Sequence record: PP400786
Source: Escherichia phage FL12
Reading direction: 5' to 3' (one strand)
Length of the DNA stretch: 64,000 nucleotides
Shown: positions 1 through 64,000 of the stretch, piece after piece
Position numbering within the stretch: the first letter of the stretch is position 1
Layout of the letters: each line of letters opens with the position of its first letter
The notes under the pieces: model-generated
What the model was told of the DNA's origin: nothing
Databases searched by the model: none
What the model saw: only the letters and a program-made list of their open reading frames with translations
Program-made: the position numbers and the translations under genes

Positions 1-147
1 ACCATCTAATTTACACACTAAAAAGTAAAATCCAGGTTTAGATAAAATATCTTTATGCGGAGTTCCCAAAAACCATTCACCGTTCTTGATTGTACCAATA
101 ACGGTAGCGCCTGCGTTGTTCAGATCAGTAACAGTCATATATTTCAT
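1..147 (-). CDS. ndd: Ndd-like nucleoid disruption protein, N-terminal part; gene runs off the window start
   Basis: ATG near 145-147 preceded by GAGGAA RBS; frame open to position 1; N-terminus [21 protein letters not shown]... recalled as T4 Ndd-like; lies beyond denB as in T4. Confidence 0.5.
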
Positions 148-207
148 ATTAATTTCCTCTAAATTATTTTCTACTCCAAGGCCGCATGAATACACACGGC
201 CATTAAA

Positions 208-423
208 TTAATCGTCGCAGTCGACGCTCAATTCCCAGAATTCTTCTACGGTATAAGTTTCAGTATCATTTTCAATACAGAAACGTTCATTACTGTTATT
301 TGCTAAAGTAGCGTTAACTGTCATTTTCTCGCTGGTGCTCTTGAGAGGTGAAATACGAATTAACTGATCACCACTATCCAAGCAAAAAATTTCACCAACT
401 TTTACATCTTTAAAACTTTTCAT
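208..423 (-). CDS. hypothetical small protein (ndd.x position)
   Basis: 71 aa ORF with GAGGTGA RBS upstream of ATG. Confidence 0.5.
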   Translation of the reverse strand: MKSFKDVKVGEIFCLDSGDQLIRISPLKSTSEKMTVNATLANNSNERFCIENDTETYTVEEFWELSVDCDD

Positions 424-538
424 AATTCACCTCAAGGAGTATAAAATCCAAATGCAGTTGTTGACCATCCCATCCAATATGGAAAATTTGCGCCAATGTA
501 AAACATAAGAATATAAAACCAAATGTTTAGTAAATTCA

Positions 539-757
539 TTATTTTACACCATTCCAAATTGTTTCAACCACAGATTTTAAACCATTTTGATGAATATCAA
601 TTCCGACTACCGCCATCAAATAGATTCCAACTACAACTGAACCCAAGGCGAAAATCAACATGAAAATGAATAAAGCCGGAAAAATATTATCGAAAAACCA
701 TTCCATAAATGTAAAAGCACTGCGTTTACGCTTCATATTTTCCTCACATAAATCCAA
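539..757 (-). CDS. small hydrophobic membrane protein
   Basis: 72 aa ORF, largely hydrophobic (predicted TM helices). Confidence 0.45.
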   Translation of the reverse strand: MDLCEENMKRKRSAFTFMEWFFDNIFPALFIFMLIFALGSVVVGIYLMAVVGIDIHQNGLKSVVETIWNGVK

Positions 758-856
758 AGTAAGCGTTTAATACATCAATCATTAAAACGATTGGGAATAT
801 ACTCAAAACTACTAGTATTATAACTACATTCCATATAGCTTTAACAATCTTTTTCA
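744..856 (-). CDS. small membrane peptide (about 37 aa; ORF-track start at 992 trimmed)
   Basis: Internal ATG (MKKIVKAIW...) directly follows promoter plus GGAGGA leader; the longer track ORF would read through the promoter. Confidence 0.4.
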
Positions 857-879
857 TTTTCTGTTCCTCCGTAGTTGAT

Positions 880-916
880 AGGGTAATAATACCACAGAGG
901 AACAGTCTTGTAAACA
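880..916 (-). promoter_or_regulatory. T4-type early promoter (GTTTAC, 18 nt, TATTAT) with conserved GGAGGA leader
   Basis: Minus strand GTTTACAAGACTGTTCCTCTGTGGTATTAT; leader ...CTATCAACTACGGAGGAACAGAAAATG. Confidence 0.5.
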
Positions 917-1100
917 ACTTTTTTAAAAATATTCGTAATAAATGTGAATACCAATCACTACTGCCGAAACTTGCGCAACCCACCACGCACAAGCAATAAG
1001 TACAGAATTCAAAATCTTCATAATAACCTCATCACAAAAGTAAATGTTAAACAAATTAATGGAATACTAATTAACCAAACAAAACACCACCATAATGAAC

Positions 1101-1364
1101 TCATAGTTCAATCTCAGCGATTTTCATTTCATTACTATTAATAGCCGCTTTAAGACTATCTGAAAGAATTACATTCCAGTGGTCATTCATATGACCATTA
1201 ACTAAGCGTGTAATTTCTTCAGGAGTTGAAAAATAAGGCGTATCAGACTCCCAATGCGATAGTCCCAAGCGAGTATAAATCATACCTTCATCATCGCTAG
1301 AATATTCAACTGACACAAACTCATCAGTTATTTTATGTTTAGCGTAATAAAATTTAAATTTCAT
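1101..1364 (-). CDS. hypothetical protein
   Basis: 87 aa ORF; ATG preceded by conserved leader ending GGAGGAGT. Confidence 0.55.
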   Translation of the reverse strand: MKFKFYYAKHKITDEFVSVEYSSDDEGMIYTRLGLSHWESDTPYFSTPEEITRLVNGHMNDHWNVILSDSLKAAINSNEMKIAEIEL

Positions 1365-1389
1365 TTTTACTCCTCCGTAGCTGATAGTT

Positions 1390-1422
1390 GTATAGTACCA
1401 CAGTCCTTGTGGTTTGTAAACC
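1390..1422 (-). promoter_or_regulatory. T4-type early promoter plus conserved leader
   Basis: Minus strand GTTTACAAACCACAAGGACTGTGGTACTAT then ACAACTATCAGCTACGGAGGAGT. Confidence 0.5.
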
Positions 1423-1436
1423 GTTTTGTGAAATTT

Positions 1437-1994
1437 TTAAATGGAAAGATACCATCCGTTGTAGTTGCTTTTTCTTACAACTTTACGAAGGTCTTCTCTA
1501 TCACCGATGAACTTCGGAGTGTACTGGATGACACCTGGATGAATTTCTTTAGTGTTGAATATAATTATACAGTCAGCGACTTGGTGATTCAGAATGGGCC
1601 CTAGATTTATTCCAGAACCATATGGATACTCTCCGCTGCATCCGGTTGTTACCGAAATCCAACGTGAGTCAGTTTGATGTGTTTTGACTTCTACACGAAG
1701 CCCACAGTATTTTGGATGCGCCAGTACATCCCATGCGTACGTATACGGGTCATTAACATCCTCTTGGCCTTTGTTAACATACCCACTCAGCCAATCTGCT
1801 ACAAAAAACTCTGCATACACAGCGATACGGCATCTTTCGATAACTTCTGCTTTATCCTGGTTCGGGTTTTGTTTTAAAGAGTATCTTGCTGTATCAGCAA
1901 TTTTGACCTTCATTTCACTAGTCAAGTCACTGTTCGATAGGGTAAATGACGGAATCTGAAATAGTCTCTGCAAACCCGGATTCGTTTTCTGCAT
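1437..1994 (-). CDS. denB: DenB-like endonuclease IV (by position and size)
   Basis: 185 aa ORF immediately downstream of rIIB region; T4 DenB is 185 aa in the same position. Confidence 0.5.
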   Translation of the reverse strand: MQKTNPGLQRLFQIPSFTLSNSDLTSEMKVKIADTARYSLKQNPNQDKAEVIERCRIAVYAEFFVADWLSGYVNKGQEDVNDPYTYAWDVLAHPKYCGLRVEVKTHQTDSRWISVTTGCSGEYPYGSGINLGPILNHQVADCIIIFNTKEIHPGVIQYTPKFIGDREDLRKVVRKSNYNGWYLSI

Positions 1995-2057
1995 TTAAAC
2001 TTTCCTTTATGTCGGAATCACTGATATTCATATAAATCATAATTTCTCTTAAAACAA

Positions 2058-2075
2058 AAGGGCCGAAGCCCTTAT
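2058..2075 (-). terminator. UUCG-tetraloop hairpin plus U-tract
   Basis: Minus strand AAGGGC-UUCG-GCCCUU followed by UUGUUUU. Confidence 0.6.
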
Positions 2076-2076
2076 T

Positions 2077-2271
2077 TTATTTGAATTGTGCAATTCTTTT
2101 CTCTAAACAGTCAGCATAAGATTTCATTGAGATAAACTGCGAAAGTAACAGTTCTTGCTCAACTGCACTAACTGTTAGAAACTTTGTGCTTTCTAAAAAT
2201 TTGCTCAGTGCATTAATTTTGAGCATTAATTGATCGTATTCTTCTTTTACTCGTGCTTGATAACCTAACAT
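2077..2271 (-). CDS. hypothetical small protein (rIIB.1 position)
   Basis: 64 aa ORF, followed by UUCG hairpin terminator. Confidence 0.5.
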   Translation of the reverse strand: MLGYQARVKEEYDQLMLKINALSKFLESTKFLTVSAVEQELLLSQFISMKSYADCLEKRIAQFK

Positions 2272-2279
2272 AATTTTCC

Positions 2280-3218
2280 TTATTTAAATTGTTCAGTAAC
2301 GTCTTCAACTACTTCGTATTGGCAGGTACGCATTTTAGCATCGTTGTAATCAATTGGAATTGATACTACATCACGAGGATGCACTTTAACTTTTACAACT
2401 CGGCTAGTTGAACTGCCAAAGTGACGAATATAAGATTTAGAACACACATGCAGACCACGAGAACAAGTTTGTGTATCATCGTCATTCACACGAGTGCGTG
2501 GCATTTTAACTACTTTACCAGGACTGTTATCAAAGGTATTTGAGTGACAGTCAAAGTAATTGCTGCGAACTACTTTCCAAGCATAGAAGTAGCCGTCTTC
2601 TGTAATTTCAATATCGTTTGCTACCAAGAAATCAAAGAGTCGAGATACCGCTTTTTGGCTCGGGTTTTCCAACAGATTTTCCAAGAACGGAAAATAAAAT
2701 TCAAAGTTTTCGCCTTTTTCCATCGAATCGAGAATACGATCAACTAAACCAGACCGCAATTCAATATTTTGATAGAACAGGCTTCCACCTTCAATTCGAA
2801 CATCACCGGAAATATATTTTTCAACAGCGCGACGAACGTTAATTTTTTGCGCAGCTTCTTCTAATTTATCTGCAACAAGCAGATTAAGAATTTCCTGGAA
2901 GTTTGAATGAGTATTAGGAGTTGCGTTATAAGTTACACCATCAACAGTAATTGAAATGAATTTTTTAGATGCATTCCAAATAATGTCAGATTTAGCAACT
3001 GGAGCAATAGCTACATCACTCTTAACTTCAACTGTAATGTCACCGCTAATGGTAACTTTGGAGCGTTCAGCTTCTTCAGCATTTTTCAAAACACGACGGA
3101 TTGTGTCAACAGATACACCTTGCCAATCAGCCAATTCCTGTTGGGTGTAATTACCACTTGAATACAGTTTGACAATTTCAGCTTGTTCGTTTTTGGTCAG
3201 GCATTTAATATTGTACAT
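2280..3218 (-). CDS. rIIB: rIIB protein
   Basis: 312 aa, same length as T4 rIIB; N-terminus MYNIKCLTKNEQAEIVKLY...; directly downstream of rIIA. Confidence 0.8.
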   Translation of the reverse strand: MYNIKCLTKNEQAEIVKLYSSGNYTQQELADWQGVSVDTIRRVLKNAEEAERSKVTISGDITVEVKSDVAIAPVAKSDIIWNASKKFISITVDGVTYNATPNTHSNFQEILNLLVADKLEEAAQKINVRRAVEKYISGDVRIEGGSLFYQNIELRSGLVDRILDSMEKGENFEFYFPFLENLLENPSQKAVSRLFDFLVANDIEITEDGYFYAWKVVRSNYFDCHSNTFDNSPGKVVKMPRTRVNDDDTQTCSRGLHVCSKSYIRHFGSSTSRVVKVKVHPRDVVSIPIDYNDAKMRTCQYEVVEDVTEQFK

Positions 3219-3229
3219 AATTTTCCTTA

Positions 3230-5407
3230 TTAGGCCGCAAGGGCCTTCATAGTTTTAGCGATTTGGGAAACTTCATCATCACTTAAAGAGTTGCGATAAC
3301 CGATGAAGTCGGAAACAATACGGAATTTCTTGGTAAACTCAGCAACCATTTTATCACTGTTTTTTGAAGCATTATTTGATAATACATCAAAAAGATTAGT
3401 TACTGTCCAGATGTCATGACCGATGGTATCTTTTCCACCGTTGAAATATATACCCTGCAATGAACTAACCATATTACCAAGGCGAGTATATTCTTCGGAA
3501 ACTTCATCTACACTGAAGTACTTCATCATAAAATCTAGTTCAGGATACTTAATAATTTTATCAATATATCGTTTAGCTGAACTTGAATAACCTACATACT
3601 TATCATAATCTACAGCATCAAAAGCATCTACATATAAATCACGCAGAGTTTCAAAAATACATTGGCACTGACCGAGTTCTTTTACCTTTTTCTGTAAAAG
3701 CGGACGAATAACATAAAATTCATTAATGCCAATAAGATTAGCCATACGAGTCAAAATACTCGTAGACGGATTACAAAGCGATGTAGTACCATCCATAGAG
3801 AAAATATCAGAACGATGCATGTATGCTACATAACCAGTAATTTCATCTGCTTCTGACGTAAGTGTAAACAGTTCCTCTTTTTCCCAACGCCCGTCTTTAA
3901 TTTCAAACTTAAATGCTGTAGCAGCTTTAGGACGAGGAGCTTTACTTTTAACTACCTTTGGAATATAGCTTTTAACTAAAGCTTCAATTTCTGACAAATA
4001 ATGAATGTTAACTTCATCACTTTCAAACATTGCCATAATATCAGGGAGTAAATCAATCTGCGATTCTACTTCCGGATTAATAAACAGAAGACGCTCATTG
4101 TGATGAATATTCAAAGTGTTATTAAATTCACTATCATCTAATGCACGTGCTAATCCACGGACAATATTAACACGATTTTTAATATTATCAATAACAATAT
4201 TAATTTTTGTCGTATTAATACCAAACAGACGATAACTTGATGCAACGGCTGAAGTTTCATGGCTTTGCTTAATGCGTTTCAGTCGAGGGTCAAGATTTAC
4301 TTCATACACAACCCCTGCATTGCATAACTTACTGTCAGGTTCAAACATGCTCTGCATCTTTTTATATGACAGATTTTTAGTCGTGAATTTGACTGAATTA
4401 CTAATCATATAATCTCGAGCAGAATACCCCATCTTCATTAATTCACGATATGTGTGACGAGGAGATGTAGATTCTTTAAATCGTTTTACATCTTCATTAA
4501 ATGCTTTCTCACTGAGTTCTTTAACTCGTTCAATAATATTTTTACGAGTGCGATCGTCTAATGAAAGAGCTTCGCGTGATGGGGCAATATCAAGTGAACC
4601 CATTGGAAATTTAATGTAATTCACTTCATTGCGAATGCTTAGCCAGTTACGGTCTCTAATAACACCATCGATAGGATAAACAATACCGCCATAGATAGCA
4701 TATAATCCACCGCGATCAGGCCAGTATCTTTCTGGATTTACACCGTAATAGTCATCAAAATCCGGAAAATAATCAACTTCACGGTCAAGACCATTAATGA
4801 TAGCCAAATCTTTGAACGGTCGCATGATATAAGAAACTTCATAAGCAAAGTTTCTAAAGTCTTTTTCTTCAACTGGAACTACGATTTCAATACCAGTTTT
4901 ATCATCTGGACCCATTTCTTTTACGAATGTAGGTTTAATCTGTGGACCATCACCGTCCATATAAGCTACATAACCACGAATTTCACCTTTATGGTATGAA
5001 GTAATACTAAACGTATCAGTATAACTAAATGGAGATTTAGAACCTAAACCAAATCCGCCAATAAAGTCATTAGATTCAGCCTTAGATGAACTAAAGTATG
5101 AATTATACAACCCAGGAGAATTATCATCACCTTGAATATCAAAATCACTCATACCCGGACCAAAATCTCGACAAACAAATCGTGGGTCTAAACGTCCAGG
5201 AACTTGTATGATAAATTTTTCAGGATTTCCATTAAGTGCATGGGCATCAATCATGTTAGTAATTAATTCACGGACTACTGCGCGAATCTTGTTTGTATAC
5301 AAATCAGATGACAGAATTTTAAATACTTTAGGAGATGCTGTGATGCTAAATGCTTTTGATTTAGAACCATTACCAAGAATTGTTTCTTTTTCAGTGGTGA
5401 TAATCAT
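3230..5407 (-). CDS. rIIA: rIIA protein (GHKL-type ATPase domain)
   Basis: 725 aa, same length as T4 rIIA; N-terminal histidine-kinase-like ATPase motifs ([21 protein letters not shown]). Confidence 0.85.
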
Positions 5408-5417
5408 AATTTCCTCA

Positions 5418-5621
5418 TTAATTCATATTACGCTTAATAACTTCGGCAACTTCTAGTAGTTCATCTTTAGTTGCGGTGTCGGATTGAATTTTATCTCTAA
5501 TATCCTTAAAGCGGTTTTTAAATTCTTCGGCTTCTCCCATATCGAAAAAGCGTTGAATGATTCTATATTCTCGATGAACTGCTTTATCAAAAAGTTCTAA
5601 ATTTACTTTATATGATTTCAT
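5418..5621 (-). CDS. rIIA.1-like small protein
   Basis: 67 aa ORF immediately upstream of rIIA. Confidence 0.5.
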
Positions 5622-5645
5622 TTCAATATCCTCATTTGCCCAATT

Positions 5646-5677
5646 AATTATACCACATCCTTGTGGTAAAGTAAACT
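5646..5677 (-). promoter_or_regulatory. T4-type early promoter upstream of rIIA.1/rIIA
   Basis: Minus strand GTTTAC-TTTACCACAAGGATGTGG-TATAAT. Confidence 0.5.
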
Positions 5678-5777
5678 ACTGGCTCATCCATTCTTTACGA
5701 AGGTCAGGATTAAATGGGACTGCACGAGATGGGATAAACATAACTTTCATAATTAAGCCTTATTAAAATTAAAACGA

Positions 5778-5793
5778 AGCTCCCGAAGGAGCT
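5778..5793 (-). terminator. UUCG-tetraloop hairpin plus U-tract after HNH gene
   Basis: Minus strand AGCUCC-UUCG-GGAGCU followed by UCGUUUUAAUUUU. Confidence 0.6.
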
Positions 5794-6605
5794 TAGGACA
5801 TCCAACACATTTTATAACCTTTGCAGGTTCTGTTAGGATTATTTAATGCTTTCAATATATTAGAAGACCCTATATCTAAATACTCCCTTAATTCATAAAG
5901 ATAGTTAAAATCAACAGTTTCACCTGTTTTTACACTTGTGATTCTTATAGGCCTTCTTTCATATTTAGATTTATACAACTCTCTAGTCTTAGCTTTAGTT
6001 TCTTCTGACCTAGGAGTGTATGGTTTAAATCCTTTTGTTTTAAATGTTTCCATTCTTGATTTAGTTATTTTATCCTGGTGTTCTTTTGTTTTTACAGGTG
6101 CTTTTCGCCCATTCTCCCAAGATAACTTGTTGGCCTGTATTATTTTATCTATTGCTTCTTGCGTATGAGTTTTACCATAAAATGGATTTAATTCGCCTAT
6201 ACGTTGTGAAGCAATATGTGACATTAATTCTCTTGTTGCTTTAGTATGTTTTTTACCTTTAAATGGGTTGCCATTTTTAGCAATCCATTCTTTCATAAAT
6301 CTAGAGTGCTCTTTAGAGAATTCTTGTTTAAGCCAATCATAATCTCTAGAATTTCTAGCTCCCATGTAAAAAGCTCTAATAGCCATAAGCATAGAACGGT
6401 TCTTATGAATTTTATAAAGCAATAAATGGGCGATAAAATGCTCTCTAGGGGTCATTTTAACTAGATTTGATTTAGCATTACTCCCGCCCATAGATTTAGG
6501 CAAAATATGGTGAGTTTCAGTATAATTAGGAATAGTGCTGCGGTTTTTAGCCGCAGCGATAAGTTTATCATAAATTTTACGATAATTCATTATCGTAGCA
6601 TCCAA
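5793..6605 (-). CDS. HNH homing endonuclease (Mob-type) with NUMOD-like repeats
   Basis: 270 aa; HNH motif ETHHILPKSMGGSN...REH; repeated NPF(Y/K)GK(T/K)HT motifs; sits between rIIA.1 and gp39 as mobA does in T4; 5' end overlaps gp39 3' end. Confidence 0.75.
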   Translation of the reverse strand: MDATIMNYRKIYDKLIAAAKNRSTIPNYTETHHILPKSMGGSNAKSNLVKMTPREHFIAHLLLYKIHKNRSMLMAIRAFYMGARNSRDYDWLKQEFSKEHSRFMKEWIAKNGNPFKGKKHTKATRELMSHIASQRIGELNPFYGKTHTQEAIDKIIQANKLSWENGRKAPVKTKEHQDKITKSRMETFKTKGFKPYTPRSEETKAKTRELYKSKYERRPIRITSVKTGETVDFNYLYELREYLDIGSSNILKALNNPNRTCKGYKMCWMS

Positions 6606-8410
6606 TCTTTACGGAGTTCAGGGTCGTTACCCATGAGCATTTCAAATAGTTCTTTCCAATTTTCAGGAAGTTTAACTACGTCGTACACAGGGTTTTGAAT
6701 CATTTCTTTATATTCATCCCGCTGAAGTGAGCCCAATCCCTTGATGTATCGAATACTATGCTTAGGCAGTGTATCTTTAGCTTCTTCATACTCAGCTACA
6801 GTATAAAACCATTTTTGAGTTTTGCCAATTTGTGCAATAATTACAGGCGTTTTAACAAAGCGAATACGTCCTTGTTCAAACAATTCAGGCCAATTACTAA
6901 AGAAAGCAAGCAAAGCCGGATAAATACTTCCAAGTCCGTCATGATCGGCATCGGTCATAATAGCAATATTATGATAATTCAAGTTTTCAGCTTTTTCACC
7001 GAGAACTAATCCAGTGATTGCGCAAATATCAAATAGTTCTTTGTTTTTAAGCATATCTGCATAAGACATACCCCAACTGTTGAGAACTTTACCACGCAAT
7101 GGATAACCACCGTGAAGTTCTTTATCACGAACATCAATAAGATATCCGATAGCAGAATCACCCTCAGTCAAGAAAAGAGTAGTGTCAGCATCTTTACCAC
7201 AAAGATTCGCTTTGATATGTTTATGAACCTTAGCTTTAGAAGCCTTTTTAGCTGCCTTTGTTTCTGCTGCTTTTTCTGCCGCCAATTTACGAGCTAGTGC
7301 AGCTTCAATAATCGGCATTAAAATTGCTTCATTATTCAAAATAGCACGTGAAATCTTTTTAGCATCAAGTTGAATATGACTACGGATTTCACCAAATGGA
7401 GAAGTCAAACGCTCTTTAGTTTGAGAATCAAATCGCATGTTTTTCATATCACGAACAAACATAACGATAGTCAAACATTCTTTGACACGCGCTTTAGTTA
7501 CATCAATTTTGAACTTGCGTTTGATTTGTGGAATAAGGTCTTCACAAATATCATCCATAACACAGTCAATGTGATGGCCACCATTCTTAGTATGAATGTT
7601 ATTCACATAAGTTAATTGACGAAAACCATCCGGTGAACGACCAACCGCAATAGAACAGTTTTCTTGTTCTTGAACGATAGCATGCTCATCATACTGCCGT
7701 GCATATTTCTTAAAATTGCCCTGAACCTTTTTACCATTAAAGGTAAATTGAATATCAGGATAAACAACAGCAAGTGTCTGGAGACGATCCAGTGTAATGT
7801 CAAGATAAACCTGAGACAGCTCATTAGTTTCAAATGACATAAAATCAGGAATGAAAGTAACGCGAGTTCCTTTCCATTTTCCAGGAATATCTTCCCATGA
7901 TTTATTTTCCATGCCGTTTGAACAACGAACTACAATATTATTTTGACCATCGCCAGTTTCACCAACAAACATCACAGAAAAAATGTTTGTCAAACTAGAA
8001 CCAACACCATTCATACCACCGGTGACACGTTCTTTATCATCACCAAAGTTACCACCTGCTTTTGGAATAGTCCATGCAGCAACAGGACCAGGAATTTCTT
8101 CACCGGTAGGTGTTTTAACCATCGCTTGTGGAATACCACGACCGTTATCTTCAACTGTTACTTGATTGTTTTTAATAGTAACATTAATTTTATTTGCGAA
8201 TTTAAACTTAGTACGAATACCTTCATCTACTGAGTTATCGATAATTTCATCAATAAGCTTAACAAGACCAGGTACATACTGAACACTTTCCCATTTACCA
8301 AACAGAAAGCGCTCATGCATTTCATTAGCTGAAGAGCCAATGTACATGCCGCTACGCTTTTTGATATGTTCAATATCGCTCAGAATTTTAATTTCATTCT
8401 TAATCATCAC
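6590..8410 (-). CDS. 39: DNA topoisomerase II large subunit gp39 (GyrB-like ATPase; apparently fused 39+60 form)
   Basis: 606 aa; N-terminus MIKNEIKILSDIEHIKKRSGMYIGS typical of gp39/GyrB; Toprim-like region; single uninterrupted ORF. Confidence 0.85.
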   Translation of the reverse strand: MMIKNEIKILSDIEHIKKRSGMYIGSSANEMHERFLFGKWESVQYVPGLVKLIDEIIDNSVDEGIRTKFKFANKINVTIKNNQVTVEDNGRGIPQAMVKTPTGEEIPGPVAAWTIPKAGGNFGDDKERVTGGMNGVGSSLTNIFSVMFVGETGDGQNNIVVRCSNGMENKSWEDIPGKWKGTRVTFIPDFMSFETNELSQVYLDITLDRLQTLAVVYPDIQFTFNGKKVQGNFKKYARQYDEHAIVQEQENCSIAVGRSPDGFRQLTYVNNIHTKNGGHHIDCVMDDICEDLIPQIKRKFKIDVTKARVKECLTIVMFVRDMKNMRFDSQTKERLTSPFGEIRSHIQLDAKKISRAILNNEAILMPIIEAALARKLAAEKAAETKAAKKASKAKVHKHIKANLCGKDADTTLFLTEGDSAIGYLIDVRDKELHGGYPLRGKVLNSWGMSYADMLKNKELFDICAITGLVLGEKAENLNYHNIAIMTDADHDGLGSIYPALLAFFSNWPELFEQGRIRFVKTPVIIAQIGKTQKWFYTVAEYEEAKDTLPKHSIRYIKGLGSLQRDEYKEMIQNPVYDVVKLPENWKELFEMLMGNDPELRKDWMLR

Positions 8411-8431
8411 TTATCCTCGTTTGGTTTCGGG

Positions 8432-8462
8432 AATATTATACTCCAATAATCATAAAGCTAAA
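8432..8462 (-). promoter_or_regulatory. possible middle promoter (MotA-box-like TAGCTTTA plus TATAAT) upstream of gene 39
   Basis: Minus strand TAGCTTTATGATTATTGGAGTATAAT about 20-50 nt upstream of gp39 ATG. Confidence 0.35.
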
Positions 8463-8477
8463 GGCCCGAAGGCCTTT
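8460..8477 (-). terminator. UUCG-tetraloop hairpin
   Basis: Minus strand AAGGCC-UUCG-GGCCUU. Confidence 0.5.
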
Positions 8478-8746
8478 TATTTAAAACGAATAGTCGAATC
8501 CTTGAAGAATAGTCCAGAACATACTGTTCCTTCTACTTTCTGCCCGGTAGGTCCAATAGCACGAAATCCAGTATGCTGGAAATCATTTTCAGAGCAACCG
8601 AACCAATTATATCCAGTGATTTCAATATTAGTAAAACCACTTGAAGACAAAACTTTGGTTGCATTATCAGCATCAGTACATCCTATTAAAGACACTGCTA
8701 ATACTAATGCTGCAATAGAACGATTAATATATTTCATAATTTTCAC
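8477..8746 (-). CDS. putative lipoprotein
   Basis: 89 aa; signal peptide with lipobox LIGC. Confidence 0.5.
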   Translation of the reverse strand: MKIMKYINRSIAALVLAVSLIGCTDADNATKVLSSSGFTNIEITGYNWFGCSENDFQHTGFRAIGPTGQKVEGTVCSGLFFKDSTIRFK

Positions 8747-9114
8747 TTAAATTTAATGGCTTGAAGGAGACTAATAACTCTCAAGCGACTTCTTTCATCT
8801 TTAACTGTAAAAGAAAGAGGGTCACCAGACTTCATAGTAATAGTGCATTCAAAATCAAAATCTTCAGGAACTTCTTCGAAGAAGTCAAATTCTTCATCAT
8901 AAATTAGAACATTACTCTGAAAACTGTGAAGAATTTTTCCATCATTTCCAGATGCTGTACTAATCATTGTAACATTATTACCTTTCATATCTTCAACGAT
9001 AAATTCGCTTGTAGATATTACAGCATTAATAGAACCATTCCTATAAATAGCAGACATTAGATATTTCTTTTCTTCGCCTTCGCGAATACGATATTTCTTA
9101 CCGATTTTAAACAT
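8743..9114 (-). CDS. hypothetical protein
   Basis: 123 aa ORF in compact minus-strand operon. Confidence 0.5.
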   Translation of the reverse strand: MFKIGKKYRIREGEEKKYLMSAIYRNGSINAVISTSEFIVEDMKGNNVTMISTASGNDGKILHSFQSNVLIYDEEFDFFEEVPEDFDFECTITMKSGDPLSFTVKDERSRLRVISLLQAIKFK

Positions 9115-9116
9115 AA

Positions 9117-9293
9117 TTACCCTTTAAGTAAGTCGTAAAATCCGCCATTCACATGCTTAGGGGCAGAGACTAACCGAATAGCAATCCGATGACAATCAGG
9201 ACATACATCAGTATCTCTTTCAGAAATTTTCTTGATTTTTTCGTATTCTTTTGCGCAGTCTTTTGATTGACATTTATAATCATAAAGCGGCAT
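9117..9293 (-). CDS. FmdB-family-like zinc-ribbon protein (about 58 aa; not in ORF track, coordinates approximate)
   Basis: Hand translation: MPLYDYKCQSKDCAKEYEKI...CPDCHR; two CxxC pairs and MP(L/I)Y(D/E)YxC start typical of FmdB zinc ribbons. Confidence 0.4.
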   Translation of the reverse strand: MPLYDYKCQSKDCAKEYEKIKKISERDTDVCPDCHRIAIRLVSAPKHVNGGFYDLLKG

Positions 9294-9295
9294 AA

Positions 9296-9709
9296 TTATT
9301 CCTTAAAGTGAGCTTTCAACATCTGATACAAGGACCATGCCTGTTCATCATTTTCAATAGTAACTTTCATTACAGGGAATTTAGATTGATCAGTTATCGG
9401 TGCAGATTCTTCCTGCTCTTCAGCTGCCTGGTATGGATTTTCAACTTCATTAAAGAATTCAGCTTCATTCGATGAAAGCCAAATAAAATCTTCATCCAAA
9501 ATATCTTTACCAGAAGATAGTACTAAATTTCCAGCAAATGACATAATTTTAATAGGACGCCCAAGAGCATCCACATCTAAAATTTTAAAAGGATGCATAC
9601 CTAAACGGCGTGCATAGATTCCGTTATCAGTATGGTCTTTAATAAAATTTTCTTGAGCTTGTTTATTTTTAAATTGATACCATTTATTAACTTCAAATTT
9701 AATAGCCAT
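9296..9709 (-). CDS. hypothetical protein (goF position)
   Basis: 137 aa ORF; size and position resemble T4 goF. Confidence 0.45.
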
Positions 9710-9927
9710 TAATAAATTTCCTTCCAGTAAGTTGTACCATCTTCAGTGATTTCACGAAATACACCGTAAATTGGTTGTTTATCCCCAACCTTTTCATACA
9801 CATAAACCGAAGTCAAGTGAGTAAACTTAGCAGTGTGTTCCTTTTGAACTACTACCAAATCTGGATCGAATAACACATCTTCAAATTCGTCATTAGTGCA
9901 ATTCTGAACAATTTTACGTTTCATCAT
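9709..9927 (-). CDS. hypothetical small protein (cef position)
   Basis: 72 aa ORF. Confidence 0.45.
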
Positions 9928-10026
9928 AATTTCCTCATTAATTGAACATTGGAGCGATGCGTTTCAGAAGAGTATCAGCGCACCTTTAACGAATTATTCA
10001 TTTTATTCTCCAAGTTGTTTTCTGTA

Positions 10027-10068
10027 TCAGTAGTTGATATTGATATAGTACCATAATCAACTACTGAT
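10027..10068. repeat. perfect 13-bp inverted repeat with 16-nt loop in intergenic region
   Basis: ATCAGTAGTTGAT ... ATCAACTACTGAT; loop contains TATAGTACCATA. Confidence 0.6.
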
Positions 10069-10097
10069 GTATATAGTTTTATGAAAAAATTTAAACT

Positions 10098-10589
10098 TTA
10101 TGCATAGCGAGCTTTGCTGTAGTGTTTAATCCAACTTTCAGGAATGACTTTGTATGTTCCTAAAAATACCGCGTTGTATAACTTAACGCCATCTTCTACC
10201 CATTGATCAGTAATGTATGCACACATAGCGCGAGTACGGTTAACAACACCTTCCTCACCTTCAGTAAATTCAAACTCATAAGGAGCAACGAACTTGATAG
10301 CTTGACCGAGTTTCCACTTAAAGTCTACACCTACATGCGAAGTATCAATCGTTTCAATTCCTTTAGCAGGAACAGCTTTCAAAAACGCAGATTCAAGAAA
10401 TTTCGCGCGAACATAACCAAACTGAGGTTTAGACTTTCCATCTTTAGGAATGATACGAACTTTTACTTCAGAATCTTCATCTTTAACGCCGTGTTTAAGC
10501 TGAATGCTTACAATTTCGACCAATTTTCCTGCTGCTTTAGAACGGGATTTATCAGATACACGAGCAATTTCACCAATATTAATAATCAT
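10098..10589 (-). CDS. MotB-like protein, paralog A
   Basis: 163 aa; C-terminal motif YITDQWVEDGVKLYNAVF shared with adjacent ORF; T4 MotB is 162 aa in this region. Confidence 0.5.
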   Translation of the reverse strand: MIINIGEIARVSDKSRSKAAGKLVEIVSIQLKHGVKDEDSEVKVRIIPKDGKSKPQFGYVRAKFLESAFLKAVPAKGIETIDTSHVGVDFKWKLGQAIKFVAPYEFEFTEGEEGVVNRTRAMCAYITDQWVEDGVKLYNAVFLGTYKVIPESWIKHYSKARYA

Positions 10590-10632
10590 AGTTATCTCTC
10601 ACTTGTTAAAAAGATTTTATACTCCACAGGAC

Positions 10633-10664
10633 CATTATACTCTGGTCCCAAGAGTTTGTAAACT
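10633..10664 (-). promoter_or_regulatory. T4-type early promoter
   Basis: Minus strand GTTTAC-AAACTCTTGGGACCAGAG-TATAAT. Confidence 0.5.
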
Positions 10665-10705
10665 ATTAATTCAAAATAGCTACCACCGCACTACGAGGTA
10701 CTACA

Positions 10706-11209
10706 CTAAAATCTCCTTGCATGGACAACGTTCAGAAGCTCAACACCATCTTCAATCCACTGGTCTGTTACCCAACCACAGACCGAAATAAATGGGGTCT
10801 TGATAGCTACTGCACGAGTTAGAAGGTCAGTAGGATCAACTTCTTTGAAGAGGATAAGCTCTGCTTCAAAGACTATAGTTTTAATTACTTCATCATTATC
10901 TAAGCGATGTGCTCGAATCACGTAAGCTTTATTCTTATCATACCAATTACTTTTTGAAAAACTTTTAACCACAAACTCACCTTCACCAAAAACACTGGTC
11001 AATGCTTTATAACCCAAATTTAATTCAGTAGTTTTAATTTCAGTTTCAACCAGTTTGTAGGTTTTGCCAGTTTCGATGGTCCGAGCAGTCATAAATGTTT
11101 CCTTAATTTCCAGTGGTTTAACAGGGCATACATAAGTGCTTACAACATCAAAATCAATCAGTTTAGCTACCGGATTTGGTATGTATTCAAGATTATAATT
11201 AAATTTCAT
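10706..11209 (-). CDS. MotB-like protein, paralog B
   Basis: 167 aa; C-terminal GWVTDQWIEDGVELLNVV homologous to 10098-10589. Confidence 0.5.
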   Translation of the reverse strand: MKFNYNLEYIPNPVAKLIDFDVVSTYVCPVKPLEIKETFMTARTIETGKTYKLVETEIKTTELNLGYKALTSVFGEGEFVVKSFSKSNWYDKNKAYVIRAHRLDNDEVIKTIVFEAELILFKEVDPTDLLTRAVAIKTPFISVCGWVTDQWIEDGVELLNVVHARRF

Positions 11210-11211
11210 AA

Positions 11212-11751
11212 TTATCTCATTTCAATAAAATCTACGAGTTCAGCATGCGATTTGCGGAACATTACTTGATGCCCACCAATGATAACTTCATCTTCAGGAA
11301 CTTCGTATACAGCGAGATAAAATCCTTTAGAAGATAATTCTTCCCGCTCTTCTCGTGTGAACCATCTCATCATATCATATTCGCTAGCGAAAGCAAAATG
11401 ATAAAGAGCTATAAACCATCCTGGAATATGATATTCTACTCCAACATAATCTTTCTTGAACTTAGTATTAATTACTATATTAGCGTTTTTAACTAATAGT
11501 TTATCTTCGTGTGGTAAAGGAATTCTTTTATTATTATCGCTATGATGCATAAAATTAGGTCTGTCATAACCTACGTGTAATAGCCACTCTTCGCTCCATG
11601 AATCTATTATACTCCTGTATGGCGTTATTTGAACACAAAGATTTCGACGTATTGTTATAGCATCTTCACAATTAAGAATACTAAACGATGATTCAACACG
11701 GTAAATTTTCATTTTATTATCCTCAGTAGCTATGGTGTTATAATACCACAA
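11212..11751 (-). CDS. hypothetical protein
   Basis: 179 aa ORF downstream of early promoter. Confidence 0.5.
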   Translation of the reverse strand: MWYYNTIATEDNKMKIYRVESSFSILNCEDAITIRRNLCVQITPYRSIIDSWSEEWLLHVGYDRPNFMHHSDNNKRIPLPHEDKLLVKNANIVINTKFKKDYVGVEYHIPGWFIALYHFAFASEYDMMRWFTREEREELSSKGFYLAVYEVPEDEVIIGGHQVMFRKSHAELVDFIEMR

Positions 11752-11775
11752 CTAACCGAGGAAGTAAACAACTTT

Positions 11776-12459
11776 TTATCGTTTTGTTGGAAGAGATAGA
11801 GGATCGCATTCTTCCTCTGATGGAGCATCTTCAAGACCCATAGCATAGCGCAAAGCATACTTCATCATCAGGATGTCTTTCGCACAGTCATGAATAGAAT
11901 CATGTGCAACGAATCCATCTAAAGTTCCCTTTGGAAGGGGGCATGTGGTCATATCACGAACAAGCAGAAGTGCTTCAATTCTGGTACGAATATCACGCTG
12001 ATTCCAAAATTTACAAGGTTCTAACTTAAATGTATCAAGCTCATTCTCAGAAACGCCATTAAGACGTTGAATATCACGAATGAGATCGACTAAAATTGGA
12101 AAATCAAACGACATTCCACGGCACCAGCCTTGAGATTTCCAAGGATCGATATTATGTGCATTGATGTAATCATTAAATTTTGCAATACCATCGATAGTGC
12201 TTACATCTTCATCGGATGGTGCAATATTTTTTCGAGCTTCAGGAGACTGATTTTTCCACCATTCGATAGTGCTTTTAGTAAAAAGACGATGTCCTTTTTG
12301 GCTTTTTAAATCAAATTTGATTTTAATGCCACGTGAAACTAATTCATCAAATGTTTCAACTACTTCTGGGTTAGGGTCAAAAGCAATTACAGCCAAATCA
12401 ATAACAGCTGCTTTTTCACCGCTTCCCATTGTTTCAAAATCTATAATAAAATCAAACAT
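11776..12459 (-). CDS. dexA: exonuclease A DexA (DEDD-type 3'-5' exonuclease)
   Basis: 227 aa as T4 DexA; N-terminal DFETMG exonuclease motif. Confidence 0.8.
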   Translation of the reverse strand: MFDFIIDFETMGSGEKAAVIDLAVIAFDPNPEVVETFDELVSRGIKIKFDLKSQKGHRLFTKSTIEWWKNQSPEARKNIAPSDEDVSTIDGIAKFNDYINAHNIDPWKSQGWCRGMSFDFPILVDLIRDIQRLNGVSENELDTFKLEPCKFWNQRDIRTRIEALLLVRDMTTCPLPKGTLDGFVAHDSIHDCAKDILMMKYALRYAMGLEDAPSEEECDPLSLPTKR

Positions 12460-12734
12460 TAAATTTTCCTCGCTAAATCACGAATTTGGCCTACAGTATA
12501 GTCTTGAATATAAACTTTATTAATAGGTTCATCAATAAATTTTGCCATAGATTCAATGTCTTTTTGCATCTCTTCAAGACTGTATATTATCTTTAAAGCT
12601 TTTTCGCGAATAGTAACATTATCAGGTCCTGAATTTTCTTGAATGACAGCTTTAACATTTGCCGTAAGAGATTTAAACTGATGCAAACTTAATTCAATCA
12701 TTAATAACCGCCTTATAAAGATGGCTAATTTCAC
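12459..12734 (-). CDS. hypothetical small protein (dexA.1-like)
   Basis: 91 aa; shares YxxDYxxGxIxxL pattern with next ORF. Confidence 0.45.
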   Translation of the reverse strand: MKLAIFIRRLLMIELSLHQFKSLTANVKAVIQENSGPDNVTIREKALKIIYSLEEMQKDIESMAKFIDEPINKVYIQDYTVGQIRDLARKI

Positions 12735-12954
12735 CTAAAACATAATCACTGATTGTAACAGTTTTCACTTCGCCGCAAAAGAATTCTAACGCAATCAAAT
12801 CTCGTTCAATTTCTTCCAATTGAAGCATTAACTTGCCTGATTCAATTTTCACGTTTTTGCGATTTTTACTATAAGCTATTTCATAAATTTCGCTCACTTT
12901 ATCTTGAAGCAGATAAAACTGGTCTTTAGTTATTTCCACGAATAGCTTCCTCAA
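12694..12954 (-). CDS. hypothetical small protein (dexA.2-like), paralog of previous
   Basis: 86 aa. Confidence 0.45.
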   Translation of the reverse strand: MRKLFVEITKDQFYLLQDKVSEIYEIAYSKNRKNVKIESGKLMLQLEEIERDLIALEFFCGEVKTVTISDYVLGEISHLYKAVIND

Positions 12955-13186
12955 ATTTAATCAGCAACTTACAGACACTTTCATCTAATGTAATTACCGT
13001 ATCTGTATTACTGTGATATGATTGTTTTTCAATTCGTTTAATTGCTAGTATAGTATCACTTATAAGATTAAGCTTATAAAGGAGCTCAGCTCCTGTTACC
13101 ATAACACTGAGGTTATCTTGCTTATCAGTGTGCTTCTTTATACCATCTATTAGACGATTTAAATATTTTGAATTGATGTTAATCAT
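12926..13186 (-). CDS. hypothetical small protein
   Basis: 86 aa ORF. Confidence 0.45.
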   Translation of the reverse strand: MININSKYLNRLIDGIKKHTDKQDNLSVMVTGAELLYKLNLISDTILAIKRIEKQSYHSNTDTVITLDESVCKLLIKFEEAIRGNN

Positions 13187-13192
13187 ATATCC

Positions 13193-14512
13193 TCACACAT
13201 AAAACACATCATAACGACCACGAGTGACACCAACATAAAGAAGCTGCTGAGCCAATTCAGCATCTGCATAATGAATACAAGGCGTATAGATGAAAGCACG
13301 GTCTACAGACATACCCTGCGCTTTATGGAATGTTGATGCAGGAAGTGCTTTCACTTTACTAAACTGTGATTTAGCATCCCAAAAATCACTCCACGGAGCT
13401 TTTCCACCTTTATTCCAATTTTTATAAGTTTCTGCTGTTTTACCTAAAAATAGGTTAAACTTATATAGCTCTTCATCAGATGAAATTATTTTAATCTTTT
13501 CACGATAATATTCATCATCGCCGTAAGTTTCTACTGTTAAATCCCAATGACGAATTAGATATTCTCCAGGAACACCACGAGCTTTAACAAACGTTGATGT
13601 ATACTCTGCTTCTATAATACGAACTAATTGTCCGTTATTAAAAATAATTTCTGACACAGGCTTTCCATCAATTTTATATGTTTTAATTAATGGTTCCTGC
13701 ATTACAATAATTTCACCGACAATAAAATCTTTATCAGTTTCAAAAATCTTTTTACGAATAATGCTATTTAACTTGTCAACAGATTTATTCGTAAATGCCA
13801 TTACGCGATTTTCAAACAAATCATCTAAAGATTTGACGATTGAAAAATAATTTACCATAAAATCGCGTAAAGCGGTATCACCAGTAAATCCACGTACTCC
13901 ATGCCCGTCAACAACTTTATCATAAATCCACTTACCGTTACGAACATCAGTAGCTACATCAATAATAGGAGCATTACTGCGTTTAACTTCAGTGAGTTCA
14001 CACTGATAAAAATCTTTGTGTGTAAAGAACGGACTGATATAAGCAGTGTTTTCTCCTGGGTCAACAGGTCTAATTTGCTTATTATCGCCTATTCCAATTA
14101 TAGTACACCAAGGTGGGATAGTTGAAAGCAGAATTTTAAATAGCTTTCTATCATACATTGACACTTCATCGCAGATTAATACTCTGCATTTAGCTAAATC
14201 TGGTACTTCCTTCTGTTCAAAAAGAACATTTTCTTCATATGTTACTGGGTTAATTTTAAGAATACTATGAATAGTACTTGCTTCTTTCCCTGATAGTTTT
14301 GAAAGAATCTTTTTAGCTGCATGAGTAGGAGCTGCCAAAATGATACCAGTTTCACCCGTAGATATTAAAGCTTCAATGATGAACTTAGTAAGAGTAGTCT
14401 TACCGGTACCAGCAGGTCCATTAATAGTTACATGATGTTTCTTTTCTTTAATAGCCTTCATAACAATGTTAAAGGCATTTTTCTGGCCTTCGGTCAAATC
14501 ATCAAATGTCAT
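13193..14512 (-). CDS. dda: Dda DNA helicase (SF1)
   Basis: 439 aa as T4 Dda; Walker A GPAGTGKTT; helicase motifs. Confidence 0.85.
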   Translation of the reverse strand: MTFDDLTEGQKNAFNIVMKAIKEKKHHVTINGPAGTGKTTLTKFIIEALISTGETGIILAAPTHAAKKILSKLSGKEASTIHSILKINPVTYEENVLFEQKEVPDLAKCRVLICDEVSMYDRKLFKILLSTIPPWCTIIGIGDNKQIRPVDPGENTAYISPFFTHKDFYQCELTEVKRSNAPIIDVATDVRNGKWIYDKVVDGHGVRGFTGDTALRDFMVNYFSIVKSLDDLFENRVMAFTNKSVDKLNSIIRKKIFETDKDFIVGEIIVMQEPLIKTYKIDGKPVSEIIFNNGQLVRIIEAEYTSTFVKARGVPGEYLIRHWDLTVETYGDDEYYREKIKIISSDEELYKFNLFLGKTAETYKNWNKGGKAPWSDFWDAKSQFSKVKALPASTFHKAQGMSVDRAFIYTPCIHYADAELAQQLLYVGVTRGRYDVFYV

Positions 14513-14820
14513 CGTAAATTCCCTGCAATTGGAATACTAACAATACGCCCAGTATCTAAAATTCGCTGATATAATCTTTGTGTGTCTACGTCAGGCTTAA
14601 CATGTTTAACTTCTATTTTATTAAACCAAAATTTACGTGGAGTCTCAACTAATCTCGGAATTCCCATACCTAAAGCTAGTCGATACTGCTCTTTAAGAGT
14701 TGTAAAAACTTTATCAGCAATCTCCCTTTCAAAAAATACAGCAGGGCGGTGTTCATCAAGAGGAACTGGCGCCGTAAATCCGTCTTTGTCTCGGTAAACT
14801 ATCGCGTATACATAAACCAT
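14509..14820 (-). CDS. hypothetical protein (dda.1 position)
   Basis: 103 aa ORF overlapping dda start by 4 nt. Confidence 0.5.
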   Translation of the reverse strand: MVYVYAIVYRDKDGFTAPVPLDEHRPAVFFEREIADKVFTTLKEQYRLALGMGIPRLVETPRKFWFNKIEVKHVKPDVDTQRLYQRILDTGRIVSIPIAGNLR

Positions 14821-14821
14821 A

Positions 14822-15568
14822 TTATCCTCGGATAAGTTTAAAAATTGAACAATTTAGCGGGTATCCTCTTTTCAGTTTAAGTTTATCAATAAAAGACAAA
14901 TTTTGATACCGCTCTACACCTTGAATAATTTTATCACACATATCATATTGCATTTCTGCTTCTGACAACTTTTTCACAATTTTCCAATCCGAGCCTTTAA
15001 GAAGAACATTCAGTTTAACAACTTCAGCGCCTTCTGCTATGCGAGAACCATCAATACGTGCTTTAAGTGCTATAATCCTTAGCTTAATGTCAGAGGTCTG
15101 TTTTGATTTAGAAAGCTGAGAAATGTGTTCAATTCGGTTTTCACGTTTTTTCTGTATAGCTTTAATTTGATTATAAGTCTTTTTGATTTTAGCCCATTTC
15201 TTTTCATCTAAATTTAGTTTATGAACTTTTTTCGCAGATGAACGACCAATTCGCAAAGCAAATAAATCCCGTTTTTCAATCAACTCCTCTAAAGTATAAT
15301 CAGAACGAAATGTATTATACTTTTTCTTTACTGCAATAACATTCCCTTTAATGTATCCAACGTTATTATCAAAACGTTCTAATGATAATTTCTCTCCTTC
15401 AATACGATTATCAAAAGGTTCTCCCGAGTAAGCACAAACTTTTTGATCTAAAATGTTCTTAATGTAATTGAAGTCTAAGTTAAAATCTTTAGAACGTCTT
15501 TTTGCAGATGCCTGAGTATGCTCTAAACGACGTTTAATTTTACGAATTTGGTTATTAGACAGCTTCAT
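14822..15568 (-). CDS. Srd-like protein (by position/size); contains an HNH_3-like segment
   Basis: 248 aa; motif SLERFDNNVGYIKGNVIAV resembles HNH_3 nuclease core; very basic. Confidence 0.4.
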   Translation of the reverse strand: MKLSNNQIRKIKRRLEHTQASAKRRSKDFNLDFNYIKNILDQKVCAYSGEPFDNRIEGEKLSLERFDNNVGYIKGNVIAVKKKYNTFRSDYTLEELIEKRDLFALRIGRSSAKKVHKLNLDEKKWAKIKKTYNQIKAIQKKRENRIEHISQLSKSKQTSDIKLRIIALKARIDGSRIAEGAEVVKLNVLLKGSDWKIVKKLSEAEMQYDMCDKIIQGVERYQNLSFIDKLKLKRGYPLNCSIFKLIRG

Positions 15569-15691
15569 ATTTTTCTCACATCTTACGGACGGTTAACTAC
15601 TTATACTATAACATTTTTACTTTAACTTGTAAACAACTTTATGTAAAAATGCTTTAAAAATTTCATGGTATAATGAATCTAAGTCCTTCCA

Positions 15692-16294
15692 TTATAGATT
15701 AAATCCTTCAAAATCAAGAGTATAGATAGTGTATGTTGAATACTTTTTGTACTCATATCTATCTGCAATTCTAAATACACTTCCAGCTGGTATCATTACT
15801 TCTTGTTCATCTGAAACTAATTCCATATTACGATAACGATGGCTATCTGGAAACTTAAAACTTGGACTATATTCTTTACAACGTAGAGCTTTTATAGCAT
15901 ACTCCTGGAAATTAAACACCATAGGAGCTTTGAATTCAAAAATAACTTGTGTGTTGTATTCTAATCCAGAAGCAAAATGTAGAGCTATATTTTTATCATA
16001 TGAAGCTGATACTACTTTATCAAATGTAATAATATCAATTCCTTGATTTAACACCTGTTTAGTCTCAACTGGAACACCTCTCCAAAGAGGTTTATCGTTT
16101 GGAACCAAACGAGATTTGATTATTTCATTTAACCAAGAATGATCGTCTGGCTTATTAGTAATACAATGAATTAAAAGTTCAATTTCGGATAAATTAAATC
16201 CTTCAGAAAGTAATTCTTCACGAATAGAAGCACGCACCGATGCATCCATTGATTTGATTTTAAAATCTTTTAATTGCATTGCTGAATATTTCAT
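15692..16294 (-). CDS. modA: ADP-ribosyltransferase ModA
   Basis: 200 aa as T4 ModA; R (LWRG), S-x-S and ExE-like (EQEVMIP) ART motifs; tandem with modB. Confidence 0.65.
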   Translation of the reverse strand: MKYSAMQLKDFKIKSMDASVRASIREELLSEGFNLSEIELLIHCITNKPDDHSWLNEIIKSRLVPNDKPLWRGVPVETKQVLNQGIDIITFDKVVSASYDKNIALHFASGLEYNTQVIFEFKAPMVFNFQEYAIKALRCKEYSPSFKFPDSHRYRNMELVSDEQEVMIPAGSVFRIADRYEYKKYSTYTIYTLDFEGFNL

Positions 16295-16926
16295 TCAACT
16301 ACCTCAATATCATACACTTTAAATGTTCCAAACGAATCGTGTAATTTTTCTTTTGAAATAGAAGTTATTTTATACTTTCCAATTGGAATCATCCATTCTT
16401 GTTCACGTACAATCATCATTAAGTTATCAGTACGTTCTGAATCTAATCCATCTGTATCTTCATATGTATACTTAAACTCAGTATTAGGAGAAGAAAGTAT
16501 AATATCGCTGATATGGTCAGAATAATTAAAAGCTTTATCAGTTTTTAAGCGAAATATTATTTCAGTGAAATACTCAAAATAAGAAAAACCACATGCTGTG
16601 TGCAAACTAGTAGTAAATGAATCTACTCTGTTCGTTGAAAACACTTCTCCGACTTGTAAATCTTTAATGAGTTCTTTTGTCGATTTTGATATACCACGAT
16701 ATAACTGATAAGGCGATTTAGTTAAATGCTTTTTAACGATTTTATTCAACTGTTGATGAAGAGCTTCATTCTTTTTGGCTTCCATACATTGCCAAAGAAC
16801 TGACTGTTCAAAGTCAGTAAATTTTTCACAGACCTTTTTATACATATCATATTGAAAATCAACACTTTCAGCTTTTATAGATAATTGTTCAACATCTGCA
16901 AGATTAATAATCATGATAGCCTCCAT
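16291..16926 (-). CDS. modB: ADP-ribosyltransferase ModB
   Basis: 211 aa; paralog of ModA (QLYRG, EQEWMIPIG). Confidence 0.65.
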   Translation of the reverse strand: MEAIMIINLADVEQLSIKAESVDFQYDMYKKVCEKFTDFEQSVLWQCMEAKKNEALHQQLNKIVKKHLTKSPYQLYRGISKSTKELIKDLQVGEVFSTNRVDSFTTSLHTACGFSYFEYFTEIIFRLKTDKAFNYSDHISDIILSSPNTEFKYTYEDTDGLDSERTDNLMMIVREQEWMIPIGKYKITSISKEKLHDSFGTFKVYDIEVVE

Positions 16927-16939
16927 ATACTTCAGAAGC

Positions 16940-16971
16940 TATCATATCATTGTTAGGAAGGAAAGTAAACA
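16940..16971 (-). promoter_or_regulatory. T4-type early promoter upstream of modB
   Basis: Minus strand GTTTAC plus 18 nt plus TATGAT. Confidence 0.4.
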
Positions 16972-16981
16972 ACTTTTTGAA

Positions 16982-17164
16982 TTATTTTGCCCAGGGAGCC
17001 CAGGGCGGAGGGTCAAGATGGTATGAAGCTAGTTCTTCTAGAAGAGCATCTGGGGCTTCAATTCCATAATTCTGTAATACTATACGGTACTCTTTCTTAT
17101 AATCACTAGAATCATTCTGGATATTCGTAGAATGATTATCTTCTAACATCTCAAATAAATCCAT
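16982..17164 (-). CDS. hypothetical small protein
   Basis: 60 aa ORF. Confidence 0.4.
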   Translation of the reverse strand: MDLFEMLEDNHSTNIQNDSSDYKKEYRIVLQNYGIEAPDALLEELASYHLDPPPWAPWAK

Positions 17165-17172
17165 ATTAATTC

Positions 17173-17655
17173 CTAGCGATAAAAACCAAACCGACGATTA
17201 GTTTCAATAATCTTTCTTTCTTCTTCGGACATTCTCCAGCGTAGTCCAACATCAAAATGAGCCCAGACCATCTTAACAAATGCATTTATATCTTTAATAT
17301 CTTCAATAATGAATGTTTTACTTTTAGAAGGTTGACCTGCTAAATTAAGTGCTAATTTAACTTTATCGTCTTCAAACATGTCAAAAAGACCATATTCATG
17401 AGCTCTTTTATAGCCTTTAATAGTTAAAGCTTCGGAAGAAGAAAACGGTGAATCTGTATTCTGCAAAATATCTTCAGTATGCTTTATAATTAGAATAACA
17501 TTTTCTGGATATTTTCTTTCTTTTATATCTTTAATTAAAATATCCGGATTTTCTGCTAAAGGAATAATTAACGAGCATTTTTTATCAAGTGTATTTACTG
17601 ATTTACCTTCTTTAGACATAAATTCTATTGAATAATGTTTTGCTACTTCAATCAT
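17173..17655 (-). CDS. hypothetical protein
   Basis: 160 aa ORF. Confidence 0.5.
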
Positions 17656-17808
17656 GGGATTTCCTTTTGCCTACTAATGGACCATCGGGAATTTTGTTTT
17701 CCTGAATGTATTTCTCATTTTCTTCCATCATTTTACTACCGATTTTAAGAAGCAAATCCAAGGCTTCATTTGCTTTTGCTTTGGCCTCTTCTAACGTCAT
17801 ATCTTTGC

Positions 17809-18012
17809 TCATGATTTATCACCGTAAATATCTCTCATTAATTTAAGAGCTGAGCGCTCTAATTTCTTTTCTTGCTCAGCTTTAATCATAGATTTCATCC
17901 ACTCTTCTGATTCGTTCTGCATTTCTTTATTTGCTTGTTCAACCCAGCCATCGTCAATATACATTGAGTTTGATCTATTGAACCATTCAAGCATTTTCTT
18001 CAGAACTTTCAT
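17809..18012 (-). CDS. hypothetical small protein
   Basis: 67 aa ORF. Confidence 0.45.
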
Positions 18013-18021
18013 TTGTTTTAC

Positions 18022-18489
18022 CTAAAACAATAGTAGGAGCATCGTCAAATTCATGAATTTTAGCAATTTTGGATTTAAATTATTCCATACATAATAAATA
18101 AAGTATGATAAAGCATCTTCACTCGCAATTATAAATTTATTTCCTTTATCTATTTTCCAACTATATAATGAATCGTACGAATAGAAAGATAAAGGTTTAT
18201 CATTATATTGTTCTGCGCTAACATTAATGTATTCGGATTTAGTAAATGCTTCAATTGCTCTAAACGGAATATTTGGTACAGTTTCAATAATACCAATCTT
18301 TTTAAGTTTTATTTCAGCATCTTCTGGAACTGGCATTGAAACGAAATTTTCTACGAGATACATAGGGTTACAATAACCCTTATCAATCACTACGGCTACA
18401 GTAATTGGAACATCTTTAGCAAACGACATGCTATTACTGCTAATATACATTTCAAACAAAATCGCTTCCATAATTTTCCTCAATCGCAA
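18022..18489 (-). CDS. hypothetical protein
   Basis: 155 aa ORF (true start may be a downstream ATG). Confidence 0.45.
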
Positions 18490-18821
18490 GATGTAGATGA
18501 ACAGCCAGAATCACAAGAACTTCCACATGAATCGCCCATCCATACATGAACAGGAACATTAGTATCATATGAATCAGAACTAGACTGTGTATTCTGTGCA
18601 TTAGATGATGTAGTAGGTACTGACCAGCGCCAAGGATTTTTATAATATTCTTGGGCTTCTTCATAAGTCATAGTAACTGCTTCTACTGTTCCATCTCCCA
18701 TATAAACATACTCAACTACAGTTAAAGGAAGATAGTCATTTGAAATAGGAACTACACCTTCTCCGGGAGTTGTAGAGAAAAAATCTGTAAAGAAACTTTT
18801 AAACCAATTAAAGATAAACAT
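18480..18821 (-). CDS. hypothetical protein with Cys/Ser-rich C-terminal tail
   Basis: 113 aa; C-terminus [18 protein letters not shown]. Confidence 0.5.
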
Positions 18822-19027
18822 TACAAAAAGCCTCTCTTGAATTCGACTTGCTTTTCGCCATAATCATATCGAATCTCTGCATTAAATTCGACAGAACCAT
18901 CTGCGTACATCATAAATGAATGCACAACAACTTCTGTGGACCATGGCTGCAGTTCATATTTCTTCATTACATGCCGTGAAATGATAATATCTAAATCTTC
19001 ATTTGGTTTAATCCAACGATTTAACAT
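18821..19027 (-). CDS. hypothetical small protein
   Basis: 68 aa ORF. Confidence 0.45.
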   Translation of the reverse strand: MLNRWIKPNEDLDIIISRHVMKKYELQPWSTEVVVHSFMMYADGSVEFNAEIRYDYGEKQVEFKRGFL

Positions 19028-19052
19028 AGTGCTCTCCTCTATAAGATAATTC

Positions 19053-19084
19053 TATTATACCATACTCATTTTGATATGTAAACT
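19053..19084 (-). promoter_or_regulatory. T4-type early promoter
   Basis: Minus strand GTTTAC-ATATCAAAATGAGTATGG-TATAAT. Confidence 0.5.
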
Positions 19085-19098
19085 GCAAAAACGAAAAA

Positions 19099-19118
19099 AG
19101 GAACCCCGAAGGATTCCT
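19099..19118 (-). terminator. UUCG-tetraloop hairpin after soc
   Basis: Imperfect stem around CUUCGG loop; U-rich tail. Confidence 0.5.
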
Positions 19119-19124
19119 TAAATT

Positions 19125-19382
19125 TTAACCACCAATACCTGGAGTTGGCGTAACAGTCCAAAGACCTTCATTAGCAGTAATCCATTCAGTACGCTGATTT
19201 TCTTCATATACTGTAGAATATGCTGCTTTTTCAGAAGGGAATGTCTGATAATGAGCACCAGAAATTTTGTGAACATCAGAATAAAGAGGGAAAGCTACAG
19301 AAATTTCTTTACCCTGAATTGTACCACCATCAACTGCTTGGTCAAATGTTTTGATATTAACATAACCGCGAGTACTAGCCAT
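19125..19382 (-). CDS. soc: small outer capsid protein Soc
   Basis: 85 aa; N-terminus MASTRGYVNIKTF... matches remembered T4 Soc; TATAAATA late promoter upstream. Confidence 0.8.
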   Translation of the reverse strand: MASTRGYVNIKTFDQAVDGGTIQGKEISVAFPLYSDVHKISGAHYQTFPSEKAAYSTVYEENQRTEWITANEGLWTVTPTPGIGG

Positions 19383-19398
19383 GTAATTCTCCTTTTAT

Positions 19399-19608
19399 TT
19401 AAATTACATGATTATTTATAATAAATTCTCGCGGAACGTTAAAATATCCGATTTTAGTTAATATAACAACATCACCGTTAATAATTACCGGAGAATAATC
19501 TTCTGGAGCATTAAATTTCCAATGGGCTCTAATATTATATCCATCAGAACCAAATGCTCGAGTAGCCGGTCTCCCGGCTTTTTGCCACGCGTAGAAATCA
19601 AATTTCAT
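19399..19608 (-). CDS. hypothetical small protein
   Basis: 69 aa ORF. Confidence 0.45.
   Translation of the reverse strand: MKFDFYAWQKAGRPATRAFGSDGYNIRAHWKFNAPEDYSPVIINGDVVILTKIGYFNVPREFIINNHVI
19414..19421 (-). promoter_or_regulatory. late promoter TATAAATA upstream of soc
   Basis: Plus-strand TATTTATA about 35 nt upstream of soc start; soc is a capsid (late) gene. Confidence 0.5.
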
Positions 19609-19805
19609 TTTGAATGCTCTATAATTAATTTTAAGGCTTCTTCGCTGACAAAAATTTCGTCAGGACCTTCTTCTATAACCCAATCAACCATACGAAGTTG
19701 ATTAGTTAAGAGCTCACATACGAGCTCCTTGTTATAATCTTTAAATAGCTGGTTAATACGTTTCTTATGGGCTTTCTTAAGCTGACGCTTATTTAAACGA
19801 GCCAT
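19605..19805 (-). CDS. hypothetical small basic protein
   Basis: 66 aa ORF. Confidence 0.45.
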   Translation of the reverse strand: MARLNKRQLKKAHKKRINQLFKDYNKELVCELLTNQLRMVDWVIEEGPDEIFVSEEALKLIIEHSK

Positions 19806-20323
19806 TAATAACCTCGGTCTTGACGAGCGAAGTTTTCAGCATTTTTCAGGTAATAAAGTTTAAAGATTTCTTCAGCTGACATTCCAAGAGCAATAAATTT
19901 ATTCATGAAAAAGTGAAATTGGTCAATCAGTTCAAATTTAATTTCAAGCTGATCTTCGGGAGATAAATCTTGAATTTTCTTGGATTGCATTTCAGAATAA
20001 CGTTTCTTCCAAGGTTTCCATACAGCAGAAGCTTCTTTTTCACCATTACTCATACCACCAAGAGAAGTATATAGTTCGCGAGTTTCATCTGCGATATAAT
20101 CGTCTTGGTTTCGCAACCAAGCAAGAACTTCTCCTGCGGTTTCAAGTGAATCAGGATGACGATTTGTTTCTGGTTTATCATTAGCCAAACGAATCTGTAA
20201 ATGCCGCTGCATATCAAGCATAACCTGCAGTGGGTCAATATTGTGCATAATATTCTCAGCATATGCACGATTTGCTTTATCAACACCTTCGATCAAATGA
20301 GCACATTCATTAAAGTAAGCCAT
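19805..20323 (-). CDS. 56: dCTP pyrophosphatase gp56 (MazG-like)
   Basis: About 172 aa from internal ATG (MAYFNECAHL...); all-alpha NTP-PPase-like; ORF-track N-terminal extension reads into the intergenic promoter. Confidence 0.65.
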   Translation of the reverse strand: MAYFNECAHLIEGVDKANRAYAENIMHNIDPLQVMLDMQRHLQIRLANDKPETNRHPDSLETAGEVLAWLRNQDDYIADETRELYTSLGGMSNGEKEASAVWKPWKKRYSEMQSKKIQDLSPEDQLEIKFELIDQFHFFMNKFIALGMSAEEIFKLYYLKNAENFARQDRGY

Positions 20324-20394
20324 TATTTTTCCTTTCAATTCATGGGTTAGTAGATTAATTATACAATAAATATATAAAGCAATAAGGAGGACAT

Positions 20395-20595
20395 ATGGTA
20401 CAAAAATTAATGGCACTTGTTAATGCCATAAAAGGTAATAAAAAACGTATAGCTTTTACTATTTCTGCTATGGTAGGAATTTTACTCTGGAACTTTATTC
20501 TATCACCTGTTGCAATTGCGCATGGTATTAATATTCCAGTAGTTACTCTTGATACATTTGTAGATTTAGCATTTGCTTTAGTTGGGTTGATTTAA
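20395..20595 (+). CDS. small membrane protein (only convincing plus-strand gene in window)
   Basis: 66 aa with two hydrophobic helices; perfect SD AAGGAGG 5 nt before ATG at 20395; stop overlaps gp61 stop convergently. Confidence 0.6.
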   Translation: MVQKLMALVNAIKGNKKRIAFTISAMVGILLWNFILSPVAIAHGINIPVVTLDTFVDLAFALVGLI

Positions 20596-21620
20596 ATCTT
20601 AGCATATTTAGATAGCCGCATTTTAGCCATCAACCCCTGGGCAATATTATTTTTCATATATTCCATAATTTGTTCAGGGGTTGCACCTTCCTTTCTAATC
20701 ATATCATTGACATCTTTTGATTTCCAGGGAGATTTATCCCAAAACATAACCCTTTCTCCTGCATCAACTAATTTAGTCATTCGTTTGATAGTGTCAGGGT
20801 GACGAGGTTCATTATCTAAAACCCACACTCGTCTATCTTTAAATGGAACAACTTCTAGGTCTAATTGACCACCTGTAATAGCTATACCATTTTCAATAAA
20901 AAGTGAATCTATAGGTCCTTCTAGAACATATACATCACCATCTTTAACTCGTTCAACTCCATAGATTTTTGTTGCCTCAGGATAAGCTTTGATGGTGATA
21001 TATTTTTGAGGAGCATCTTTCTTTAATGCACGTCCTTGAAAAGACTCAGCTTTTCCATTAGCATTATAAATTGGAATAACAAGACGAGGCTCAGATATTT
21101 CCTTTTTATATGTTCCCGGTGCTATACTATTAACTAATTTAGGCCATTCGGTTGTAAACCAAAGATATTTCCATTTATCCTTTGGAATACAACGAGCTTT
21201 TACGTATTTTATAATTGGGTGGTCTTCCGCCAGTTTATCTAATCTAACACATGACGGAAGAGATTTAATTATTTTCTTCTCAGGTTGTTTAGGAAGTTCT
21301 TTAGGTTTTTCTACTGGACGACTTTTACCTTTTTCTTTTCTTATTTCAAAGATATACTCACGATATAAATCAGGTTCAAACTCCTTTAAATATATTCCGA
21401 TTGGTGCATGATAGTTACAGTTATAACAATGAATATTTCCTTCATTATTATCACCATAATACCATCCACGAGCTTTATTCTGGTCGGTTTTTGAATCTCC
21501 ACAAACAGGGCATCTAAACCGCAATTTAAAAGTTGAACTATTATTTACTTGTGTGAATTTAGGTAAATGAGCTAATGCACGGTATGCAAACTCATTATCA
21601 ATCCAAGGTATTGATGACAT
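20592..21620 (-). CDS. 61: DNA primase gp61
   Basis: 342 aa as T4 gp61; N-terminal zinc ribbon CPVCGDS...CYNC; Toprim region. Confidence 0.85.
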   Translation of the reverse strand: MSSIPWIDNEFAYRALAHLPKFTQVNNSSTFKLRFRCPVCGDSKTDQNKARGWYYGDNNEGNIHCYNCNYHAPIGIYLKEFEPDLYREYIFEIRKEKGKSRPVEKPKELPKQPEKKIIKSLPSCVRLDKLAEDHPIIKYVKARCIPKDKWKYLWFTTEWPKLVNSIAPGTYKKEISEPRLVIPIYNANGKAESFQGRALKKDAPQKYITIKAYPEATKIYGVERVKDGDVYVLEGPIDSLFIENGIAITGGQLDLEVVPFKDRRVWVLDNEPRHPDTIKRMTKLVDAGERVMFWDKSPWKSKDVNDMIRKEGATPEQIMEYMKNNIAQGLMAKMRLSKYAKI

Positions 21621-21622
21621 TT

Positions 21623-21787
21623 TTACTCTTCTTTTTCTTTAGATTCCTCTTTTTTCTTTTTAGGAATCTGCTCAGGACCTTTATTTACTACAGCGCCTGA
21701 CGTTGTTCCAGTAGAGATATTTTCAGGATTACCACCTGAATCTCCAGCGACCATATCTTCTTTGATAAATTCTTTATATGTTTTCAT
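21623..21787 (-). CDS. hypothetical small acidic/lysine-rich protein (about 54 aa; hand-called)
   Basis: MKTYKEFIKEDMVAGDSGGNPEN...KKKKEESKEKEE; below ORF-track cutoff. Confidence 0.4.
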   Translation of the reverse strand: MKTYKEFIKEDMVAGDSGGNPENISTGTTSGAVVNKGPEQIPKKKKEESKEKEE

Positions 21788-21788
21788 A

Positions 21789-22130
21789 TTAACCTCTATT
21801 CATAAAAGCATTAAAAATTTGGTCATCAATAGATGGCGCAGTAATATTTTCTGCATCATTTAGCAAATCATTAATTTCATCAGATAGCATAACACATGTA
21901 CCTTTATTTCCTGTAATTGTTACTGCACAATTACGAACGTTTTCTTTATCAAATTTTAGGTTAATATTTTCGTAGTGAAAATCCTTTAATGCCGAATATA
22001 TCTTTAAAATGAAATTGTCTTTTACTACAATAAACCCAACCTCACTATTAAAACGTGGTTCATGGAAACTGTAATAAACCTTTTCATCTATAAAATCGTA
22101 TGAAATTTTTCCATTTTTAAATATGAAAAT
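21789..22130 (-). pseudogene. truncated paralog (C-terminal half) of the adjacent 210-aa gene; no start codon
   Basis: About 114 open codons ending ...SIDDQIFNAFMNRG, nearly identical to the C-terminus of 22146-22778 (...SIDDQIFNAFMNRD); about 45 nt of near-identical DNA at both 3' ends; no in-frame ATG/GTG. Confidence 0.5.
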
Positions 22131-22145
22131 TCAGAACTATACATA

Positions 22146-22778
22146 TTAATCTCTATTCATAAAAGCATTAAAAATTTGATCGTCAATAGAAACTTTTACT
22201 TTAGGCTGTTCTTCAAACGGTAATTCATATCCACATATTACAATTTTGTGATCGATACCAAAATACACAGAAGCAATATTATTAATATTATTTTCAGTGA
22301 AATCTAAATCAACATCAATATCTTTTTGACTAACGCTCAAAGGATAATTAATACGAATAATTCGATTATCTTTAACAAAGATTCCACCGACATACTCTGT
22401 GCTGCGTTTAAAGTTTACACGTTTCCTAAATGAAAAATATTCAGGTTCTTTATGGGCTCGACTCATAGGGCTTAAAGTGTATTCCGAATATGAAATATCA
22501 AATCCTACACCTTCAATATGAGCCAAAGTGTCATGATTAAACCAATTATAATCGTATGCCAAATCCATTAAATTGTAATATGTGAAAGGCACCGGATTAA
22601 CATCATATGTTGTACCTTTAAAATCTGCCCAGGCAACGATTTCGTTATCTTTAACAATTACAAAAATTGTGCCAATAAGATATCCACGGTTATTTTCATC
22701 AGGCGTTATATTATAACATTGTGCATCAGGAAATTTACCGTATTTAAACGGTGGATTTTTGTGCATATAATAAATCAT
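22146..22778 (-). CDS. hypothetical protein (parent copy of the duplication)
   Basis: 210 aa ORF. Confidence 0.55.
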   Translation of the reverse strand: MIYYMHKNPPFKYGKFPDAQCYNITPDENNRGYLIGTIFVIVKDNEIVAWADFKGTTYDVNPVPFTYYNLMDLAYDYNWFNHDTLAHIEGVGFDISYSEYTLSPMSRAHKEPEYFSFRKRVNFKRSTEYVGGIFVKDNRIIRINYPLSVSQKDIDVDLDFTENNINNIASVYFGIDHKIVICGYELPFEEQPKVKVSIDDQIFNAFMNRD

Positions 22779-22779
22779 A

Positions 22780-23073
22780 TTATTCGCCTGTGATTTCGGT
22801 TACGATATTTTTATTATTGAAGTTTTTATCACAATACAGAACGTAATTATACTGCATTACCCCACCAGACTTAAGCTGTTTTTGTACTTCAGCTTTCATT
22901 TCAGGACGATCACGCTCAACGATATTCATAATATCTGCTTCAATTTGAGTTTCAACCTCAGTCTGATCCGCAGTCATAGACCATTCGCACAAATCTTTAT
23001 CATAGCCTGCCATAGCAGGCTGAGCAGCACAAGAAGATAAAGCAAAAATTGTAGCAAAGATAAATTTTTTCAT
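22780..23073 (-). CDS. sp: Spackle-like periplasmic protein
   Basis: 97 aa with cleavable signal peptide (MKKFIFATIFALSSCAAQPAMA); T4 Sp is 97 aa between 61 and 41. Confidence 0.5.
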   Translation of the reverse strand: MKKFIFATIFALSSCAAQPAMAGYDKDLCEWSMTADQTEVETQIEADIMNIVERDRPEMKAEVQKQLKSGGVMQYNYVLYCDKNFNNKNIVTEITGE

Positions 23074-23131
23074 GATAATCTCCTCAGTAGTTTATGTTTA
23101 TAGTATCTCAATTTCCAACAAAAGTAAACAG

Positions 23132-23389
23132 TTATTTTAAAACTTCTGCATAATCACATGTTACAAACTGTTTCTCTAACTTGACGATTTTACGAAAGTA
23201 TCTTTTGCATTGGCGAATCTGCCGCTTCGTAGGGCGAACAGCAAACTTAATAAATTCCACTCGACCAAATGGAGGGTTTTCTTCTGCTGGAATATCTAAC
23301 ACCAATTCCCACGTATCCGCAATAAGTGCTTTGAATTGAGTATTTTTCCTAACGTTATACGGAGTAGGTTTAAATAAAACAATATGCAT
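23132..23389 (-). CDS. hypothetical protein (start trimmed to ATG with GAGGA RBS)
   Basis: About 85 aa from MHIVLFKPTPY... Confidence 0.45.
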   Translation of the reverse strand: MHIVLFKPTPYNVRKNTQFKALIADTWELVLDIPAEENPPFGRVEFIKFAVRPTKRQIRQCKRYFRKIVKLEKQFVTCDYAEVLK

Positions 23390-23390
23390 A

Positions 23391-23573
23391 TTATCCTCGG
23401 CAATCCACTTCACATACTTTCTTGTCATCAATAAAAGCTTCAACTAATGCTTTATTAACTTCAGCATACTGAGTAGTAGCCCATTGAACGTCATCTTTCA
23501 TCATTGTGGTTTCTTTAGTAAACATGCTTTCATTCTTAAACCACCCCATAAAAACTACCTTTACCAATTCCAT
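23391..23573 (-). CDS. hypothetical small protein
   Basis: 60 aa; GAGGAG RBS. Confidence 0.45.
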   Translation of the reverse strand: MELVKVVFMGWFKNESMFTKETTMMKDDVQWATTQYAEVNKALVEAFIDDKKVCEVDCRG

Positions 23574-23631
23574 AACAATCTCCTCATTTAACCAACAAGA
23601 CTACTATACCATAGTCTCGTCAGCTTGTAAA

Positions 23632-25059
23632 CTAAAATTTTAATTCATTCGCCAAAGCATCTAACTGAGCTCGAGCTGATTCGTTTCTTTGATAGCGATT
23701 CTGTTCAGCCTGAATCTGTTGTGAACCTGCTACTTCGTTCACTTCAGTTGGAGTAGAATCTTGTTCAATTTCTACCCATTTCTGATTTCCCTTTTGAACA
23801 CCCATCAAAAACTTATTCCATTTGTTCTTATCGCCATATCGTGATTTGATTTGCTTAATGAGTTGTTGTTCAGCAGCTGCTAGCTCCTCGGTTTCAATGA
23901 CTGCAAGCATAAAATCAGCTGTTGCTGGAAGACCGGCAGATTCTGCAATATCGCTCATGTTAACATCGGAAGAGTCCCAAGCTTGTTTACCAACCTGTGC
24001 TGCAGTCCAAAGAACAGTTTCGGTTTCAACAGCCAGAGCACGCAATTCCTCGGCAATAGCTTTAACAGTTGTGTAACTATTTTCTGAATAAACTCTAATG
24101 CGGCAAGATTTACAAATACCTAGATAGTCGACAATAATGATTGTTGGAACAAAATTCTTCTTGAGCTTCAATTCGTTTAAAAGTGATCGAAATGTATTAG
24201 CATCTGCTCCACCAGTAGGATATTGTTTAACGATTAAACGACCGAGAGTAGATTTCTCACGCCATTTTTCCATTTTTCCTTTATACTCAGCGTAAGAAAT
24301 ATGCCCATCATCAATGTCATCAAGAGAAACATCAAGCATATTAGCGTCAATACGTTTAGCACAGACTTCTTCTGCCATTTCCATGGAGATATAAAGAACG
24401 TTATGACCAAGCTGTAAATAATCTGCTGCCAATGAACACAATCCTAATGATTTACCAACGTTAACGCCAGCCATTAAAACGTTCAGTGTTCCAGTCTCAG
24501 CTCCGCCTTTAGTAATTTTGTTTAGAATTCTGAGTTTAAATGGAACCTTACGAGCTTTATTCATATAAGATAGCCAGCGTGCTTCGTAGTCATCCATCCA
24601 ATCATGACCAACGTAGCTATCAAATGAAATTGATAATGCTTGACGCATGATGTCAGGAATAGCACCAACATCCGGCATTTTCTTATTTCGTTTTTCCGGA
24701 GGAAGCTCAGCATTAGTTTGAATTTCGATTATTTTAGACGTAGCATTAAACATCGCCCTTTGCTGAACATATTTTTCTGTTTCTTTTACTAACCAGCTGT
24801 GGTCTTCTGGAGAATCGGCTAGTTTTGAAATAAGTGTTTTTACACCAGAATATTCCGTTTCAGTAAATGAACTATTTTCTAATGCAACATTTAACGCATT
24901 AATAGATGGAACGCTATGATACTCATTGACATGAGATTTAATTAATTTGAATGTATTTTTAGCTGGACCACTTTCAAAATATTCTGAATCCATATATGGC
25001 CAAACTTTTGAAAAATAAGCTTGATCAAATATGAGATGAGAAAGAATAATTTCTACCAC
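23632..25059 (-). CDS. 41: replicative DNA helicase gp41 (DnaB-like)
   Basis: 475 aa as T4 gp41; Walker A GVNVGKS; RecA-like core. Confidence 0.85.
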   Translation of the reverse strand: MVEIILSHLIFDQAYFSKVWPYMDSEYFESGPAKNTFKLIKSHVNEYHSVPSINALNVALENSSFTETEYSGVKTLISKLADSPEDHSWLVKETEKYVQQRAMFNATSKIIEIQTNAELPPEKRNKKMPDVGAIPDIMRQALSISFDSYVGHDWMDDYEARWLSYMNKARKVPFKLRILNKITKGGAETGTLNVLMAGVNVGKSLGLCSLAADYLQLGHNVLYISMEMAEEVCAKRIDANMLDVSLDDIDDGHISYAEYKGKMEKWREKSTLGRLIVKQYPTGGADANTFRSLLNELKLKKNFVPTIIIVDYLGICKSCRIRVYSENSYTTVKAIAEELRALAVETETVLWTAAQVGKQAWDSSDVNMSDIAESAGLPATADFMLAVIETEELAAAEQQLIKQIKSRYGDKNKWNKFLMGVQKGNQKWVEIEQDSTPTEVNEVAGSQQIQAEQNRYQRNESARAQLDALANELKF

Positions 25060-25068
25060 ACTTACTCC

Positions 25069-25431
25069 TTAAAAGAATTTAAACTTTTTCTTTGACCTTT
25101 TATTAAATGCATCTTGTAGTTGCATTGTAATACATTTTTCTACATGAGGAGCTAACTCAGCTTTTCTTTCTTGGTCAAGAACAGCAAAGTCCATTACGAC
25201 TTTTCCATCAACCCAATCTAATTTTGTCACATACACAATGTGCGTAGAACCATCTTCTAGTTTAATGACAATCTCCTGGATAACATTTTCCATGGCAGAT
25301 TTAATTATCTTAAGAGACTCATTAAAAAGACGTTCTTTTCTTTCTTCTTCCCCCTCCGAAGAGGGGGATTCATCGATAATTTCTAGATCTAAATCTAAAT
25401 CATCTTTATTCATTAAATTCTTCCATATCAC
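25069..25431 (-). CDS. hypothetical acidic protein (gene 40 position)
   Basis: 120 aa ORF between uvsX and 41. Confidence 0.45.
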   Translation of the reverse strand: MIWKNLMNKDDLDLDLEIIDESPSSEGEEERKERLFNESLKIIKSAMENVIQEIVIKLEDGSTHIVYVTKLDWVDGKVVMDFAVLDQERKAELAPHVEKCITMQLQDAFNKRSKKKFKFF

Positions 25432-26581
25432 TTAACTGTTCGAGGTCAGTTTCTAAATTAGCAGCTGATTTACTTTTACTTTCTGGAGATTTAAATTTTT
25501 CAACCTTTGAGTTAATCAATTCATCAACTTCAGCTTCAACAATTTCATTACTATCAATAGCACCTAACTGATAAGCACGTTTAATAGCATCTCGGAATGG
25601 TTGATGCTTAAATAAAGGACCCCAGAATGTAGTGCAGTTGGTATCTTTTGCACGCCAAGATTTTTCTTCGCGAATCATCTCGCCGGTTTCTTCATCAAGA
25701 AATTCACGAGCATACCAGCCATTTTTAGGTTTTACCACGAATCCTAATTCTAGAGCCATATCTAACAATCCAGAATAAGGATCGATACCACCGTCAAATT
25801 TAACATCAATAAAGAATTTACTTTTTTCTTTAACGGTACGAGATTTTTCTACATTTAGAACAAATTGATACCCTTGAAGATCAGAACCATCTTTAATCTG
25901 GCGTTTACCGATAATGAATACGGTATCAGCCGAATACATCGGTCCAGTACCACCTCCCATAACTGTTTTACTAAACATTTCTTGTGTTTCGTATGTATGG
26001 TTAATAGCAATACATGGAATATTTTTAGTACTAAAATAGGGAGTTACGATACGAAATAAGCTTTTCATTGTTTTAGCTCTAGTCATATCACTAACAACTT
26101 TTTCATTTAAAGCATCTTCAGTTTCTTTCTTAGAAGCTAAGTTACCAAGTGAATCGATAAAAACGACTACCTTTTCGCCACGTTCAATTGCATCCAATTG
26201 ATTAACCATGTCAATACGTAATTGCTCAAGTGATTGAACCGGAGTATGAATTACTCGTTCTGGATCGACTCCCATAGACCGCAAATAAGCAGGAGTAATA
26301 CCAAATTCACTATCATAAAACAAACATACTGCATCAGGATATTGACGCATGTAAGATGACACCATTGTTAATCCAAAGTTTGATTTAAATGATTTTGATG
26401 GACCTGCCAAAATTAACAGACCAGATTGCATACCACCAGTAATTTCACCAGAAAGTGCAATATTCATCATAGGAATTTTTGTTCGAACTACATCTTTTTC
26501 ATTAAAGAATTTAGATGCTGTTAATTCTGCAGTCAATTTAGAAGTAGAAGCTTTAATCAAACGAGATTTTAAATCAGACAT
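25406..26581 (-). CDS. uvsX: UvsX recombinase (RecA/Rad51 family)
   Basis: 391 aa as T4 UvsX; Walker A and RecA-fold features. Confidence 0.85.
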   Translation of the reverse strand: MSDLKSRLIKASTSKLTAELTASKFFNEKDVVRTKIPMMNIALSGEITGGMQSGLLILAGPSKSFKSNFGLTMVSSYMRQYPDAVCLFYDSEFGITPAYLRSMGVDPERVIHTPVQSLEQLRIDMVNQLDAIERGEKVVVFIDSLGNLASKKETEDALNEKVVSDMTRAKTMKSLFRIVTPYFSTKNIPCIAINHTYETQEMFSKTVMGGGTGPMYSADTVFIIGKRQIKDGSDLQGYQFVLNVEKSRTVKEKSKFFIDVKFDGGIDPYSGLLDMALELGFVVKPKNGWYAREFLDEETGEMIREEKSWRAKDTNCTTFWGPLFKHQPFRDAIKRAYQLGAIDSNEIVEAEVDELINSKVEKFKSPESKSKSAANLETDLEQLSDMEEFNE

Positions 26582-26589
26582 ATAATACC

Positions 26590-27267
26590 TTATAGTAGTG
26601 TTCTTGTTCCACGAAATACTTCGAGCATTCTTGCATAAGATTTATTTGGAAATCCAGCTTCAATTGCTAATTTTTTAAGCTTAATAGCACCGGGTTTTCC
26701 AGAGTTTTCCCATATTTCTTTAATCTTTTCAATGTTATCCCACATTATTGGGTCACGTTTATGTGATGGTTTATTTCTATTATAACCATATGGATTATTA
26801 AGCAAAGCTTCTTTTCGTTTTGCTTTAGTTTCTTCTGACTGCTTTTTGCCTAGCTGGGCTTTCCGGCAAACATCACTAAATCCAAGATGTTTTGGTTTTC
26901 CTTTTTGAGCTTTTGAAATTTTTTCTTTGGTTTCTGATGAAACTCTATAACCAATTCTTCTACCACCCTCTCCACCAATTTTTAAATTATAAGTCATAGG
27001 ATCATTTACCACATCTATTGTTACTAATTCTCTTTCAGCATCACGGGCTGATTTAAAATCTTTATAAAACCCAAGAATGCTTAAATTAAAATTTTTCTTA
27101 CCATACTTTTTCTTGGCTTGTGCTAATAAAGTTCCTGATCCCATATAACCATCATTTAAATCATCGGTTGAATGAGTTCCATAGTAAATTTTATTATTAA
27201 CTAAATTAGTTATAACATAAGTATAATTATATTTCTTTTCTTTATGTCTTTTCATGTCATTAATCAA
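26590..27267 (-). CDS. segA: GIY-YIG homing endonuclease (SegA-like)
   Basis: 225 aa; GIY-YIG motif YTYVITNLVNNKIYYGTHS; between uvsX and beta-gt as segA in T4. Confidence 0.7.
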   Translation of the reverse strand: MINDMKRHKEKKYNYTYVITNLVNNKIYYGTHSTDDLNDGYMGSGTLLAQAKKKYGKKNFNLSILGFYKDFKSARDAERELVTIDVVNDPMTYNLKIGGEGGRRIGYRVSSETKEKISKAQKGKPKHLGFSDVCRKAQLGKKQSEETKAKRKEALLNNPYGYNRNKPSHKRDPIMWDNIEKIKEIWENSGKPGAIKLKKLAIEAGFPNKSYARMLEVFRGTRTLL

Positions 27268-27419
27268 CTGCTATTCGATGAACTTCTCTCTTTTCTAATC
27301 AATATAACAAAAGAAGTCCCAAAAAGCAAACAGACCTAAACCGATAATAAGCAATAAAGGTCCTAACATTTATTCCACCGGTTAAAGATAAATAACTTTC
27401 TAATAATAGTTCATAATTT

Positions 27420-28475
27420 TTATAAATCAATAGCTTTTTTGAACGCATCTTGCCATTCGGCTTTCTTTGCACGGGTTTTATTTAAAATATCATGTTGAAT
27501 AGAAAGCATCTCTTTACGTAAAACATCACTGTGTTTTAACTCATTGACTCTATCAATGAGTTCAGCACGATTATTTACATAAAAACGAGCATCATTAATA
27601 ATTCGATGTTTGGTATCAAATTCTTCGTCAATTAGCATCACTGCATCAGATGCCATTGTTTCCCAGACGCGTAAGGTAATAAAGTTGTCATTATAATTCT
27701 TGTCACCAATAATTAATGCAGCAATAGCTTGACTATTCTTTTCAGATACCATGTTCATAGGAATTTTTCCAGTAAACGCCGGAGCTTTGGTCCAAGGATA
27801 TTTAGGATTTTTAAACTGTTTTTCTCGTGCATTGCCAAAAAACTCAATATTTAAACCGGTGTCAAATAAGAATTCTACCATCTTGGATTCGCGTTGACCG
27901 GACCGAAATGAACCGCCATAAATAACATCCAAAGTTTTCTTGGTAGGCTTAGATAATTGAAAATCGTTCATATGAATTTTATATTGTTCAATAGGAAAAT
28001 ATTCAAATTCAATAACATTATCAACTTTCTTATGCGCAGCCTTAGCAATGTCTAAATTTATACCTTGGGAAATCACTTTAATTGGTGATTTAATTAATAG
28101 CTCTTCTTCAGTGTACAAATATGCCCATGGTCTATTTTTAACATTTGGCCAAGACTGCGAAAACGGCAAACGTATATCTGTAAATAAATAATAAATTTTA
28201 CTTTTGTATTTTGCCATAAATTTTTGCGCAGATAAAATTGCTAAATTAAGTTTACCGCCAAAAAAGTTAATAGAAGAATTAACAACTATCAAACGGTCAT
28301 AATCATTAACATCTACTTCATCAAAAGATTTAGTGTAAACACCATTTTTAAGAGAAATAATGTCGACATTAAGACCCATTTCAGAAATAACTTTAAAAAG
28401 ATAAATAGTTTCAGAAGATGGAACAGTTTTAAAATTAATAACATTATTACCCATATTAATTATAGCAATTTTCAT
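27420..28475 (-). CDS. bgt: DNA beta-glucosyltransferase
   Basis: 351 aa as T4 beta-gt; immediately upstream of gene 42. Confidence 0.7.
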   Translation of the reverse strand: MKIAIINMGNNVINFKTVPSSETIYLFKVISEMGLNVDIISLKNGVYTKSFDEVDVNDYDRLIVVNSSINFFGGKLNLAILSAQKFMAKYKSKIYYLFTDIRLPFSQSWPNVKNRPWAYLYTEEELLIKSPIKVISQGINLDIAKAAHKKVDNVIEFEYFPIEQYKIHMNDFQLSKPTKKTLDVIYGGSFRSGQRESKMVEFLFDTGLNIEFFGNAREKQFKNPKYPWTKAPAFTGKIPMNMVSEKNSQAIAALIIGDKNYNDNFITLRVWETMASDAVMLIDEEFDTKHRIINDARFYVNNRAELIDRVNELKHSDVLRKEMLSIQHDILNKTRAKKAEWQDAFKKAIDL

Positions 28476-28498
28476 ATTATTCCTTTTATGTTAAACGA

Positions 28499-29239
28499 TT
28501 AAGCGTATTTTCCTACATAATCTTTTTTCGAAATATGTGTTTCGCCAGTTTTCCACCAATGATCAACCAAATAAAAATGACGAGAATACACATGTAGGCT
28601 TCCAACATTCCATATAATGGAACCTGCTTTATACTGGCGAGTTGAATCACCTGCATTCAAATCAGATACTAATTTATCTAATACGTATTTTTGCCATGCA
28701 TAATCATTACGGAATCCGAAGACCACGTCATTTGAGCGCATGCTTACTACTGCATTGACTTTCTTGTCACGAATCAGGTATTGTACTGTATTCGTGCACA
28801 TGAAATCTGACATACCATCTTTATTATAGTCAAACTGCATAGATGGACGAGTATAAATCATGATACCACGTCGAGAATCAGGATTTTGACCAAGTTCAGC
28901 TAAACACATGTCATATTGAGCATAGTTATCTTCTGACCAGATAGCCCAACCATAATTCGAGTTAATTTCACCTTTAGAAGATGCTACTTGTTGCCAAATC
29001 TTCGGTGTTTCACCTGGAATATCTTTAACAAACAAACTCTTAGATTTATACCATTCAAGTTCACGCTGAATGTATTCATCATTAAGAGCGCCAAAAATAA
29101 AAGGTTCATCTGCTACAAATGATGCGCCAATAATTTCAATAGTTTTAACACCAGTTTTATCAACTACGAAATCTTTTTCTTTTAATGCAAGCCCCAAATG
29201 AAGACGGATTTCTTCAACTGTCATAGAGTCACTAATCAT
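28499..29239 (-). CDS. 42: dCMP hydroxymethylase gp42 (thymidylate-synthase fold)
   Basis: 246 aa as T4 gp42; TS-like motifs. Confidence 0.8.
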   Translation of the reverse strand: MISDSMTVEEIRLHLGLALKEKDFVVDKTGVKTIEIIGASFVADEPFIFGALNDEYIQRELEWYKSKSLFVKDIPGETPKIWQQVASSKGEINSNYGWAIWSEDNYAQYDMCLAELGQNPDSRRGIMIYTRPSMQFDYNKDGMSDFMCTNTVQYLIRDKKVNAVVSMRSNDVVFGFRNDYAWQKYVLDKLVSDLNAGDSTRQYKAGSIIWNVGSLHVYSRHFYLVDHWWKTGETHISKKDYVGKYA

Positions 29240-29392
29240 TTAAACCTCAATTGATACATTCATATTTAACTTGTAACAGTAATAAACCCCAACCTAAAAT
29301 AATAGTTGGAATCATAAGAGGAACCGTTACACTATAGTATATACTTATTATAACCATCAAGATTAAAAGCAATGCTGCTATAATTTTGCTTT

Positions 29393-29644
29393 TCATTCCT
29401 TCTCTCTGATGATAATTACCTGATTTGGCTGTGCAGACTTTTTAGTTTCACCTGCAATTGACCAAATAAATGTAATAAACCAACCAATAATTGACCAGTT
29501 AAACAGTAAAGATGTGAAAAAGATTCCTACTGTCGATTTTGACCCACGCATCAAGGCGATAAACCATGGAAGCATGTATATAATAATAGCCAACACACCT
29601 GAAACTAAAACCATAAAAATTGAACCTGCTACTAAAGTTTCCAT
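29393..29644 (-). CDS. imm: Imm superinfection immunity membrane protein
   Basis: 83 aa as T4 Imm; two TM helices; between 43 and 42. Confidence 0.6.
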   Translation of the reverse strand: METLVAGSIFMVLVSGVLAIIIYMLPWFIALMRGSKSTVGIFFTSLLFNWSIIGWFITFIWSIAGETKKSAQPNQVIIIREKE

Positions 29645-29651
29645 CTTTTCC

Positions 29652-30044
29652 TCACTTAGTCAAATTTTTTACACATGAATTATAAGAATTCACTACATAC
29701 TCCATCGGAGCAGTTTTACCTGTGCGCCATTGGTAATTATTAGCCCAATTTGCCCAAAGTTCAGCGCAGTAGTTTTCAATTTTTTCTTCGCGTGTAATTA
29801 CATCAGAATTACGATATGCTTGAGCAGATTCATCTGGACGAATAGCTTCGTCAAAATTCGCCTGCATTTGTTCTACTGTCTGTTTTGGAGCTTCTTTATA
29901 ACACTTGACATTAGGATTATAAAATTTGCTTGAACAGTTTACAATTTTTCCTACATCAGACTGATTTACTACCGGTCCTTGAGCTACACAACCAGCAAGA
30001 CCTAATGCAATAACCAAAATAGCGATTTTCATTTCATTCTCCAA
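29652..30044 (-). CDS. putative lipoprotein (imm.1 position)
   Basis: 130 aa; signal peptide plus lipobox LAGC. Confidence 0.5.
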   Translation of the reverse strand: MENEMKIAILVIALGLAGCVAQGPVVNQSDVGKIVNCSSKFYNPNVKCYKEAPKQTVEQMQANFDEAIRPDESAQAYRNSDVITREEKIENYCAELWANWANNYQWRTGKTAPMEYVVNSYNSCVKNLTK

Positions 30045-30065
30045 ATCCGTATCAGTTGATAGTTG

Positions 30066-30097
30066 TATAGTACTATAGAAGAGCAGGGATGTAAACA
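30066..30097 (-). promoter_or_regulatory. T4-type early promoter plus conserved leader
   Basis: Minus strand GTTTAC...TACTATACAACTATCAACTGATACGGATTTGGAGAATG. Confidence 0.5.
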
Positions 30098-30184
30098 GTT
30101 ATGTGAAAAAATTTTTAGGGAATCCAAAGGGTCCAGAATCATCTCTTTTTCATAAGTATAGATTTATATTACTTGTATGAAAAA

Positions 30185-30200
30185 GGGACCTGGAGGTCCC
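30185..30200 (-). terminator. hairpin plus U-tract after gene 43
   Basis: Minus strand GGGACC-UCCA-GGUCCC followed by UUUUUCAUAC. Confidence 0.6.
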
Positions 30201-30213
30201 TAGATTTATTCTA

Positions 30214-32910
30214 TCAGCCAAACAGGAAGTCTAACGAAGCTTTTTCTTCATAGTCCATGCCAGCCGATTCACACATACCCGCAAGCGGTTTAACAAACGA
30301 TTTTTGGAACAAAGTTGAGTAGTCAATCCAAGACAATACATCAGAACGAATTTCTTTTGGAAGTTCTGTACCCGACGGCCAAGCAATGCACTTATCACCA
30401 AATGGATTTCCTTCACGCAATGGAAGAACCATTACCTTATTTCCATCCAAAATTGGAGCTACACCTAGACCACTAACAGCTCGACGATAAGTTAGCACCC
30501 CACGAATGTGGAACGGGCATTTAAATCCTGGCCAACCTTTATCATCATATTTCGCTATATCGTTCGCAGTTTTTACTTCAGCAATAACTTTATAGTCAAG
30601 TTGACGATATTCTTTCTCGAAGTTCTTGTAATATTCTTGGACAGACTCTTCACCTTCCTGAAGAATACGACGAATACTTTCTTCGAGAGCTTCTTGTACT
30701 GCTTTTGGTGTTGAACTCTGTTGAGTTTCCATACCCATGATTTTTAGATGCGGTTCAGCAAATCGCTTATCTTCCATATCATAAACGTTCAGAGCATAAC
30801 GCTTTTTCGCTTTCCAAAATCCACCAACGCCCTTTGAACCAAGCGGAGGGCAAGAAATAGCTTCACGGTCCATATGCATCAGATGCTCGCGGTTATTCAT
30901 ATAATCACATAACTCGCGATATGCAACATCAATCATAGGTTCCATCTTTTTCTTACCGAACTGATTCATGAATTCAACTAAATCGTTCTGCTCTTTGAAT
31001 CGGTCAAGACCAGCTTTTTCAATAACTTTATCTACACAAACATATACCGAATCAGTATCACCTGCTGCGATGAAATCTTCATCATTAGTTCCGCATACTT
31101 TATTCAGATATTCATTAATTTTGCGAGCAATCCACTGAATACCAACTTGACCGAAAATTGTGATAGCAGTAGCATTTCGCAAATCATAGTAGCGGAAATG
31201 AATATTACCAAGAGCACCATAAAGACTGTTAATAAGAATTTTACGGTTCAGCTGATTTGTGTTAGCAAGTGTAGCAGCTTTTTCACATTCTTCAATCAGA
31301 CTATTAAGAACAGATTCGGTGTAATTCGATAATTCGTTTAAGAAATCATCACTGAACTTAACATATCGTTCAACTTCCGGTTTAGTTGAACAAGACCCTG
31401 CACCTTTCATAATAATTTTTTTAATAGCTTCGGCATTCATTTCTTCCGCGAACATTTTCTTTTTCCAGTCTTTACGCTGGAAAAATACTTTAGCGATTTC
31501 CTTTGGAATGATACCTTCTTGATGCTTATCATACATCCATCCATTCGGAGAACAAGAATATTCATCACTCGGTTTAGGAGCTGTTCCTGCAATATATTCA
31601 TGAATTGGATGAACTTTAAACTGCCCACGAATAGTCTCAGGACTAATGTTAACCTGACGAATAATGCTAGGATACAGAGACGTCAAGTCAAAACTCATAA
31701 TATATCGACGAGCAATTGGTTTAGGTTCAAACACAAATGCACCCGGAAAACTTTGTTTAACGTGCGAACCCTGTTGAGGAATAACCTTATGTTCACCTTT
31801 CAATGAGTTAAAAATAATAGCATCCCAAGTTTTAATAGGACTCATTACACCAGAAAAAGGCATTTTAGCATAATAAGACATACTTAAAACTAGATCGATA
31901 AACCCGCGAATTTTATCAATTGCTTGAACTGATTCTACGTCAATGATGTTATAACTAATGTATCGTTGATGATTAGTCTCACGAAGTTTATTAATAGGAC
32001 CGTCGTATGGTAATTTACCTTTTTTGGTTTCATGTTGAGCAACTGATTCCAAAGAGAATGACGGCAAATTAGTAAATGCGAATTTCTTGTACAAATCTAA
32101 ATAATCAAGAATAGATACACCATCAATAGAATAAATTTCTTTGCTACCGTACACATTTTGAATTAGTTTAGATTTTACCCGACCGATTGGAGAGAAACGT
32201 TTCATACTGCGTTCACCGAGAACCATTTTAACGCGATTCATGATATATGGAACGTCAAACCCCTCAATATTCCAACCAGTAAAAATAGCAGGTCGTTTCT
32301 GTTCCCAGAGATTGATATATTCCATGAGCATATCACGCTCATTATCGAATGGCATATAAATTACTCGGTCAAGAATTTCTTGAGGAACTTCATCACCACC
32401 TTCACAGTCAAGCTTAGCAGCTAACTTTGCATCCCATTTTGATACTGAACCGTACATTGAATTCAAAAGGTCGAAAACATAAAAACGATCATCAATTGAA
32501 TCGTAATGAGTGATAGCATCAATTTCATATTCAGCTTTCATTGGGTCAGGAAATTTATCACCAGTAACCTCAATGTCACAGTTAGCTACACGAACAAATT
32601 TTCGGTCATAAACAATTTCTGAACCGTATGTATCACTGATATAAGCGAGTTTAAAATCGTTCATACCGAGAGCTTCGAGACCGATGTCTTCCATTCGCTT
32701 CATCCAATCTCGAGCATCTTTCATTGATGGAAATTTTTGAGGAGAGCAGTTTTTACCATAGATGTCTTTGTATTTTGACTCTTCCTTACAATGTCTAAAC
32801 ATAGTTGGAAGATATTCTACTTCACGAGTACGTTCCTTTCCGTTTTCATCAATATAACGTTCAACAATGTTATTTCCGACTGTTTCAATAGAGATATAAA
32901 ATTCTTTCAT
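30214..32910 (-). CDS. 43: DNA polymerase gp43 (family B)
   Basis: 898 aa as T4 gp43; exonuclease and polymerase motifs (YGDTDS-like). Confidence 0.9.
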   Translation of the reverse strand: MKEFYISIETVGNNIVERYIDENGKERTREVEYLPTMFRHCKEESKYKDIYGKNCSPQKFPSMKDARDWMKRMEDIGLEALGMNDFKLAYISDTYGSEIVYDRKFVRVANCDIEVTGDKFPDPMKAEYEIDAITHYDSIDDRFYVFDLLNSMYGSVSKWDAKLAAKLDCEGGDEVPQEILDRVIYMPFDNERDMLMEYINLWEQKRPAIFTGWNIEGFDVPYIMNRVKMVLGERSMKRFSPIGRVKSKLIQNVYGSKEIYSIDGVSILDYLDLYKKFAFTNLPSFSLESVAQHETKKGKLPYDGPINKLRETNHQRYISYNIIDVESVQAIDKIRGFIDLVLSMSYYAKMPFSGVMSPIKTWDAIIFNSLKGEHKVIPQQGSHVKQSFPGAFVFEPKPIARRYIMSFDLTSLYPSIIRQVNISPETIRGQFKVHPIHEYIAGTAPKPSDEYSCSPNGWMYDKHQEGIIPKEIAKVFFQRKDWKKKMFAEEMNAEAIKKIIMKGAGSCSTKPEVERYVKFSDDFLNELSNYTESVLNSLIEECEKAATLANTNQLNRKILINSLYGALGNIHFRYYDLRNATAITIFGQVGIQWIARKINEYLNKVCGTNDEDFIAAGDTDSVYVCVDKVIEKAGLDRFKEQNDLVEFMNQFGKKKMEPMIDVAYRELCDYMNNREHLMHMDREAISCPPLGSKGVGGFWKAKKRYALNVYDMEDKRFAEPHLKIMGMETQQSSTPKAVQEALEESIRRILQEGEESVQEYYKNFEKEYRQLDYKVIAEVKTANDIAKYDDKGWPGFKCPFHIRGVLTYRRAVSGLGVAPILDGNKVMVLPLREGNPFGDKCIAWPSGTELPKEIRSDVLSWIDYSTLFQKSFVKPLAGMCESAGMDYEEKASLDFLFG

Positions 32911-32968
32911 AGATATTCCTTAGTTTATAGCCCGAGTTATTAGGCTCTTGATATATTATACTCCAAAT

Positions 32969-32986
32969 AAGGGGCCGAAGCCCCTT
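32969..32986 (-). terminator. UUCG-tetraloop hairpin between regA and 43
   Basis: Minus strand AAGGGGC-UUCG-GCCCCUU; may be stability element rather than terminator. Confidence 0.45.
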
Positions 32987-32988
32987 GC

Positions 32989-33357
32989 TTAATTACCAAT
33001 CGTATATTTAGGAACGAGTTTCCATTCATGTTTTTGTTTAAAAGAAATAACTCGGAAGTTATTAGTTAAATCTTTCATAAAAGTTCTTTGACCAGGGACG
33101 ATTTCAATCAGTCCCCAATCTTCTAACAACCATGCAATCGAATCACGACGAACTTCATCTTCTTCTGTCATTTCAACTTGGCGACCATCCATACGAAGCA
33201 TTTCTTTAAAATGAACGATATAGTATAGTCCTTTTTTCTGAAGAATATGACAGGACTGATACAGAACTTTATCTTTATTATTAGCAATTCCCATACGAGT
33301 CAAAGTTTCTTTTACTTTCAGAAAATCTTCAGGTTTTTTAAGAGTAATTTCAATCAT
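32989..33357 (-). CDS. regA: translational repressor RegA
   Basis: 122 aa as T4 RegA; between 62 and 43. Confidence 0.8.
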   Translation of the reverse strand: MIEITLKKPEDFLKVKETLTRMGIANNKDKVLYQSCHILQKKGLYYIVHFKEMLRMDGRQVEMTEEDEVRRDSIAWLLEDWGLIEIVPGQRTFMKDLTNNFRVISFKQKHEWKLVPKYTIGN

Positions 33358-33358
33358 T

Positions 33359-33922
33359 TTACCATTCCAATGCTAGTTTTTTGAGTTGTTTCTGTTCTTT
33401 TACGTTCTTAGTCACTTCTTTCAAAAAATCATCCGTGACTAATCCTTTTAGTTCTTTTAATACTAAAGGTAGTTTTCCATTTTTAGTAAGAATTGATTTA
33501 TAGTTAATTGCATCATTTGTATTAACTTGATACCGCTTAGCAAGTAACTTAATAATCAATACTTCGGTGGAATCTTCAACTAGTTTTGCCCATTTACCAT
33601 ATCTTTTACCACGAGGAACTGCAGCCATTAGATAATTAAAATGAGCTTCATCACTTAAGCCTGATCCAATTAAATTCATAGCATATACAGCTGGCATGCA
33701 CTCCGGAAATTGCGATAATGCATTTTCAACCATGAATTTTGAATAATCTTTTTGAGCAATAGAGCATTTAGTTTTATTATTAATAGCTCCAATTATTTCA
33801 AAAAACTCATTTTCAGCTTTTTCTTTAAAAGAATCAGCAGCGGATTGGACAGCTGTCCAATCTTTAGAATACCAAGCAACTTGATGCTCGTTTAATTGAA
33901 TATCATCTTCAAATAAGCTCAT
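33359..33922 (-). CDS. 62: clamp loader small subunit gp62
   Basis: 187 aa as T4 gp62; start overlaps gp44 stop. Confidence 0.75.
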
Positions 33923-33923
33923 A

Positions 33924-34898
33924 TCACTTCCACTGCATTTCGCATGCTAATTGAATGAAAAGATAAGCTAGATGCAATTCAGTATTAGCTGCAATACCAT
34001 GATACTGATTATTTTCGCCGACAATTTCGTACATACGAATAATACTTTGTGGAGTTACACGTGAATAGATTTCTTCGGCAAGTTTACCTACGAACCACGA
34101 ATAATCAGCTGCATATTTTGGTGCTAAAGCTCTGAGTTGTTTAACATCTTTATTTTTGAGAGATTCAAGAACATCATCAATAGCACCACGATCGTTAGTA
34201 ACCAGTGATAAAATACCAGCATCCAAAACACCTTTAGATGAATAACTATCGAGCTCGCCAATAGTTTTACGAAAATCAGGAAAATTCTTTTTAACCAAAG
34301 CTGCTACAACTTTCATATCAGCTATAGCAATTCCTTCGTGCTTACAGATTTCAGTCAATCGACGAATCATCTGCTTCATCATTTCAATTTTATCTTCATC
34401 AGTCGGTTGACCGAATGTAATAACTCGGCAGCGTGACTGAAGTGGTTTAATAATACCATCAATGTTGTTAGCAGTAATAATAATACTACAGTTTGAACTA
34501 TAAGCTTCCATAAAGGAACGAAGATGTCGCTGAGACTCTGCTAACCCTGAACGGTCAAATTCATCAATAACGATTACTTTTTGACGACCATCAAATGAAG
34601 CTGCACTGGCAAAATTAGTCAAAGGACCACGAACGAAATCAATTTTACAGTCTGATCCATTTACAAACATCATATCAGCATTTACATCATGACACAATGC
34701 TTTTGCTACAGTTGTTTTACCTGTTCCTGGAGAAGGAGAATGAAGAATAATATGTGGAATCTTACCTTTACTTGTAATAGATTTAAAGGTTTCTTTATCA
34801 AAGGCGGGAAGAATACATTCATCGATAGTAGATGGACGATATTTCTGTTCAAGAATGTGTTCTTTTTCATTTACAGTAATCATAATTTCCTCATTCAA
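33924..34898 (-). CDS. 44: clamp loader ATPase gp44 (AAA+)
   Basis: 324 aa; Walker [11 protein letters not shown]; Walker B VIVIDEFD. Confidence 0.85.
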
Positions 34899-34917
34899 GT
34901 TTTAGTGTAAATTATAA

Positions 34918-34933
34918 AGGGCCGAAGCCCTCT
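34918..34933 (-). terminator. UUCG-tetraloop hairpin after gene 45
   Basis: GGGCC-GAAG-CCC on plus strand. Confidence 0.45.
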
Positions 34934-34934
34934 A

Positions 34935-35621
34935 TTAAAAATCGTGGGTAGAATCAGCTTCAAGAGCTACTACATAATTCGAGTGTTCACCTTCAAATTT
35001 AGCAGCGCCTTGTTTACCTTTTGCCCAGAGCAGAAGTTTATAATTTCCTGGTTGCATTTTCATATTTGCCATATTGATAATGAAATTAAATGTATTTTCA
35101 CCATCATAATCACCAAGAGTCAAAGAATATTTAACACGGGTCAAAGCAGAATCTTCTACTTTATTAAAACCGTTAATTACGATTTTACCTTCTTTTACTG
35201 TGATAGCAATTGTATCAATTTGCAGACCACGAGATACACGCAACAGTTGTTGAAGGTCTTCAGCTTTAATTTCAGTAACAACAGATGCTACCGGGAATGG
35301 AATTGGTTTATTAGGAGCAACTACTGTACTCGGATCGGCTGCTGGCCAAAAAATTGTTGAGCGGGCATCAGCAATTTTAATATTTCCATCTTCTGACTGG
35401 GAAATTTCTGCATCATCATTAACTAGAGACAGAATACCGAGAAAACCGTTCAAATCGTAAATTGCTACATCAAAATCAATAACGTCAGAAATATTTGCTT
35501 CCGCATAAGTTGTACCATTAACTGCACGAGTCATAATAAATTGACCTGATTTAAGCATAATACCGGAGTTAATAGTAGCGAAATTTTTCAAAATATTCAG
35601 TGTATCTTTAGACAGTTTCAT
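34935..35621 (-). CDS. 45: sliding clamp gp45
   Basis: 228 aa as T4 gp45. Confidence 0.8.
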   Translation of the reverse strand: MKLSKDTLNILKNFATINSGIMLKSGQFIMTRAVNGTTYAEANISDVIDFDVAIYDLNGFLGILSLVNDDAEISQSEDGNIKIADARSTIFWPAADPSTVVAPNKPIPFPVASVVTEIKAEDLQQLLRVSRGLQIDTIAITVKEGKIVINGFNKVEDSALTRVKYSLTLGDYDGENTFNFIINMANMKMQPGNYKLLLWAKGKQGAAKFEGEHSNYVVALEADSTHDF

Positions 35622-35676
35622 GTAATTTCCTTCAATTCAAATGAGATTTAATTTTATAACTAATTTAATAAAGCAA

Positions 35677-36066
35677 TTAACGATTAAAATCAGCCGCAAT
35701 TGTTTCCGCAACAATTTGAGCAGCAACAATTAGACGTTCATCTGCATTACCGCAATATTCATCTTCTAAACGTTCACCGCATGAAGTCATAATAAATTTA
35801 GCACCAGCGTTTAGGGATTCTGTAGTATGTTTGCGCATTAGTTCAATCCATTTATTACTTACTTCACGATCGATAGCTTCATAATACGCATGACGAGCAG
35901 GTGCAGATTTAATTTTATTCTGAATAACTTCCATTGCGTTATCAGAAAGAGACAAAACCCATGCTCGACGAATTTTATTTTGGTTTTGTGGATTTGATTC
36001 AGAACGCACGTGTTTTGGCTGAATATCTTTTACATCAACAGTATAATTCACAGTAATTTTAGTCAT
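35677..36066 (-). CDS. rpbA: RNA polymerase binding protein RpbA (by size/position)
   Basis: 129 aa between 46 and 45. Confidence 0.5.
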
Positions 36067-36075
36067 AATACACCT

Positions 36076-36264
36076 TTAGTCATAATAATCAGTAACAGTC
36101 CAAGCTTCATTTCTATTGGACATTATTTTTGTATATTCTGCTTTAAATGCATTCCTAAGCATAGATTCAGTAACTATATGCTCTTCATTAGAAAAATTAT
36201 TTCTCAGAATATATCGTTTTATTTCAGGAATAGTTAATAGATGCTGTCCAGTTGAATATTCCAT
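36076..36264 (-). CDS. hypothetical small protein
   Basis: 62 aa ORF. Confidence 0.4.
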   Translation of the reverse strand: MEYSTGQHLLTIPEIKRYILRNNFSNEEHIVTESMLRNAFKAEYTKIMSNRNEAWTVTDYYD

Positions 36265-36319
36265 GTTTTTCCTCCATAGAGATTATACTCTAATAAATTA
36301 AAGCATAATCTCTTATAAA

Positions 36320-38002
36320 TTAAACCATTACAGTAAATCGACCAACTTTCTTCATTTGAAGATGCTGACCATATTCTTGCGGGTCATGGTCTTTATGCGA
36401 AATTATAAAAACATTAGTGTTTTTCATTGAATTTATAATATTAGCTACACCTTTAATACCTTCGGCATCAAATGACCCATCAAACACTTCATCAAGAATT
36501 AATGTACTAATACTAACACCAGATACGATAGAAGCAATATCACGCCAAGTAAATAAAAGAGCAATATCAATTCTTGCTTTTTCACCTTCACTAAATGAAG
36601 CATAACTAAAATCTTCGCGACCACGGGATTTAATTGTCTCATTAAATTCTTCATCTAATGTAAACACATAATCCGCTTCCATTATTTTAAGATAATGGTT
36701 AATCTGCTTATTAAATAATGGAATGTACTTTTTAATAATAGCACCTTTAATACCAGAATCTTTGAGCATATCAGTCAAAATTCCTCGGTGGTATTTTTCC
36801 ATTACTAAATTAGTTTTTGTCTTAACAATTTTATCAAGTTCTTCTTGAAGCAGTGCTATTTCATCAGCATGGTCAATAAACTCAGAAGATGCTTTTTCTA
36901 TAGCCGCTTTAACTTTTTTAGCTTTATCTACTGCTGCAATCAGAGATTGCTTTTTATTGCGAATATCATTTGCCAACGACTGTTGGGTTTTAATATTATC
37001 TCGGTATTCATCAACAAGAACTTTTAAATTATCACGATGCGTTGAAAGCAGTTCAAACGAATGCGTACATTCAGAAACTTTATCTTTAATTTTAGAAACA
37101 ACTTTATCACCGGAACTCAATTGTGACAAACAGGTTGGACATAATCCACCTTCGTGATACATATTAATGACTTTATTATATGAGTCAATTTTTGATTTAA
37201 TTAAAACTGCTTCTTGACCGATTTTATTAAATGCATCAGTCGGGTCTTCATCTAAAACAATATTAACTAATCTTTCATTAGCTTCTTCTATTTCCGATTT
37301 TAGCGTTCTAGCTTCTTTTGCCAAATCATCATACATATTTTGCAGACGAGTAAGGTTGTCACCCGTTAATTTTTTCTGGCGTTCAACGTTATCATTATAT
37401 ATTTTAATTTGTTGGATAATACTATCTTTTTTAACATCAAGCACTTGGTTTTGTGAATTTAATTCGCGTATTAGTGCTTTATTAAGCTTATCCATTTCAG
37501 CTAATGTTCCTACCTCGAGCAGGTCTTCCACAAGCTTTCTTCGCGCAGGGGTCGACAAACCCATGAAAGGGGTATACCCTGCTGTACCAAGGACAACAAT
37601 CTGCTTGAAACTGGCATATGACATTCCGATAAGCTGTTCAAATTCTGCTTGGAAATCTTTGCTGCTGGCAGATTCATTAAGACGTGTACCGTTAACGGTG
37701 ATTTCGAAAACGTTTGGTTTTTGTCCTCTTTTGATATAGTACTTTTTCTCATCATATTCCATCCACAGTTCAACTAAAAGTTCTTTCTTATTTGTGCTGT
37801 TTATTAATTGACCTTTCTTTACATCGCGAAATGGCTTGCCAAAAAGCCCAAATGTGATGGCTTCTAACATAGTAGACTTACCACCGCCATTTCGTCCAGT
37901 AATAAGAGTTTTTTGAACCTTATCTAATTGAATGTCAATCCCATTTTGACCAACTGACATTATATTTTTATATTTTACTCTATTAAGTTTAAAATTCTTC
38001 AC
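36320..38002 (-). CDS. 46: recombination endonuclease subunit gp46 (SbcC/Rad50-like ATPase)
   Basis: 560 aa as T4 gp46; Walker A GRNGGGKST; coiled-coil middle; signature/D-loop region. Confidence 0.85.
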   Translation of the reverse strand: MKNFKLNRVKYKNIMSVGQNGIDIQLDKVQKTLITGRNGGGKSTMLEAITFGLFGKPFRDVKKGQLINSTNKKELLVELWMEYDEKKYYIKRGQKPNVFEITVNGTRLNESASSKDFQAEFEQLIGMSYASFKQIVVLGTAGYTPFMGLSTPARRKLVEDLLEVGTLAEMDKLNKALIRELNSQNQVLDVKKDSIIQQIKIYNDNVERQKKLTGDNLTRLQNMYDDLAKEARTLKSEIEEANERLVNIVLDEDPTDAFNKIGQEAVLIKSKIDSYNKVINMYHEGGLCPTCLSQLSSGDKVVSKIKDKVSECTHSFELLSTHRDNLKVLVDEYRDNIKTQQSLANDIRNKKQSLIAAVDKAKKVKAAIEKASSEFIDHADEIALLQEELDKIVKTKTNLVMEKYHRGILTDMLKDSGIKGAIIKKYIPLFNKQINHYLKIMEADYVFTLDEEFNETIKSRGREDFSYASFSEGEKARIDIALLFTWRDIASIVSGVSISTLILDEVFDGSFDAEGIKGVANIINSMKNTNVFIISHKDHDPQEYGQHLQMKKVGRFTVMV

Positions 38003-38262
38003 AAAAGATTCCTTTTAATGTATCTTTTAGACCATTCTATCATATCATCATAATCTAAAAAGTATTCATCAAATTCAGCCATGCAAACAACACCTTGTGC
38101 TGCTTTTGATGTGATATAAATTATTCCAACATATCTAGAATCTTCTTCGGTATAATCAATATTTGCTATGAATTCATCATTAATGTCAAATGTCGAAAAC
38201 TTCACAGTATGCATCCTTAATACAAGATACAGCCATATCTCGTAATGATTTAGGTGTGTCAT
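37999..38262 (-). CDS. hypothetical small protein (46.1 position)
   Basis: 87 aa. Confidence 0.45.
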   Translation of the reverse strand: MTHLNHYEIWLYLVLRMHTVKFSTFDINDEFIANIDYTEEDSRYVGIIYITSKAAQGVVCMAEFDEYFLDYDDMIEWSKRYIKRNLL

Positions 38263-38449
38263 TATCTAAAATGTTGAAGTTAAAAGATACAGCCCAGTCA
38301 GTGCAGACCGTGACCTTTTTAATACAATTATCTTCAACCTCTAGCGGTTCAAACCAATATTCAATAATTTCTTTATGACCAATATCATCTTTTACTTCGC
38401 ATTCAAAATGCTGACTCATCATAACATTTTTAAATTCATCAAAAGTCAT
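38186..38449 (-). CDS. hypothetical small protein (46.2 position; start probably later)
   Basis: 87 aa ORF overlapping neighbour. Confidence 0.4.
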   Translation of the reverse strand: MTFDEFKNVMMSQHFECEVKDDIGHKEIIEYWFEPLEVEDNCIKKVTVCTDWAVSFNFNILDNDTPKSLRDMAVSCIKDAYCEVFDI

Positions 38450-39465
38450 TGTGTTGCCTCTACATATAGCTGATTTGCATATTGAATAAGTGCTTCACGG
38501 TCAGAATCAGTGATGTCTGGAATTGCATTAATGTATTCTTCCATCAACGTCTGAAGCGATTGAACTTCAACTTCTTCACTGTCATCTGACTCGACAGAGT
38601 TATCAATCTTTGACACAACTCGTAACGAATGCACAACTTTTTCTAGTTCAGATTCGAACTTCGTCAGATTTTTGTCTACTTCAGTTACTATAACACGTAC
38701 TGATAGATTTGTAAAATCTTTATAGTCAATTTTTCCTTTAAATGGATAATGAATTCTACGATGCCAGGTAGTATTGTTTGGAATAAATTCCATTCGTTCT
38801 GTTTCTGTATCAAACATCCAGAACCCACGAGGGTCATTCTCGTCACCTGCAGTTAGTGTCCATGGTGTCCCAATATATCTGACGTTTGCAGCCTCAGAAA
38901 TAGTATGGAAGTGACCAGACCACACTTCTTTATAAGTCTTAAGGAAATCAGGTTCAAGACCGTGAGATTTCATTCCTTTATAAAAATAAAATCCATTCAG
39001 TTCCCAGTGACCAACACAAAAAGAAGCAGATGAAGTTTTGATGTGCTCAAGAATTTCACCAGTATTTTCTTCGCACATCCAAGGAATCAAATCAATCAAA
39101 CACCCGTCAAAATCTACTGTAGTAGGCTTATCATACACTTTAACATTAGGATATTTAGCCAAAAGCTCAGTAGAGGCATTTGGATGCATTACATTTTTGT
39201 AGTGGAGATCGTGATTTCCTACAATAGTGTGTAATGTAATTCCAGCAGCATTAAGCGTTTGAACTATTTCACGGGCAAACTCCATAGTTTTATGTGTGAT
39301 CGCTTTTCTCACATCAAAAATATCACCGTATTGAATCCAGGTAGTAATTCCATTTTTCTTAGAATATTCTATTGCTTGTTTAATTCCATCAATTTGAATA
39401 CCGCGAATCCACTCATCATCAGCTTTAACACCTAAATGCCAATCACCTAAATTTAAAATTTTCAT
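38446..39465 (-). CDS. 47: recombination endonuclease subunit gp47 (SbcD/Mre11-like phosphoesterase)
   Basis: 339 aa as T4 gp47; calcineurin-like motifs (GDWH, GNHD). Confidence 0.85.
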   Translation of the reverse strand: MKILNLGDWHLGVKADDEWIRGIQIDGIKQAIEYSKKNGITTWIQYGDIFDVRKAITHKTMEFAREIVQTLNAAGITLHTIVGNHDLHYKNVMHPNASTELLAKYPNVKVYDKPTTVDFDGCLIDLIPWMCEENTGEILEHIKTSSASFCVGHWELNGFYFYKGMKSHGLEPDFLKTYKEVWSGHFHTISEAANVRYIGTPWTLTAGDENDPRGFWMFDTETERMEFIPNNTTWHRRIHYPFKGKIDYKDFTNLSVRVIVTEVDKNLTKFESELEKVVHSLRVVSKIDNSVESDDSEEVEVQSLQTLMEEYINAIPDITDSDREALIQYANQLYVEATQ

Positions 39466-39625
39466 ATATCAAGAACCGTCATTGAAATGCAAAATAAAAT
39501 TATTGAAATAAATCCATCTGGAGTGCTAAAGAACCCAATCCAACATGCTCTAGTGAGCAGATAAAATGCAAGAAAAAGTATCACATATCCAAGAAATATC
39601 ATTATATCAAACTCCATATAAAGCT

Positions 39626-39643
39626 AAAGGGCCGAAGCCCTTT
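39626..39643 (-). terminator. UUCG-tetraloop hairpin after alpha-gt
   Basis: Minus strand AAAGGGC-UUCG-GCCCUUU. Confidence 0.5.
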
Positions 39644-40844
39644 ATTTTGTAATAATGTCAAACTGTTCTTTAAAGCAGAAGCTTGAATCTTGATGCTGAT
39701 ACAAAAATTCATATGCTTTTTCTCGCTCACGGTCATAAAGAACTCGGTCAGATGACAATTCTTTAATACGTTCAAATGTTGATTCCATGTCATTTTCATC
39801 AAACCAAATGATACCGCTATCATGTGAGGTCAAAGGAGTATTATCAACACGGAATTTTAAATTTTCGCCAGTAGATTTCCAGAAAACAGGAATTGTACCG
39901 CAAGCACCTAATTCAAGATGAGTATATTCGAGTGAGCGTTGTAAGTATTTCTGGTTAAGTTTACTCAACTGATATCCAAAGCCAGATTTACTCATTCGTT
40001 CAAGCATTTCACTATTAATATAACAATCTAGGATTTGTGCCGGTTGATTCGGCGCGAGATTCATTTTATCAATCTCACGATTACCGTAATATTCATGCGG
40101 AATACCTTTTTCCTTAATTGCAATAAAAGCAGGGGAACGTTCAAGACCTTCCATTACAGTGGATTTACCAGCAGGTTTTAAGAATTTTTCATGAAAATCA
40201 AACATCTGATAAAAACCTTTCCATGTAGTCGTACGACCAATCCAACGGTTGGTGTTCATGTTAATTTCAGAAACATCTTTCCAATAAGTTGACCGAACCT
40301 TCGCAATATCCATAGGAGGCTGAAAATTATATACTGTTGGTGCTTCTTCAATATCATCAAACAGAGAAACAGTTTCTGGATACCATTCTTTCATCAGAAC
40401 TTTATTAAAATCACCATTATCAGAATGGCTAAAAATAACATCAGCTCGACGAACAGTTTCTTCTAATCCCAAATTTCGACGCAAAGAAAGAACAGAATGA
40501 TCATGCTGATAAACTACAACACGAATAGAAGGTTTAATATTATCTAAAAGTTTTTTATAGTTATTAATCGTAGCTTCTTGAACGGAAGTAGCAGGAACAG
40601 AATTAATAATTAGAATATCACAATCATTTACCAGCTTAAGTGCTTTATCGTATTCTTTAGCTAAAATAACTGGAATTGAAAATGATTTGTGGTCATGAGA
40701 ACTTGTACGAGTAAATGATTTATCTTTAGCATAAACCAAAGTTACTTCATGGCCATTTTTAATAAACCAATCACGCTGCTCAAGAGAAAATTTAGTTACA
40801 CCGCAACCTTCAAGACCCCGAGCCAGAAAAATGCATACTTTCAT
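39642..40844 (-). CDS. agt: DNA alpha-glucosyltransferase
   Basis: 400 aa as T4 alpha-gt; between 55 region and 47. Confidence 0.7.
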   Translation of the reverse strand: MKVCIFLARGLEGCGVTKFSLEQRDWFIKNGHEVTLVYAKDKSFTRTSSHDHKSFSIPVILAKEYDKALKLVNDCDILIINSVPATSVQEATINNYKKLLDNIKPSIRVVVYQHDHSVLSLRRNLGLEETVRRADVIFSHSDNGDFNKVLMKEWYPETVSLFDDIEEAPTVYNFQPPMDIAKVRSTYWKDVSEINMNTNRWIGRTTTWKGFYQMFDFHEKFLKPAGKSTVMEGLERSPAFIAIKEKGIPHEYYGNREIDKMNLAPNQPAQILDCYINSEMLERMSKSGFGYQLSKLNQKYLQRSLEYTHLELGACGTIPVFWKSTGENLKFRVDNTPLTSHDSGIIWFDENDMESTFERIKELSSDRVLYDREREKAYEFLYQHQDSSFCFKEQFDIITK

Positions 40845-40899
40845 TTAATATCCTCTTTGTTTTGGTTTATTTTATCAAAAAAATTTATAAAGCAATATA

Positions 40900-40913
40900 G
40901 GAGCCGAAGCTCC
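40900..40913 (-). terminator. UUCG-tetraloop hairpin
   Basis: Minus strand GGAGC-UUCG-GCUCC. Confidence 0.45.
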
Positions 40914-41089
40914 TATCCACATAATACGCCATACAGAGGCTCATTAGAGCTTCTAAATTTTATGCGCTTATATGTTATAGTTTCTTCTGCTTTAGCTTTA
41001 TCATGAGACTCTTTAAAGCGTCTCATCATTTCCTCTTTAGAGGAACGATTTTTATTATAATCTATTTCAGAAGTCTGGATGTTCATCTT

Positions 41090-41296
41090 TCATAACTGCC
41101 ACCATTTTTTGACTTGATAAGAATCAACCCACACTTTCATATTAGGGTCTGCTCTTACAATAGGAGGATTAACTTCTTTAATTGAACTATCATGGTATTC
41201 TTTTTCAGAAATTTTCACACAAAGATGACCATTCAAAGATTCAGTAAATCCTGCATTAATTTTAAGACGCTTGAATTTTACGTGTGTAAGCATCAA
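41090..41296 (-). CDS. hypothetical small protein
   Basis: 68 aa. Confidence 0.4.
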   Translation of the reverse strand: MMLTHVKFKRLKINAGFTESLNGHLCVKISEKEYHDSSIKEVNPPIVRADPNMKVWVDSYQVKKWWQL

Positions 41297-41579
41297 TCAT
41301 ATCCTCAATCTGCGATCTAGTAGTCTTCCAAAGAATACTAATGAGTTCATCGTTATATGGCTGTTTTAGAATATCCCGACTTTTCTTGATAGCATATTCG
41401 TATTGAGCAAAATTATTATTTTCAGCTGCAATCTGAGCGTGCTTATAAAGACGATTCAGTTCGCGTTTGTTTTTAGACAATAACTTATTTGCTTTTCTTT
41501 CTGCTTCAAGACGGTTCTTTTCTTCAATAGAAGAAATAAGCTTTTCCACTTCATCATTAATTTCGGGTTTATCAGTCAT
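41262..41579 (-). CDS. hypothetical coiled-coil protein
   Basis: 105 aa. Confidence 0.45.
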   Translation of the reverse strand: MTDKPEINDEVEKLISSIEEKNRLEAERKANKLLSKNKRELNRLYKHAQIAAENNNFAQYEYAIKKSRDILKQPYNDELISILWKTTRSQIEDMIDAYTRKIQAS

Positions 41580-41580
41580 A

Positions 41581-41799
41581 TTATTTCTCTAATATAAAAT
41601 AAAAATCATCATCTGTTAATTGATACCGATAGTTTAATTCTACACCATTAGATTTAAAAGCGGTATCATACGGATTTTCTGGATCAATATCAATGTCAAG
41701 AGCTAAAACTTCCCTGAGATACATTTTAAGTAAATAGGGAATAGCTTCAACTTCAGGTATTTCTTCCAAGAATCCGGAGAGGTTAATCGTTAGCCTCAT
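41581..41799 (-). CDS. hypothetical small acidic protein
   Basis: 72 aa. Confidence 0.45.
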
Positions 41800-42346
41800 A
41801 TAAAAAATCCAAACTAGGAGAATCGTCTACAACACTTTTCTTTTCAGCCCCCGGTGTTCTATAGGTTGATTCTTCGTAATGCGTCATTTTATCGTAGATG
41901 TCTTGAATAAAAGTTTCATCTACTAACGCAACCATATCGTCGTCACGACTGTCATAGACATTGTGAACGAAGTAACTATATTTCTTTGCAACTTCCTTAC
42001 GTTCTTTTTTAATACGTTGGACGAATGCATTAAAACAAGCTTGAGTTATATACGCATGTGGGTTTTTATATTTCGTTTCATCAAAATTGTGAAGCCCCTT
42101 AATAGAAGCTTCTATACCATCTGCAATCATTTCTTGTTTCCAAGACTGGGTGTATCCTGAAAAGTTGAAACGTTTAGATAAGCCTTCTGCAATAAGCATA
42201 ATGGCTAATCCGATAATATCATTTTGACGAACTACTTTATTTGGGTCTTTATTATTTGCTAGTTCTGTTTTCCAATCAATAATAGCTTGTAAAAGCTCTT
42301 TATTGTTTACGTAATTATATTTAGGCTTAGTTTCTGACATTTTCAC
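41783..42346 (-). CDS. 55: late-transcription sigma factor gp55
   Basis: About 185 aa; N-terminus [24 protein letters not shown] matches remembered T4 gp55. Confidence 0.8.
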
Positions 42347-42422
42347 CTCTTAGCTCAATTCATAGATCTATTATATCATAATATTTGAAGATCTATCTTA
42401 AAGCATAGAGGATGAATCAATT

Positions 42423-42638
42423 TCAAGAATTCATCAGCTTAGCCGCTCCAAGAGCTGCATCTAGTGAATCAAATTGGTCAACATATTCAATCAATTCGCC
42501 GTAATTAGCATATAACCACCATTGGCTAAATTCATACTCAAGGATGAATCCATTTCCTTCAATTTGAGTTAAACCACTGCCATTTGTATTTACTTCATAT
42601 CCGGCAAGACGCAAATCGTTAATAAGAGCTTCGTTCAT
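42423..42638 (-). CDS. hypothetical small protein
   Basis: 71 aa. Confidence 0.45.
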   Translation of the reverse strand: MNEALINDLRLAGYEVNTNGSGLTQIEGNGFILEYEFSQWWLYANYGELIEYVDQFDSLDAALGAAKLMNS

Positions 42639-42640
42639 AA

Positions 42641-42967
42641 TTATACCTTAGTAATTTTCAGGTCTGCAAATTTTTTCTTGCGTTGATTTTTCATGCGACG
42701 AATAGTTTTATCGGAAATTTCATGCTTTTGATAAGCTTTAGATTCTACACCAAAAGCTTTAACATCAAATTCTGACAAGATATATTGAACCAACAATTCA
42801 CGGACAGTATTGCGTCCAATCTTCTGATCATTCTGTTTCATCGTTTGATGAAGCTCTTTTTCCCATTTATCCAAACTTTGAGGAGTTACAATATCGCCTT
42901 TTTCTAGCAAAGAAACTACTTTATCATATGCGTAAGAATTAATGGCATTTTTAATTTGAATAGTCAT
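42641..42967 (-). CDS. hypothetical protein
   Basis: 108 aa. Confidence 0.45.
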   Translation of the reverse strand: MTIQIKNAINSYAYDKVVSLLEKGDIVTPQSLDKWEKELHQTMKQNDQKIGRNTVRELLVQYILSEFDVKAFGVESKAYQKHEISDKTIRRMKNQRKKKFADLKITKV

Positions 42968-43005
42968 ACATTATCCTCAATTACGTTAAAATTTTATTAT
43001 CCAAA

Positions 43006-43021
43006 AAGGGCCGAAGCCCTT
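43006..43021 (-). terminator. UUCG-tetraloop hairpin
   Basis: Minus strand AAGGGC-UUCG-GCCCUU followed by U-rich. Confidence 0.5.
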
Positions 43022-43023
43022 AG

Positions 43024-43221
43024 CTAAACTTTTTGGGCACCCTTCCAGCCTTCATACATCATTGCGGCTGATATTAATATTGCTCCTGAGCAACTCGAAT
43101 ATTTGTGATTCCAAAACCAGTTTAGAAAAACTTCATCATCAATACCTTGGGCTATCATATTTTCAAAGAACTGACGACGAGATTCGGCAATTCGCTGTGA
43201 TAATTTAGATTCAGGATTCAT
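43024..43221 (-). CDS. hypothetical small protein
   Basis: 65 aa. Confidence 0.4.
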   Translation of the reverse strand: MNPESKLSQRIAESRRQFFENMIAQGIDDEVFLNWFWNHKYSSCSGAILISAAMMYEGWKGAQKV

Positions 43222-43440
43222 TTAAATTTCCCACCAATTGCCATTTTCATCAATAAATTTAATCCAGTCATTTACTGACCACTTGGTCGTATCGCCTTTT
43301 GGAGTAACATTTAAAGTATATAGTCCTTGTTTAAAAAGCATTCGTTTGATATTCATATTTTCCTCAGCTGTAACGATAGCACTCGTTTGATTTACGTTTA
43401 GCAACTCGTTGAGAAGTATTATAATCAAAATCATCGTCAA
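43222..43440 (-). CDS. hypothetical small protein
   Basis: 72 aa. Confidence 0.4.
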   Translation of the reverse strand: MTMILIIILLNELLNVNQTSAIVTAEENMNIKRMLFKQGLYTLNVTPKGDTTKWSVNDWIKFIDENGNWWEI

Positions 43441-43657
43441 TGTAAACTGATTTTTTCAACTTTCTTACTTCACCGCGTAATTGGCGATTTAGCTCATCTT
43501 TAACTTCTGAATCAATACCTTTCATTCTACGCCATTTATCTGAGCGAAAAATGTTTTCAACCATATCTTTATGACTTACACCGTCTGGAGCTTTACGCTT
43601 TCCGAAATAGTCATAATCACGCACTTTTAAGTCTTTACGACGATACGTTTTACCCAT
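43364..43657 (-). CDS. hypothetical basic protein (start trimmed to MGKTYRRKDL...)
   Basis: Highly basic about 97 aa. Confidence 0.4.
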   Translation of the reverse strand: MGKTYRRKDLKVRDYDYFGKRKAPDGVSHKDMVENIFRSDKWRRMKGIDSEVKDELNRQLRGEVRKLKKSVYIDDDFDYNTSQRVAKRKSNECYRYS

Positions 43658-43965
43658 GGAGTTTAATTTCCTTAGCAACTGAACTAAATACAGCACGATC
43701 ACAAATCATACGTTTGTTCCATTTAATCACAGTATAATGAACATCTAGATCATCGACTGCTGTAACAATAACGATATGTCCGTTAACACGATAGTACTGG
43801 TCAATTTTAATCTCTTTATCAACCATATCAATTCCTCAAAGGTAATTCATATGTTAATAATACCATGGTTTGAACTTGTTGTAAACAACTTTGTGAAAAA
43901 TATTTTAGGGAATGATAAGAAAGGAACGATAGCTTAGAATGGTAATATACAGAATGTGAGAAAGA

Positions 43966-43980
43966 AAGGCCCAGAGGGCC
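43966..43980 (-). terminator. hairpin after nrdH
   Basis: GGCCC-AGA-GGGCC. Confidence 0.4.
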
Positions 43981-43984
43981 CGTC

Positions 43985-44293
43985 TTAGTCTTCTATGATA
44001 TCTCTATCATATCCAAGTGAAATGAGAGTTTCTTTGAAGTGTTTAATGTTCTTTTGTCTAGAATCATTAATGAAAATGACTGGATAACGAATGTTAAGAG
44101 ATGTGAATCCAGCGCGTTTAGCAAGAGATACAATCAGTGGACGATCATACTCAATCTTACCATTATTTGTAAGAACTTTATAGAAAGTAAAAGGAGCATT
44201 GAGCTCCTTTAGAAGTTTTGTAACTAATTGACATCCAGGACAACGACCTACTTCATCTGGAATTCCATAGACTTCAATCTTATTTTGTTTCAC
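43985..44293 (-). CDS. nrdH: glutaredoxin-like NrdH
   Basis: 102 aa; CPGC redox motif near N-terminus; adjacent to nrdG/nrdD. Confidence 0.55.
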   Translation of the reverse strand: MKQNKIEVYGIPDEVGRCPGCQLVTKLLKELNAPFTFYKVLTNNGKIEYDRPLIVSLAKRAGFTSLNIRYPVIFINDSRQKNIKHFKETLISLGYDRDIIED

Positions 44294-44295
44294 AA

Positions 44296-44532
44296 CTATT
44301 CCTTACTAAGAGCAGCATTCAGCTTGTTAGTAATTTTATCCAGACGCTCATTGAACTCACTAGAAGATAGTCCTTTTTCTGGAGAAATCAAACTAATCAC
44401 GAAAAATATAGCAATAAAAGGAATAAGGAAAATAGCTCCAACTGCCATAAACAAAAAGAATGTTACGGTTGTAAGAAAATCAGCTAAACCTTTACGAAAT
44501 TTATACATATTTACCCTTAATTGATTAACCAA
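44296..44532 (-). CDS. small membrane protein
   Basis: 78 aa with one TM helix. Confidence 0.45.
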   Translation of the reverse strand: MVNQLRVNMYKFRKGLADFLTTVTFFLFMAVGAIFLIPFIAIFFVISLISPEKGLSSSEFNERLDKITNKLNAALSKE

Positions 44533-44622
44533 GCATTGATAAGCACTAAACTATATTGCGAATAAAATTCTGGACCAAAATGAAAAATCATATCATTTAT
44601 AGTGTCCATAATATAATTCAAT

Positions 44623-45093
44623 TTAATCATGTTTCCACACCCCATCGGTATTTGACCAAAGTCGCTGATTATCTGATCCTCGCCACAGCTTTTTGGTCGG
44701 AAGATTTTTCTCATACTTCCCATCAATAATAACATCAACATATTTAAGCATTTCTAGTTGTTTAATATCTTCAAATTTATATCCTGTCCACAACCAAATG
44801 CTTTTATTGGGATAAAGATTTTTTACTGTTTGAACAATGCAATGAACAACATCTCGGTTATCAGGATAGAGAGGGTCTCCTCCAGTTATAGTTAATCCTT
44901 CTATATAATCATTATTCAAACATTCAATTAATTGTTCTAGTGTTTCACCAGTGAATGGAACGCCATTTCTAGCGTTCCATGTTGATTTATTATAACACCC
45001 TTCACATTTATGCAAACAACCTGTAACGAAAAGAACGACCCTGCATCCAGGGCCATTCACAAAATCGCAAGGATAAAATCTATCATAATTCAT
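44623..45093 (-). CDS. nrdG: anaerobic ribonucleotide reductase activase NrdG (radical SAM)
   Basis: 156 aa as T4 NrdG; Cys cluster CLHKCEGC. Confidence 0.85.
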   Translation of the reverse strand: MNYDRFYPCDFVNGPGCRVVLFVTGCLHKCEGCYNKSTWNARNGVPFTGETLEQLIECLNNDYIEGLTITGGDPLYPDNRDVVHCIVQTVKNLYPNKSIWLWTGYKFEDIKQLEMLKYVDVIIDGKYEKNLPTKKLWRGSDNQRLWSNTDGVWKHD

Positions 45094-46907
45094 TGGTGTT
45101 TAACCCTATGCATGATTTCTTTATTTTTGCCGAGATTAAATCCACGTTCGTTCGGATTTCCCAAATAACCACAAGTTCTTCTTATTGTGTTCATCTTTTT
45201 AGGATCAGTTTCTCCACAAATAGAACAAACAAACCCGTTTTCAGTAGGAGTCATTTCATGGGTACTTCCACACGTAAAACATTTATCTACTGGCATGTTA
45301 ACACCAAAATAATCTAAATGTTGTGCAGCATAATCCCATACAGCCTCAAGACCTTTTAGGTTATTTTTCATATCAGGAAGTTCAACATAAGAAATGTGAC
45401 CGCCTGTCGCAATGAAATGATATGGGGCTTCGCGAGAAATCTTTTCAAACGGAGTAATATTTTCTTCTACTGAAACGTGGAAACTGTTAGTGTACCAGCC
45501 TTTATCAGTAACATCCTTTACACTTCCATATTTCTCAGTATCAAGTTTACAGAAGCGATAACAAAGGTTTTCAGCAGGTGTAGAATACAAGCTAAAAGCA
45601 AAACCAGTTCTTTCAGTCCACTGCTTAAGACGAGCATTCATTTTAGTTAAAATTTCCTGTCCAATATCACGACCGACAAGAATATTCAATTCGTGAATAC
45701 CAATGTATCCTAAGGACACTGAACTTCTACCGTTTTTAAATAACTCAATTATATCATCATCGGGTTTAAGACGAACCCCGAATGCACCTTCTTGGTAAAG
45801 AATAGGAGCAACAGTAGCTTTAACTCCTTTTAATGAACTAATTCTACACATCAATGCTTCAAAACACAAATCCATTCGTTCATTGAACAATTCGGCAAAT
45901 TTCTGTTCATTGAACTGTGTTCCAATATAAGAATCTAATGCAATACGAGGAAGATTCAGTGTTACAACGCCAAGATTATTACGTCCATCAAGAATTTCAT
46001 TACCAGTCGAATCTTTCCATACGCTCAAGAAACTGCGGCAACCCATTGGAGAAACAGGAATAGATGAACCTGTGATAGCTTTATTGTTCTTAGCTGAAAT
46101 AATATCAGGATACATTCTTTTGCTTGCACACTCTAGAGCAAGCTGCTTAATATCATAGTTCGGATCGTCTTTATAAAGATTAACACCTTCTTCAACGAAC
46201 ATAACAAGCTTAGGGAAAATAGGAGTTATCCCATCGCGACCAAGGCCTTTAATACGATTTTTCAGAATTGCTTTCTGAATCATTCGTTCAGTCCAGTCAG
46301 TTCCCGTGCCAAATGTAATTGTTACAAAAGGCGTTTGTCCATTTGAACTAAAGAGAGTATTTACTTCATATTCATAAGCTTGGAACGCATCGTATACGTC
46401 TTTTTCTGTTTTAGATTGGGCATAATTCAACGCATCAGCGATTTGCCATTTTTCTGCATCCTCAATATGTTTTGCATAGGTGCGTTTAACATAAGGAGAA
46501 AGGACTTTGTCTACATTTGCAAAAGTCGTTCCACCGTATTGATGGGAAGCAACCTGTGCAGTAATTTGTGCCATAATTGCAGTAGCAACACCGATTGATT
46601 TAGGAGTTTCAATCTGTGCATTACCGAGCTTAAATCCGTTCTCAAGCATTCCTTTTAAATCTACTAAACAGCAATTAGTAAATGGAAGAGCAGGGGAATA
46701 ATCAATATCATGGAAATGAATAATTCCGCTTTCATGCGCTTTCATAATAAAAGACGGGACCATATTTTTGGCAATGTGTTTAGACACAATACCAGCCATA
46801 AGGTCCCGTTGAGTTGGAAAAACACGAGAATCTTTATTAGCATTCTCGTTCAAAAGGTCTTTATTAGTTTTATGAATCAATCCTTCAATTTCTTTTTCAA
46901 TTGTCAT
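45090..46907 (-). CDS. nrdD: anaerobic ribonucleoside-triphosphate reductase NrdD (glycyl radical enzyme)
   Basis: 605 aa as T4 NrdD; C-terminal Zn-ribbon cysteines and glycyl-radical motif RTCGYLG; uninterrupted. Confidence 0.9.
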   Translation of the reverse strand: MTIEKEIEGLIHKTNKDLLNENANKDSRVFPTQRDLMAGIVSKHIAKNMVPSFIMKAHESGIIHFHDIDYSPALPFTNCCLVDLKGMLENGFKLGNAQIETPKSIGVATAIMAQITAQVASHQYGGTTFANVDKVLSPYVKRTYAKHIEDAEKWQIADALNYAQSKTEKDVYDAFQAYEYEVNTLFSSNGQTPFVTITFGTGTDWTERMIQKAILKNRIKGLGRDGITPIFPKLVMFVEEGVNLYKDDPNYDIKQLALECASKRMYPDIISAKNNKAITGSSIPVSPMGCRSFLSVWKDSTGNEILDGRNNLGVVTLNLPRIALDSYIGTQFNEQKFAELFNERMDLCFEALMCRISSLKGVKATVAPILYQEGAFGVRLKPDDDIIELFKNGRSSVSLGYIGIHELNILVGRDIGQEILTKMNARLKQWTERTGFAFSLYSTPAENLCYRFCKLDTEKYGSVKDVTDKGWYTNSFHVSVEENITPFEKISREAPYHFIATGGHISYVELPDMKNNLKGLEAVWDYAAQHLDYFGVNMPVDKCFTCGSTHEMTPTENGFVCSICGETDPKKMNTIRRTCGYLGNPNERGFNLGKNKEIMHRVKHQ

Positions 46908-47377
46908 TTTAAACTCTTTCTAAGCTGCTTCTTAAATGAAGCTATTAATTGTGTTTTAGTGTCAGATTCATTATATTCAAATCCTCTTTGAAGCATCTCA
47001 GCCATCATTTCCTCTTTTCCTAAACGAGAAAATTCCTTTGATTTATCTCCAACGAAGTTAGGGTGAATATTATTTTGGGTGTAATCGGATTTTAAATAAG
47101 TAAGTAAATTTTCTAACCATTCAAGATAATCAACACCCTGTCCCTTTAAGCCAGAACGATTAAATTTATGCTTCATTTGACCTTCTGCGGCATTGCATAG
47201 ATTACAAAGCAATCCACGTACCTTTCCTGCTTTTGGTCCATTTAATTCATGGTCATGGTCGAGGTGATTAGCTTGAACGTCAGGATTTAGTTCTCGTTGG
47301 CAAATTAAACATTTACCGTTTTGTGCATCATAAAATTTCTGTTTTTCTTCTTTATATAATTTGCCAGTCAATAACAT
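46904..47377 (-). CDS. 49: endonuclease VII gp49 (Holliday junction resolvase)
   Basis: 157 aa as T4 gp49; CxxC plus HLDHDH plus RGLLCxxCN motifs. Confidence 0.85.
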   Translation of the reverse strand: MLLTGKLYKEEKQKFYDAQNGKCLICQRELNPDVQANHLDHDHELNGPKAGKVRGLLCNLCNAAEGQMKHKFNRSGLKGQGVDYLEWLENLLTYLKSDYTQNNIHPNFVGDKSKEFSRLGKEEMMAEMLQRGFEYNESDTKTQLIASFKKQLRKSLK

Positions 47378-47418
47378 AATAAACCCTTACCTTAAATAGA
47401 TAAGGGTATTTATTATTT

Positions 47419-47904
47419 TCAAGTATTGTAAAACATTTGATTCAATCGCTTATATTGCCGAATCTTTTGGTCAGAAAAAGAAATTTGAGTTTCAAGCCAT
47501 TCAATGTACTCTGCGGCAGCTTGCATCAAATTTCCTTCATAGCCATCGTTATTTTCTTGTGCAGCTAATTTAGCTAATGCGTATGAAATACGTTCACCTT
47601 GAAAATCGGCTTTAGGCTTCTGAACAACTTGATTAGTTCGCTCTACAACTTCTTCAATTTCGCCGTTTTCGACTGATTCAGTATTCCATAAGCACCAATA
47701 CGTAATTGGCTTATCGTAGATGTTAATAATCTTTCCATCAGAAAGTTCAATTTCAATAATTCCAGTATCAGGTTCTATATCATCTTCGCATTCTTTTGCA
47801 AGTTCACGAACTTTAAAGACAGTACCTGCACTAAGTTCCGGCCAGTAATTACATAGCCCTGTATCAGCACGATTAATTCTAAACCACTTATCTACTGTAA
47901 TCAT
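47419..47904 (-). CDS. hypothetical protein (pin position)
   Basis: About 161 aa from MITVDKWFRIN. Confidence 0.45.
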   Translation of the reverse strand: MITVDKWFRINRADTGLCNYWPELSAGTVFKVRELAKECEDDIEPDTGIIEIELSDGKIINIYDKPITYWCLWNTESVENGEIEEVVERTNQVVQKPKADFQGERISYALAKLAAQENNDGYEGNLMQAAAEYIEWLETQISFSDQKIRQYKRLNQMFYNT

Positions 47905-48026
47905 GTCCCATCTCCATATCAATTAAGTCATTTATCGTTGGTTCATTATATACTGTTTCTTCATCAGTGTAAACCGGTTCTTCCGGCTCTGGCTCTACAG
48001 TTTCCCATCTAACCGCCCACCAGGGT

Positions 48027-48236
48027 TTAACCCCGAAGCTTATTAAGTTCTTCATAATCAATCCAGGATTCTAGTCCTGATGGCAAATCAGATTCAATTT
48101 CCCAAAGAAGCTCTTCAATTTTCTGAAGACGATCTAGTTCTTCGGCTGGAATAGTAACCATTGACGGAGTTCTTGATACACTAATATCGTAAATCATATT
48201 TATCCCAGTTTGACCATACAATCGCCGTATTTCCAC
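48027..48236 (-). CDS. hypothetical small protein
   Basis: 69 aa. Confidence 0.4.
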   Translation of the reverse strand: MEIRRLYGQTGINMIYDISVSRTPSMVTIPAEELDRLQKIEELLWEIESDLPSGLESWIDYEELNKLRG

Positions 48237-48415
48237 TTAGAAATAGACTTTTCACCATTAGAATAATAAACTTCAAGTTTAGCACGATTATTTTTAATTT
48301 GAATAACCTTTGCTGTCATCAAAGTTCCATACCCATAATAAACTGCAACTTCATCACCTACATATACCGCGCTTCCGCGGTAATCGTGAATATAGTCAGT
48401 TCCTTCGAGCATCAT
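48200..48415 (-). CDS. hypothetical small protein
   Basis: 71 aa. Confidence 0.4.
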   Translation of the reverse strand: MMLEGTDYIHDYRGSAVYVGDEVAVYYGYGTLMTAKVIQIKNNRAKLEVYYSNGEKSISKWKYGDCMVKLG

Positions 48416-48675
48416 TTAAAATATTCTCGCAGTTGGTCAAATCCACCAATATAACTTTCATCAGGAGCAAATACCTGAGGCATTGTCAAGCCGATTTGAG
48501 TATCACGACCTAATTTAGTCAGAAGCTCAGCGATTTTCTCATCATCAAAAACACCTTTTTCCGGCATAATGTTGATAAATTCAAACGGCTGTTTCTTCAC
48601 GGTCAAAAGACGTTTTGCATTATCGCAATACACACATTTATGAATGTTGCTATCATAACCATATACTTTAAACAT
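48412..48675 (-). CDS. nrdC: thioredoxin/glutaredoxin NrdC
   Basis: 87 aa as T4 NrdC; CVYC active site. Confidence 0.8.
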   Translation of the reverse strand: MFKVYGYDSNIHKCVYCDNAKRLLTVKKQPFEFINIMPEKGVFDDEKIAELLTKLGRDTQIGLTMPQVFAPDESYIGGFDQLREYFK

Positions 48676-48676
48676 A

Positions 48677-48919
48677 TTATTCCTTAATTCCTAGTACTTG
48701 TTTAAAAGTCTCGTCGTAATCAAGACTTTGGCCCGTTTGTTCTTTATGTTTGTATATAATATCACTTACTTCTGATAGCATATTTTTATATGAACGAGTT
48801 AAAGCAGATTTAAGCACGCTGTATCTATCAGGAAATTTACCGTGTTCATTATAATAAGCTATTGCTAATTCACGGACTGCCTTTTCAGCAGCCTCCATAT
48901 ATTCTTTACGCTTGGTCAT
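48677..48919 (-). CDS. hypothetical small protein (start trimmed)
   Basis: About 80 aa from [13 protein letters not shown]... Confidence 0.4.
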
Positions 48920-49220
48920 TTTCTTCTCGGTCAAATCGGTGTTTACAATGGCGGCATTTATAACGAAGATTACTAGTCTGCCAATGGACCAATTGCACCT
49001 GTTCAGTTCCACATTCAGGGCAATTAGGAACGTTTTTAGAAGCACGTTCGCGGCGTTCAACCATGACCATTACAGAATCCCAATTAACAGGAGGGCTATA
49101 ATCATCACAACCATGAATCTTTCCACGCATTTCTAGATCGTCTTCTTCACCAGCCATAATAATTTTAATTAAACTGGAATTACTTGAAGCTGCAATGTCT
49201 TCTAATAGACGCTTTTTCAT
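48906..49220 (-). CDS. zinc-ribbon protein
   Basis: 104 aa; CPEC...CRHC. Confidence 0.5.
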
Positions 49221-49262
49221 TTCAATACCTCAATAGCATTACGTAAACCATTTGCTTTTGCA

Positions 49263-49895
49263 TTAAGAGCTTTTAACAATTTGGTGTGTTCTGCAATTTG
49301 GGGCTTCAACTTCAATCAAACGAGCATTGAGATATTCGCGTTCTTCTTTCATAGTATCATTCCCATGATTGGGTTTTGGTGCAGATTTAAATTCACTAGG
49401 GTCCTTTAATTTAATAACAAATTTAGTTTCAAACAGTGAAAGACCATAATTCGTATTATCATCAAAGGATTTGACTACATCCATATCAGATAATAACACG
49501 CGCAAATTATAAGCCAAAGAACTAATAGTTTCATTGTGTTTATTAGCTTCGCGTGGTTTCATATACGGAAGATTTTTATATATCTCGTGCGGAGCACAAA
49601 TGATAATTGACAATTCAAATTGTCCATTCTGGGACGATGGAGTGAATTTAGCCGTAACCCAGTCTTTTACATTCACATTAATAGTACGGTTATCACCATG
49701 ACAAAACAGTCTACGAGAATGCTTAAAAAGCATATTCACGTTATTATTGAATTCGTGTGAAAATTCACTAGCAAATTTTTCTTTACTACATTTAGAAAGC
49801 CATTCTTCTGAATAAGTTCTTTTCACGTCGTTAATAATATTAAATGTAACAACACTAGCATTTGATACATTAGTCTCAATGTAGCTTGGATACAT
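49263..49895 (-). CDS. hypothetical protein
   Basis: 210 aa ORF. Confidence 0.5.
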   Translation of the reverse strand: MYPSYIETNVSNASVVTFNIINDVKRTYSEEWLSKCSKEKFASEFSHEFNNNVNMLFKHSRRLFCHGDNRTINVNVKDWVTAKFTPSSQNGQFELSIIICAPHEIYKNLPYMKPREANKHNETISSLAYNLRVLLSDMDVVKSFDDNTNYGLSLFETKFVIKLKDPSEFKSAPKPNHGNDTMKEEREYLNARLIEVEAPNCRTHQIVKSS

Positions 49896-50140
49896 AAATT
49901 TTTAACATTATTAACAGCTATTATAGAAGATAGTAATCGGGAACGTTTGAACCACTCGAGCAAAGAACCAAGAGAATGTGAATACGCATTTTGTGTATCT
50001 TTACAAATATGGTTTTCCCATCCAATATAGTCTAAAAAATCACGAAGAATATTATTGATTACTGCTCTGTGTCCTATCTGATAATTACGGTGTTTAGTAA
50101 TAAGACTGTCAAAATAATCAATATAATGTTTACGAGTCAT
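49823..50140 (-). CDS. hypothetical protein (start trimmed to ATG after GAGGAG RBS)
   Basis: ORF-track start at 50191 lies inside the early promoter; about 105 aa; 3' end overlaps next ORF by about 73 nt. Confidence 0.4.
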   Translation of the reverse strand: MTRKHYIDYFDSLITKHRNYQIGHRAVINNILRDFLDYIGWENHICKDTQNAYSHSLGSLLEWFKRSRLLSSIIAVNNVKNLCIQATLRLMYQMLVLLHLILLTT

Positions 50141-50167
50141 AATAATCTCCTCAGTAGAAAATAAGAA

Positions 50168-50199
50168 CATTATACCACATCCTTGTGGCAAAGTAAACT
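50168..50199 (-). promoter_or_regulatory. T4-type early promoter
   Basis: Minus strand GTTTACTTTGCCACAAGGATGTGGTATAAT. Confidence 0.5.
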
Positions 50200-51220
50200 A
50201 GTTCAGTGCATTTAGTGCATTGTTCAGTTTAGAACGTTGCTTCGTGAGATTTTTGACTTTTTCTTGTGCTTTTTCTAGCATCTTTTCAGCTTCTAACACT
50301 TCATTGGTCGCTTTAATGAGTTCAGCATCTACTGCCTTAAGAGACTTCTCAATCGCATCCGCGTGCCATTTTTCTACAGGTTTAAAATTTGAATTTTCAG
50401 TAGGAAGAAAACTCACTTTATTAAGTTTACATGCATCTATATTGCTTGAGCTATACATCCAAAATTTAGGATCGTTTGATGAGTAATTAGATGAATTTAA
50501 GGTATCTTGCACTTCCTGCTTTTTCTCTTGCGGGACTTCATCTTTTCTCAAAAATTCATATTTAAATGAAACGATCATATCAAGTTCATATGATGTTGTA
50601 TCTAACTTAAATCGTTCAAAACGAGGTAAAATCTTAGATTGAACAGCAGCAACAACATCCATATACTTAAATGCTTCTGTCAACTGCGATTTAAGGCATT
50701 CGCAAATTGAAAGAGAATTTTTTGTATTAGGTTTAAAGCTAATTCGTGCAGTTCTATTATTTTCTTTTAATGGTCTTACTTCCATCTGAAGAGTATAACC
50801 ATCAAATTTCAGGTTCTTTAAGTTAATATCAGAACCTTTTAATCGACTCGCAGTTGATAAAATTTGCTTTAACTGTCTACGGAACAGAGCAATAAATCTC
50901 CATTCAATACGATAATGATTTGGATTGAAGAATCCAGATGATAAATCGACCTTACTTTGACCAACGCCTTGAACAAATAGAGGATTTTTATAATCAATAG
51001 TTTTACAGAAATCGGTGAGCTGCTCACGAGCCGTCATTTGTGTGATATACCCTGCTTCATTAAAATTACGCACCCATTCACTGCTGTTCAGATGTTTAAA
51101 GGCGTGAATGGAACAATTAACTTTATTAAGGTCTAAATTATTTTCACACAAAAATGTCATAACATCACGAGTATAACTGGCATTACGAACCATATCTTCA
51201 ATTTGAGAACGAGTTTTCAT
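50198..51220 (-). CDS. hypothetical protein with C-terminal coiled coil, tandem paralog 1
   Basis: 340 aa; heptad-rich C-terminus; internal similarity to 51229-52137. Confidence 0.55.
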   Translation of the reverse strand: MKTRSQIEDMVRNASYTRDVMTFLCENNLDLNKVNCSIHAFKHLNSSEWVRNFNEAGYITQMTAREQLTDFCKTIDYKNPLFVQGVGQSKVDLSSGFFNPNHYRIEWRFIALFRRQLKQILSTASRLKGSDINLKNLKFDGYTLQMEVRPLKENNRTARISFKPNTKNSLSICECLKSQLTEAFKYMDVVAAVQSKILPRFERFKLDTTSYELDMIVSFKYEFLRKDEVPQEKKQEVQDTLNSSNYSSNDPKFWMYSSSNIDACKLNKVSFLPTENSNFKPVEKWHADAIEKSLKAVDAELIKATNEVLEAEKMLEKAQEKVKNLTKQRSKLNNALNALN

Positions 51221-51228
51221 AGTGTTCC

Positions 51229-52137
51229 TTAAGATTTAAGTAAATCAACAATTTTAATTAACTTTTCACGCTCAGATTTAGCTTTACTACTCAGTCCAGA
51301 TAGTCTGAAAATTTCATCGTCATATTGTTGAATAGAAATATTCAGCTCTTCAATTTGCTTATTAAAATAATCAATTTGTTCAGAATGTTTTTCGTTACTA
51401 CGAACTGGTACAGGTTTTGTAGGCAATTTAGTTGAACTGGATTCATCCGGGCGATAAATTAAAATACAACTTGAACCAATCGGGCATTTAGCACCAGATG
51501 AATATTCTAACGTTCCAGCTTCTTTTAAAACTTCAAAAGCTAAACAGAGATGATGCCCCATATTAACATAATCTGTAGAGCGAGCTCTGATATAATAATC
51601 ATCGCCGCGAATACTAAATTTAAAGCATTTAAGGTCTTCTGTATTATTGGTCTTAAAAATCATTTGTTTATCTAGACCTTTAGCCAATCGAGCGCCTAAT
51701 GCTAATAATCGTCTTTGATTTTCCCACAAATCTGCGATCATTTGGTCAAATGATAATTTCGGCATTAGTCGACCATAAAGGTCGTATCCTTTATTATAAT
51801 TGCGAAGGATTTCACTCGCATTAATACGAGACAATGCTCCAATTTTATTAAGGGCTTTCATAATGCGATTAGATAAACCCATTCCAGACCCGTTTGTTCG
51901 CTGCAAATGTTTTTCTAATCCAAATCCAATATCAACTTTAAATTTATCTAAAATTTCAGCATGAACATCTCTGTCAATAATATTCAAATCCAAAGTTGGG
52001 TTAAATCTATGAAAAAATTTATCTGGCTCTCCACGACGAAGTACAGTCCATTCATTTAATTTTTTATTAACTAAAGATTTAATTACTGCATTGACATTAT
52101 TAATTACTACTGACATATTTTCCTCACTCAATTTCAA
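51229..52137 (-). CDS. hypothetical protein with C-terminal coiled coil, tandem paralog 2
   Basis: 302 aa; shares (R)RQL...RL(K/A)G(S/L)D segment with neighbour. Confidence 0.55.
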   Translation of the reverse strand: MKLSEENMSVVINNVNAVIKSLVNKKLNEWTVLRRGEPDKFFHRFNPTLDLNIIDRDVHAEILDKFKVDIGFGLEKHLQRTNGSGMGLSNRIMKALNKIGALSRINASEILRNYNKGYDLYGRLMPKLSFDQMIADLWENQRRLLALGARLAKGLDKQMIFKTNNTEDLKCFKFSIRGDDYYIRARSTDYVNMGHHLCLAFEVLKEAGTLEYSSGAKCPIGSSCILIYRPDESSSTKLPTKPVPVRSNEKHSEQIDYFNKQIEELNISIQQYDDEIFRLSGLSSKAKSEREKLIKIVDLLKS

Positions 52138-52531
52138 TTTTACTAAATATACAGAATAAGATGGAACAGACTATATAAGCACCGCATACAGATTGAACTA
52201 ATACCATTCCAAAGAACCAAACAATATTATCAAACAATGTCTGTTTTACGTCGAAAGGACGTAAACTTACAGTAATATTATCACCTTTTTCTATTGAAGA
52301 ATACATCTCTGGGGAAATATATTCGCTAAATCTATAACCGTCTTTGAGTTCATATACGGCAATAAACGATAAACTAGACCCTTTTCCTTGTGTTCCTGTA
52401 ATGGTATTAACTACAGTAACATCATAATCTTTATAATGCATATAATCATTAATTGCGTAATAACCATATGCAACTACTACACATAAACAACATATCAATA
52501 AATTCAATCTTTTAATTATCAACTGTTTCAT
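52124..52531 (-). CDS. membrane protein
   Basis: 135 aa with N- and C-terminal TM helices. Confidence 0.5.
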   Translation of the reverse strand: MKQLIIKRLNLLICCLCVVVAYGYYAINDYMHYKDYDVTVVNTITGTQGKGSSLSFIAVYELKDGYRFSEYISPEMYSSIEKGDNITVSLRPFDVKQTLFDNIVWFFGMVLVQSVCGAYIVCSILFCIFSKIEIE

Positions 52532-52586
52532 AATAATCTCAATTAAAAGGGCTTAGAACCATTATACCATCCTTGGTATAAAGCGG

Positions 52587-53114
52587 TTATGCGAGTACCG
52601 TCTTTAACCGTTCTTCAAACTTCCGAAGAGTATTTTGGCGTTCAGCTCTTTGCTTTTTGTAAGTTTCAATACGCTCTGAAATGAGAGTGTATCGTTCATT
52701 TACTGATTCTTTCATAAAATCAGGAATTTCACGAGAAGCTTTAATCTCATCAAATTTATCAATAACAGCTTGCTCTTCAGCAATTAAGTTATCATACATC
52801 AAAATATCTTTCTTGATGAACTCAATATCTTCTTGAGTTACACGAGATAATTTAGATGCTTTATCCTTTTTGTACTGTTCGTTAGTATCACGAGACCAGT
52901 ATAATGTACGATTTTTATTCGTATTTTTGTAAATTTCTACAATACCAATTTCATCAATAATAACGATCCAATTCCAACGAGATTTGTAAATTTGTCCTCC
53001 ATCAACAGTGATTTCACCTCCGATTGAGATGTCATTAAAGAACTTGCTTTGTGCTTCAGATTTAAATTTACCATCGTTATAATTTACCAGGTTGAAAATA
53101 TCTTTAGCATTCAT
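52587..53114 (-). CDS. hypothetical protein (start trimmed to MNAKDIF... after promoter/leader)
   Basis: About 175 aa; ORF-track N-terminal extension covers promoter. Confidence 0.5.
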   Translation of the reverse strand: MNAKDIFNLVNYNDGKFKSEAQSKFFNDISIGGEITVDGGQIYKSRWNWIVIIDEIGIVEIYKNTNKNRTLYWSRDTNEQYKKDKASKLSRVTQEDIEFIKKDILMYDNLIAEEQAVIDKFDEIKASREIPDFMKESVNERYTLISERIETYKKQRAERQNTLRKFEERLKTVLA

Positions 53115-53139
53115 TTTTGTTCCTCCGTAGTTGATAGTT

Positions 53140-53172
53140 GTATAGTACCACAGAGGAACAGTCTTGTAAACC
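53140..53172 (-). promoter_or_regulatory. T4-type early promoter plus conserved leader
   Basis: Same promoter/leader family as 880-916. Confidence 0.5.
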
Positions 53173-53173
53173 A

Positions 53174-53488
53174 CTAAAAGAAACTTCTTTCACAATTTTT
53201 TCCACTGAACCACGCGCTCACTGCTTTCTTAGTCTCAGGAGCAGTGTTATCCATAAACCATTCAAAAGCAGCCTTTTTATGATTCTGGAGGGCTTCTCGG
53301 GCTTTAATCTGCTCACGGTCTATTAACACTAACATATGAGCCTTTCTTGTCACCAAGGGCTTCTTATGATTTTTTGAATACTCCCAATCATTTGTCCATC
53401 GCATCGTTGTTGCGAACTGAAATACAGCTTCTTTAATTTTAGTTTCGTAAATTTCACGAGCCTTTGAGTATAACATCACTACCTCCAT
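53174..53488 (-). CDS. hypothetical protein
   Basis: 104 aa. Confidence 0.5.
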   Translation of the reverse strand: MEVVMLYSKAREIYETKIKEAVFQFATTMRWTNDWEYSKNHKKPLVTRKAHMLVLIDREQIKAREALQNHKKAAFEWFMDNTAPETKKAVSAWFSGKNCERSFF

Positions 53489-53558
53489 TTACCAGTTTAA
53501 TTCTAGTCATCTTTTTGATGGCAGTCCATATAATCTATTTCTGAACTGCCTTTTTGTC

Positions 53559-54279
53559 TTAGGATTCTTCTAAATGTCTTTTCTGAAAAGTTGATACCAT
53601 ACTACGATACGGTTCATTTGGATATCCGTGTTTTATAGCTTCCTTTGTAAATTTTCTCCATCCACATTTAGTTTCTTTCCAGAGCTCGAATAATTCATCT
53701 TCATACTGCCATATAGTTAAATGAGAACGCTTTGCAGCTTTAATTCCATTAATATGCTTTTCTTTTACTGCAGGATTGCTTAGTTTCTTTTTAATAATAT
53801 TACTAACTTTTCTAACAAAAACCGGGTCCTTATATCGTTGCGAAGTTTTTATTGAAGTGTTTTAATTTAGCTTCCGGCGTGGATGTGACCTCTTTCATCT
53901 TTTTCTTCATATGCTGTATATGATTAGGATTTTTCCATAAATTTATAGAATGCTTTTTGCATTTTATCCTAGTTTCATCTGCAACCTTTCCTCCTTCACC
54001 CCCGTATGACAGGTTAACACAGTTTTTCCCATATTTCAATTTACCTGCCATGATATATAATATTTCAGCTTGTACCATTTTATCATAATTATCAAAAACT
54101 TCTAAAACCGTTTTTGATAATATGTGGTCATTTGACACTTTTACACGTTCTATATAATTTCCACTACCAACATACGAATCATTGATATTATTAGTTATAT
54201 GTCGACCATAATAGTATTTCTTAATACCTGTCTTTAAATTTAATATTTCAGTTTTATAGATAGTAAAATATTTTTCATT
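53559..54279 (-). pseudogene. decayed Seg-like GIY-YIG homing endonuclease gene, split across frames
   Basis: GIY-YIG N-terminus EKYFTIYKTEILNLKTGIKKYYYGRH...YVGSG lacks an in-frame start (ATG is 1 nt out of frame in an A5 run); middle ...KYGKNCVNLSYGGEGG and C-terminal ...IWQYEDELFELWKETK... segments homologous to the intact SegA-like protein but in a different frame. Confidence 0.5.
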
Positions 54280-55255
54280 TTAATAATACCGTTTCAGCGA
54301 TTTCTTCCCAATGGTTTTTGTCGGTCATAATAAAGTCAGCAAGATAAAGAGCAGTACGCAGTGAAACATTGCGTAAACGATTAACATTGACTTTCATCCA
54401 TGATAATGCTTTATAAGTTTCTTCATCAGAAAGACCGCGTTTTTGCATCATGTCAGTTGAAAGAATAACATCTTCAACCCTGACCATAATTTCTTCATTA
54501 GTGTGAACACCCAAATCTAAATAAACTGAGCGGGAAACTAATGCTTGTAAATGTGGAGCAAGTTTAGTACCACGGTCTAATTCGCGGTCAATATCAACGT
54601 TTGTGATAAAAACAATCGTTCCTTTAAATTCAAACTCGCGCTCAATGCCTTTTTCTTCTAAGTAAGAAGATGCAGTGCTCCAGCAGACTTTACGGGTCTC
54701 TCCAGTGTCCAGAGCAGCTTTCAGAAGATTAAGAATGTCCATATCAGAGAAAACATCCACATCATCAATCAAAAGGACAGAATTCTCTTCACGATTATTC
54801 CAAAGCTGCTCATAAAGACCAATACCAGAGATTTTACCGTTAATGCTTTTATATTCAATGTATCCAATATCATTTGCTTTATTCAAAGCTTTATCTAAAG
54901 AATACGTTTTACCAATACCCGCCGCACCAGAGATAATTAATGAACGAATGTTTCCGTTAATAATACCATTCGTCATCATTCCCATAACATTAAATCTTTT
55001 ATTAATGCGGGTTTTCATATCTTCATATGATTCTTTAACTTCTTCAACTTTTACACCATCATATGAAATGTCTGATTTGTAAACCCAAACACCGCGACGC
55101 TTACCGTCAATTTCAACAAAAACTTTACCATCTCCTTGTGCATCTACCGGAGCATTATCTGGGAACCATTCGCCTAAGAGCTCAAAAGTTCCAGAGATTT
55201 CTTTACCGAAGTAGATACCCTTATTGATAGTTACAGTTTTCATTTTATTCTCCAA
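54275..55255 (-). CDS. AAA+/P-loop ATPase of unknown function
   Basis: 326 aa; Walker A GAAGIGKT, Walker B LLIDDVD; own early promoter. Confidence 0.7.
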   Translation of the reverse strand: MENKMKTVTINKGIYFGKEISGTFELLGEWFPDNAPVDAQGDGKVFVEIDGKRRGVWVYKSDISYDGVKVEEVKESYEDMKTRINKRFNVMGMMTNGIINGNIRSLIISGAAGIGKTYSLDKALNKANDIGYIEYKSINGKISGIGLYEQLWNNREENSVLLIDDVDVFSDMDILNLLKAALDTGETRKVCWSTASSYLEEKGIEREFEFKGTIVFITNVDIDRELDRGTKLAPHLQALVSRSVYLDLGVHTNEEIMVRVEDVILSTDMMQKRGLSDEETYKALSWMKVNVNRLRNVSLRTALYLADFIMTDKNHWEEIAETVLLK

Positions 55256-55275
55256 ATCCGTATCAGTTGATAGTT

Positions 55276-55308
55276 GTATAGTACCATAAAGCTTTATGCT
55301 TGTAAACA
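55276..55308 (-). promoter_or_regulatory. T4-type early promoter plus conserved leader upstream of AAA+ ATPase gene
   Basis: Minus strand GTTTAC...TATGGTACTATACAACTATCAACTGATACGGATTTGGAGAATAAAATG. Confidence 0.5.
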
Positions 55309-55337
55309 GTTTTGTGAAAAATTTTTGAAATAAAAAA

Positions 55338-55355
55338 GGGAGCCCGAAGGCTCCC
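55338..55355 (-). terminator. UUCG-tetraloop hairpin plus U-tract after nucleotidyltransferase gene
   Basis: Minus strand GGGAGCC-UUCG-GGCUCCC followed by UUUUUUAUUUC. Confidence 0.6.
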
Positions 55356-55357
55356 TA

Positions 55358-56368
55358 TCATTTATAATAACTTCGGTGGTTTTCAAGATAGACCTTCTCA
55401 AGGAAGTCATCCCAAAAACCCATGTCTACTTTTTGCTGCATACCGTTCTTAGAAGCTTCAATAGATGCTGCTTCTACTTGATCGACCACATCTTCCAAAA
55501 ACTCTTGAACCGTTTTAAATGGATGTTTACCCAACTTCACGTCGAGAATAAATGGAGCATCTTTGAGTGGATAAACCAAGTCACCAGTTTTGTAAATTTC
55601 CAATAGTTGAAGTCCACCACGACAAGCATGACTCAAAGCTTTCCAGTCAATACCTTCGTTGGCTTCGGCCTTACGAGCACGTTCACCATATTCAGCATCT
55701 AGTTTGTTCAGTGACTGCTTAAGCTCAATAAGAGAAAGCGTTGTCTGATATTTACGACCCAACACAGTGTAGAACGTTTGTGGGCCTGTTTTCTCATGAT
55801 TATGGAACACCCATTCACAAAATTCGTTTTCTGGAAGACGATGCTTAATATCTTCAACTTTAGTGCGACGTTGCTTAATAGAACCATCTTCTTGGTAATC
55901 AACCCATTGCTCAGGGATTTGATTAACTACTTTCAATACATCACGTAATGCAGCCAAACGAGAACCCTTGACACCGTATTTAGAAGCTTGCTTGCGGACA
56001 TATCCTAAATATGATTTCATGTTAGTCGTATAAAAACGAGAACGGTTGTCTTGAATAAACTTCCACACATCAGGCAAATCAGATTTAACCACTAGCTCAG
56101 GTGGAGTGTGAAGCATATCTAATGCTACAGTTTCACCATCTGCTGCTAATTTAAAGAAATATTTAAGACTGTATAGTTCATGGTCAATATCATCTTTAGT
56201 GTTTTTAGATGATGTGTTGTTAGTGTTTTTACTCATGTGCTCTTTGACATTTCCGATAAGAATATCGCGAGCAGGAGGAACAAAAATTTCTTTAAAATCT
56301 ACATCAGATTCTGGGGTAGAAGTTCCATAAAGATGACTACCAAAATAAGACTTAACTACAGTTTTCAT
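55358..56368 (-). CDS. predicted nucleotidyltransferase (pol-beta-like fold)
   Basis: About 336 aa; NTase signature GSHLYGTSTPESDVDF; start overlaps 3' end of HNH gene. Confidence 0.6.
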   Translation of the reverse strand: MKTVVKSYFGSHLYGTSTPESDVDFKEIFVPPARDILIGNVKEHMSKNTNNTSSKNTKDDIDHELYSLKYFFKLAADGETVALDMLHTPPELVVKSDLPDVWKFIQDNRSRFYTTNMKSYLGYVRKQASKYGVKGSRLAALRDVLKVVNQIPEQWVDYQEDGSIKQRRTKVEDIKHRLPENEFCEWVFHNHEKTGPQTFYTVLGRKYQTTLSLIELKQSLNKLDAEYGERARKAEANEGIDWKALSHACRGGLQLLEIYKTGDLVYPLKDAPFILDVKLGKHPFKTVQEFLEDVVDQVEAASIEASKNGMQQKVDMGFWDDFLEKVYLENHRSYYK

Positions 56369-57131
56369 TATTAGACCTTTCATAATCTTCATTAAATTGT
56401 ACAATCAATCGATGATAATTAGATTTTGGATATCCTAATTTACTTATATAAGTTCCGAATGACCCACGTTTAGGTCTATTTAATTTAATCCATAACTTAT
56501 AAAGTAAGTCATAGTCTTGCCAATGTTTACCAGTTCTTTGTCTAATTTTAGATGAATTTGATTGTTTCTTTTTAGTTTCAAAATTATTCAAAGATTTTTT
56601 GACTGCAGCAGAGTGTTTTTCTTTAACTCCCGGTCGTTTAAAAGCAGCTTTCACCCCTTTAGATATTTTTTCTTTAACTTCCGGTTTGTTTTGTGCTTCT
56701 AACTGGGATTCTGAAATTTTAGCCCTTATTTCAGGAAGACTTAATGTTATCGAACGTTTTTCTCTGTATTCATTAGACTTCCACATTTCTTTCATTGTAT
56801 TAGAATGTATTTTTGAAAATTTTTCTCTAACTAACTGATATCCTCTTGAAGTTAATTTGAGATTTCTTCCTAAAGAATCTTCTCCAAAATTATAAAATGA
56901 CCACCATGCATAAATTAATCCAGGCGAATTATAATGAATTTTAGCTAAAAGCCAATGGGCTATAAAATGCTCTCTAGCTGTTAATAAAACTAGATTATCA
57001 GAATCATCATTACCACCAATACAAGATGGAATAATATGATGCTTTTCCGTATAAAAATTTAATTTAGATTTATCTAATTTTCTGAGTTTTCCTTTCTTAA
57101 TTAAATTATTATATACTTTAGTATAATTCAT
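56352..57131 (-). CDS. HNH homing endonuclease (Mob-type, mobD position)
   Basis: 259 aa; HNH motif EKHHIIPSCIGGNDDSDNLVLLTAREH; paralog of 5793-6605. Confidence 0.75.
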   Translation of the reverse strand: MNYTKVYNNLIKKGKLRKLDKSKLNFYTEKHHIIPSCIGGNDDSDNLVLLTAREHFIAHWLLAKIHYNSPGLIYAWWSFYNFGEDSLGRNLKLTSRGYQLVREKFSKIHSNTMKEMWKSNEYREKRSITLSLPEIRAKISESQLEAQNKPEVKEKISKGVKAAFKRPGVKEKHSAAVKKSLNNFETKKKQSNSSKIRQRTGKHWQDYDLLYKLWIKLNRPKRGSFGTYISKLGYPKSNYHRLIVQFNEDYERSNNENCS

Positions 57132-57205
57132 TGGTTCTTCGTCTCATTTAATTTTGCTTTGCATTTATAACACATGTCTGTTCCACCTGAAATAAACATA
57201 TTTCC

Positions 57206-57763
57206 TCACTTTGAAATCATAGTTGGAATGACAGAATCAAGATAAGTCTTTAGCGCAATAGCTTCGTCTTTGGTAAATGTGACAATATGTGATCGAAAAT
57301 CGTCAATTTGGCGAATAGATACTACATCTCCCTCTTCATAACATTTTGATACATTTAAAAGAGTTTCATCATTCTGATTGCAAGCGTTAGTAATAATAGC
57401 ATTGCAATTTTTGAGCCATTTTAAACTATGTTTTCTTTCATTAGAATAATAAAAATATTTAATCTTAGCTATAAAACTATCCCAATGGATAACTGATAAA
57501 CGCATTGACTCACTTTTAATATTAAATCCTGGGCATGAAGAATAAAAATGAATTTTGTGCTCATCATTGATGCTTACAATTTTATCAGTATAAGGATATT
57601 CAATTTGGGTTAAATGAATAATTTCACTAGATGTAAAATACAGCATATCGTCTTTTTGCGTCAAACGATACATGTTATTTACTTTTTCTATAGCCAATTC
57701 ACCAAAAAGCGGACTAACTTCTAATACTAATCGTTTCATATTGATTCTCTTCGACTCGCTCAC
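57206..57763 (-). CDS. hypothetical protein
   Basis: 185 aa. Confidence 0.5.
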   Translation of the reverse strand: MSESKRINMKRLVLEVSPLFGELAIEKVNNMYRLTQKDDMLYFTSSEIIHLTQIEYPYTDKIVSINDEHKIHFYSSCPGFNIKSESMRLSVIHWDSFIAKIKYFYYSNERKHSLKWLKNCNAIITNACNQNDETLLNVSKCYEEGDVVSIRQIDDFRSHIVTFTKDEAIALKTYLDSVIPTMISK

Positions 57764-57887
57764 AATTACATACTCCTTTGAATAATATCAATAATGTTGT
57801 TCACCAAATTATAAGTAAACATTGGGTAATTTTATATTGAATCATCACATACACAACAAACAAAATTTTCATTCTCTTCTCCCCAGC

Positions 57888-57923
57888 AGTTGACAAGATT
57901 ACTATACCATAATCTTGTCAACT
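57888..57923. repeat. perfect 14-bp inverted repeat overlapping an early-promoter spacer
   Basis: AGTTGACAAGATTA ctatacca TAATCTTGTCAACT immediately before TGTAAAC. Confidence 0.6.
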
Positions 57924-58095
57924 TGTAAACCATTAAATGACGTTTTCAATAAAATTTTGAAGCTTTGTGTGAGCATCAACCATGATTTTCATTTCTTCTT
58001 TGGCGAAAGCTGTACCTCTTTCCCGAGCAGAATACTCATAGTCAGAAACTGCATTAGCATATTCTTCAATTAGCTTCATTAAAAACATCTGCTTT

Positions 58096-58290
58096 TCAGT
58101 TTTCATTATTCCACCTAATCATTTCAAGATATTGAACTAACTTAGCTTTAGATTTATCCAAATCCTTTTTAGCTGCTTCTATACCGTCGTATGAATATCC
58201 TTCACAATGCTCAACTGCTAATTGATATGAATCCATTTCAATATCACGTGCTAATTTAATGATTTTTTCAAACTGTTCGCATGTTAGCAT
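58096..58290 (-). CDS. hypothetical small protein
   Basis: 64 aa. Confidence 0.4.
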   Translation of the reverse strand: MLTCEQFEKIIKLARDIEMDSYQLAVEHCEGYSYDGIEAAKKDLDKSKAKLVQYLEMIRWNNEN

Positions 58291-58292
58291 AC

Positions 58293-58532
58293 TTACACTC
58301 TCGTGTTATGATCGATAATTTCATCAAGAAACATATCTAACGCTTCTAAAGCATTATCAACTTTAGCTTCAAGTTCATCAATGCCTTTATTTGCAATGCC
58401 TGACGAAAACCAAGCAAAGTCACTAAGTTCCTCGTCTGCTTTACGAATTAAAGCTACCAATTCTTTAATCTTATCCGCTTGTTCGATACTAATCATTATT
58501 CCACCACATATGAAAGAGAGAATATTGCACAC
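58293..58532 (-). CDS. hypothetical small protein
   Basis: 79 aa. Confidence 0.4.
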
Positions 58533-58684
58533 GCCATGTGAGTTGCAACTTCATCACACATATTATAACGTTTCTTAAGAAGTTCTACAAGTTCTTCACT
58601 AGTAACTTCATCCATGTCGACGAAAAAATCACCATTAATGATGACGTAGATATTTCCTTCTTGATTGAGTGCTTCAATTTTCAT
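58496..58684 (-). CDS. hypothetical small protein (start trimmed to MKIEALNQ... after GAGGAG RBS)
   Basis: ORF-track start 58729 lies in promoter/leader. Confidence 0.4.
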
Positions 58685-58757
58685 GATGTTCTCCTCTTTA
58701 TCCGATAGTTGTATAGTACCACAGCTCAAACGGAAAGTAAACCGGTAAAATGAAAAA

Positions 58758-58775
58758 AGTCTCCCGAAGGAGACT
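58758..58775 (-). terminator. UUCG-tetraloop hairpin plus U-tract
   Basis: Minus strand AGUCUCC-UUCG-GGAGACU followed by UUUUUUCAUUUU. Confidence 0.6.
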
Positions 58776-58779
58776 AATG

Positions 58780-59166
58780 TTATTCGAGGGAAAGAAGATA
58801 CTTACTCTGATAAAACATTCCAGTAATATCATCTATCGTGCTTTGGATGGCTGGAGGCATTTCTTTATAAATGCTGTTAGATTGGTCTAGTATGCGATCA
58901 ATCATTTTAATTGTGTCGGTAGGAAGTTTACTAGCATCTGGAATTGAAGGTGTGTATTTTCTACCAGAATACCCCAAATATTGCTCACCAAATTTATCAA
59001 TCAAATCTGGCAACTCGGAGAAAATAAAATCGTATGCTTTGTGTCTAGCATAACTTTTAGTTTCAAAATGTGCAGAATGAAAATAAGCTTGTGCAGCCAT
59101 TAATAAACCTAAGTATTCATCTGCCTTTGAAGGTTTTCCACTTTGTGAAAAGTCGCTGAATTTCAT
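58780..59166 (-). CDS. hypothetical protein
   Basis: 128 aa; followed by UUCG hairpin. Confidence 0.5.
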
Positions 59167-59456
59167 TCAGTCTCCAATTTAATGTTCATAATTCTAGCGT
59201 ATGATTGTGCCATCTCCGCGCCTCGTTCTATACATTCAAAATCAGAAGAGCACGGGTCATTTTTATAGGTCGTTCTCATAAAACTATAGAATTGTTCAGA
59301 CGATTCTACGCTTTTATTTTCAAAAAGTGTATAAACGTGCCTAATACCAGATTCCATAAATTTATCAAAATGAGGATCGACATTCGCTTCAATCGGTGGA
59401 GATAAAGCAAACGCTAATCCTAGCATGGCAAATAGTGCCGTTGCTTTTAAGGCCAT
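59163..59456 (-). CDS. rI: lysis inhibition regulator RI (antiholin)
   Basis: 97 aa as T4 RI; signal-anchor N-terminus MALKATALFAMLGLAFALSPPIEA. Confidence 0.75.
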   Translation of the reverse strand: MALKATALFAMLGLAFALSPPIEANVDPHFDKFMESGIRHVYTLFENKSVESSEQFYSFMRTTYKNDPCSSDFECIERGAEMAQSYARIMNIKLETE

Positions 59457-59468
59457 AAAGGCCTCCTA

Positions 59469-59681
59469 TCATTTTTGTCCTGTATTTACTTTATGCCGAT
59501 GCACGGCCTTAACTTTATCAAGGTATTTTTCAAAATTTCGCAATCTAGTATAGTCTGCCGGAGATTGGTTGAGTGATACTTCTCGACGCAAAGCTGAAAT
59601 GATATTTCCAACTTCCCTACGAATTTCATCTAATTGAAGAACAGTAAGATTGCGAAGTTGCTTTTCAGTTAATTGTAGCAT
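59469..59681 (-). CDS. hypothetical small protein
   Basis: 70 aa. Confidence 0.45.
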
Positions 59682-59723
59682 ATATACCCCTTTAGTTAGA
59701 TAAACCTATTTATAACTTTTGCA

Positions 59724-60305
59724 CTAACCGAGCTTTTTGGTTAATTCATTCCAATGTTTTCTACACAAAGAAACATAAATTTCATCACCAATACAGATTT
59801 GATTACCTTCTTTAACTGGTGTTCCATCTTCCATTAATCGAGCTGTCATAATCGCTTTTTTACCGCAATGACAAACTGCTTTTAGTTCAATAAGTTTATC
59901 TGCAATCGCTAAAAGTTCTTTAGAACCTTCAAATAATTTTCCAGCGAAATCAGTCCTTAATCCATAAGCCATAACAGGAACATTATATGTATCAACAATT
60001 CGGCTCAATTGATGCACCTGTTCAGTTTTTAAAAACTGAGCTTCATCTACAAATACGCAATGAATATCTTTTTGTGCTTCAGCCCATTTATAGAACTCGA
60101 AAATATCCATATCATCTGTAATAATATTCGCTTCCTGCTTAATTCCAATGCGAGAAACGACTTCACAGACAGAATCGCGAGTATCAATAGCAGGCTTAAG
60201 AACTAATACACTCATTCCACGTTCTTTATAATTATGCGCAGCAGTCAAAAGAGAAGCAGATTTTCCAGCATTCATTGCTGCATAAGTAAAAATTAAACTC
60301 GCCAT
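59724..60305 (-). CDS. tk: thymidine kinase
   Basis: 193 aa as T4 Tk; P-loop AAMNAGKS; C-terminal zinc-binding cysteines. Confidence 0.85.
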   Translation of the reverse strand: MASLIFTYAAMNAGKSASLLTAAHNYKERGMSVLVLKPAIDTRDSVCEVVSRIGIKQEANIITDDMDIFEFYKWAEAQKDIHCVFVDEAQFLKTEQVHQLSRIVDTYNVPVMAYGLRTDFAGKLFEGSKELLAIADKLIELKAVCHCGKKAIMTARLMEDGTPVKEGNQICIGDEIYVSLCRKHWNELTKKLG

Positions 60306-60314
60306 ATCACCTTC

Positions 60315-60506
60315 TTAAAGCGTATTCACATAAGCTATTAATTCATTTTCTTTCTTATCAAACCGATCAGCAAATTCTTCCTGCTGTTCAGGAGATAGCG
60401 GGCCGTATTCATCATAAAAGGTGTTTGCTTCTGTATGCTCATCTAGAAGTTCATTGATAAGCTCAAACAATTTATCTTTTTGTTCTTTACTCAGACTCAT
60501 AACCAT
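60315..60506 (-). CDS. hypothetical small acidic protein
   Basis: 63 aa. Confidence 0.4.
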   Translation of the reverse strand: MVMSLSKEQKDKLFELINELLDEHTEANTFYDEYGPLSPEQQEEFADRFDKKENELIAYVNTL

Positions 60507-60724
60507 GTCACCTTTAAGCAGTATTCTTCTACATGCTGTTTACGACCTTTCTTATCAATAAAGGTATATTCAACGAATGTTCCAATGTAGTCTTTATCTA
60601 CATCATGTGGACTATTAATTGGACATTTAGTACGGCAAATGCGTTCCCATTGACGAATAATTACTGCCTTATTCTTTGGGTCATACGGATGTGGATAATG
60701 TATATTCATAATAACGGTTCCCAA
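60497..60724 (-). CDS. hypothetical small protein
   Basis: 75 aa. Confidence 0.4.
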   Translation of the reverse strand: MGTVIMNIHYPHPYDPKNKAVIIRQWERICRTKCPINSPHDVDKDYIGTFVEYTFIDKKGRKQHVEEYCLKVTWL

Positions 60725-61173
60725 TCAACAATCACAATTTCTAATTTAGAGGAATATGTATCTAAAATCCCCTCAATAATATCCCAGTTCCCTCTACCTA
60801 TGCCTGCACCAATCCTAGGCACATAGATTGTAGGTTTAATCAGTTTATTTTCACCAAACTCATTTAATTCTAACATACAATTCATTAAAGCGGAATACTC
60901 AAAATTTGGCCCTGGTTGAAATTGAGTATAAAGGTTGAAGCAATACGCTTTATGAGTCCTAAAGTATTTTTCATAGACTGAGTAAGAACCGAGTTTAGTT
61001 ACATCACCCCATTCAGTCTGTAATTTATCAGCTTCCAAAATTTTAGGGAAAGCTTTGGTTAATTGACCCGCTACGCCTGAACCCATAGTATGAAAACAAT
61101 TGCATCCATGCGCAATATTTTTACCTTCAGCGAAAAGGGCGACAATATCGCCCTTGATATATTTTACAATCAT
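60706..61173 (-). CDS. macrodomain protein, TARG1/OARD1-like (putative ADP-ribose hydrolase)
   Basis: 155 aa; YIKGDI...AHGCNCFHTMGSGVAGQL and YVPRIGAGIGRGNW resemble TARG1 motifs (YVKGDL...MGAGIA, PRIGCGLDRLQW) as remembered. Confidence 0.6.
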   Translation of the reverse strand: MIVKYIKGDIVALFAEGKNIAHGCNCFHTMGSGVAGQLTKAFPKILEADKLQTEWGDVTKLGSYSVYEKYFRTHKAYCFNLYTQFQPGPNFEYSALMNCMLELNEFGENKLIKPTIYVPRIGAGIGRGNWDIIEGILDTYSSKLEIVIVDWEPLL

Positions 61174-61517
61174 CTAGTACTCAATCCTCGATTATAAGAA
61201 TCTACCAAACGGTCAACCATTGAATGACAAGCGGCTTTATCTTTCTCCTCCGCAACTGAGCATTCTAAGGTATTCCACTTTTTAGCATATCGTTTTAATA
61301 ATGTATCGTTTTTGTATCTGCTTGATTTATCTCTTTCTCCGTCTTTATATGCATATATTAATTTCTGTGCAAATTCAGCTTGGCATGCTTTATTTTTCCC
61401 ACAATAATCTGCCGCAGTGCGGTTTACATATTCTCTAATTTCAGTATATGATGTATCTGCTGACGCAGAAGCAGAAAATGAAATTAATCCTATACATAAA
61501 ACCAAAATTTTAGTCAT
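61170..61517 (-). CDS. secreted small protein
   Basis: 115 aa; signal peptide MTKILVLCIGLISFSASASA; four Cys. Confidence 0.5.
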   Translation of the reverse strand: MTKILVLCIGLISFSASASADTSYTEIREYVNRTAADYCGKNKACQAEFAQKLIYAYKDGERDKSSRYKNDTLLKRYAKKWNTLECSVAEEKDKAACHSMVDRLVDSYNRGLSTR

Positions 61518-62055
61518 TTACTATTTCCAAAAGTTTATTATTTTTAAGGTAATTAGCCTTTTCTAGGACTTCAGAAGCATATTTAGAACCAGCTTTAACA
61601 TTCCATCCCGAATTATAAGAGGATATTGCTTTTCTTATATCACCCTTATGTATATTTAACCAATAAGAAAGTTCAATGTACGCCCAGGAAGCTGAATTGG
61701 ATCGTTTATTCAACATTCTTTTTATTTCAGCATCGGTCATATTATAACCAAGTTCCTTAACTCTTGCTCGCATAGTAGGCAAATAATTTTGGAACATTCC
61801 GTAGGCGTGATGCTTTGGTTTAGATTTTAAATTAACTCCGCCAGAGCTTTCTTGCCATAAAATGGCTGCCATTATATGACCTAATCCACTCTTGTGGATA
61901 TTTTTGTGTGTTTTATATTTTCCATCCTTAGAAAATTGTTCCCCGAATTGATATGCATAACGCATGTTATCGAGTTGGACATTACTGAAAGTATGCTCGG
62001 AGCTATGTGCCATCATTGAAATGGCCAATAGACCAGCGAGTAGTGCTTTTCTCAT
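61510..62055 (-). CDS. secreted protein with lytic-transglycosylase-like motifs
   Basis: 181 aa; signal peptide; ILWQESSGG and SSYNSGWN resemble SLT-domain motifs. Confidence 0.4.
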   Translation of the reverse strand: MRKALLAGLLAISMMAHSSEHTFSNVQLDNMRYAYQFGEQFSKDGKYKTHKNIHKSGLGHIMAAILWQESSGGVNLKSKPKHHAYGMFQNYLPTMRARVKELGYNMTDAEIKRMLNKRSNSASWAYIELSYWLNIHKGDIRKAISSYNSGWNVKAGSKYASEVLEKANYLKNNKLLEIVND

Positions 62056-62062
62056 GCTTACC

Positions 62063-62524
62063 TCATTGAGTTTTAATTACTGCTTTAGAAGCCTTTCCTG
62101 GTAAACGACGACTGTTAATAATTGCCATCCTGCATTGAAGTGACGGGTTTTTGAACTTCTCATTAGGCTTACAAACTGTAAATCCAAGCCAAAGATTTCC
62201 ATCTGTGATTTCTAAACGTCCAGGACGATATTCAACCCCATCAATAAAATCCTCATCAATGTCAGGACGCGGAGGCATACTTAGGAATTCATTAACTTCT
62301 AAAACATGGTCTTTTATTTTATGGAATAATTCAAAAACATATGTCTCATCAATCTCCCGTTGAATTGCACGATCAAGAAGATGTTGAGAATATTTTAGAT
62401 GAAACGATGAGACCCCTGCTGCTTTTGATGCCTCACGAATCTCATTGTTAATTTGACGAAACTCCGACTCAAAGTGACGACGAAGCTTATTTCGACGGAT
62501 AAAAACTTCTGTATTGATAGTCAT
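62063..62524 (-). CDS. regB: RegB endoribonuclease
   Basis: 153 aa as T4 RegB; N-terminus MTINTEVFIRRNKLRRHFESEF; own early promoter. Confidence 0.65.
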   Translation of the reverse strand: MTINTEVFIRRNKLRRHFESEFRQINNEIREASKAAGVSSFHLKYSQHLLDRAIQREIDETYVFELFHKIKDHVLEVNEFLSMPPRPDIDEDFIDGVEYRPGRLEITDGNLWLGFTVCKPNEKFKNPSLQCRMAIINSRRLPGKASKAVIKTQ

Positions 62525-62550
62525 GTTATTCTCCTCTTAACTGATAGAAA

Positions 62551-62582
62551 AATTATACCACAGTCAAGAGGAAAAGTAAACA
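62551..62582 (-). promoter_or_regulatory. T4-type early promoter upstream of regB
   Basis: Minus strand GTTTAC plus 18 nt plus TATAAT; GAGGAG RBS before regB ATG. Confidence 0.5.
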
Positions 62583-62859
62583 GTTATTCTTTAAATCTAA
62601 TCAATTTATTCATAGACTTTGAAACTTCGGCACGAACCTCATGTAGATTTTTGAGCTGTTCAAGACGCTGCGTATAGTAAGCAATTTCATCTTCTTCGAG
62701 ACAGTCCTGCGAATCTTCTTTAAGATAGCGTGCATAGTCCTGGAAAGCGTTACGGACTACTTCCTGGAAGTCATCAAGACTTTGAATTTTCTTAGGAGCA
62801 ACAGATACACGACGAGGTGCAGTATAATACTCATAACCAAACCCTGCGCTTAATTGGGC

Positions 62860-63162
62860 CTAATATTTTTCCTCTGGTTGGAACACAGCACGACAAGCCC
62901 ACATACTGGCTTCTTTGAGTTTCGTTTTAGCAATAGTTAACTGATCGAGGCTTTCGGCGTAATTCTTCGCGAGTTCATCATCTTCACAGCTATCAAATGC
63001 TTCCCAGAATTCATCATATAAAGCATCAAAGATAAGTCCTAAACGAACTTCAGCGTCTTTGATAGCATTCACTTTACCGATTTTCTCTTCAGTATGTGGC
63101 TTATAACCCTTAATGTCTTCAATCATATTTGACTTCCTCACCAGTACATAAATCATATTCAA
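62860..63162 (-). CDS. hypothetical protein; frame continues past an in-frame TAG for 91 further codons
   Basis: 100 aa ORF ends at TAG (62860-62862); downstream segment 62587-62859 is open in the same frame and homologous to the first half. Confidence 0.45.
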   Translation of the reverse strand: MNMIYVLVRKSNMIEDIKGYKPHTEEKIGKVNAIKDAEVRLGLIFDALYDEFWEAFDSCEDDELAKNYAESLDQLTIAKTKLKEASMWACRAVFQPEEKY

Positions 63163-63340
63163 CTAAACGAATAGGTTCATGAATGCCATATCCCTGAACA
63201 GAAATTTCTGTCGTAGGATAAATTCCATCAATATCACCCATATTCCACGCTTCATTAAATTGCTGTTCGCCTGAATTACTAAACCATTCTGCGAAAGCAT
63301 TTAGCACATCTTCAGAACCTTCAATAATTATCTTTGCCAT
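63119..63340 (-). CDS. hypothetical small protein
   Basis: 73 aa. Confidence 0.4.
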   Translation of the reverse strand: MAKIIIEGSEDVLNAFAEWFSNSGEQQFNEAWNMGDIDGIYPTTEISVQGYGIHEPIRLVEYDLCTGEEVKYD

Positions 63341-63702
63341 TACAAACTCTCGGTGAAGGTACGAGCGATAACGTCGCGCTGCTGTTCCGGAGTCAGAGAG
63401 TTAAAGCGAACTGCATAACCGGATACACGGATGGTCAGCTGCGGATATTTTTCCGGATGCTTAACTGCATCTTCCAGAGTTTCACGACGCAGAACGTTAA
63501 CGTTCAGGTGTTGACCACCCTCAATTTTAACTGTAGGTTGTGTTTCAATTTCAATTTCACGGGCATGCAAACCATAGAAAATTTCTGGGTCTACAATAGC
63601 GTCTTCTTTAAAAGTCTTAGAGACAATAATCCGGGCTTGAATACCGTCTTCAAAATAAATAGTACCTTTATGCGTGCCTTCAAGAATTTGATATGCTTTC
63701 AT
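63340..63702 (-). CDS. grcA: GrcA/YfiD-like autonomous glycyl radical cofactor
   Basis: 120 aa; C-terminal about 60 aa ([60 protein letters not shown]) with glycyl-radical motif RVSGY matches remembered E. coli GrcA; that half has GC-rich host-like codons while the 5' half is AT-rich. Confidence 0.8.
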
Positions 63703-63709
63703 ATAAACC

Positions 63710-63976
63710 TCAATTAGAAAATAAATTTATCCAAGATTGTTCTTTAATTAAAAATGGCTCAGAATCATATGCCATTAAACTTTGGGTGATTAGTCCTTTA
63801 AAAGGTCCATCAATAAATTCCATGGTAAAATATGGAATTTTATTCATTAGCCGTGCATTAGGAGCAGTACACAAAACTCTGCATCCTTTGAATACGCCTT
63901 TTTGTAATTTGTATTGCTTAGGATAAAATTCGCTCAAGACGTTGTTATTTGCCAAAATTTCAAAATGATTCACCAA
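63710..63976 (-). CDS. hypothetical protein
   Basis: 88 aa. Confidence 0.45.
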
Positions 63977-64000
63977 TTTATTTTTAATAGTTTTTGGCGA

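Follow-up and report, generated by a model that had tools for sequence, protein, structure and literature searches.

T4-type early promoter and leader cassettes repeated in a 64,000-nucleotide stretch of Escherichia phage FL12, with predicted read-through hairpins in a subset

The window, meaning the whole 64,000-nucleotide stretch of Escherichia phage FL12 (PP400786) analysed here, comes from a phage of the Tequatrovirus type and corresponds to the part of the T4 map that starts at approximately 165.7 kb, crosses the origin, and ends at 64.2 kb. It is 96-97% identical to Tequatroviruses of the RB3/RB6/FL08 type, is collinear with T4 in gene order, and carries every gene on the minus strand. 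These genes include regB (62063-62524, minus strand), which, as a preliminary description of the sequence had proposed, encodes the endoribonuclease RegB (153 aa; Pfam REGB_T4, PF10715, E 5.9e-69). An Rfam search of the whole window matched no family, so neither the leader nor the hairpins discussed below represent a curated RNA family.

All six copies of the promoter-leader cassette listed in the preliminary description are in place on the minus strand, with the G of GTTTAC at 915, 1421, 30096, 53171, 55307, and 58742. Each copy follows the same layout of GTTTAC, 18 nt, TAYTAT, and a 20-30 nt leader that closes with a Shine-Dalgarno sequence of the GGAG type and the ATG; the +1 positions given below are predicted by spacing alone. 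Cassette 915 (855-939) has an UP region and lies upstream of a 37-aa ndd.4-like membrane ORF, with the -35 element at 910-915, the -10 box TATTAT at 886-891, the predicted +1 at 879, GGAG at 867-870, and ATG at 855-857. Cassette 1421 (1362-1445) precedes an 87-aa ORF (1101-1364) absent from T4, with the -35 element at 1416-1421, the -10 box at 1392-1397, the predicted +1 at 1385, GGAG at 1373-1376, and ATG at 1362-1364. Cassette 30096 (30030-30120), upstream of imm.1, comprises the -35 element (30091-30096), -10 box (30067-30072), predicted +1 (30060), GGAG (30039-30042), and ATG (30030-30032). Cassette 53171 (53112-53195), upstream of nrdC.8, comprises the -35 element (53166-53171), -10 box (53142-53147), predicted +1 (53135), GGAG (53123-53126), and ATG (53112-53114). 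Cassette 55307 (55241-55356), upstream of nrdC.10, has the architecture of a promoter-early stem-loop (PeSL) cassette, with an intrinsic terminator at 55337-55356 just upstream, the -35 element at 55302-55307, the -10 box at 55278-55283, the predicted +1 at 55271, and ATG at 55241-55243. Cassette 58742 (58682-58775), upstream of mobD.5, has an intrinsic terminator (58758-58775) just upstream, the -35 element at 58737-58742, the -10 box at 58713-58718, the predicted +1 at 58706, GGAG at 58691-58694, and ATG at 58682-58684. A seventh, degenerate cassette, absent from the earlier list, is found at 9999-10098 on the same strand (cassette 10074), with the -35-like ATATAC at 10069-10074, the -10 box TACTAT at 10045-10050, and an ATG (9999-10001) that opens an ORF of only about 8 codons; it shows 85% identity to the T4 e.8 promoter across 102 bp.

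GTTTAC is exact at -36 to -31 in all six loci, and TAYTAT follows it after 18 nt in each of them, preceded by TGG in five loci and by TAG at 30096. A/T-rich UP elements, judged by eye, appear as AAAAATTTTTCACAAAAC-like stretches at -40 to -60. The core is common to many more promoters, as had been claimed: GTTTAC-N18-TAnnnT has 20 matches, exclusively on the minus strand and all with exact GTTTAC, against 0.93 expected and a shuffle maximum of 4. The exact 15-mer TACTATACAACTATC occurs in five loci of the window, whereas 0.26 matches are expected with up to two mismatches, and five were reached in none of 100 shuffles. The likeness of the leaders thus exceeds chance, the outcome on which the preliminary description had staked its case. 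The G+C content of the genome is 34%, and a generic sigma-70 scan shows no enrichment (73 matches vs 68.6 in shuffles), which could favor an origin of the likeness in chance or low-complexity A/T-rich sequence. This explanation is refuted, and retains virtually no probability, by the excess of the core on one strand and at one spacing together with that of the 15-mer. The T4-specific pattern alone discriminates early promoters here; the generic scan does not.

Comparison with the published T4 early-promoter consensus (Liebig and Rueger 1989; Miller et al. 2003; summarised in PMC2988021 and PMC1524935) shows agreement in GTTTAC at -36 to -31 and in TGn plus TAnnnT at -12 to -7. The annotated early promoter of T4 motA belongs to the same promoter and leader family, records of phage fPS-65 label orthologous copies as predicted early promoters, and the nrdC.8 cassette is found in 682 phage records, at 4-7 places per Tequatrovirus genome. 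The motA relationship and the fPS-65 annotation, along with identity and collinearity with T4, bear out the earlier identification of these elements as T4 early promoters with a repeated leader. The module consists of an A/T-rich UP element, a -35 GTTTAC(A), a spacer that measures 17 bp when counted in the usual sigma-70 manner, an extended -10 of TG(G)-TAYTAT, and the discriminator ACAACT. A predicted start near the A of ATCAAC comes next, and the unstructured leader, about 20-35 nt long, leads to a Shine-Dalgarno sequence of the GGAG type and the ATG. Host sigma-70 RNA polymerase is established to fire such modules directly after infection in T4 and, by orthology, would do so here; the orthology draws on the annotated motA promoter and on the mobD.5 promoter, seen as a reverse-transcriptase stop in T4.

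The leader is near-identical among copies, as described earlier, but the ending GGAGGA is restricted to 915, 1421, and 53171, with GGAGAA elsewhere. About half of what had been called the leader (ACAACT, -6 to -1) precedes the predicted start and belongs to the promoter rather than to the transcript. Two leader subtypes are distinguished, type A with ATCAACTACGGAGGAAC and type B with ATCAACTGATACGGATTTGGAGAATAAAATG; locus 915 carries a variant, TATTAT-TACCCTATCAAC, and cassette 10074 has a type B leader with GGAGAATAAAATG. Folded from +1, the leaders reach 0 to -3.8 kcal/mol (0 kcal/mol for cassette 53171), with GGAG mostly unpaired.

The preliminary description had also suggested that transcripts whose leaders end in GGAG may be selectively cleaved by RegB. 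All seven leaders do contain GGA with a following G (or U), but general cutting does not follow, as GGAG by itself is not enough and efficient cleavage calls for an 11-nt site, GGAGRAYARAA (Durand 2006, PMC1702504). The type B leaders of 10074 and 55307 have no mismatch to this motif and match the published RegB/S1 site GGAGAAUAAAA exactly, in 55307 as GGAGAATAAAA at 55243-55253. The type B leader of cassette 30096 has one mismatch (GGAGAATGAAA at GGAG), cassettes 53171, 58742, and 1421 have two, and cassette 915 has three. In T4, GGAG of nrdC.8, the ortholog of 53171, is "moderately cleaved" by RegB (Durand 2006, PMC1702504), and the mobD.5 transcript, orthologous to that of 58742, is "not sensitive to RegB" in published experiments. 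RegB sensitivity would be set by leader subtype rather than by the cassette: efficient for type B, moderate for type A, and none for mobD.5.

The same data bear on a stronger form of the idea raised in the preliminary description, in which the conserved leader is a RegB/S1 recognition module marking transcripts for early destruction. The identity of the type B leader with the T4 optimum, the membership of the motA promoter and leader in the family (motA being a classic RegB target), and the single-stranded state of leaders folded from +1, which RegB requires, are all in its favor. However, recognition by RegB does not depend on a particular sequence on the 5' side of GGAG (PMC1702504), so the shared ACAACTATCAACT block cannot be a RegB signal. 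Type A leaders are 2-3 mismatches from the site, and in T4 the mobD.5 transcript resists RegB while nrdC.8 is only moderately cut. Moreover, Shine-Dalgarno-type GGAG is common in T4 and not specific to the cassettes, with 25 occurrences on the minus strand of the window, and many non-cassette sites, including that of regB itself, score equally well or better. A recognition module is therefore considered unlikely.

The spacers had been described as often palindromic, which fails as a general claim: arms of at least 5 bp occur in 5 of 20 spacers versus 12% of control windows, and within-spacer palindromes are not enriched overall (mean arm 3.7 vs 3.47). The enriched dyad instead joins the spacer to sequence downstream of the -10 box. 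In T4, 26% of promoters have a spacer complement of at least 7 nt in their own downstream region, compared with 3.2% of mismatched pairs. Folding of the leaders, suggested earlier as a check, supports structure only in part: transcripts from +1 are unstructured, and hairpins of 14-18 bp enclosing the -10 box and the start site (z -4.0 to -5.6) are predicted only when upstream read-through RNA is included.

This predicted hairpin subset comprises cassettes 915, 53171, and 10074, together with the regB, dexA, 57930, and 23632 promoters, in each of which the spacer is complementary to sequence past the -10 box. In cassette 915 the arms are 891-905 (spacer plus TGG) and 861-875 (leader plus Shine-Dalgarno), with a fold of -23.2 kcal/mol (z -5.55); in cassette 53171 they are 53147-53160 and 53118-53131 (-20.5 kcal/mol, z -5.25). 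GGAG is fully paired in the predicted read-through RNA of both. The spacer of cassette 10074, ATCAGTAGTTGAT, is exactly complementary to its leader sequence ATCAACTACTGAT (-20.2 kcal/mol, z -5.01). The dexA early promoter (11709-11769, minus strand) has the core only, with a hairpin over the Shine-Dalgarno sequence (-23.7 kcal/mol, z -5.15). The Shine-Dalgarno sequence is predicted to be buried at 915, 53171, dexA, and regB, with an unpaired probability of 0.00 and z of about -5. Promoters 57930 (57869-57930, minus strand) and 23632 (23572-23632, minus strand) exhibit a type I hairpin, which brackets the -10 box; the former has a perfect 13-14 bp inverted repeat flanking the box, with the Shine-Dalgarno sequence free (-20.2 kcal/mol, z -4.99), and the latter a G-U-rich inverted repeat around it (-18.6 kcal/mol, z -4.01). 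Only two of the six originally listed loci have the hairpin, and the remaining four fold no better than shuffles, among them 1421 (z -0.43), 30096 (z +0.21), and 55307 (z +0.95).

Across a representative promoter set, read-through folds average -11.05 kcal/mol with native spacers and -8.39 kcal/mol with swapped spacers (p 0.005), and folds of -15 kcal/mol or below are reached by 19 of 60 native versus 3 of 60 swapped spacers. The set carries a bias, since its IMG/VR loci were selected by a pattern that included TATCAACTA. The representative helices contain 16 G:T against 5 A:C. A strong hairpin occurs at none of 10 promoters with an upstream terminator versus 19 of 49 without one (Fisher p 0.022), and this exclusion pattern makes sense only if read-through RNA matters. 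Burial of the Shine-Dalgarno sequence is found in 7 of 60 representative promoters and is not a general effect of native spacers (0.50 vs 0.47 in spacer-swapped chimeras). For nrdC.8 in Mosigvirus, the form covering the Shine-Dalgarno sequence is not kept, and another hairpin brackets the -10 box. The type A family shows little covariation, most of it single changes that preserve wobble pairs.

The regB promoter (62521-62581, minus strand) has the core without the shared leader, and its spacer TTTTCCTCTTGACTG is complementary to CAGTTAAGAGGAGAA, a segment containing the Shine-Dalgarno sequence of regB (-22.4 kcal/mol, z -5.48). Folding predicts this hairpin in six lineages, including Karamvirus and Jiaodavirus. 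Compensatory changes are present at 6 of 15 pairs in the four lineages aligned pair by pair, namely Tequatrovirus, the 77% and 68% IMG/VR lineages, and Gelderlandvirus. A MAFFT alignment of the regB upstream region misplaced a 1-nt gap; hence, the arms were re-extracted and aligned by position from the CUCC and GGAG anchors, with no independent aligner. WSPA (Muldoonvirus), Aes508, and ECD7 have no such hairpin before regB, and SP18 is uninformative, having been folded from the annotated start at locus position 206 where the protein match implies about 248.

Because the spacer is complementary to sequence past the -10 box, RNA arriving from upstream would fold with the -10 box and start site in the loop; the 5' arm would be the otherwise untranscribed spacer and the 3' arm the discriminator, the initial transcribed region, and sometimes the Shine-Dalgarno sequence. 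Transcripts initiated at the promoter would lack the 5' arm and stay open. We infer that the hairpin may limit translation, and RegB access, to promoter-proximal transcripts, such that read-through RNA of regB, nrdC.8, the ndd.4-like gene, and dexA would be neither translatable nor open to cutting by RegB. It is conceivable, at somewhat less than even odds, that many T4-like early promoters sit in such an RNA hairpin acting as a translational insulator, closed in read-through RNA and open in promoter-started RNA. The insulator would limit expression of regB and similar genes to the immediate-early burst, replacing an upstream terminator, and would account for the tolerance of the modules to shuffling between contexts. 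The structure of the hairpin, as distinct from this tentative function, is well supported by the folds, permutation tests, G:U bias, regB compensatory changes, and terminator exclusion.

The dyad could alternatively act in DNA, as an operator for a dimeric repressor that switches early promoters off or as a recombination-stimulating cruciform, for example an endonuclease VII substrate. True palindromes do exist, with CATAAAG/CTTTATG within the spacer of cassette 55307 and ACCACA/TGTGGT inside that of cassette 1421, the latter type recurring as (T)ACCACA/TGTGG(TA) at 1421, 5676, and 50198. The literature, in addition, calls early-promoter shut-off "not completely understood", and the authors of the PeSL studies speculated about a stem-loop-binding protein. 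Nevertheless, within-spacer palindromes lack overall enrichment, and the arms are wholly different in sequence from one promoter to the next although they still pair, which is evidence against an operator recognised by its sequence. The asymmetry of G:T over A:C fits sense-strand RNA rather than duplex symmetry, and hairpins are missing wherever a terminator sits just upstream. A role in DNA thus appears very improbable, and pairing in read-through RNA is the preferred account of the dyad.

The near-identity of the copies probably reflects a shared early-promoter and start-site consensus combined with mutual exchange by homologous recombination or gene conversion. PeSL cassettes of T4-like phages (Arbiol 2010, PMC2839356; Comeau 2014, PMC4122927), described for PST and T4, comprise an AT-rich region, -35 and -10 elements, a Shine-Dalgarno sequence with ATG, and an upstream stem-loop, with the consensus TTTACW-N17-TAYWAT and exchange at ndd.4/.5. 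The imm.1 cassette is a mosaic, with its own UP element, a spacer nearest that of T4 e.8 rather than T4 imm.1, and the leader of nrdC.10. The spacers of 915 and 53171 are identical, and the leader of 1421 differs from that of its T4 ortholog. Homology to T4 breaks at 1133/1374, inside the leader of cassette 1421, and window-versus-T4 junctions at 5712 and 50121-50153 likewise lie in or beside cassettes, with most other breaks elsewhere. The mosaic copies and the indel junction inside a leader agree with the published PeSL picture, and the mosaic segments are indirect evidence of the recombination between copies, with formation of mini-circles, that this picture includes.

These observations give close to an even chance to a purely recombinational explanation, in which the leaders are near-identical solely through recent duplication or gene conversion of PeSL-type, gene-shuffling recombination linkers, and only the promoter and Shine-Dalgarno sequence are selected. 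Beyond the mosaic copies, it is favored by the 240-bp insertion with the 87-aa ORF, which starts in the leader at 1374, by the further breaks in or beside promoters, and by the coverage of the same ndd region in the published PeSL model. On the other hand, in a set fetched with a biased pattern, ATCAAC (+1 to +6) is shared across several genera by promoters whose spacers, discriminators, and downstream genes are often unrelated, and this recurrence suggests that the start region is under selection. Indels between the window and T4 mostly concern homing endonuclease genes (mobB, mobC, I-TevII, segF) and fall away from promoters, and compensatory changes in the spacer-leader helices require selection.

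Taken together, the repeats are best read, with a probability of about 90%, as T4-type early start modules that exchange sequence, with subtype-dependent RegB cutting and a hairpin in a subset. The T4 early-promoter consensus and the PeSL cassettes cover these repeats, which are therefore not new, and as a rediscovery the finding matters little. Practical uses are limited to a reliable motif by which early promoters of T4-like genomes can be annotated and a marker of places where genes are swapped. A full-text literature search, with older T4 papers outside its scope, returned no description of the spacer-leader inverted repeats. If true, these hairpins would add a layer to T4 timing, in which the promoter of an mRNA decides between translation and degradation of a gene, and could explain why RegB is made almost exclusively in the first minutes after infection.

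Compared with known systems, the modules resemble T4 early promoters in GTTTAC, TGn plus TAnnnT, the A-rich UP element, placement before early genes, and orthologous positions for imm.1, nrdC.8, nrdC.10, mobD.5, and the ndd region; nothing essential differs, the window having few substitutions, swapped spacers, and one replaced leader. With PeSL cassettes they share the composite order from AT-rich region through -35/-10 to Shine-Dalgarno and ATG, many similar copies in variable early regions, and, for some copies, a link to gene insertion or replacement, including the ndd.4/.5 region. Unlike PeSL cassettes, only two of the six loci (55307 and 58742) have the defining terminator directly upstream; a terminator lies 87 nt upstream of 30096, and none is found within 130 nt upstream of 915, 1421, 53171, or 10074. 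The predicted hairpins, moreover, surround the -10 box rather than lying upstream of the -35 element. The resemblance to RegB/S1 sites (PMC1702504) consists of a GGAG left single-stranded where translation of early mRNAs begins and the exact type B match, whereas the upstream leader block has no role in recognition, the copies vary in sensitivity, and one ortholog is a published RegB-resistant control. A structural parallel to the hairpins is offered by T4 genes e, soc, 49, and I-TevI, which combine a ribosome-binding-site hairpin with an internal promoter (reviewed in PMC3014915): there, too, the long transcript pairs the Shine-Dalgarno sequence, and the shorter transcript from the internal promoter, lacking the 5' arm, is translatable. 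In those genes the internal promoter is late (gp55, TATAAATA) and expression is delayed, whereas in the window this place is taken by an early sigma-70 promoter whose spacer itself supplies the 5' arm, and the effect would be confinement to immediate-early expression.

The cassette is a module already known from T4, an early promoter with its leader, described as PeSL (promoter-early stem-loop). All genes of the window lie on the minus strand, so the cassettes must be read as reverse complement. The six loci, named here by the minus-strand coordinate of the G of GTTTAC, precede an ndd.4-like ORF (915), an 87-aa ORF (1421), imm.1 (30096), nrdC.8 (53171), nrdC.10 (55307) and mobD.5 (58742). In each, 18 nt separate GTTTAC from TAYTAT, and a short leader then runs through a GGAG-type Shine-Dalgarno sequence to ATG. 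GTTTAC-N18-TAnnnT occurs 20 times in the window, on the minus strand only and with a single spacing, against 0.93 expected and at most 4 in shuffles, and the 15-mer TACTATACAACTATC is present in 5 exact copies, against 0.26 expected at up to 2 mismatches. Both the six-locus promoter-leader element of the preliminary description and the sharing of its core by many more promoters are confirmed.

The leaders, described there as near-identical, have the 15-mer in common at five loci but differ elsewhere. Locus 915 deviates (TATTAT-TACCCTATCAAC), the mobD.5 leader (58742) diverges beyond ATC, and two subtypes exist, type A (ATCAACTACGGAGGAAC..ATG) at 915, 1421 and 53171 and type B (ATCAACTGATACGGATTTGGAGAATnAAATG) at 30096 and 55307. 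A seventh, degenerate copy (10074, spanning 9999-10098) has a type B leader, with ATATAC where the others have GTTTAC. It has a perfect RegB-type Shine-Dalgarno sequence, yet its ATG at 9999-10001 (-) opens only about 8 codons (MNNSLKVR), perhaps a gene start in decay or a leader peptide. T4 early promoters place the -35 GTTTAC at -36 to -31 and the -10 box at -12 to -7, which puts the predicted transcription start of the cassettes at the A of ATCAAC. The proposed layout stands, but not the extent of the leader, in which the untranscribed discriminator ACAACT had been counted.

The same family is spread across the T4 genome, at ndd.6, ndd.4, motA, frd.3, e.8, mobD.5, nrdC.10, nrdC.8 and imm.1, and T4 also holds TACCCTATC variants. 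The nrdC.8 cassette occurs in 682 phage records, at 4-7 places per Tequatrovirus genome, and in Mosigvirus at about 78% identity. The -35 and -10 signals of the motA member are marked in an old T4 GenBank entry, and the fPS-65 record labels the nrdC.8 and nrdC.10 copies predicted early promoters. Reviews describe T4 early promoters by UP, -35, TGn and -10 elements plus further conserved positions. For the PST/T4 pair, PeSL elements comprise an AT-rich region, TTTACW-N17-TAYWAT as -35/-10, a Shine-Dalgarno sequence, a start codon and an upstream stem-loop, and are tied to gene exchange, with the ndd.4/.5 region as worked example (Comeau et al. 2014, PMC4122927). The window cassettes resemble them in the AT-rich region, -35/-10, Shine-Dalgarno sequence and start codon, and they fit the published T4 early-promoter consensus, the annotated motA promoter being a T4 member of their family. 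This T4-wide spread, together with the published descriptions, identifies the element as known.

The similarity between copies is in part general consensus and in part probably exchange, the latter indicated by segment-by-segment comparison (UP element, spacer, leader). T(-1), A(+1), T(+2) and C(+3) each occur in 65-80% of 60 non-redundant promoters, a set biased by loci fetched with a pattern containing TATCAACTA; ATC at +1 to +3 occurs in 8 of the 20 promoters of the window itself. The imm.1 cassette (30096) has its own UP element (23/24 to T4 imm.1), a spacer nearest to T4 e.8 (20/24 versus 18/24 to its T4 ortholog) and a leader identical to that of nrdC.10. The 915 spacer equals that of 53171 (24/24) and matches its own T4 ortholog at 22/24. 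The leader of 1421 is type A, that of its T4 ortholog (ndd.6) type B.

Region 50000-58000 aligns over its full length to Tequatroviruses such as FL08, RB3 and RB6 at 96-97% identity, and to T4 at about 96% (megablast). By local BLAST the window is collinear with T4 NC_000866, positions 1-3218 (ndd, denB, rIIB region) corresponding to T4 165,894-168,903 and 3219-64000 to T4 1-64,217. Homology stops at 1374, inside the 1421 leader, and resumes at 1133; the intervening 240 bp encode the 87-aa ORF, which T4 lacks. Further breaks, at 5712 and 50121-50153, lie in or beside promoters. PeSL shuffling is consistent with the window, yet accounts for only part of the T4 differences, since most remaining breaks are homing endonuclease genes gained or lost at a distance from promoters.

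The 87-aa ORF (1101-1364 (-), MKFKFYYAKHK...) is fused in frame to the ndd.6 start, between it and the cassette promoter, and has no Pfam match; ORFs that begin similarly (MDIKLYYAK...) also follow cassette promoters in five IMG/VR contigs. The topoisomerase II large subunit (5713-8410 (-)) is one 606-aa ORF with HATPase_c, DNA_gyraseB, Toprim and TOPRIM_C domains, and the window lacks T4 2794-3911 (gene 60 translational-bypass region, 60.1, mobA). Just downstream, within a stretch of about 890 bp missing from T4, a 270-aa ORF with NUMOD3 motifs (5793-6605) is probably a homing endonuclease. The 33 bp at 50121-50153 (-) align to both T4 49837-49869 (nrdC.3 start) and T4 50896-50928 (nrdC.4 start), and the window has a single gene for nrdC.3 and nrdC.4, as though recombination between similar gene starts had taken place just downstream of promoter 50198. 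Some 730 bp separating nrdC.9 from nrdC.10 (53563-54295) are without T4 counterpart. Absent relative to T4 are mobB, mobC, the I-TevII intron of nrdD, segF and tk.1, at window positions 40835-40860, 45073-45093, 46369-46372, 19420-19842 and 60305-60324.

The regB gene is encoded in the window as claimed, at 62063-62524 (-). RegB needs GGAG, which alone is insufficient; the site cut efficiently is a single-stranded 11-nt stretch, GGAGRAYARAA (T4 optimum GGAGAAUAAAA), and no specific sequence is required 5' of GGAG (Durand 2006, PMC1702504). In T4, 24 of 68 tested intergenic GGAG/U sites are efficiently cut, and nrdC.8 is one of two 'moderately cleaved' sites; the T4 mobD.5 transcript is reported to be insensitive to RegB. 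Scored against the 11-nt site, 55307 and 10074 have 0 mismatches, 30096 and regB's own site 1, 53171, 58742 and 1421 2, and 915 3; the minus strand carries 25 Shine-Dalgarno-type GGAGs. RegB sensitivity is thus predicted to be a property of leader subtype, and the shared ACAACTATCAACT block is not a RegB signal. The selective cleavage proposed for all GGAG leaders is predicted to be efficient for type B (0-1 mismatches), moderate for type A and absent for mobD.5.

The spacer palindromes reported earlier do exist in a few promoters, with CATAAAG/CTTTATG in the 55307 spacer and (T)ACCACA/TGTGG(TA) in those of 1421, 5676 and 50198, but are not enriched overall: arms of at least 5 bp occur in 5/20 spacers versus 12% of control windows, with mean arms of 3.7 versus 3.47. 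What is enriched is complementarity between the spacer and what follows the -10 box of the same promoter. Among 38 T4 sites, 26% have a spacer complement of at least 7 nt in their own downstream region versus 3.2% of mismatched spacer/downstream pairs, and 16% versus 0.5% at 8 nt or more. In a collection of 125 unique promoters drawn from T4, this window and the IMG/VR loci, and biased by the fetch pattern named above, helix scores of at least 10 occur in 20.8% versus 3.6%. In 60 representatives, folds of read-through RNA (transcript entering the promoter from upstream) averaged -11.05 kcal/mol with native and -8.39 with swapped spacers (Wilcoxon p 0.005), and 19 versus 3 reached -15 or lower.

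Strong read-through hairpins are predicted at 915, 53171, 10074, 11769 (dexA promoter), 62581 (regB promoter) and two other early promoters, 23632 and 57930, the GTTTAC-to-ATG RNA folding at -18.6 to -23.7 kcal/mol (z -4.0 to -5.6). The leaders of these loci remain unstructured when folded from +1. Of the six cassette loci, 915 and 53171 alone carry the hairpin; at 1421, 30096, 55307 and 58742 the folds are no better than those of shuffles. Type I hairpins have arms that directly bracket the -10 box (-29 to -17 with -6 to +7), and in type II (915, 53171, regB, dexA) the 3' arm lies over the Shine-Dalgarno sequence, whose unpaired probability is 0.00-0.02 at 915, 53171 and regB. At 57869-57930, 23572-23632 and 9999-10074 (-), the -10 box is flanked by inverted repeats of 13-15 bp, either perfect or rich in G-U, that leave the Shine-Dalgarno sequence uncovered; those of 57930 and 23632 differ in a compensatory manner (GATT/AATC versus GACT/AGTC).

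The regB Shine-Dalgarno GGAG is buried in a predicted hairpin in six lineages, Tequatrovirus (window 62521-62581 (-)), two IMG/VR lineages, Gelderlandvirus, Karamvirus and Jiaodavirus. In four, one continuous helix joins the spacer to the Shine-Dalgarno region with differing sequences: UUUUCCUCUUGACUG with CAGUUAAGAGGAGAA in the T4 type, UUCUCCUCUAGUUG with CAACUAGAGGAGAA in the 77% RegB lineage, UCUCCUGUAAG with CUUACAGGAGA in the 68% RegB lineage, and UUUCUCCUCUUUAUG with CAUAAAGAGGAGAAA in Melville (Gelderlandvirus), 5' arm first. In Karamvirus and Jiaodavirus the structure is in two parts, an inner helix around the -10 box and a short outer one (5 and 7 bp) that pairs the spacer with the Shine-Dalgarno GGAG. 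Among six sequences of the four continuous-helix lineages, with arms hand-anchored on CUCC and GGAG, both sides changed in 6/15 pairs, and the covariation score was 0.404 versus 0.135 in shuffles (0/500 reached it) and at most 0.081 with partners slid. Within the type A family a single pair is clearly compensatory (C-G to U-A), three further changes keep the pairing through wobble, and 89.7% of cells are paired versus 35-53% when slid.

The excess of G:T over A:C and the mutual exclusion of hairpin and terminator point to action as RNA rather than duplex DNA. Representative helices contain 16 G:T against 5 A:C (p 0.013), and the full set 76 against 34, with controls at about 1:1. Where a terminator lies no more than 100 nt upstream, 0/10 promoters have a strong hairpin, versus 19/49 where there is none (Fisher p 0.022). 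In the window, terminators stand directly before 55307 and 58742, neither of which has a hairpin. Aes508 regB also lacks the hairpin and has a terminator plus promoter upstream. ECD7 regB is without a promoter of its own, and Mosigvirus nrdC.8 has a type I hairpin in place of the Shine-Dalgarno-covering form. Rfam holds no family matching the hairpins. Full-text literature searches found no description of the inverted repeats, though the primary T4 promoter papers may contain one.

The RegB and palindrome interpretations of the preliminary description were only partly right. We infer that, at a subset of genes, the early-promoter hairpins may block translation of read-through RNA and shield it from RegB cleavage; such a role at regB would fit the known tight control of this gene. 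The cassette itself being known, these covariation-supported, promoter-embedded hairpins are the by-product worth pursuing. In T4 e, soc, 49 and I-TevI, ribosome-binding sites are likewise hidden in hairpins (PMC3014915), but those hairpins enclose a late promoter, whereas the window hairpins enclose an early one.

Follow-up and report, generated by a model that had tools for sequence, protein, structure and literature searches.

A Mob-type HNH homing endonuclease gene at the 3′ end of topoisomerase gene 39 in a T4-type phage, very probably acquired from a Mosigvirus donor

The 64,000 nucleotides of Escherichia phage FL12 analyzed here (sequence record PP400786; the whole stretch is called the window below) carry a free-standing Mob-type HNH gene which, on the comparative evidence, a Tequatrovirus very probably acquired from a Mosigvirus donor and which then spread. 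Judged from the sequence, the cassette is a real and well-delimited mobile element of an already known kind (intronless homing), and the direction of transfer is from Mosigvirus to Tequatrovirus. Several features go beyond the known kind: the inter-genus origin, the microhomology junction, the hitch-hiked donor DNA, the association of an endonuclease clade with topoisomerase genes, and a target prediction. An earlier, sequence-only reading of the window had pointed to its homing-endonuclease genes, to a pair of HNH paralogs and to a fused gene 39, all of which stand. The heavy endonuclease load and the 16-nt overlap with gene 39 that it also described do not, and it contained neither the reuse of a Mosigvirus stop codon and terminator, nor the 1.25-kb Mosigvirus tract, nor the displaced native tail.

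The HNH gene and its host gene

By megablast the window belongs to Tequatrovirus (T4-type phages), the nearest records being 97–98% identical and none of them identical. It contains a beta-glucosyltransferase ORF and also aligns with T4 over the alpha-gt gene, from which we infer a phage of the glucosyl-hmC type. In the ORF list the minus-strand order around the HNH ORF is rIIB, rIIA, rIIA.1, HNH ORF and fused gene 39. The HNH gene is free-standing and on the same strand as gene 39 and rIIA.1, the boundaries of the insert run from coding to coding sequence, and a search for a group I intron returned no Rfam family at gathering score anywhere in the window. All four Pfam domains of gene 39 (HATPase, GyrB, Toprim, and TOPRIM_C) lie within its one 606-aa ORF, whereas T4 has split genes 39 and 60 with the mobA region between them. 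Coordinates of all features are collected in Table 1.

Table 1. Features of the window referred to in the text
Feature	Position	Strand	Remarks
Gene 39, fused topoisomerase II large subunit, 606 aa	6590..8410	-	ORF and Pfam domains
Left boundary of Mosigvirus-type sequence	6962/6953 (window)		fPS-90, F1, BYEP01: ~7006/6992, with patches; CJY920: 6767/6761
Mosigvirus-derived tract, 1,252 nt	5702..6953	-	6 mismatches in 1,252 nt to phi25-307
Cluster A	6707..6734	-	SLQRDEYKE here, SLEKSEYRE in HNH-less phages of both genera; next to KGLG
Cluster B and replacement gp39 tail, ending in LMGNDPELRKDWMLR and stop	6590..6647	-	second candidate target/immunity site
RNA hairpin UACGAUAA-UGAA-UUAUCGUA over gene 39 stop and HNH start codon	6578..6597	-	z = -4.3
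Mob-type HNH homing endonuclease gene, 265 aa	5793..6590	-	ATG 6590-6588, TAA 5795-5793
Intrinsic-terminator hairpin GCTCCTTCGGGAGC and T run	5777..5794	-	native Mosigvirus gene 39 terminator
Chimeric 24-codon ORF, MKVMFIPSRAVPFNPDLRKEWMSQ and stop	5676..5750	-	donor 5′ end and native gene 39 tail
Native promoter-like site upstream of rIIA.1, TTTACT-17-TATAAT	5647..5675	-	unaffected by insertion
segA ortholog (GIY-YIG)	26590..27255	-	T4-equivalent start 27255; 99.5% to T4 SegA; Pfam GIY-YIG
seg-like GIY-YIG pseudogene	53559..54278 (approx.)	-	two frameshifts; between nrdC.9 and nrdC.10
mobD ortholog, second HNH paralog	56352..57131	-	99.6% identical to T4 MobD

The HNH ORF first delimited at 5793–6605 on the minus strand does exist, with an HNH motif, NUMOD3 repeats and a match to homing-endonuclease phrog_655. 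Its upstream end needs correction: the TTG at 6605 was picked by the longest-ORF rule, which gave rise to the apparent 16-nt overlap with gene 39. RefSeq entries for identical genes begin at the ATG equivalent to 6590, and the conserved Mob N-terminus MNY.K.Y matches a start at the same codon, so the gene 39 stop and the HNH start form TAATG and share 1 nt. The HNH gene, embedded in the 3′ end of gene 39, thus does overlap it, as had been noted, but by 1 nt and not 16. We regard both the apparent 16-nt overlap and the 24-codon ORF downstream as by-products of the insertion and not as designed features.

The catalytic motif (HH ... N ... H..H) reads ETHHILPKSMGGSNAKSNLVKMTPREHFIAH and lies near the N-terminus of the protein. 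In an alignment of 33 sequences, N42, H51, and H55 do not vary, and H27 and H28 reach at least 90% conservation. The PDB sequence search aligned the motif to the McrA HNH as a weak match (E 0.39), and comparison of the protein with solved structures gave no significant sequence or fold match. Pfam HNH stays below threshold for the paralog MobD and for the clade members described below. Following the N-terminal HNH domain, Pfam NUMOD3 is matched in two stretches (E 5e-9), and the match to phrog_655 (“homing endonuclease”) reaches E 1.1e-55. Among T4 proteins, MobB is 44.8% identical over 116 aa (E 4e-24), MobD 45% over 115 aa and MobC 46% over 69 aa. The last 57 aa match no named domain in Pfam; the last 60 are shared with proteins P0002–P0004 and no others, and clade member P0004 has a sub-threshold match to PF22083 (I-HmuI_NUMOD-like). 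By sequence, motif, architecture, and population pattern, the protein is a Mob-type free-standing homing endonuclease, with a putative nuclease activity and a homing behavior that we infer from comparative sequence. In the literature we found genome-announcement and annotation mentions of the gene but no characterization.

Two changes are private to the window's copy, an I to V replacement at 5915 and a G to C change at 6595. The latter (GGA to CGA) replaces Gly by Arg as the final gp39 residue, abolishes an AGGA Shine–Dalgarno-like element that every other copy has, and makes the hairpin over the two genes' junction tighter: the private C closes a pair where all other copies have a G-G mismatch. 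The z-score of this hairpin was obtained from the fold of 6650-6520 against shuffles. Upstream of the HNH gene we found no strong promoter, and no TATAAATA motif that would mark a late promoter; TATAAAGA occurs alone, within cluster A. The missing late promoter, a hairpin that holds both the HNH start codon and the stop of gene 39, and the TAATG arrangement make it likely that HNH expression is promoter-less and coupled to gene 39 translation. Translational coupling has been proposed for several T4 endonuclease genes (PMC2988022).

Of the remaining endonuclease genes of the window, mobD and segA are T4 orthologs. Alignment of the two HNH proteins confirmed them as paralogs (36% over 202 aa, E 2e-24). 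The proposed overlap of the second HNH gene with the start of a nucleotidyltransferase gene is also real: mobD and nrdC.11 have 17 nt in common, at the 3′ end of the former and the start of the latter, and the T4 annotation gives the identical overlap. mobD is missing from T2. What had been described as an intact GIY-YIG gene (26590-27267) is T4 SegA by identity and Pfam domain, and the decayed GIY-YIG gene has an intact counterpart of 239 aa in phage FL08, against which it is frameshifted twice, by a missing A in a run shortly after the ATG and by an additional A at 53863. The ATG of this pseudogene overlaps the nrdC.10 stop (ATGA). The load is not heavy and lies below that of T4: three intact genes and one pseudogene here compare with seven genes in the same T4 interval (mobA, segF, segA, mobB, mobC, I-TevII, and mobD). 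In this comparison segF, mobB, mobC, mobA, and the nrdD intron are absent from the window. Overlap of endonuclease genes with their neighbors is a theme already described in T4 (PMC2988022).

The Mosigvirus-derived tract, its junctions, and its distribution

The HNH gene sits in a tract that is 99.5% identical to Mosigvirus, against ~75% in the flanks; rIIA.1, directly past the tract, is 75% identical to phi25-307. From gene 39 the tract takes in the final ~360 nt; the HNH gene, the terminator of Mosigvirus gene 39 and the first 49 nt of an ORF003c-like gene follow. Gene 39 is accordingly of two types, native Tequatrovirus in its 5′ part (8410 to ~6962) and Mosigvirus in its last ~360 nt. In sliding comparisons, its identity to the HNH-less Tequatrovirus G8 is 97.5% over the first 1448 nt and 75.8% over the last 360 nt, whereas its identity to Mosigvirus phi25-307 is 74.6% in the 5′ part and then ~99.5% in the 3′ part. 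At the left edge, the switch falls in the interval bounded by diagnostic sites 6962 and 6953. Nearby, at 6990/6926 of the window and ~340–400 nt upstream of the HNH gene, is the position equivalent to the T4 split point; we do not take the closeness of the left boundary to the T4 39|60 split for a meaningful coincidence and prefer crossovers in the most conserved Toprim stretch (DxDxDG) as its likely reason.

Comparison with HNH-less relatives defined the insertion boundaries, the native ends being intact in both G8 and the HNH-less Mosigvirus PhAPEC2. The latter represents the original site: its gene 39 ends ...AAAGAATGGATG TCC TAA, the hairpin GCTCCTTCGGGAGC and a T run come next, and a 366-aa RB69 ORF003c-like gene begins after them. 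In HNH-bearing Mosigviruses, the insert is flanked by two TGGATG copies, gp39 acquires the new tail L-G-stop, and the HNH ATG shares an A with the gene 39 stop. At its other end the HNH ORF closes with ...TGT TGG ATG TCC TAA, that is, with the old gene 39 stop and its terminator; the window's HNH gene likewise has TGG ATG TCC TAA as its last codons, with which Mosigvirus gene 39 natively ends.

G8-type HNH-less Tequatroviruses end gene 39 with ...GCTGACCTTCGTAAAGAATGGATGAGCCAATAG and continue with the promoter-like site upstream of rIIA.1. In the window, the HNH gene comes first and this native tail after it, occupying 5701-5676 together with shared bases up to 5712. The segment before it (5750-5702) is the beginning of the Mosigvirus ORF003c-like gene, including its ribosome site; in Mosigvirus that gene is intact (366 aa), and ORF003c itself is the proposed arabinosyltransferase of RB69 (PMC6024577). 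Segment and tail are joined in frame at the right junction, through the microhomology CTGACC (5707-5702) and 10 of 11 matches for TAATNCTGACC. It is this joining of a tract with an ORF003c-like fragment to the native Tequatrovirus tail that indicates the direction of transfer.

Among roughly 700 related phage records, the HNH gene is carried by 27 (20 Mosigvirus and 7 Tequatrovirus), all with full-length copies that are at least 98.5% identical and located at the gene 39 3′ end; the gene is clearly neither ancestral nor fixed. The ORF is intact in 25 of the copies and frameshifted in two. Next in the same phage-record collection come full-length matches of ~35% identity, and the gene is missing, with clean boundaries, from ~140 records of Mosigvirus and several hundred of Tequatrovirus. 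A scan of IMG/VR added one copy (phiE142-like) and unrelated N-terminal-only relatives.

The chimeric right junction is identical in all five HNH-bearing Tequatroviruses compared and occurs in 7 of 651 matching records; it points to a single founding event for the Tequatrovirus cassette. The left boundaries vary from 7006 to 6761, and CJY920 has both the MobA element and the present HNH element in one gene. Over 1291 nt of the native gene 39 5′ part, the window differs at 28 positions from HNH-less G8 and at 34–55 from HNH-bearing phages, yet the cassette core shows few base differences among HNH-bearing Tequatroviruses (~0.2–0.5% vs. 2–4.5% in the flanks), so that a near-identical cassette is found on diverse backgrounds. 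Seven HNH-less Mosigviruses have the allele of HNH-bearing phages with 19 nt (CTTGGTTAATTGATAGATG) at the HNH position. This stretch resembles the two ends of the HNH insert and may be a deletion scar; alternatively, these phages may hold the pre-insertion allele.

A search of ~5.8 billion proteins recovered three further full-length relatives (41–45% identical), and every one of them directly follows a topoisomerase large-subunit gene in otherwise different T4-like contigs. In one of these lineages (L024) the called gene and the topoisomerase gene have 16 nt in common, as with the gene call in the window, and a displaced native tail (LRKEWMNQ and stop) overlaps the HNH stop, which repeats the design of a new tail plus a displaced tail. 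In the second (L028) the topoisomerase and HNH genes share ATGA, and in the third (L027) a hairpin lies between them. An HNH-less sister of the L024 lineage, with which the association with cluster A (see below) could have been replicated, was sought and none was found, no cultured phage exceeding ~79% identity. As part of our best explanation, the HNH gene very likely belongs to a small clade always located at the 3′ end of the topoisomerase II large-subunit gene.

The candidate target site and alternatives to homing

Upstream of 6734, the Mosigvirus alleles with and without the HNH gene are the same save for scattered single differences; the only clusters of differences between them are A and B. 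HNH-less phages of both genera encode KGLGSL-EKSEYR-EMIQNP, and the four HNH-bearing lineages have QRDEYK (here), QRSEYG, SQDEYG, and TEDEYS at the EKSEYR position. Cluster A, beside the KGLG motif in the KGLGSL-EKSEYR coding region, is our best candidate for the endonuclease target and immunity site, a proposal to which we give slightly better than an even chance. Three observations together bracket it. Only cluster A is converted in the HNH-less phages JM17 (Mosigvirus) and SP21535 (Tequatrovirus), cluster B being native in both, and the converted patch of SP21535 (~6781-6663) is centered on cluster A. The minimal Mosigvirus tract common to all HNH-bearing Tequatroviruses is ~6761-6590, and the gene 39 tail retained by the recipient places the founding break upstream of ~6626.

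Because the clustered substitutions also occur in the seven HNH-less Mosigviruses, those in clusters A and B could be a pre-existing allele and not immunity changes. Ordinary mosaicism contributes as well, as shown by a further Mosigvirus-type patch in SP21535 that has nothing to do with cluster A.

The enzyme might instead target the insertion junction or cluster B, in the last ~60 nt of gene 39, where the insertion itself would destroy the site and cluster A would be hitch-hiking. We consider this clearly the less probable placement, though one to be taken seriously: many HNH enzymes nick near their own insertion site, and cluster B both abuts the insertion point and differs strongly between alleles with and without the gene. 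It fits poorly, however, with two HNH-less phages from two genera (JM17 and SP21535) in which cluster A is converted and cluster B native, and with the L024 lineage, whose cluster B protein sequence is near-native (GDNADLRKEWMGQ) yet whose cluster A is altered. In the founding event, moreover, the recipient retained its own last 26–37 nt, and the break would have been upstream of that.

With cluster A as the preferred target, the history of the cassette can be reconstructed as follows. In Mosigvirus, the HNH gene is inserted between the last gene 39 codons, with a TGGATG repeat on either side; gp39 has a new two-residue tail as a result, while the previous stop codon and terminator now serve the HNH gene. 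The lineage of the window (Tequatrovirus, glucosyl-hmC) very probably gained the gene from an RB69-like Mosigvirus donor during a mixed infection: the enzyme presumably made a nick or break in the HNH-less gene 39, close to where KGLGSL-EKSEYR is encoded, the break would have been repaired by copying the donor through the HNH gene, and the copied strand would have rejoined the recipient illegitimately, because the two genera differ downstream of gene 39, at the 6-nt microhomology inside the recipient's gene 39 tail. Three marks of this founding event would remain: a gene 39 whose 3′ end is of Mosigvirus type, 49 nt from the donor's ORF003c-like gene and the displaced native tail. Later spread across Tequatrovirus backgrounds may have proceeded by homologous recombination or homing, with conversion tracts of variable length.

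The same arrangement could have come from recombination of the kind ordinary among phages, by homology at the left end and illegitimately at the right, with no endonuclease break and the HNH gene as a passive or inactive passenger. T-even genomes are mosaics, SP21535 has Mosigvirus-type patches in gene 39 without the HNH gene, and two copies of the gene are frameshifted, all of which such a process would accommodate. We nevertheless hold it to be unlikely, since the only Mosigvirus tract detected (gene 39 to rIIA.1 were compared) is centered exactly on a homing-endonuclease gene and the cassette differs far less between Tequatrovirus backgrounds than its flanks do. The conservation of intact ORFs in most copies across two genera and the presence of the same clade at the same gene end in three more lineages argue against a passenger as well. 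That the gene was ancestral at the gene 39 end in T4-type phages and lost from most lineages would agree with relatives of the protein at the same gene end in several distant lineages, but is highly improbable given that the Tequatrovirus copies come with a piece of a Mosigvirus-only gene and a gene 39 end of Mosigvirus type, the native tail being displaced downstream, that coliphage copies are at least 98.5% identical against ~75% (nucleotide) for host genes, and that HNH-less phages have intact, uninterrupted native ends.

Acquisition from a Mosigvirus donor followed by spread, the reading we prefer, has consequences beyond this phage. RB69-like and T4-like phages have been reported not to recombine (PMC6024577), and the tract represents a recent transfer of DNA from the former to the latter despite that reported lack. 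It offers a cleanly resolved natural example of intronless homing, visible in sequence data only, in which the stages of homing are represented by sensitive empty sites, intact and frameshifted copies, a possible deletion scar and partial conversions lacking the endonuclease gene. New is an uncharacterized HNH endonuclease clade tied to the topoisomerase 3′ end, with a predicted target site. A bolder suggestion, which we regard as rather doubtful, is that an endonuclease-made break let DNA pass between RB69-type (arabinosyl-hmC) and T4-type (glucosyl-hmC) phages, that its repair pulled adjacent donor DNA along through a one-sided microhomology join, and that the clade is a recurrent inter-genus vehicle. 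If true, the topoisomerase-end HNH clade potentially moves DNA-modification genes (here 49 nt of a putative arabinosyltransferase gene), and the KGLGSL-EKSEYR coding site is a directly testable target.

Comparison with known homing systems

The T4 MobA element consists of an HNH gene and a 50-nt bypass cassette and splits gene 39 into 39 and 60; it is inserted at Topo2L nt 1399–1419, with CTE and NTE extensions and translational bypassing (bioRxiv 10.1101/2022.08.31.505936). The present element resembles it in having the same host gene, in the Mob-type HNH N-terminal domain (53% over 45 aa), and in being a mobile cassette that supplies the topoisomerase gene with replacement coding sequence. 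Unlike MobA, it lies ~400 nt further downstream, at the last codons, and gene 39 stays fused; the C-terminal half of its protein is unrelated, the tblastn match covering only residues 1–71. We therefore rejected an assignment as the T4 MobA ortholog, as the HNH domain alone matches and the insertion site differs.

T4 MobD is closer, sharing phrog_655, the 36% identity given above and NUMOD3-like repeats, and being likewise polymorphic among T-even phages. It differs in its locus upstream of nrdC.11 and in its C-terminal region, and its target is listed as unknown (PMC2988022, Table 1). I-HmuI of Bacillus phage introns has a similar layout, with an HNH domain, an extended linker with NUMOD-type modules and a small C-terminal DNA-binding module; unlike I-HmuI and I-TevIII, however, the present HNH gene is not intron-encoded.

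The best parallels are the intronless homing systems SegF/gene 56, SegG/gene 32, and MobE/nrdB, which were demonstrated by crosses and cleavage mapping (PMC2988022), whereas the present case comes from comparative sequence alone. Common to all are a gene beside its (here candidate) target, a diverged and presumably resistant allele, and co-conversion tracts of variable length. What sets the present element apart from SegF, SegG, and MobE is that a genus boundary was apparently crossed, with one illegitimate microhomology junction and hitch-hiking donor DNA.

The HNH gene and HNH-less alleles of gene 39

The window carries a private G-to-C change at position 6595, which replaces the C-terminal Gly of gp39 by Arg and abolishes the Shine-Dalgarno-like AGGA found 2 nt ahead of the ATG of the HNH homing endonuclease gene in all 27 other copies. 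The same C completes an 8-bp hairpin spanning the HNH start codon, and the HNH allele of the window may be attenuated by this change.

The HNH-less Mosigvirus LF82-4 (L013) (site 868–895 of L013) possesses a complete HNH+-type gene 39 3' allele, a state shared by six more Mosigvirus records (TH12, phiEC1, TH58, OLB35, NHEP36, and CCU7). The HNH gene is replaced in all seven by a 19-nt stretch, CTTGGTTAATTGATAGATG, which would be the scar of a deletion or else the allele as it was before insertion. SP21535 and JM17 belong to different genera and lack the HNH gene; of the HNH+ allele they have just one part, the variant of cluster A (the leading candidate for the target and immunity site in gene 39), over the equivalent of window 6781–6663. 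The prediction is that these two phages survived through resistance, or that they arose by conversion over tracts too short to include the HNH gene.

Endonuclease genes elsewhere in the window

A seg-like GIY-YIG gene that T4 and T2 lack is present as a pseudogene, whereas the copy of phage FL08 is intact (239 aa). Its ATG overlaps the nrdC.10 stop codon (ATGA). Both frameshifts are single-A changes within or beside A runs, and sequencing error is therefore possible for each.

Position of the seg-like pseudogene in the window
Feature	Coordinates	Strand	Location
seg-like GIY-YIG pseudogene	53559–54278	-	between nrdC.9 and nrdC.10

segF is absent (region 19420–20343), and the adjoining gene 56 region has only ~76% identity to T4, against 94–98% in its surroundings. 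Gene 56 is known to be polymorphic, with SegF-sensitive and SegF-resistant forms, and the low identity together with the missing segF fits this polymorphism at the sequence level. Clean empty sites lie at 40835–40860, 45073–45093, and 46369–46372, where T4 has mobB, mobC, and the I-TevII-encoding nrdD intron. A search of the whole window for group I introns gave none.

Further elements at the topoisomerase gene

The metagenomic T4-like contig encoding P0002, a relative of the HNH protein, has a 235-aa ORF with an Endonuclease_7 domain (PF02945) directly upstream of its topoisomerase gene (L024, 1144–1851), which may be a second mobile nuclease gene next to the host gene that P0002 adjoins. Escherichia phage CJY920 (L011, PQ349265.1, a record flagged UNVERIFIED) contains an insert of 1,106 nt where gene 39 of T4 is split into 39|60 (equivalent to window 6990/6926). 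This phage also carries the 3'-end HNH gene, on the shortest Mosigvirus-type donor tract (start equivalent to window ~6761), so that two HNH homing elements reside within a single topoisomerase gene. The split-point insert agrees in size and position with the MobA bypass element, the HNH cassette responsible for the split in T4.

Follow-up and report, generated by a model that had tools for sequence, protein, structure and literature searches.

A single short open reading frame (ORF) runs on the plus strand through a block of minus-strand genes in Escherichia phage FL12 (sequence record PP400786), which raises the question of whether it is a genuine gene and, if so, when it is expressed and what its product does at the envelope. 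The stretch of DNA analyzed, from now on referred to as the window, comprises 64,000 nucleotides of this T4-type phage of the genus Tequatrovirus, and all coordinates given are window positions unless another genome or locus is named. Gene order in the window is that of the T4 early region (ac, ndd, rIIB/A, 39, ... soc, 56, 61, sp, dmd, 41, ... 43, ... 55, ... rI, tk). The 1.9 kb around the ORF share 99.2% identity with Escherichia phage AV122, the closest annotated relative, and match 547 phage records. Going by the AV122 annotation, the 66-aa ORF is the only plus-strand coding sequence among the approximately 128 that cover the window, in agreement with the original prediction of a single plus-strand gene in a minus-strand block.

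The ORF was predicted to be the only one on the plus strand with a strong Shine-Dalgarno (SD) sequence, at a spacing of 5 nt. When the plus-strand starts of all ORFs of 35 aa or longer were scanned, one matched the 7-nt SD consensus, that of the 66-aa ORF. The uniqueness of the signal stands, and its spacer is corrected to 4 nt. An AGGAGG-type SD is retained upstream of the ORF in the 11 lineages compared. The second-best plus-strand SD of the window (AAGGAG, 4-nt spacer) precedes a 37-aa ORF at 58777-58890 (+), which lies inside an annotated minus-strand coding sequence and is probably spurious. The gene diverges from gene 56 and converges on the primase gene, gene 61, with overlapping stop codons as described: its TAA occupies 20593-20595 (+), the TAA of gene 61 is the complement of 20592-20594, and a TTAA is common to both. 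A divergent gap between gene 56 and the ORF exists as well, its length being 71 nt (20324-20394) and not the 70 nt originally given. A longer, 203-aa form of gene 56 starting at a GTG at 20416 and overlapping the ORF start was rejected as an artefact of ORF calling, gp56 of T4 and other relatives being 172 aa long; the true start is likely the ATG at 20323, which yields this length. This long form (19805-20416, -) is annotated in at least one public genome (Phaginator gp32).

Table 1 Features of the locus in Escherichia phage FL12 (window coordinates).
Feature	Coordinates	Strand	Details
66-aa small membrane-protein ORF (PHROG 2024, subfamily A)	20395..20595	+	ATG start, TAA stop included
Protein sequence stretch of the 66-aa ORF			MVQKLMALVNAIK...
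Shine-Dalgarno AAGGAGG	20384..20390	+	4-nt spacer (ACAT), then ATG
T4 late-promoter-like -10 box AATAAATA	20365..20372	+	A at -13, AT-rich stretch after; 22 nt before ATG
Gene 56 (dCTPase/dUTPase), divergent neighbor	19805..20323	-	ATG at 20323
MotA-dependent middle promoter (predicted), gene 56	20358..20381	-	TGCTTTA 20381-20375, 11 nt, -10 TATAAT 20363-20358
Gene 61 (DNA primase), convergent neighbor	20592..21620	-	Stop overlaps ORF stop in TTAA
Terminator-like hairpin ATGGCATTAACAAGTGCCAT + TAATTTTTGT	20400..20429	-	Downstream of gene 61, inside ORF codons 2-12

Residues 2-66 of the translated ORF match positions 1-65 of the 65-position profile of the phage protein family PHROG 2024 (E = 1.4e-31), and the same profile was matched by all 17 of the diverse family members tried. 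Searches with tblastn located the ORF in 692 phage records, 686 of which cover at least 80% of it, with protein identities of at least 90% within Tequatrovirus and of 44-57% in Mosigvirus and Gaprivervirus. Codon comparison yielded dN/dS values of 0.05-0.4, synonymous sites being saturated between genera. A HMMER scan of 1.84 billion representative proteins recovered only small proteins of 33-70 aa with the same core, and remote members (57-70 aa) retain a WN..P..G..LP..E pattern. The ORF is under purifying selection and is a real gene; the claim of a genuine plus-strand gene was borne out by the selection on its codons, its membership of a phage family and the number of phage records that carry it.

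A chance frame in the 3' UTR of gene 61, conserved only by way of minus-strand terminator and promoter elements, would be the alternative to a gene. The T4 reference annotation does not include the ORF, and a terminator-like hairpin and a middle promoter, both on the minus strand, overlap or abut it. The hairpin (-8.9 kcal/mol, z = -2.8) is followed by a T-run, is identical in T4 and is annotated as a terminator in fPS-90, and it looks like the terminator of gene 61 doubling as ORF codons; an Rfam search over 19000-22000 returned nothing credible. However, the hairpin covers only 11 codons and is not kept outside Tequatrovirus, whereas all 66 codons are conserved. Since it is restricted to this genus, the hairpin was rejected as the cause of ORF conservation. 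Equally at odds with a chance frame are dN/dS values far below 1, invariant residues common to two paralogous subfamilies and to remote homologs, and a homolog located in an E. coli prophage away from any primase gene. Conservation, the shared core and dN/dS effectively refute a non-coding origin, which we regard as extremely improbable. Taken with the signals upstream of it, the ORF is very likely a real, conserved small membrane-protein gene, predicted to be expressed from its own promoter.

The gene lies beside the 3' end of the primase gene, opposite in strand to its neighbors, in every T4-like lineage examined, namely Tequatrovirus, Mosigvirus, Gaprivervirus, Klebsiella phage Marfa, the S16 group, the PKO111 type and three metagenomic lineages. 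This arrangement survives insertions on its left side (dam in T4 and Marfa, GIY-YIG endonucleases and other ORFs) as well as on its right side toward the primase gene, where a homing endonuclease is found in DK-13 and a 124-aa ORF in a further locus (L035). The synteny comparison with relatives that had been proposed as a check on the original prediction thus finds the antisense position beside the primase gene kept throughout. In length, position and strand the ORF corresponds to the PHROG 2024 or RB69ORF029w-type proteins of Tevenvirinae, found in hundreds of annotated T4-like genomes; no difference from these proteins was found, and the ORF is a member of this group. The RB69 copy was annotated in 2003 as 'RB69ORF029w hypothetical protein', and the exact window protein has already been deposited as 'hypothetical protein' (for example ACP30675.1) and occurs on 259 contigs. 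A literature search for a characterization of the ORF or of the PHROG 2024 family, including the names under which the ORF appears, found none. A profile search of the whole window for a paralog returned none, the best other match having an E-value of 0.037.

T4 itself carries the gene at 17,738-17,938 of its genome, where dam and gene 61 are separated by a 309-bp 'gap', and 64 of the 66 residues are the same as in the window protein. An annotation of this copy was looked for in NC_000866, AF158101 and KJ477684 and is absent from all three; its exact sequence has no NCBI protein accession and appears only in Logan assemblies. A comparison of window positions 19382-20595 with T4 15,573-17,938 indicates that dam, located between gene 56 and the ORF in T4, and segF, located between soc and gene 56 in T4, are absent from FL12 at this place, and a tblastn search with T4 Dam found no match in the window. 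GATC occurs 69 times in the window, compared with approximately 199 occurrences expected from base composition.

The family comprises two paralogous subfamilies. Type A, the T4 type, follows the pattern ..AIKGNKKR..LWNF..AHG..P.V.LD..VD.., and type B the pattern MGTLFYQIWKL..LWNLLVVPIAATQG..LPQVT.EH... The two occur singly or in tandem, in the order A-B in Gaprivervirus and B-A in a metagenomic lineage, while Klebsiella phage Marfa encodes type B only. Tandem paralogs are present at 1495-1901 of locus L009 (UPEC01), 2495-2901 of L016/L017 and 2805-3198 of L025, and the type B copy is disrupted in DK-13 and TH40. Across both types W32, N33, P38 and G44 are invariant, P48, V50 and G64 are nearly so, and position 53 is almost always acidic (D/E). 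Public product names in and around the family can be misleading, with UPEC01 (L009 1701-1901), SAKp28, OE5505 and the gp61.1 homologs of loci L002 and L003 among the records concerned: the type B paralog is called 'DNA packaging ATPase', one type A copy, met in a Foldseek search of BFVD, is labeled 'Holin' in UniProt without evidence, and the 54-aa gp61.1 is named 'major capsid (domain) protein'.

Outside of phage genomes, an E. coli prophage integrated in yegD, and carried by 18 of 5,426 complete E. coli genomes, has a family member of 70 aa as its last gene. This member lies 1.5 kb from a T4-e-like lysozyme gene, encoded on the other strand, and from a DUF2730 gene. A SegE-like GIY-YIG fragment is also found near it.

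Regarding the timing of expression, the box AATAAATA upstream of the ORF matches the T4 late box TATAAATA (-13 to -6) at seven of eight positions. The deviating A at -13 is the commonest natural variant, accounting for 9 of the 50 T4 late promoters listed (PMC2988020), and T4-like phages show poor conservation of the T at this position (PMC1524935). In nine of the 11 lineages NATAAATA is located 16-33 nt upstream of the start codon, with a perfect TATAAATA in Marfa. T4 early and middle transcripts all have one polarity, from which that of late transcripts may differ (PMC2988020), and the ORF runs opposite to the early and middle polarity in the window. Transcription of T4 late genes depends on gp55, gp33 and gp45. 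Three unrelated sequence contexts border the gene on its left side within Tequatrovirus, and homology always sets in at the box itself. The sequence ATAAATA is depleted three-fold in the window (13 observed, 42 expected), and TATAAATA likewise occurs 3 times where 11 copies are expected, one minus-strand copy being located at 19413-19420 just upstream of soc; depletion of both would fit a selective disadvantage of stray late promoters within the early region.

Against a late promoter, a published HMM scan of RB69 lists 31 late promoters, none of them upstream of ORF029w. A position-weight matrix built from 20 published RB69 late sites was overfitted and uninformative, and it was left unused because the perfect Marfa TATAAATA scored poorly. 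A sigma-70 promoter scan gave no enrichment over shuffled sequences and no plus-strand site upstream of the ORF, and a literature search for expression evidence (transcripts, start sites, ribosome profiling and proteomics) found none. Based on the conserved box and on polarity, the ORF probably has its own late promoter, and late, gp55-dependent timing appears likely.

On the minus strand, gene 56 has a predicted middle promoter whose spacer contains the late-like box. The TGCTTTA and TATAAT elements of this promoter, separated by 11 nt, have the canonical form of a T4 middle promoter dependent on MotA. The promoter precedes the ATG of gene 56 by 34 nt and has a homolog just ahead of gene 56 in T4, at the place where the T4 record locates oriA; middle promoters have been predicted at the equivalent place in RB69 (Pm:16038) and fPS-90 by independent annotators. 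The expectation that the divergent gap carries promoters for both directions is in accordance with this arrangement, in which a predicted MotA-type promoter on the minus strand and a predicted late-promoter variant on the plus strand are interleaved and could be mutually exclusive. Conservation of the ATAAATA box merely as part of the gene 56 promoter spacer was considered and rejected. In T4 the spacer of the gene 56 promoter is without the box while the ORF, 1 kb away beyond dam, retains it, which assigns the box to the ORF rather than to the promoter of gene 56.

Downstream of the ORF no convincing plus-strand terminator was found, the nearest weak candidate being located at 21218-21231, and read-through into gene 61 is therefore probable. 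We propose that the ORF would be transcribed late by gp55-containing RNA polymerase from its own NATAAATA box, giving a transcript with a short leader and a strong ribosome-binding site that may continue as antisense RNA into the primase gene. This raises the alternative that the RNA is the main product, a late transcript antisense to gene 61 with the peptide being secondary; in FL12 the late promoter could in addition occlude the overlapping gene 56 middle promoter. The lack of an intrinsic terminator and the location of the late box inside the middle-promoter spacer would suit such a role, and in T4 there are several sites where transcription is known to use both strands, each at its own time (PMC2988020). 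However, purifying selection acts at the amino acid level down to identities of 20-30% and the strong SD is conserved, both of which show that the peptide itself is selected. Moreover, the gene persists where the homing endonuclease of DK-13 or the 124-aa ORF separates it from the primase gene, and also where, as in T4, dam separates it from gene 56. We consider it improbable that RNA is the main product.

The predicted protein has a molecular mass of 7.1 kDa, a pI of 10 and a GRAVY score of 1.25, with two hydrophobic segments at residues 19-42 and 47-66, in line with the 66-aa hydrophobic protein originally described. Five lysine or arginine residues precede residue 19 and none follow residue 18, whereas the C-terminal part contains D53 and D57, resulting in a charge asymmetry of +5 at the N-terminus and -2 at the C-terminus, which ends in ...AFALVGLI. 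An AlphaFold2 model based on a 20-sequence alignment (pLDDT 78.5) contains helices at residues 2-12, 16-42 and 52-63. The proposed small two-helix membrane protein finds its counterpart in the long helix 16-42 and the short C-terminal helix 52-63, an arrangement that would allow for either one or two membrane crossings. The N-terminus is very probably cytoplasmic. A sequence search of solved structures gave only spurious matches to acetylcholine receptor transmembrane helices, Foldseek found no match in the PDB, and in BFVD it retrieved the family itself only.

A Pfam scan of the window protein returned no match at E-values up to 10. Three family members, though, show sub-threshold matches to PF11351 'GTA_holin_3TM' (E 0.03-0.1) over model positions 66-117 of 123, the best scoring 15.3 bits against a gathering threshold of 24.8 bits. 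One family member matches the holin family phrog_3427 (E = 5e-4), and a tblastn search with a remote member found the 'GTA-like holin' of phage Pan1 and a protein of Rhodobacter phage RC1. A search for related loci with the RC1 holin-like protein found none. For comparison, seven PF11351-like proteins were assembled, that of Pan1 and six from Mu-like phages of the alphaproteobacteria Rhodobacter, Rhodovulum and Sinorhizobium. Six of the seven genes are located directly downstream of an endolysin or lysozyme gene; that of Pan1 is annotated 'GTA-like holin' and has no endolysin annotated beside it. Alignment of the family with these seven proteins by hhalign gave a probability of 93.9% (P = 1.6e-7) over 49 columns and placed both hydrophobic segments of the T4-type protein on positions 102-151 of the 170-aa proteins. 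The score of 43.6 was not reached in any of 200 full-column shuffles (maximum 18.1) or 200 within-segment shuffles (maximum 22.2). Restricting the family to synteny-verified T4-like members gave 89% (P = 2.2e-6), and the probability falls to 49% with subfamily A alone.

The features shared with PF11351 proteins of the RcGTA rcc00556 type are, in order, a basic stretch, a transmembrane helix, a W-N pair, an L-P-P-x-P-x-(D/E) motif and a second hydrophobic, Gly-containing segment. The ORF protein, however, is 66 aa long compared with about 170 aa and is without the N-terminal domain of approximately 100 residues, and the ORF is flanked by genes 56 and 61 with no endolysin gene adjacent, unlike six of the seven PF11351-like genes. 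A member would be expected to score above the Pfam threshold, to be ~120-170 aa long with three hydrophobic segments and to adjoin a lysis cassette. The ORF family departs from all three and is therefore not a PF11351 member on grounds of threshold, length and architecture, and context. Judged from the profile comparison, true but distant homology to the PF11351 membrane core is on balance favored. The holin role of PF11351 itself mostly rests on rcc00556 being called a putative holin (PMC3423380).

Holins in general release or activate endolysin by way of timed inner-membrane lesions, and they typically carry a hydrophilic, highly charged C-terminal tail, a feature absent from the ORF protein. 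Class II holins or pinholins of the phage 21 S68 type are 60-70 aa long with two hydrophobic segments; going by this comparison, the ORF protein resembles them in size, in its two hydrophobic segments and in its probable late expression, but its charged region is N-terminal and not C-terminal, it is not part of a lysis cassette and no sequence relation was found. T4-like phages use an unrelated holin, T, and T4 t-null mutants do not lyse. In the classical T4 rapid-lysis screens, to our knowledge, no gene was mapped at the ORF locus. Since t-null mutants do not lyse and these screens mapped nothing here, the ORF protein is probably neither a sufficient holin nor a strong antiholin.

We hypothesize that the basic N-terminus with its five lysine or arginine residues would stay in the cytoplasm while residues ~19-42 span the inner membrane, and that the acidic hydrophobic segment 47-66 may either form a tight hairpin back through the membrane or lie on its periplasmic face. 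Late in infection, the protein could oligomerize or bind a membrane partner at the envelope via the conserved W-N...P...G...P face, and in this way might modulate lysis or membrane integrity, though not as a stand-alone holin. A role in lysis or envelope permeability is our leading guess from the sequence relationships, a tentative one. More specifically, and with less confidence still, the protein might be a component of T4 lysis control, that is, a minimal 'holin-core' protein tuning the triggering of the T holin, lysis inhibition or depolarization, with an A/B pair in some lineages; we think this rather unlikely.

Alternatively, the protein may be an accessory envelope factor unrelated to lysis, acting in superinfection exclusion, in protection against a membrane-acting defence or in the inhibition of a host membrane protein, in which case its likeness to the holin core would reflect shared ancestry or convergence of a transmembrane packing motif. 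Small envelope-acting T4 proteins such as Imm, Sp, RI and Ac, several of which are encoded in the window, offer a parallel, but their genes lie on the minus strand in the window, while the ORF is on the plus strand and no paralog of it was found. Subfamilies A and B have been gained, lost and duplicated in individual lineages, as is typical of genes for host interaction, and we know of no r-type or lysis phenotype that maps to this position of the T4 genome. The position of the 70-aa member as the very last gene of the yegD prophage is a typical 'moron' position; the context is nevertheless ambiguous because of the nearby lysozyme and DUF2730 genes, and fits either a lysis-related or an accessory 'moron' reading. 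The T4 exclusion proteins Imm and Sp, on the other hand, are products of early genes, whereas the polarity of the ORF would allow only late expression (PMC2988020). We hold an accessory role outside lysis to be possible and about equally likely as a lysis-modulating one.

While the family itself is already widely annotated, three points are new: the T4 reference lacks the gene, a late promoter probably precedes it, and its product has a putative distant relation to a holin core. T4 is a reference organism, and proteomics, CRISPRi and transposon screens and transcriptome analyses draw on its curated annotation; a conserved gene missing from that annotation is invisible to all of these. The locus also illustrates how compactly regulation can overlap, with a late-like box interleaved with a predicted MotA middle promoter, an apparent terminator within codons and convergent stop codons that share their bases. 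If the relation to holins reflects function, a second membrane-active protein related to lysis would have gone unsuspected in T4-type phages, and should a part in lysis control prove true, one of the best-studied lysis systems would gain a new component. If the relation is not a functional one, the ORF would still represent a widely conserved family of membrane proteins, predicted to be late.

Follow-up and report, generated by a model that had tools for sequence, protein, structure and literature searches.

AdfA, or gp61.2, belongs to an anti-toxin-antitoxin island of T4-like phages (PMC9391042; PMC11257639/PMC11825919). The reference for AdfA, anti-DarT factor A, is LeRoux et al. 2022 (cited by both PMC11825919 and PMC9391042). 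In this neighbourhood, dmd acts against RnlA, tifA against ToxN, and adfA against DarT (PMC9391042; PMC11825919). T4 rearranges the island through short homologies (PMC9391042). An AdfA with histidine at residue 164 (RB69 numbering) binds and neutralises DarT1 (PMC11825919). The inactive AdfA of RB69 has arginine at this specificity residue, instead of the histidine of the DarT1-neutralising proteins (PMC11257639; PMC11825919). T2 is treated in the literature as a phage without an adfA homologue (PMC11825919). Finally, a second anti-DarT gene, 30.3 or adfN, is naturally frameshifted in RB69 by the insertion of a T (PMC11257639).

We analysed a stretch of 64,000 nucleotides from Escherichia phage FL12 (sequence record PP400786), called the window from here on. 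Its assignment to Tequatrovirus (T4-like) follows from identity: the region of interest is 98-99% identical to many Tequatrovirus genomes, and the window 96-99%. The 25-kb stretch around the locus shares 96% identity with T4. The window spans primase gp61 through helicase gp41. Within it, the genes follow one another as dmd, 61.4, sp, adfA, a short gene, 61.1, and gene 61. Their positions are the following.

20592-21620, minus strand: primase gp61 (tblastn against T4).
21623-21787, minus strand: gene 61.1, 54 aa, the translationally coupled 3' neighbour; 96% identical to T4 gp61.1; phrog_1823.
21789-22144, minus strand: frameshifted 118-aa short gene (phrog_4122; RB32ORF033c; HY01_0032); 356 nt here, against 357 nt in relatives.
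22146-22778, minus strand: adfA (T4 gene 61.2, anti-DarT factor A), 210 aa; Pfam PF23813; phrog_3781.
22780-23073, minus strand: sp (spackle), the 5' neighbour; 94% identical to T4 Sp and annotated as spackle in relatives.
About 23132-23389, minus strand: 61.4 / tifA (tblastn against T4).
23391-23573, minus strand: dmd (tblastn against T4).
23632-25059, minus strand: helicase gp41 (tblastn against T4).

The genes sp and 61.1 bound a variable slot, of which T4, T2, RB14, RB69, and EAWsc9 also make use.

The 210-aa gene is the orthologue of AdfA/gp61.2 of T4 and RB69. Its product matches Pfam PF23813 (AdfA) with E=1.7e-138 and 459.3 bits (cutoff 27), over profile positions 1-209 of 211. It presents the full-length architecture (about 208-212 aa, both profile halves) and is 73% identical to T4 gp61.2. 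PF23813 is also the precomputed assignment of proteins P0001-P0005. The N-terminal half specific to adfA occurs in 486 records. At the specificity site (R164/H164 of RB69), most close relatives of this AdfA have histidine. The window has asparagine instead (N167, codon 22278-22280).

The AlphaFold2 model of AdfA (pLDDT 73) shows a pattern of five strands plus a helix twice, once in each half. A comparison of the two halves with hhalign gives a weak probability of 12.6%, and their common part is limited to an 11-residue motif (V.VKDNEI). The matching order of the predicted secondary structures is suggestive of an internal duplication within AdfA, but leaves it unproven. A perfect 15-nt inverted repeat also lies inside adfA (22232-22246 / 22570-22584). 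We took it as chance, since in T4 and RB69 its two arms change without compensating each other.

The earlier note, made from the letters of the window, had read the downstream part as a tandem partial duplication of the 210-aa gene. It described a copy of roughly 114 codons, homologous to the C-terminal half of the parent, without a start, and abutting a 54-aa ORF. As a description, all of this is correct. The frame has 113 sense codons and aligns with the C-terminal half of AdfA by BLASTP (37% identity over 105 aa, E=2e-10). With hhalign, the short protein matches the C-terminal module of AdfA with a probability of 97.8% (E=1e-12). The neighbouring 54-aa ORF is 61.1. No ATG, GTG, or TTG is present in the frame before an internal methionine, which gives a 33-aa ORF (21789-21890). 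The parts of the short gene in the window are listed below.

21789-22130, minus strand: 3' open frame of the short gene (the start-less copy); 113 sense codons (22130 to 21792), stop at 21789-21791.
22088-22144, minus strand: 5' fragment of the short gene; ATG at 22142-22144 and 17 more codons, MYSSEFSYLKMEKFHTIL, then TAG.
22106-22110, minus strand: A5 tract (T5 on the plus strand), the site of a 1-nt deletion; A6 in relatives.

The frame lacks its start because a single-base deletion, from A6 to A5, separates it from its ATG. Four relatives, Lutter, NR1, 303Ecol101PP, and JK1, have an intact annotated CDS of 357 nt (118 aa) that begins and ends at the corresponding positions. Against these four orthologues, the window has one gap, in the A6 run. 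Compared with Lutter, NR1, and 303Ecol101PP, it shows this single gap in the A run (ATGGAAAAAATTTC) and 2-3 substitutions. The run occupies nucleotides 35-40 of the 357-nt gene. In the A5 allele, translation from the ATG ends after 18 codons, and the other 113 codons stand in the -1 frame. This open frame corresponds to residues 14-118 of the intact orthologues, with identical sequence. Adding one A to the sequence of the window restores a 118-aa protein, 99-100% identical to the orthologues. The ATG overlaps the stop of adfA (TAATATG). The earlier note had named, as a refutation, a non-canonical start with a good RBS for the short copy. In modified form, such a start is there: a canonical ATG (22142-22144), disconnected by the frameshift.

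In GenBank, the 33-aa remnant and the AdfA of the window are adjacent FL12 proteins (XAO16722.1 and XAO16723.1). The remnant appears to be annotated there as a 33-aa hypothetical protein (XAO16722.1). The start-less ORF should instead be entered as a conserved gene of the AdfA family in a frameshifted allele.

The restored protein matches phrog_4122 with E=2e-72. Against Pfam AdfA, it reaches 31.9 bits (cutoff 27, E=1.1e-7), only over profile positions 113-211. Neither alignment nor hhalign found in the short gene a counterpart of AdfA residues 1-110, which belong to the full-length architecture. This makes the short gene a single-module AdfA paralogue, not an AdfA orthologue. It resembles AdfA/gp61.2 in the C-terminal module, the tail, the sp-61.1 slot, and the translational coupling. 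It differs by the absence of the N-terminal module (about 100 aa) and by an N-terminus of its own, 20 residues long. AlphaFold2 predicts with confidence that the 118-aa protein folds compactly by itself (pLDDT 80, pTM 0.70). Five strands and a helix come first, as in both halves of AdfA, followed by one more strand and two more helices. A search of NCBIfam gave no match. The specificity residue lies at the start of a helix in the C-terminal module, the module that the short protein keeps. At the position of RB69 R164, the short protein has asparagine (N72) and not histidine. Both AdfA-family proteins of the locus (N167 and N72) differ in this from the DarT1-neutralising AdfA.

The short gene is widespread. 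At 90% protein identity or more, tblastn finds it in about 293-295 phage records. Homologues with 43-48% identity occur in Gaprivervirus and other genera, those with 46% in Gaprivervirus. The genes RB32ORF033c, RB14ORF34, HY01_0032, and 'gp61.2' of T2 are 99-100% identical to the restored protein, with the same start, stop, and neighbours. They differ from the window in having A6 and intact CDSs, instead of A5, and are annotated only as hypothetical proteins. T2 and RB14 present sp, the short gene, and 61.1, and full-length adfA is absent from them. T4 has adfA only, and the group of the window has adfA and the short gene. An exhaustive profile search of 1.84 billion representatives gave only 10 clusters, among them four of single-module proteins (118-125 aa) and one of full-length AdfA. 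Gaprivervirus also has 145-aa proteins (phrog_8539; EAWsc9 XLZ23881.1, VR25 A0A0A7HCC1) that occupy this slot, following sp. The core motif (VG.I.VKD..I) and the C-terminal tail, SVDDQIFNAFMKRD, are present in them too, and a 122-aa homologue of the short gene comes next. However, these proteins have a longer insert before the tail and a weak overall similarity (E about 3e-3 to phrog_8539). The short gene family is a conserved stand-alone gene and not the stump of a duplication.

This bears on the tandem partial duplication of the earlier note, here taken as a recent event in which the 3' half of the 210-aa gene was copied without ever having a start. The tandem position, the 46 of 49 nt shared at the 3' end, and the homology confined to the C-terminal half would agree with it. 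However, outside the tail the two copies share 30% of amino acids and 44% of nucleotides. The orthologues start with a canonical ATG and are annotated as CDSs in hundreds of genomes, T2 and RB14 have the short gene without the long one, and a single base restores the frame. We give a recent duplication next to no probability. What stands from that claim is the pair itself: the two genes are tandem paralogues. What does not stand is the truncated leftover, given the intact 118-aa orthologues and a body with 24 of 81 identical residues.

A duplication made by the assembly had been named as a possible refutation, and we reject it. The tandem pair is present in 116 phage records (those covering at least 80% of a 1.6-kb query) and in two ENA contigs (L024 and L025). 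An arrangement found in more than 100 independently sequenced phages and in metagenome contigs is therefore not an assembly duplication.

The repeat that had called attention to the locus, noted as about 45 nt recurring some 360 nt downstream, is a direct repeat of 49 nt. Its copies (21785-21833 and 22142-22190) are identical at 46 of 49 positions, with a start-to-start spacing of 357 nt. The exact core of 28 nt (CAAATTTTTAATGCTTTTATGAATAGAG) has two copies in 64 kb, against 0 expected from 100 dinucleotide-preserving shuffles. Each copy covers the end of one gene and the start of the next.

22142-22190, minus strand: repeat copy 1; last 14 codons of adfA (SIDDQIFNAFMNRD), stop, and ATG of the short gene.
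21785-21833, minus strand: repeat copy 2; last 14 codons of the short gene (SIDDQIFNAFMNRG), stop, and ATG of 61.1.

In the string AGA GGT TAA T ATG, the last codons double as a GAGG ribosome-binding site and a stop/start overlap for the next gene. In copy 2, AGAGGT gives a GAGG Shine-Dalgarno 7 nt 5' of the next ATG.

The codon alignment of adfA with the short gene shows two regimes. In the body, 24 of 81 amino acids (30%) and 44% of nucleotides are identical. The same codon is used at 7 of the 24 identical residues, when 12.0 are expected; that is rarer than codon usage predicts. Given this low identity and the same-codon use below expectation, the event behind the two genes is ancient, whether it was a duplication or a domain fusion giving rise to adfA. 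In the last 13 codons, all 13 amino acids and 37 of 39 nucleotides are identical. The same codon is used at 11 of these 13 residues (7.45 ± 1.67 expected).

Every branch of the family has the tail peptide S-[IV]-DDQIFNAFM-[NK]-R-[GD]: AdfA, the short proteins, and the 145-aa proteins of Gaprivervirus. RB69 and EAWsc9 (Gaprivervirus) retain it with synonymous codon changes, which places the constraint mainly on the protein. The locus holds two tandem AdfA-family members, a full-length adfA and then a single-module (C-terminal) 118-aa gene. The repeat is the one part kept in both genes: the shared C-terminal peptide, together with the ribosome-binding site and the stop/start overlap of the next gene.

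Next to 61.1, the tail of T4 adfA has the very nucleotides that end the short gene in T2, Lutter, and the window. Copy 2 of the repeat is nucleotide-identical to the T4 adfA tail and its junction with 61.1. T2 and RB14 retain 14 nt, TAGAGGTTAATATG, 5' of the short gene. Both junction patterns would fit recombination between repeats, in which T4 lost the short gene and T2 lost adfA. The repeat may also act as a recombination site that adds or removes a cassette.

Searches of the repeat for sigma-70 promoters and terminators found none. The Lutter record annotates a 'promoter' at both copies. By eye, AATGCTTTT-N12-TAATAT is similar to a MotA-dependent middle promoter. A literature search on a promoter in the repeat returned nothing specific. 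We gave the MotA candidate no weight, as RB69 breaks the TGCTT core and keeps the peptide.

The deletion recurs outside FL12. The 33-aa remnant ORF is present on 22 contigs (Logan, ENA, NCBI). Eight of the ten remnant contigs listed, plus L013, have the identical A5 deletion; A5 is present in L013, L014, and L018-L023 in our numbering. The exact A5 26-mer is present in the ENA metagenome contig UMED01024097.1. With the window included, A5 is carried by at least six genotypes from independent assemblies, and the genotypes differ by 1.3-4% over kilobases. The allele stands on at least four haplotypes of the gene and in three architectures (no adfA, a 208-aa adfA, and a 210-aa adfA). Three of the A5 haplotypes have counterparts among the isolates, identical over 101-121 nt except for the extra A. 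The neighbouring genes (gp41, primase, sp, dmd, 61.4, and 61.1) are of normal length on every A5 contig.

The short gene also presents other lesions, of independent origin. L016 (OZ035785.1) and L017 have multiple lesions with several indels, L015 has lost the 5' part, and ESh36 has a 3' frameshift. The commonest intact 118-aa variant (P0031) alone is on 159 contigs, against 22 with the remnant. Disrupted copies are therefore a minority, roughly one in ten at most.

Runs of A are frameshift hotspots in T4 rII, the case of the Streisinger slippage model. As in rII, a single base is lost at an A run of a T-even genome, here an A6 that is hit on several haplotypes. The rII hotspots were measured in the laboratory; the recurrence described here comes from assemblies. 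We propose that replication slippage would remove one A from the A6 run, 35-40 nt into the short gene. Wild T-even phages would give rise to the A5 null allele time and again, the gene being dispensable on some hosts, or else a liability there. The adfN gene of RB69 (30.3) is the other likeness, as a T-even counter-defence gene naturally inactivated by a single-base indel (PMC11257639). It differs in its family (NADAR glycohydrolase), in its locus, and in a lesion that experimentally abolishes DarTG1 resistance.

The main rival to a genuine allele is an artefact of sequencing or assembly. The phage would then have A6 and an intact 118-aa gene, with the homopolymer under-called. A6 is in every closest isolate genome. 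Among the curated isolate records that hold the stretch, A5 occurs in 0 of 294 (three haplotype backgrounds queried). The best isolate matches to the three A5 haplotype queries have 99.0-99.2% identity and always one extra base. Neither IMG/VR, nor GTDB genome contigs, nor complete E. coli genomes gave copies of A5. ESh36, another record with a lesion in the short gene, is flagged UNVERIFIED. The downstream frame shows no secondary decay. Finally, the window has three further private single-base homopolymer indels, all of them disrupting conserved genes.

About 18058: mrh homopolymer indel, T5 to T4.
49899: first nrdC.3 homopolymer indel, T6 to T5.
49300: second nrdC.3 homopolymer indel, G3 to G4.

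These indels and the frameshifted products of mrh and nrdC.3 were not found in other assemblies, and an assembly prone to homopolymer errors would produce such a pattern.

On the other side, the identical A5 is present in at least five other genotypes from independent SRA and ENA assemblies, with intact neighbours. All the essential genes of the window that were compared with T4 are intact and in one frame (gp43, 41, 61, 44, 45, 46, 47, 62, uvsX, dda, rIIA, 42, 55). The four frameshifting indels of the window are all confined to accessory genes. Illumina MiSeq makes few homopolymer indel errors. The FL phage series, to which FL12 belongs, was read on this platform (2x250; PMC12032242). We consider an artefact unlikely, although with enough in its favour to keep some weight. 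We think it probable that A5 is a true null allele, one that recurs at a slippage hotspot, and we infer that the lesion is biological rather than a base-calling error in the assembly of the window.

In all A5 alleles (six genotypes), the downstream 113-codon frame is perfectly open and shows only conservative changes. This fits very recent events. It also fits an error or a continued selection. In a functional reading, the two frames would be joined by a -1 slip, or the run would be a reversible ON/OFF contingency switch kept by selection. A -1 slip of tRNA-Lys on GAA_AAA_T would restore MEK-ISYDF, exactly as in the wild type. An alternative site for the slip would be an in-frame heptamer of the canonical X_XXY_YYZ type (T_TTA_AAA), 10 nt upstream. 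For the switch, the run has one feature of contingency loci, an early homopolymer with A5 and A6 versions for at least three haplotypes. ON and OFF alleles coexist on at least three to four haplotypes, and the frame stays open in all six A5 genotypes.

Nevertheless, about 294 relatives have the gene in one frame, with no conserved frameshift. We rejected a programmed -1 frameshift as a conserved feature, the two-frame configuration being absent in relatives. The heptamer would harm the in-frame majority allele. A tract of A5 or A6 is shorter than typical contingency tracts and short for transcriptional slippage. In L016 and L017, the short gene has simply decayed, with multiple lesions. Recoding or a selected switch is thus very improbable in our judgement, and a recurrent null allele remains the preferred reading.

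From its homology to AdfA and its place in the island, the short protein would most likely bind some toxin variant, as a counter-defence. T2 has the short gene only, and depends on AdfN for its resistance to DarTG1 (PMC11825919). T4, without the short gene, resists DarTG2 (PMC11825919). Given these two results, the short protein does not suffice against that DarT1, and DarTG2 can be resisted without it. A broader proposal joins several of the elements above. The single-module protein would be a counter-defence of its own, against a DarT variant or another toxin, with the A6 run as a hypermutable ON/OFF switch, the repeat as recombination handle, and the sp-61.1 slot as a small module that reconfigures rapidly. 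A reversible switch together with a host-dependent liability would explain A5 on many haplotypes and a downstream frame without decay. We regard this combination as doubtful, a long shot.

The locus is not a new kind of system, and both the gene family and the kind of lesion were already known. The new points are small: a recurrent A5 allele, and a short paralogue in phages described as 'adfA-less'. T2 and other T-even phages said to be without adfA do have an AdfA-family gene of one module between sp and 61.1, and the short gene is relevant to studies of DarTG counter-defence. The repeat of tail and junction suggests how anti-TA cassettes may stack (adfA plus the short gene), stay single (T4, T2), or swap. 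Finally, the repeated inactivation in the wild, mostly at one A6 run, suggests that the short gene is dispensable or conditionally costly, as is typical of counter-defence genes.

The phage T2 was reported as naturally without an adfA homologue (PMC11825919). We located the short gene, a single-module AdfA-family paralogue, in T2 and RB14, at the following locus coordinates:

1501-1857, T2 locus (MH751506.1): the short gene (118 aa, single AdfA-family module), occupying the adfA slot
1501-1857, RB14 locus: the short gene

The family of this 118-aa gene exceeds the Pfam AdfA threshold. Despite the literature account, T2 has an AdfA-family gene in the adfA slot.

The short gene is damaged in other relatives. 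In two assembly contigs, OZ035785.1 (GCA_964034365.1; ~2749-3102) and L017, it shows decay by multiple indels. A third contig, L015, is missing the first ~140 nt. In the ESh36 copy (1501-1845; an UNVERIFIED record), the conserved tail is lost to a frameshift near the 3' end, which puts a different sequence in its place. These lesions are further independent hits on the same gene.

Four frameshifting homopolymer indels are present in the window, all of them in accessory genes. One is in the short adfA paralogue. The other three are private and affect two genes:

18022-18471, minus strand: mrh ORF, 1-nt deletion at ~18058
49220-50140: nrdC.3 homologue, two indels breaking its reading frame into three segments

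In mrh, a plus-strand T5 run is reduced to T4, and the last ~25 codons are out of frame. The 121 nt around this deletion matched 39 phage records at 99.2%, each with one additional base, and none at 100%. In the nrdC.3 homologue, one indel shortens a T6 run to T5 (~49899) and the other lengthens a G3 run to G4 (~49300). The look-up found no other record of the frameshifted mrh product, nor of the 210-aa middle ORF of the split nrdC.3 homologue.

Four small accessory ORFs also differ from T4 in frame or start:

8480-8665: 39.1
40916-41074: a-gt.2
42379-42638: 55.1
43003-43221: 55.3

These differences lie outside homopolymers. Judged against T4, they may be ordinary allelic variation. Mosaic differences from T4 are found at 5700-7000, 19400-20400, 48050-48400 and ~6267-6590 / 56769-57131. 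By tblastn, T4 dam, 60.1, 49.2 and 49.3 have no match in the window, and segF, mobB and mobC have only distant paralogues elsewhere in it (26-46% identity). The surroundings of gene 56 are diverged (69% aa), and HNH (mob-like) endonuclease matches occur at two other window sites.

The adfA gene itself contains a perfect inverted repeat:

22232-22246 / 22570-22584: 15-nt arms, 323 nt apart, inside adfA

In T4 and RB69, the arms present changes without compensation. For this reason, the repeat is probably due to chance. Residue 167 of the window AdfA (codon 22278-22280) is asparagine. It consists of arginine in RB69, and of histidine in T4 and most relatives. The RB69 AdfA, with arginine at this specificity site, is inactive; the histidine form neutralises DarT1 (PMC11825919). 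With asparagine, the window shows a third variant at this site.

The slot after sp is also occupied in the Gaprivervirus EAWsc9:

1062-1869, EAWsc9 locus: a 145-aa protein, then a 122-aa homologue of the short gene

The 145-aa protein is phrog_8539-like, and its record name, 'serine/threonine protein kinase', is wrong. Both proteins end in the same tail, DDQIFNAFMKR. Tail-sharing tandem cassettes are thus present in a second genus too.
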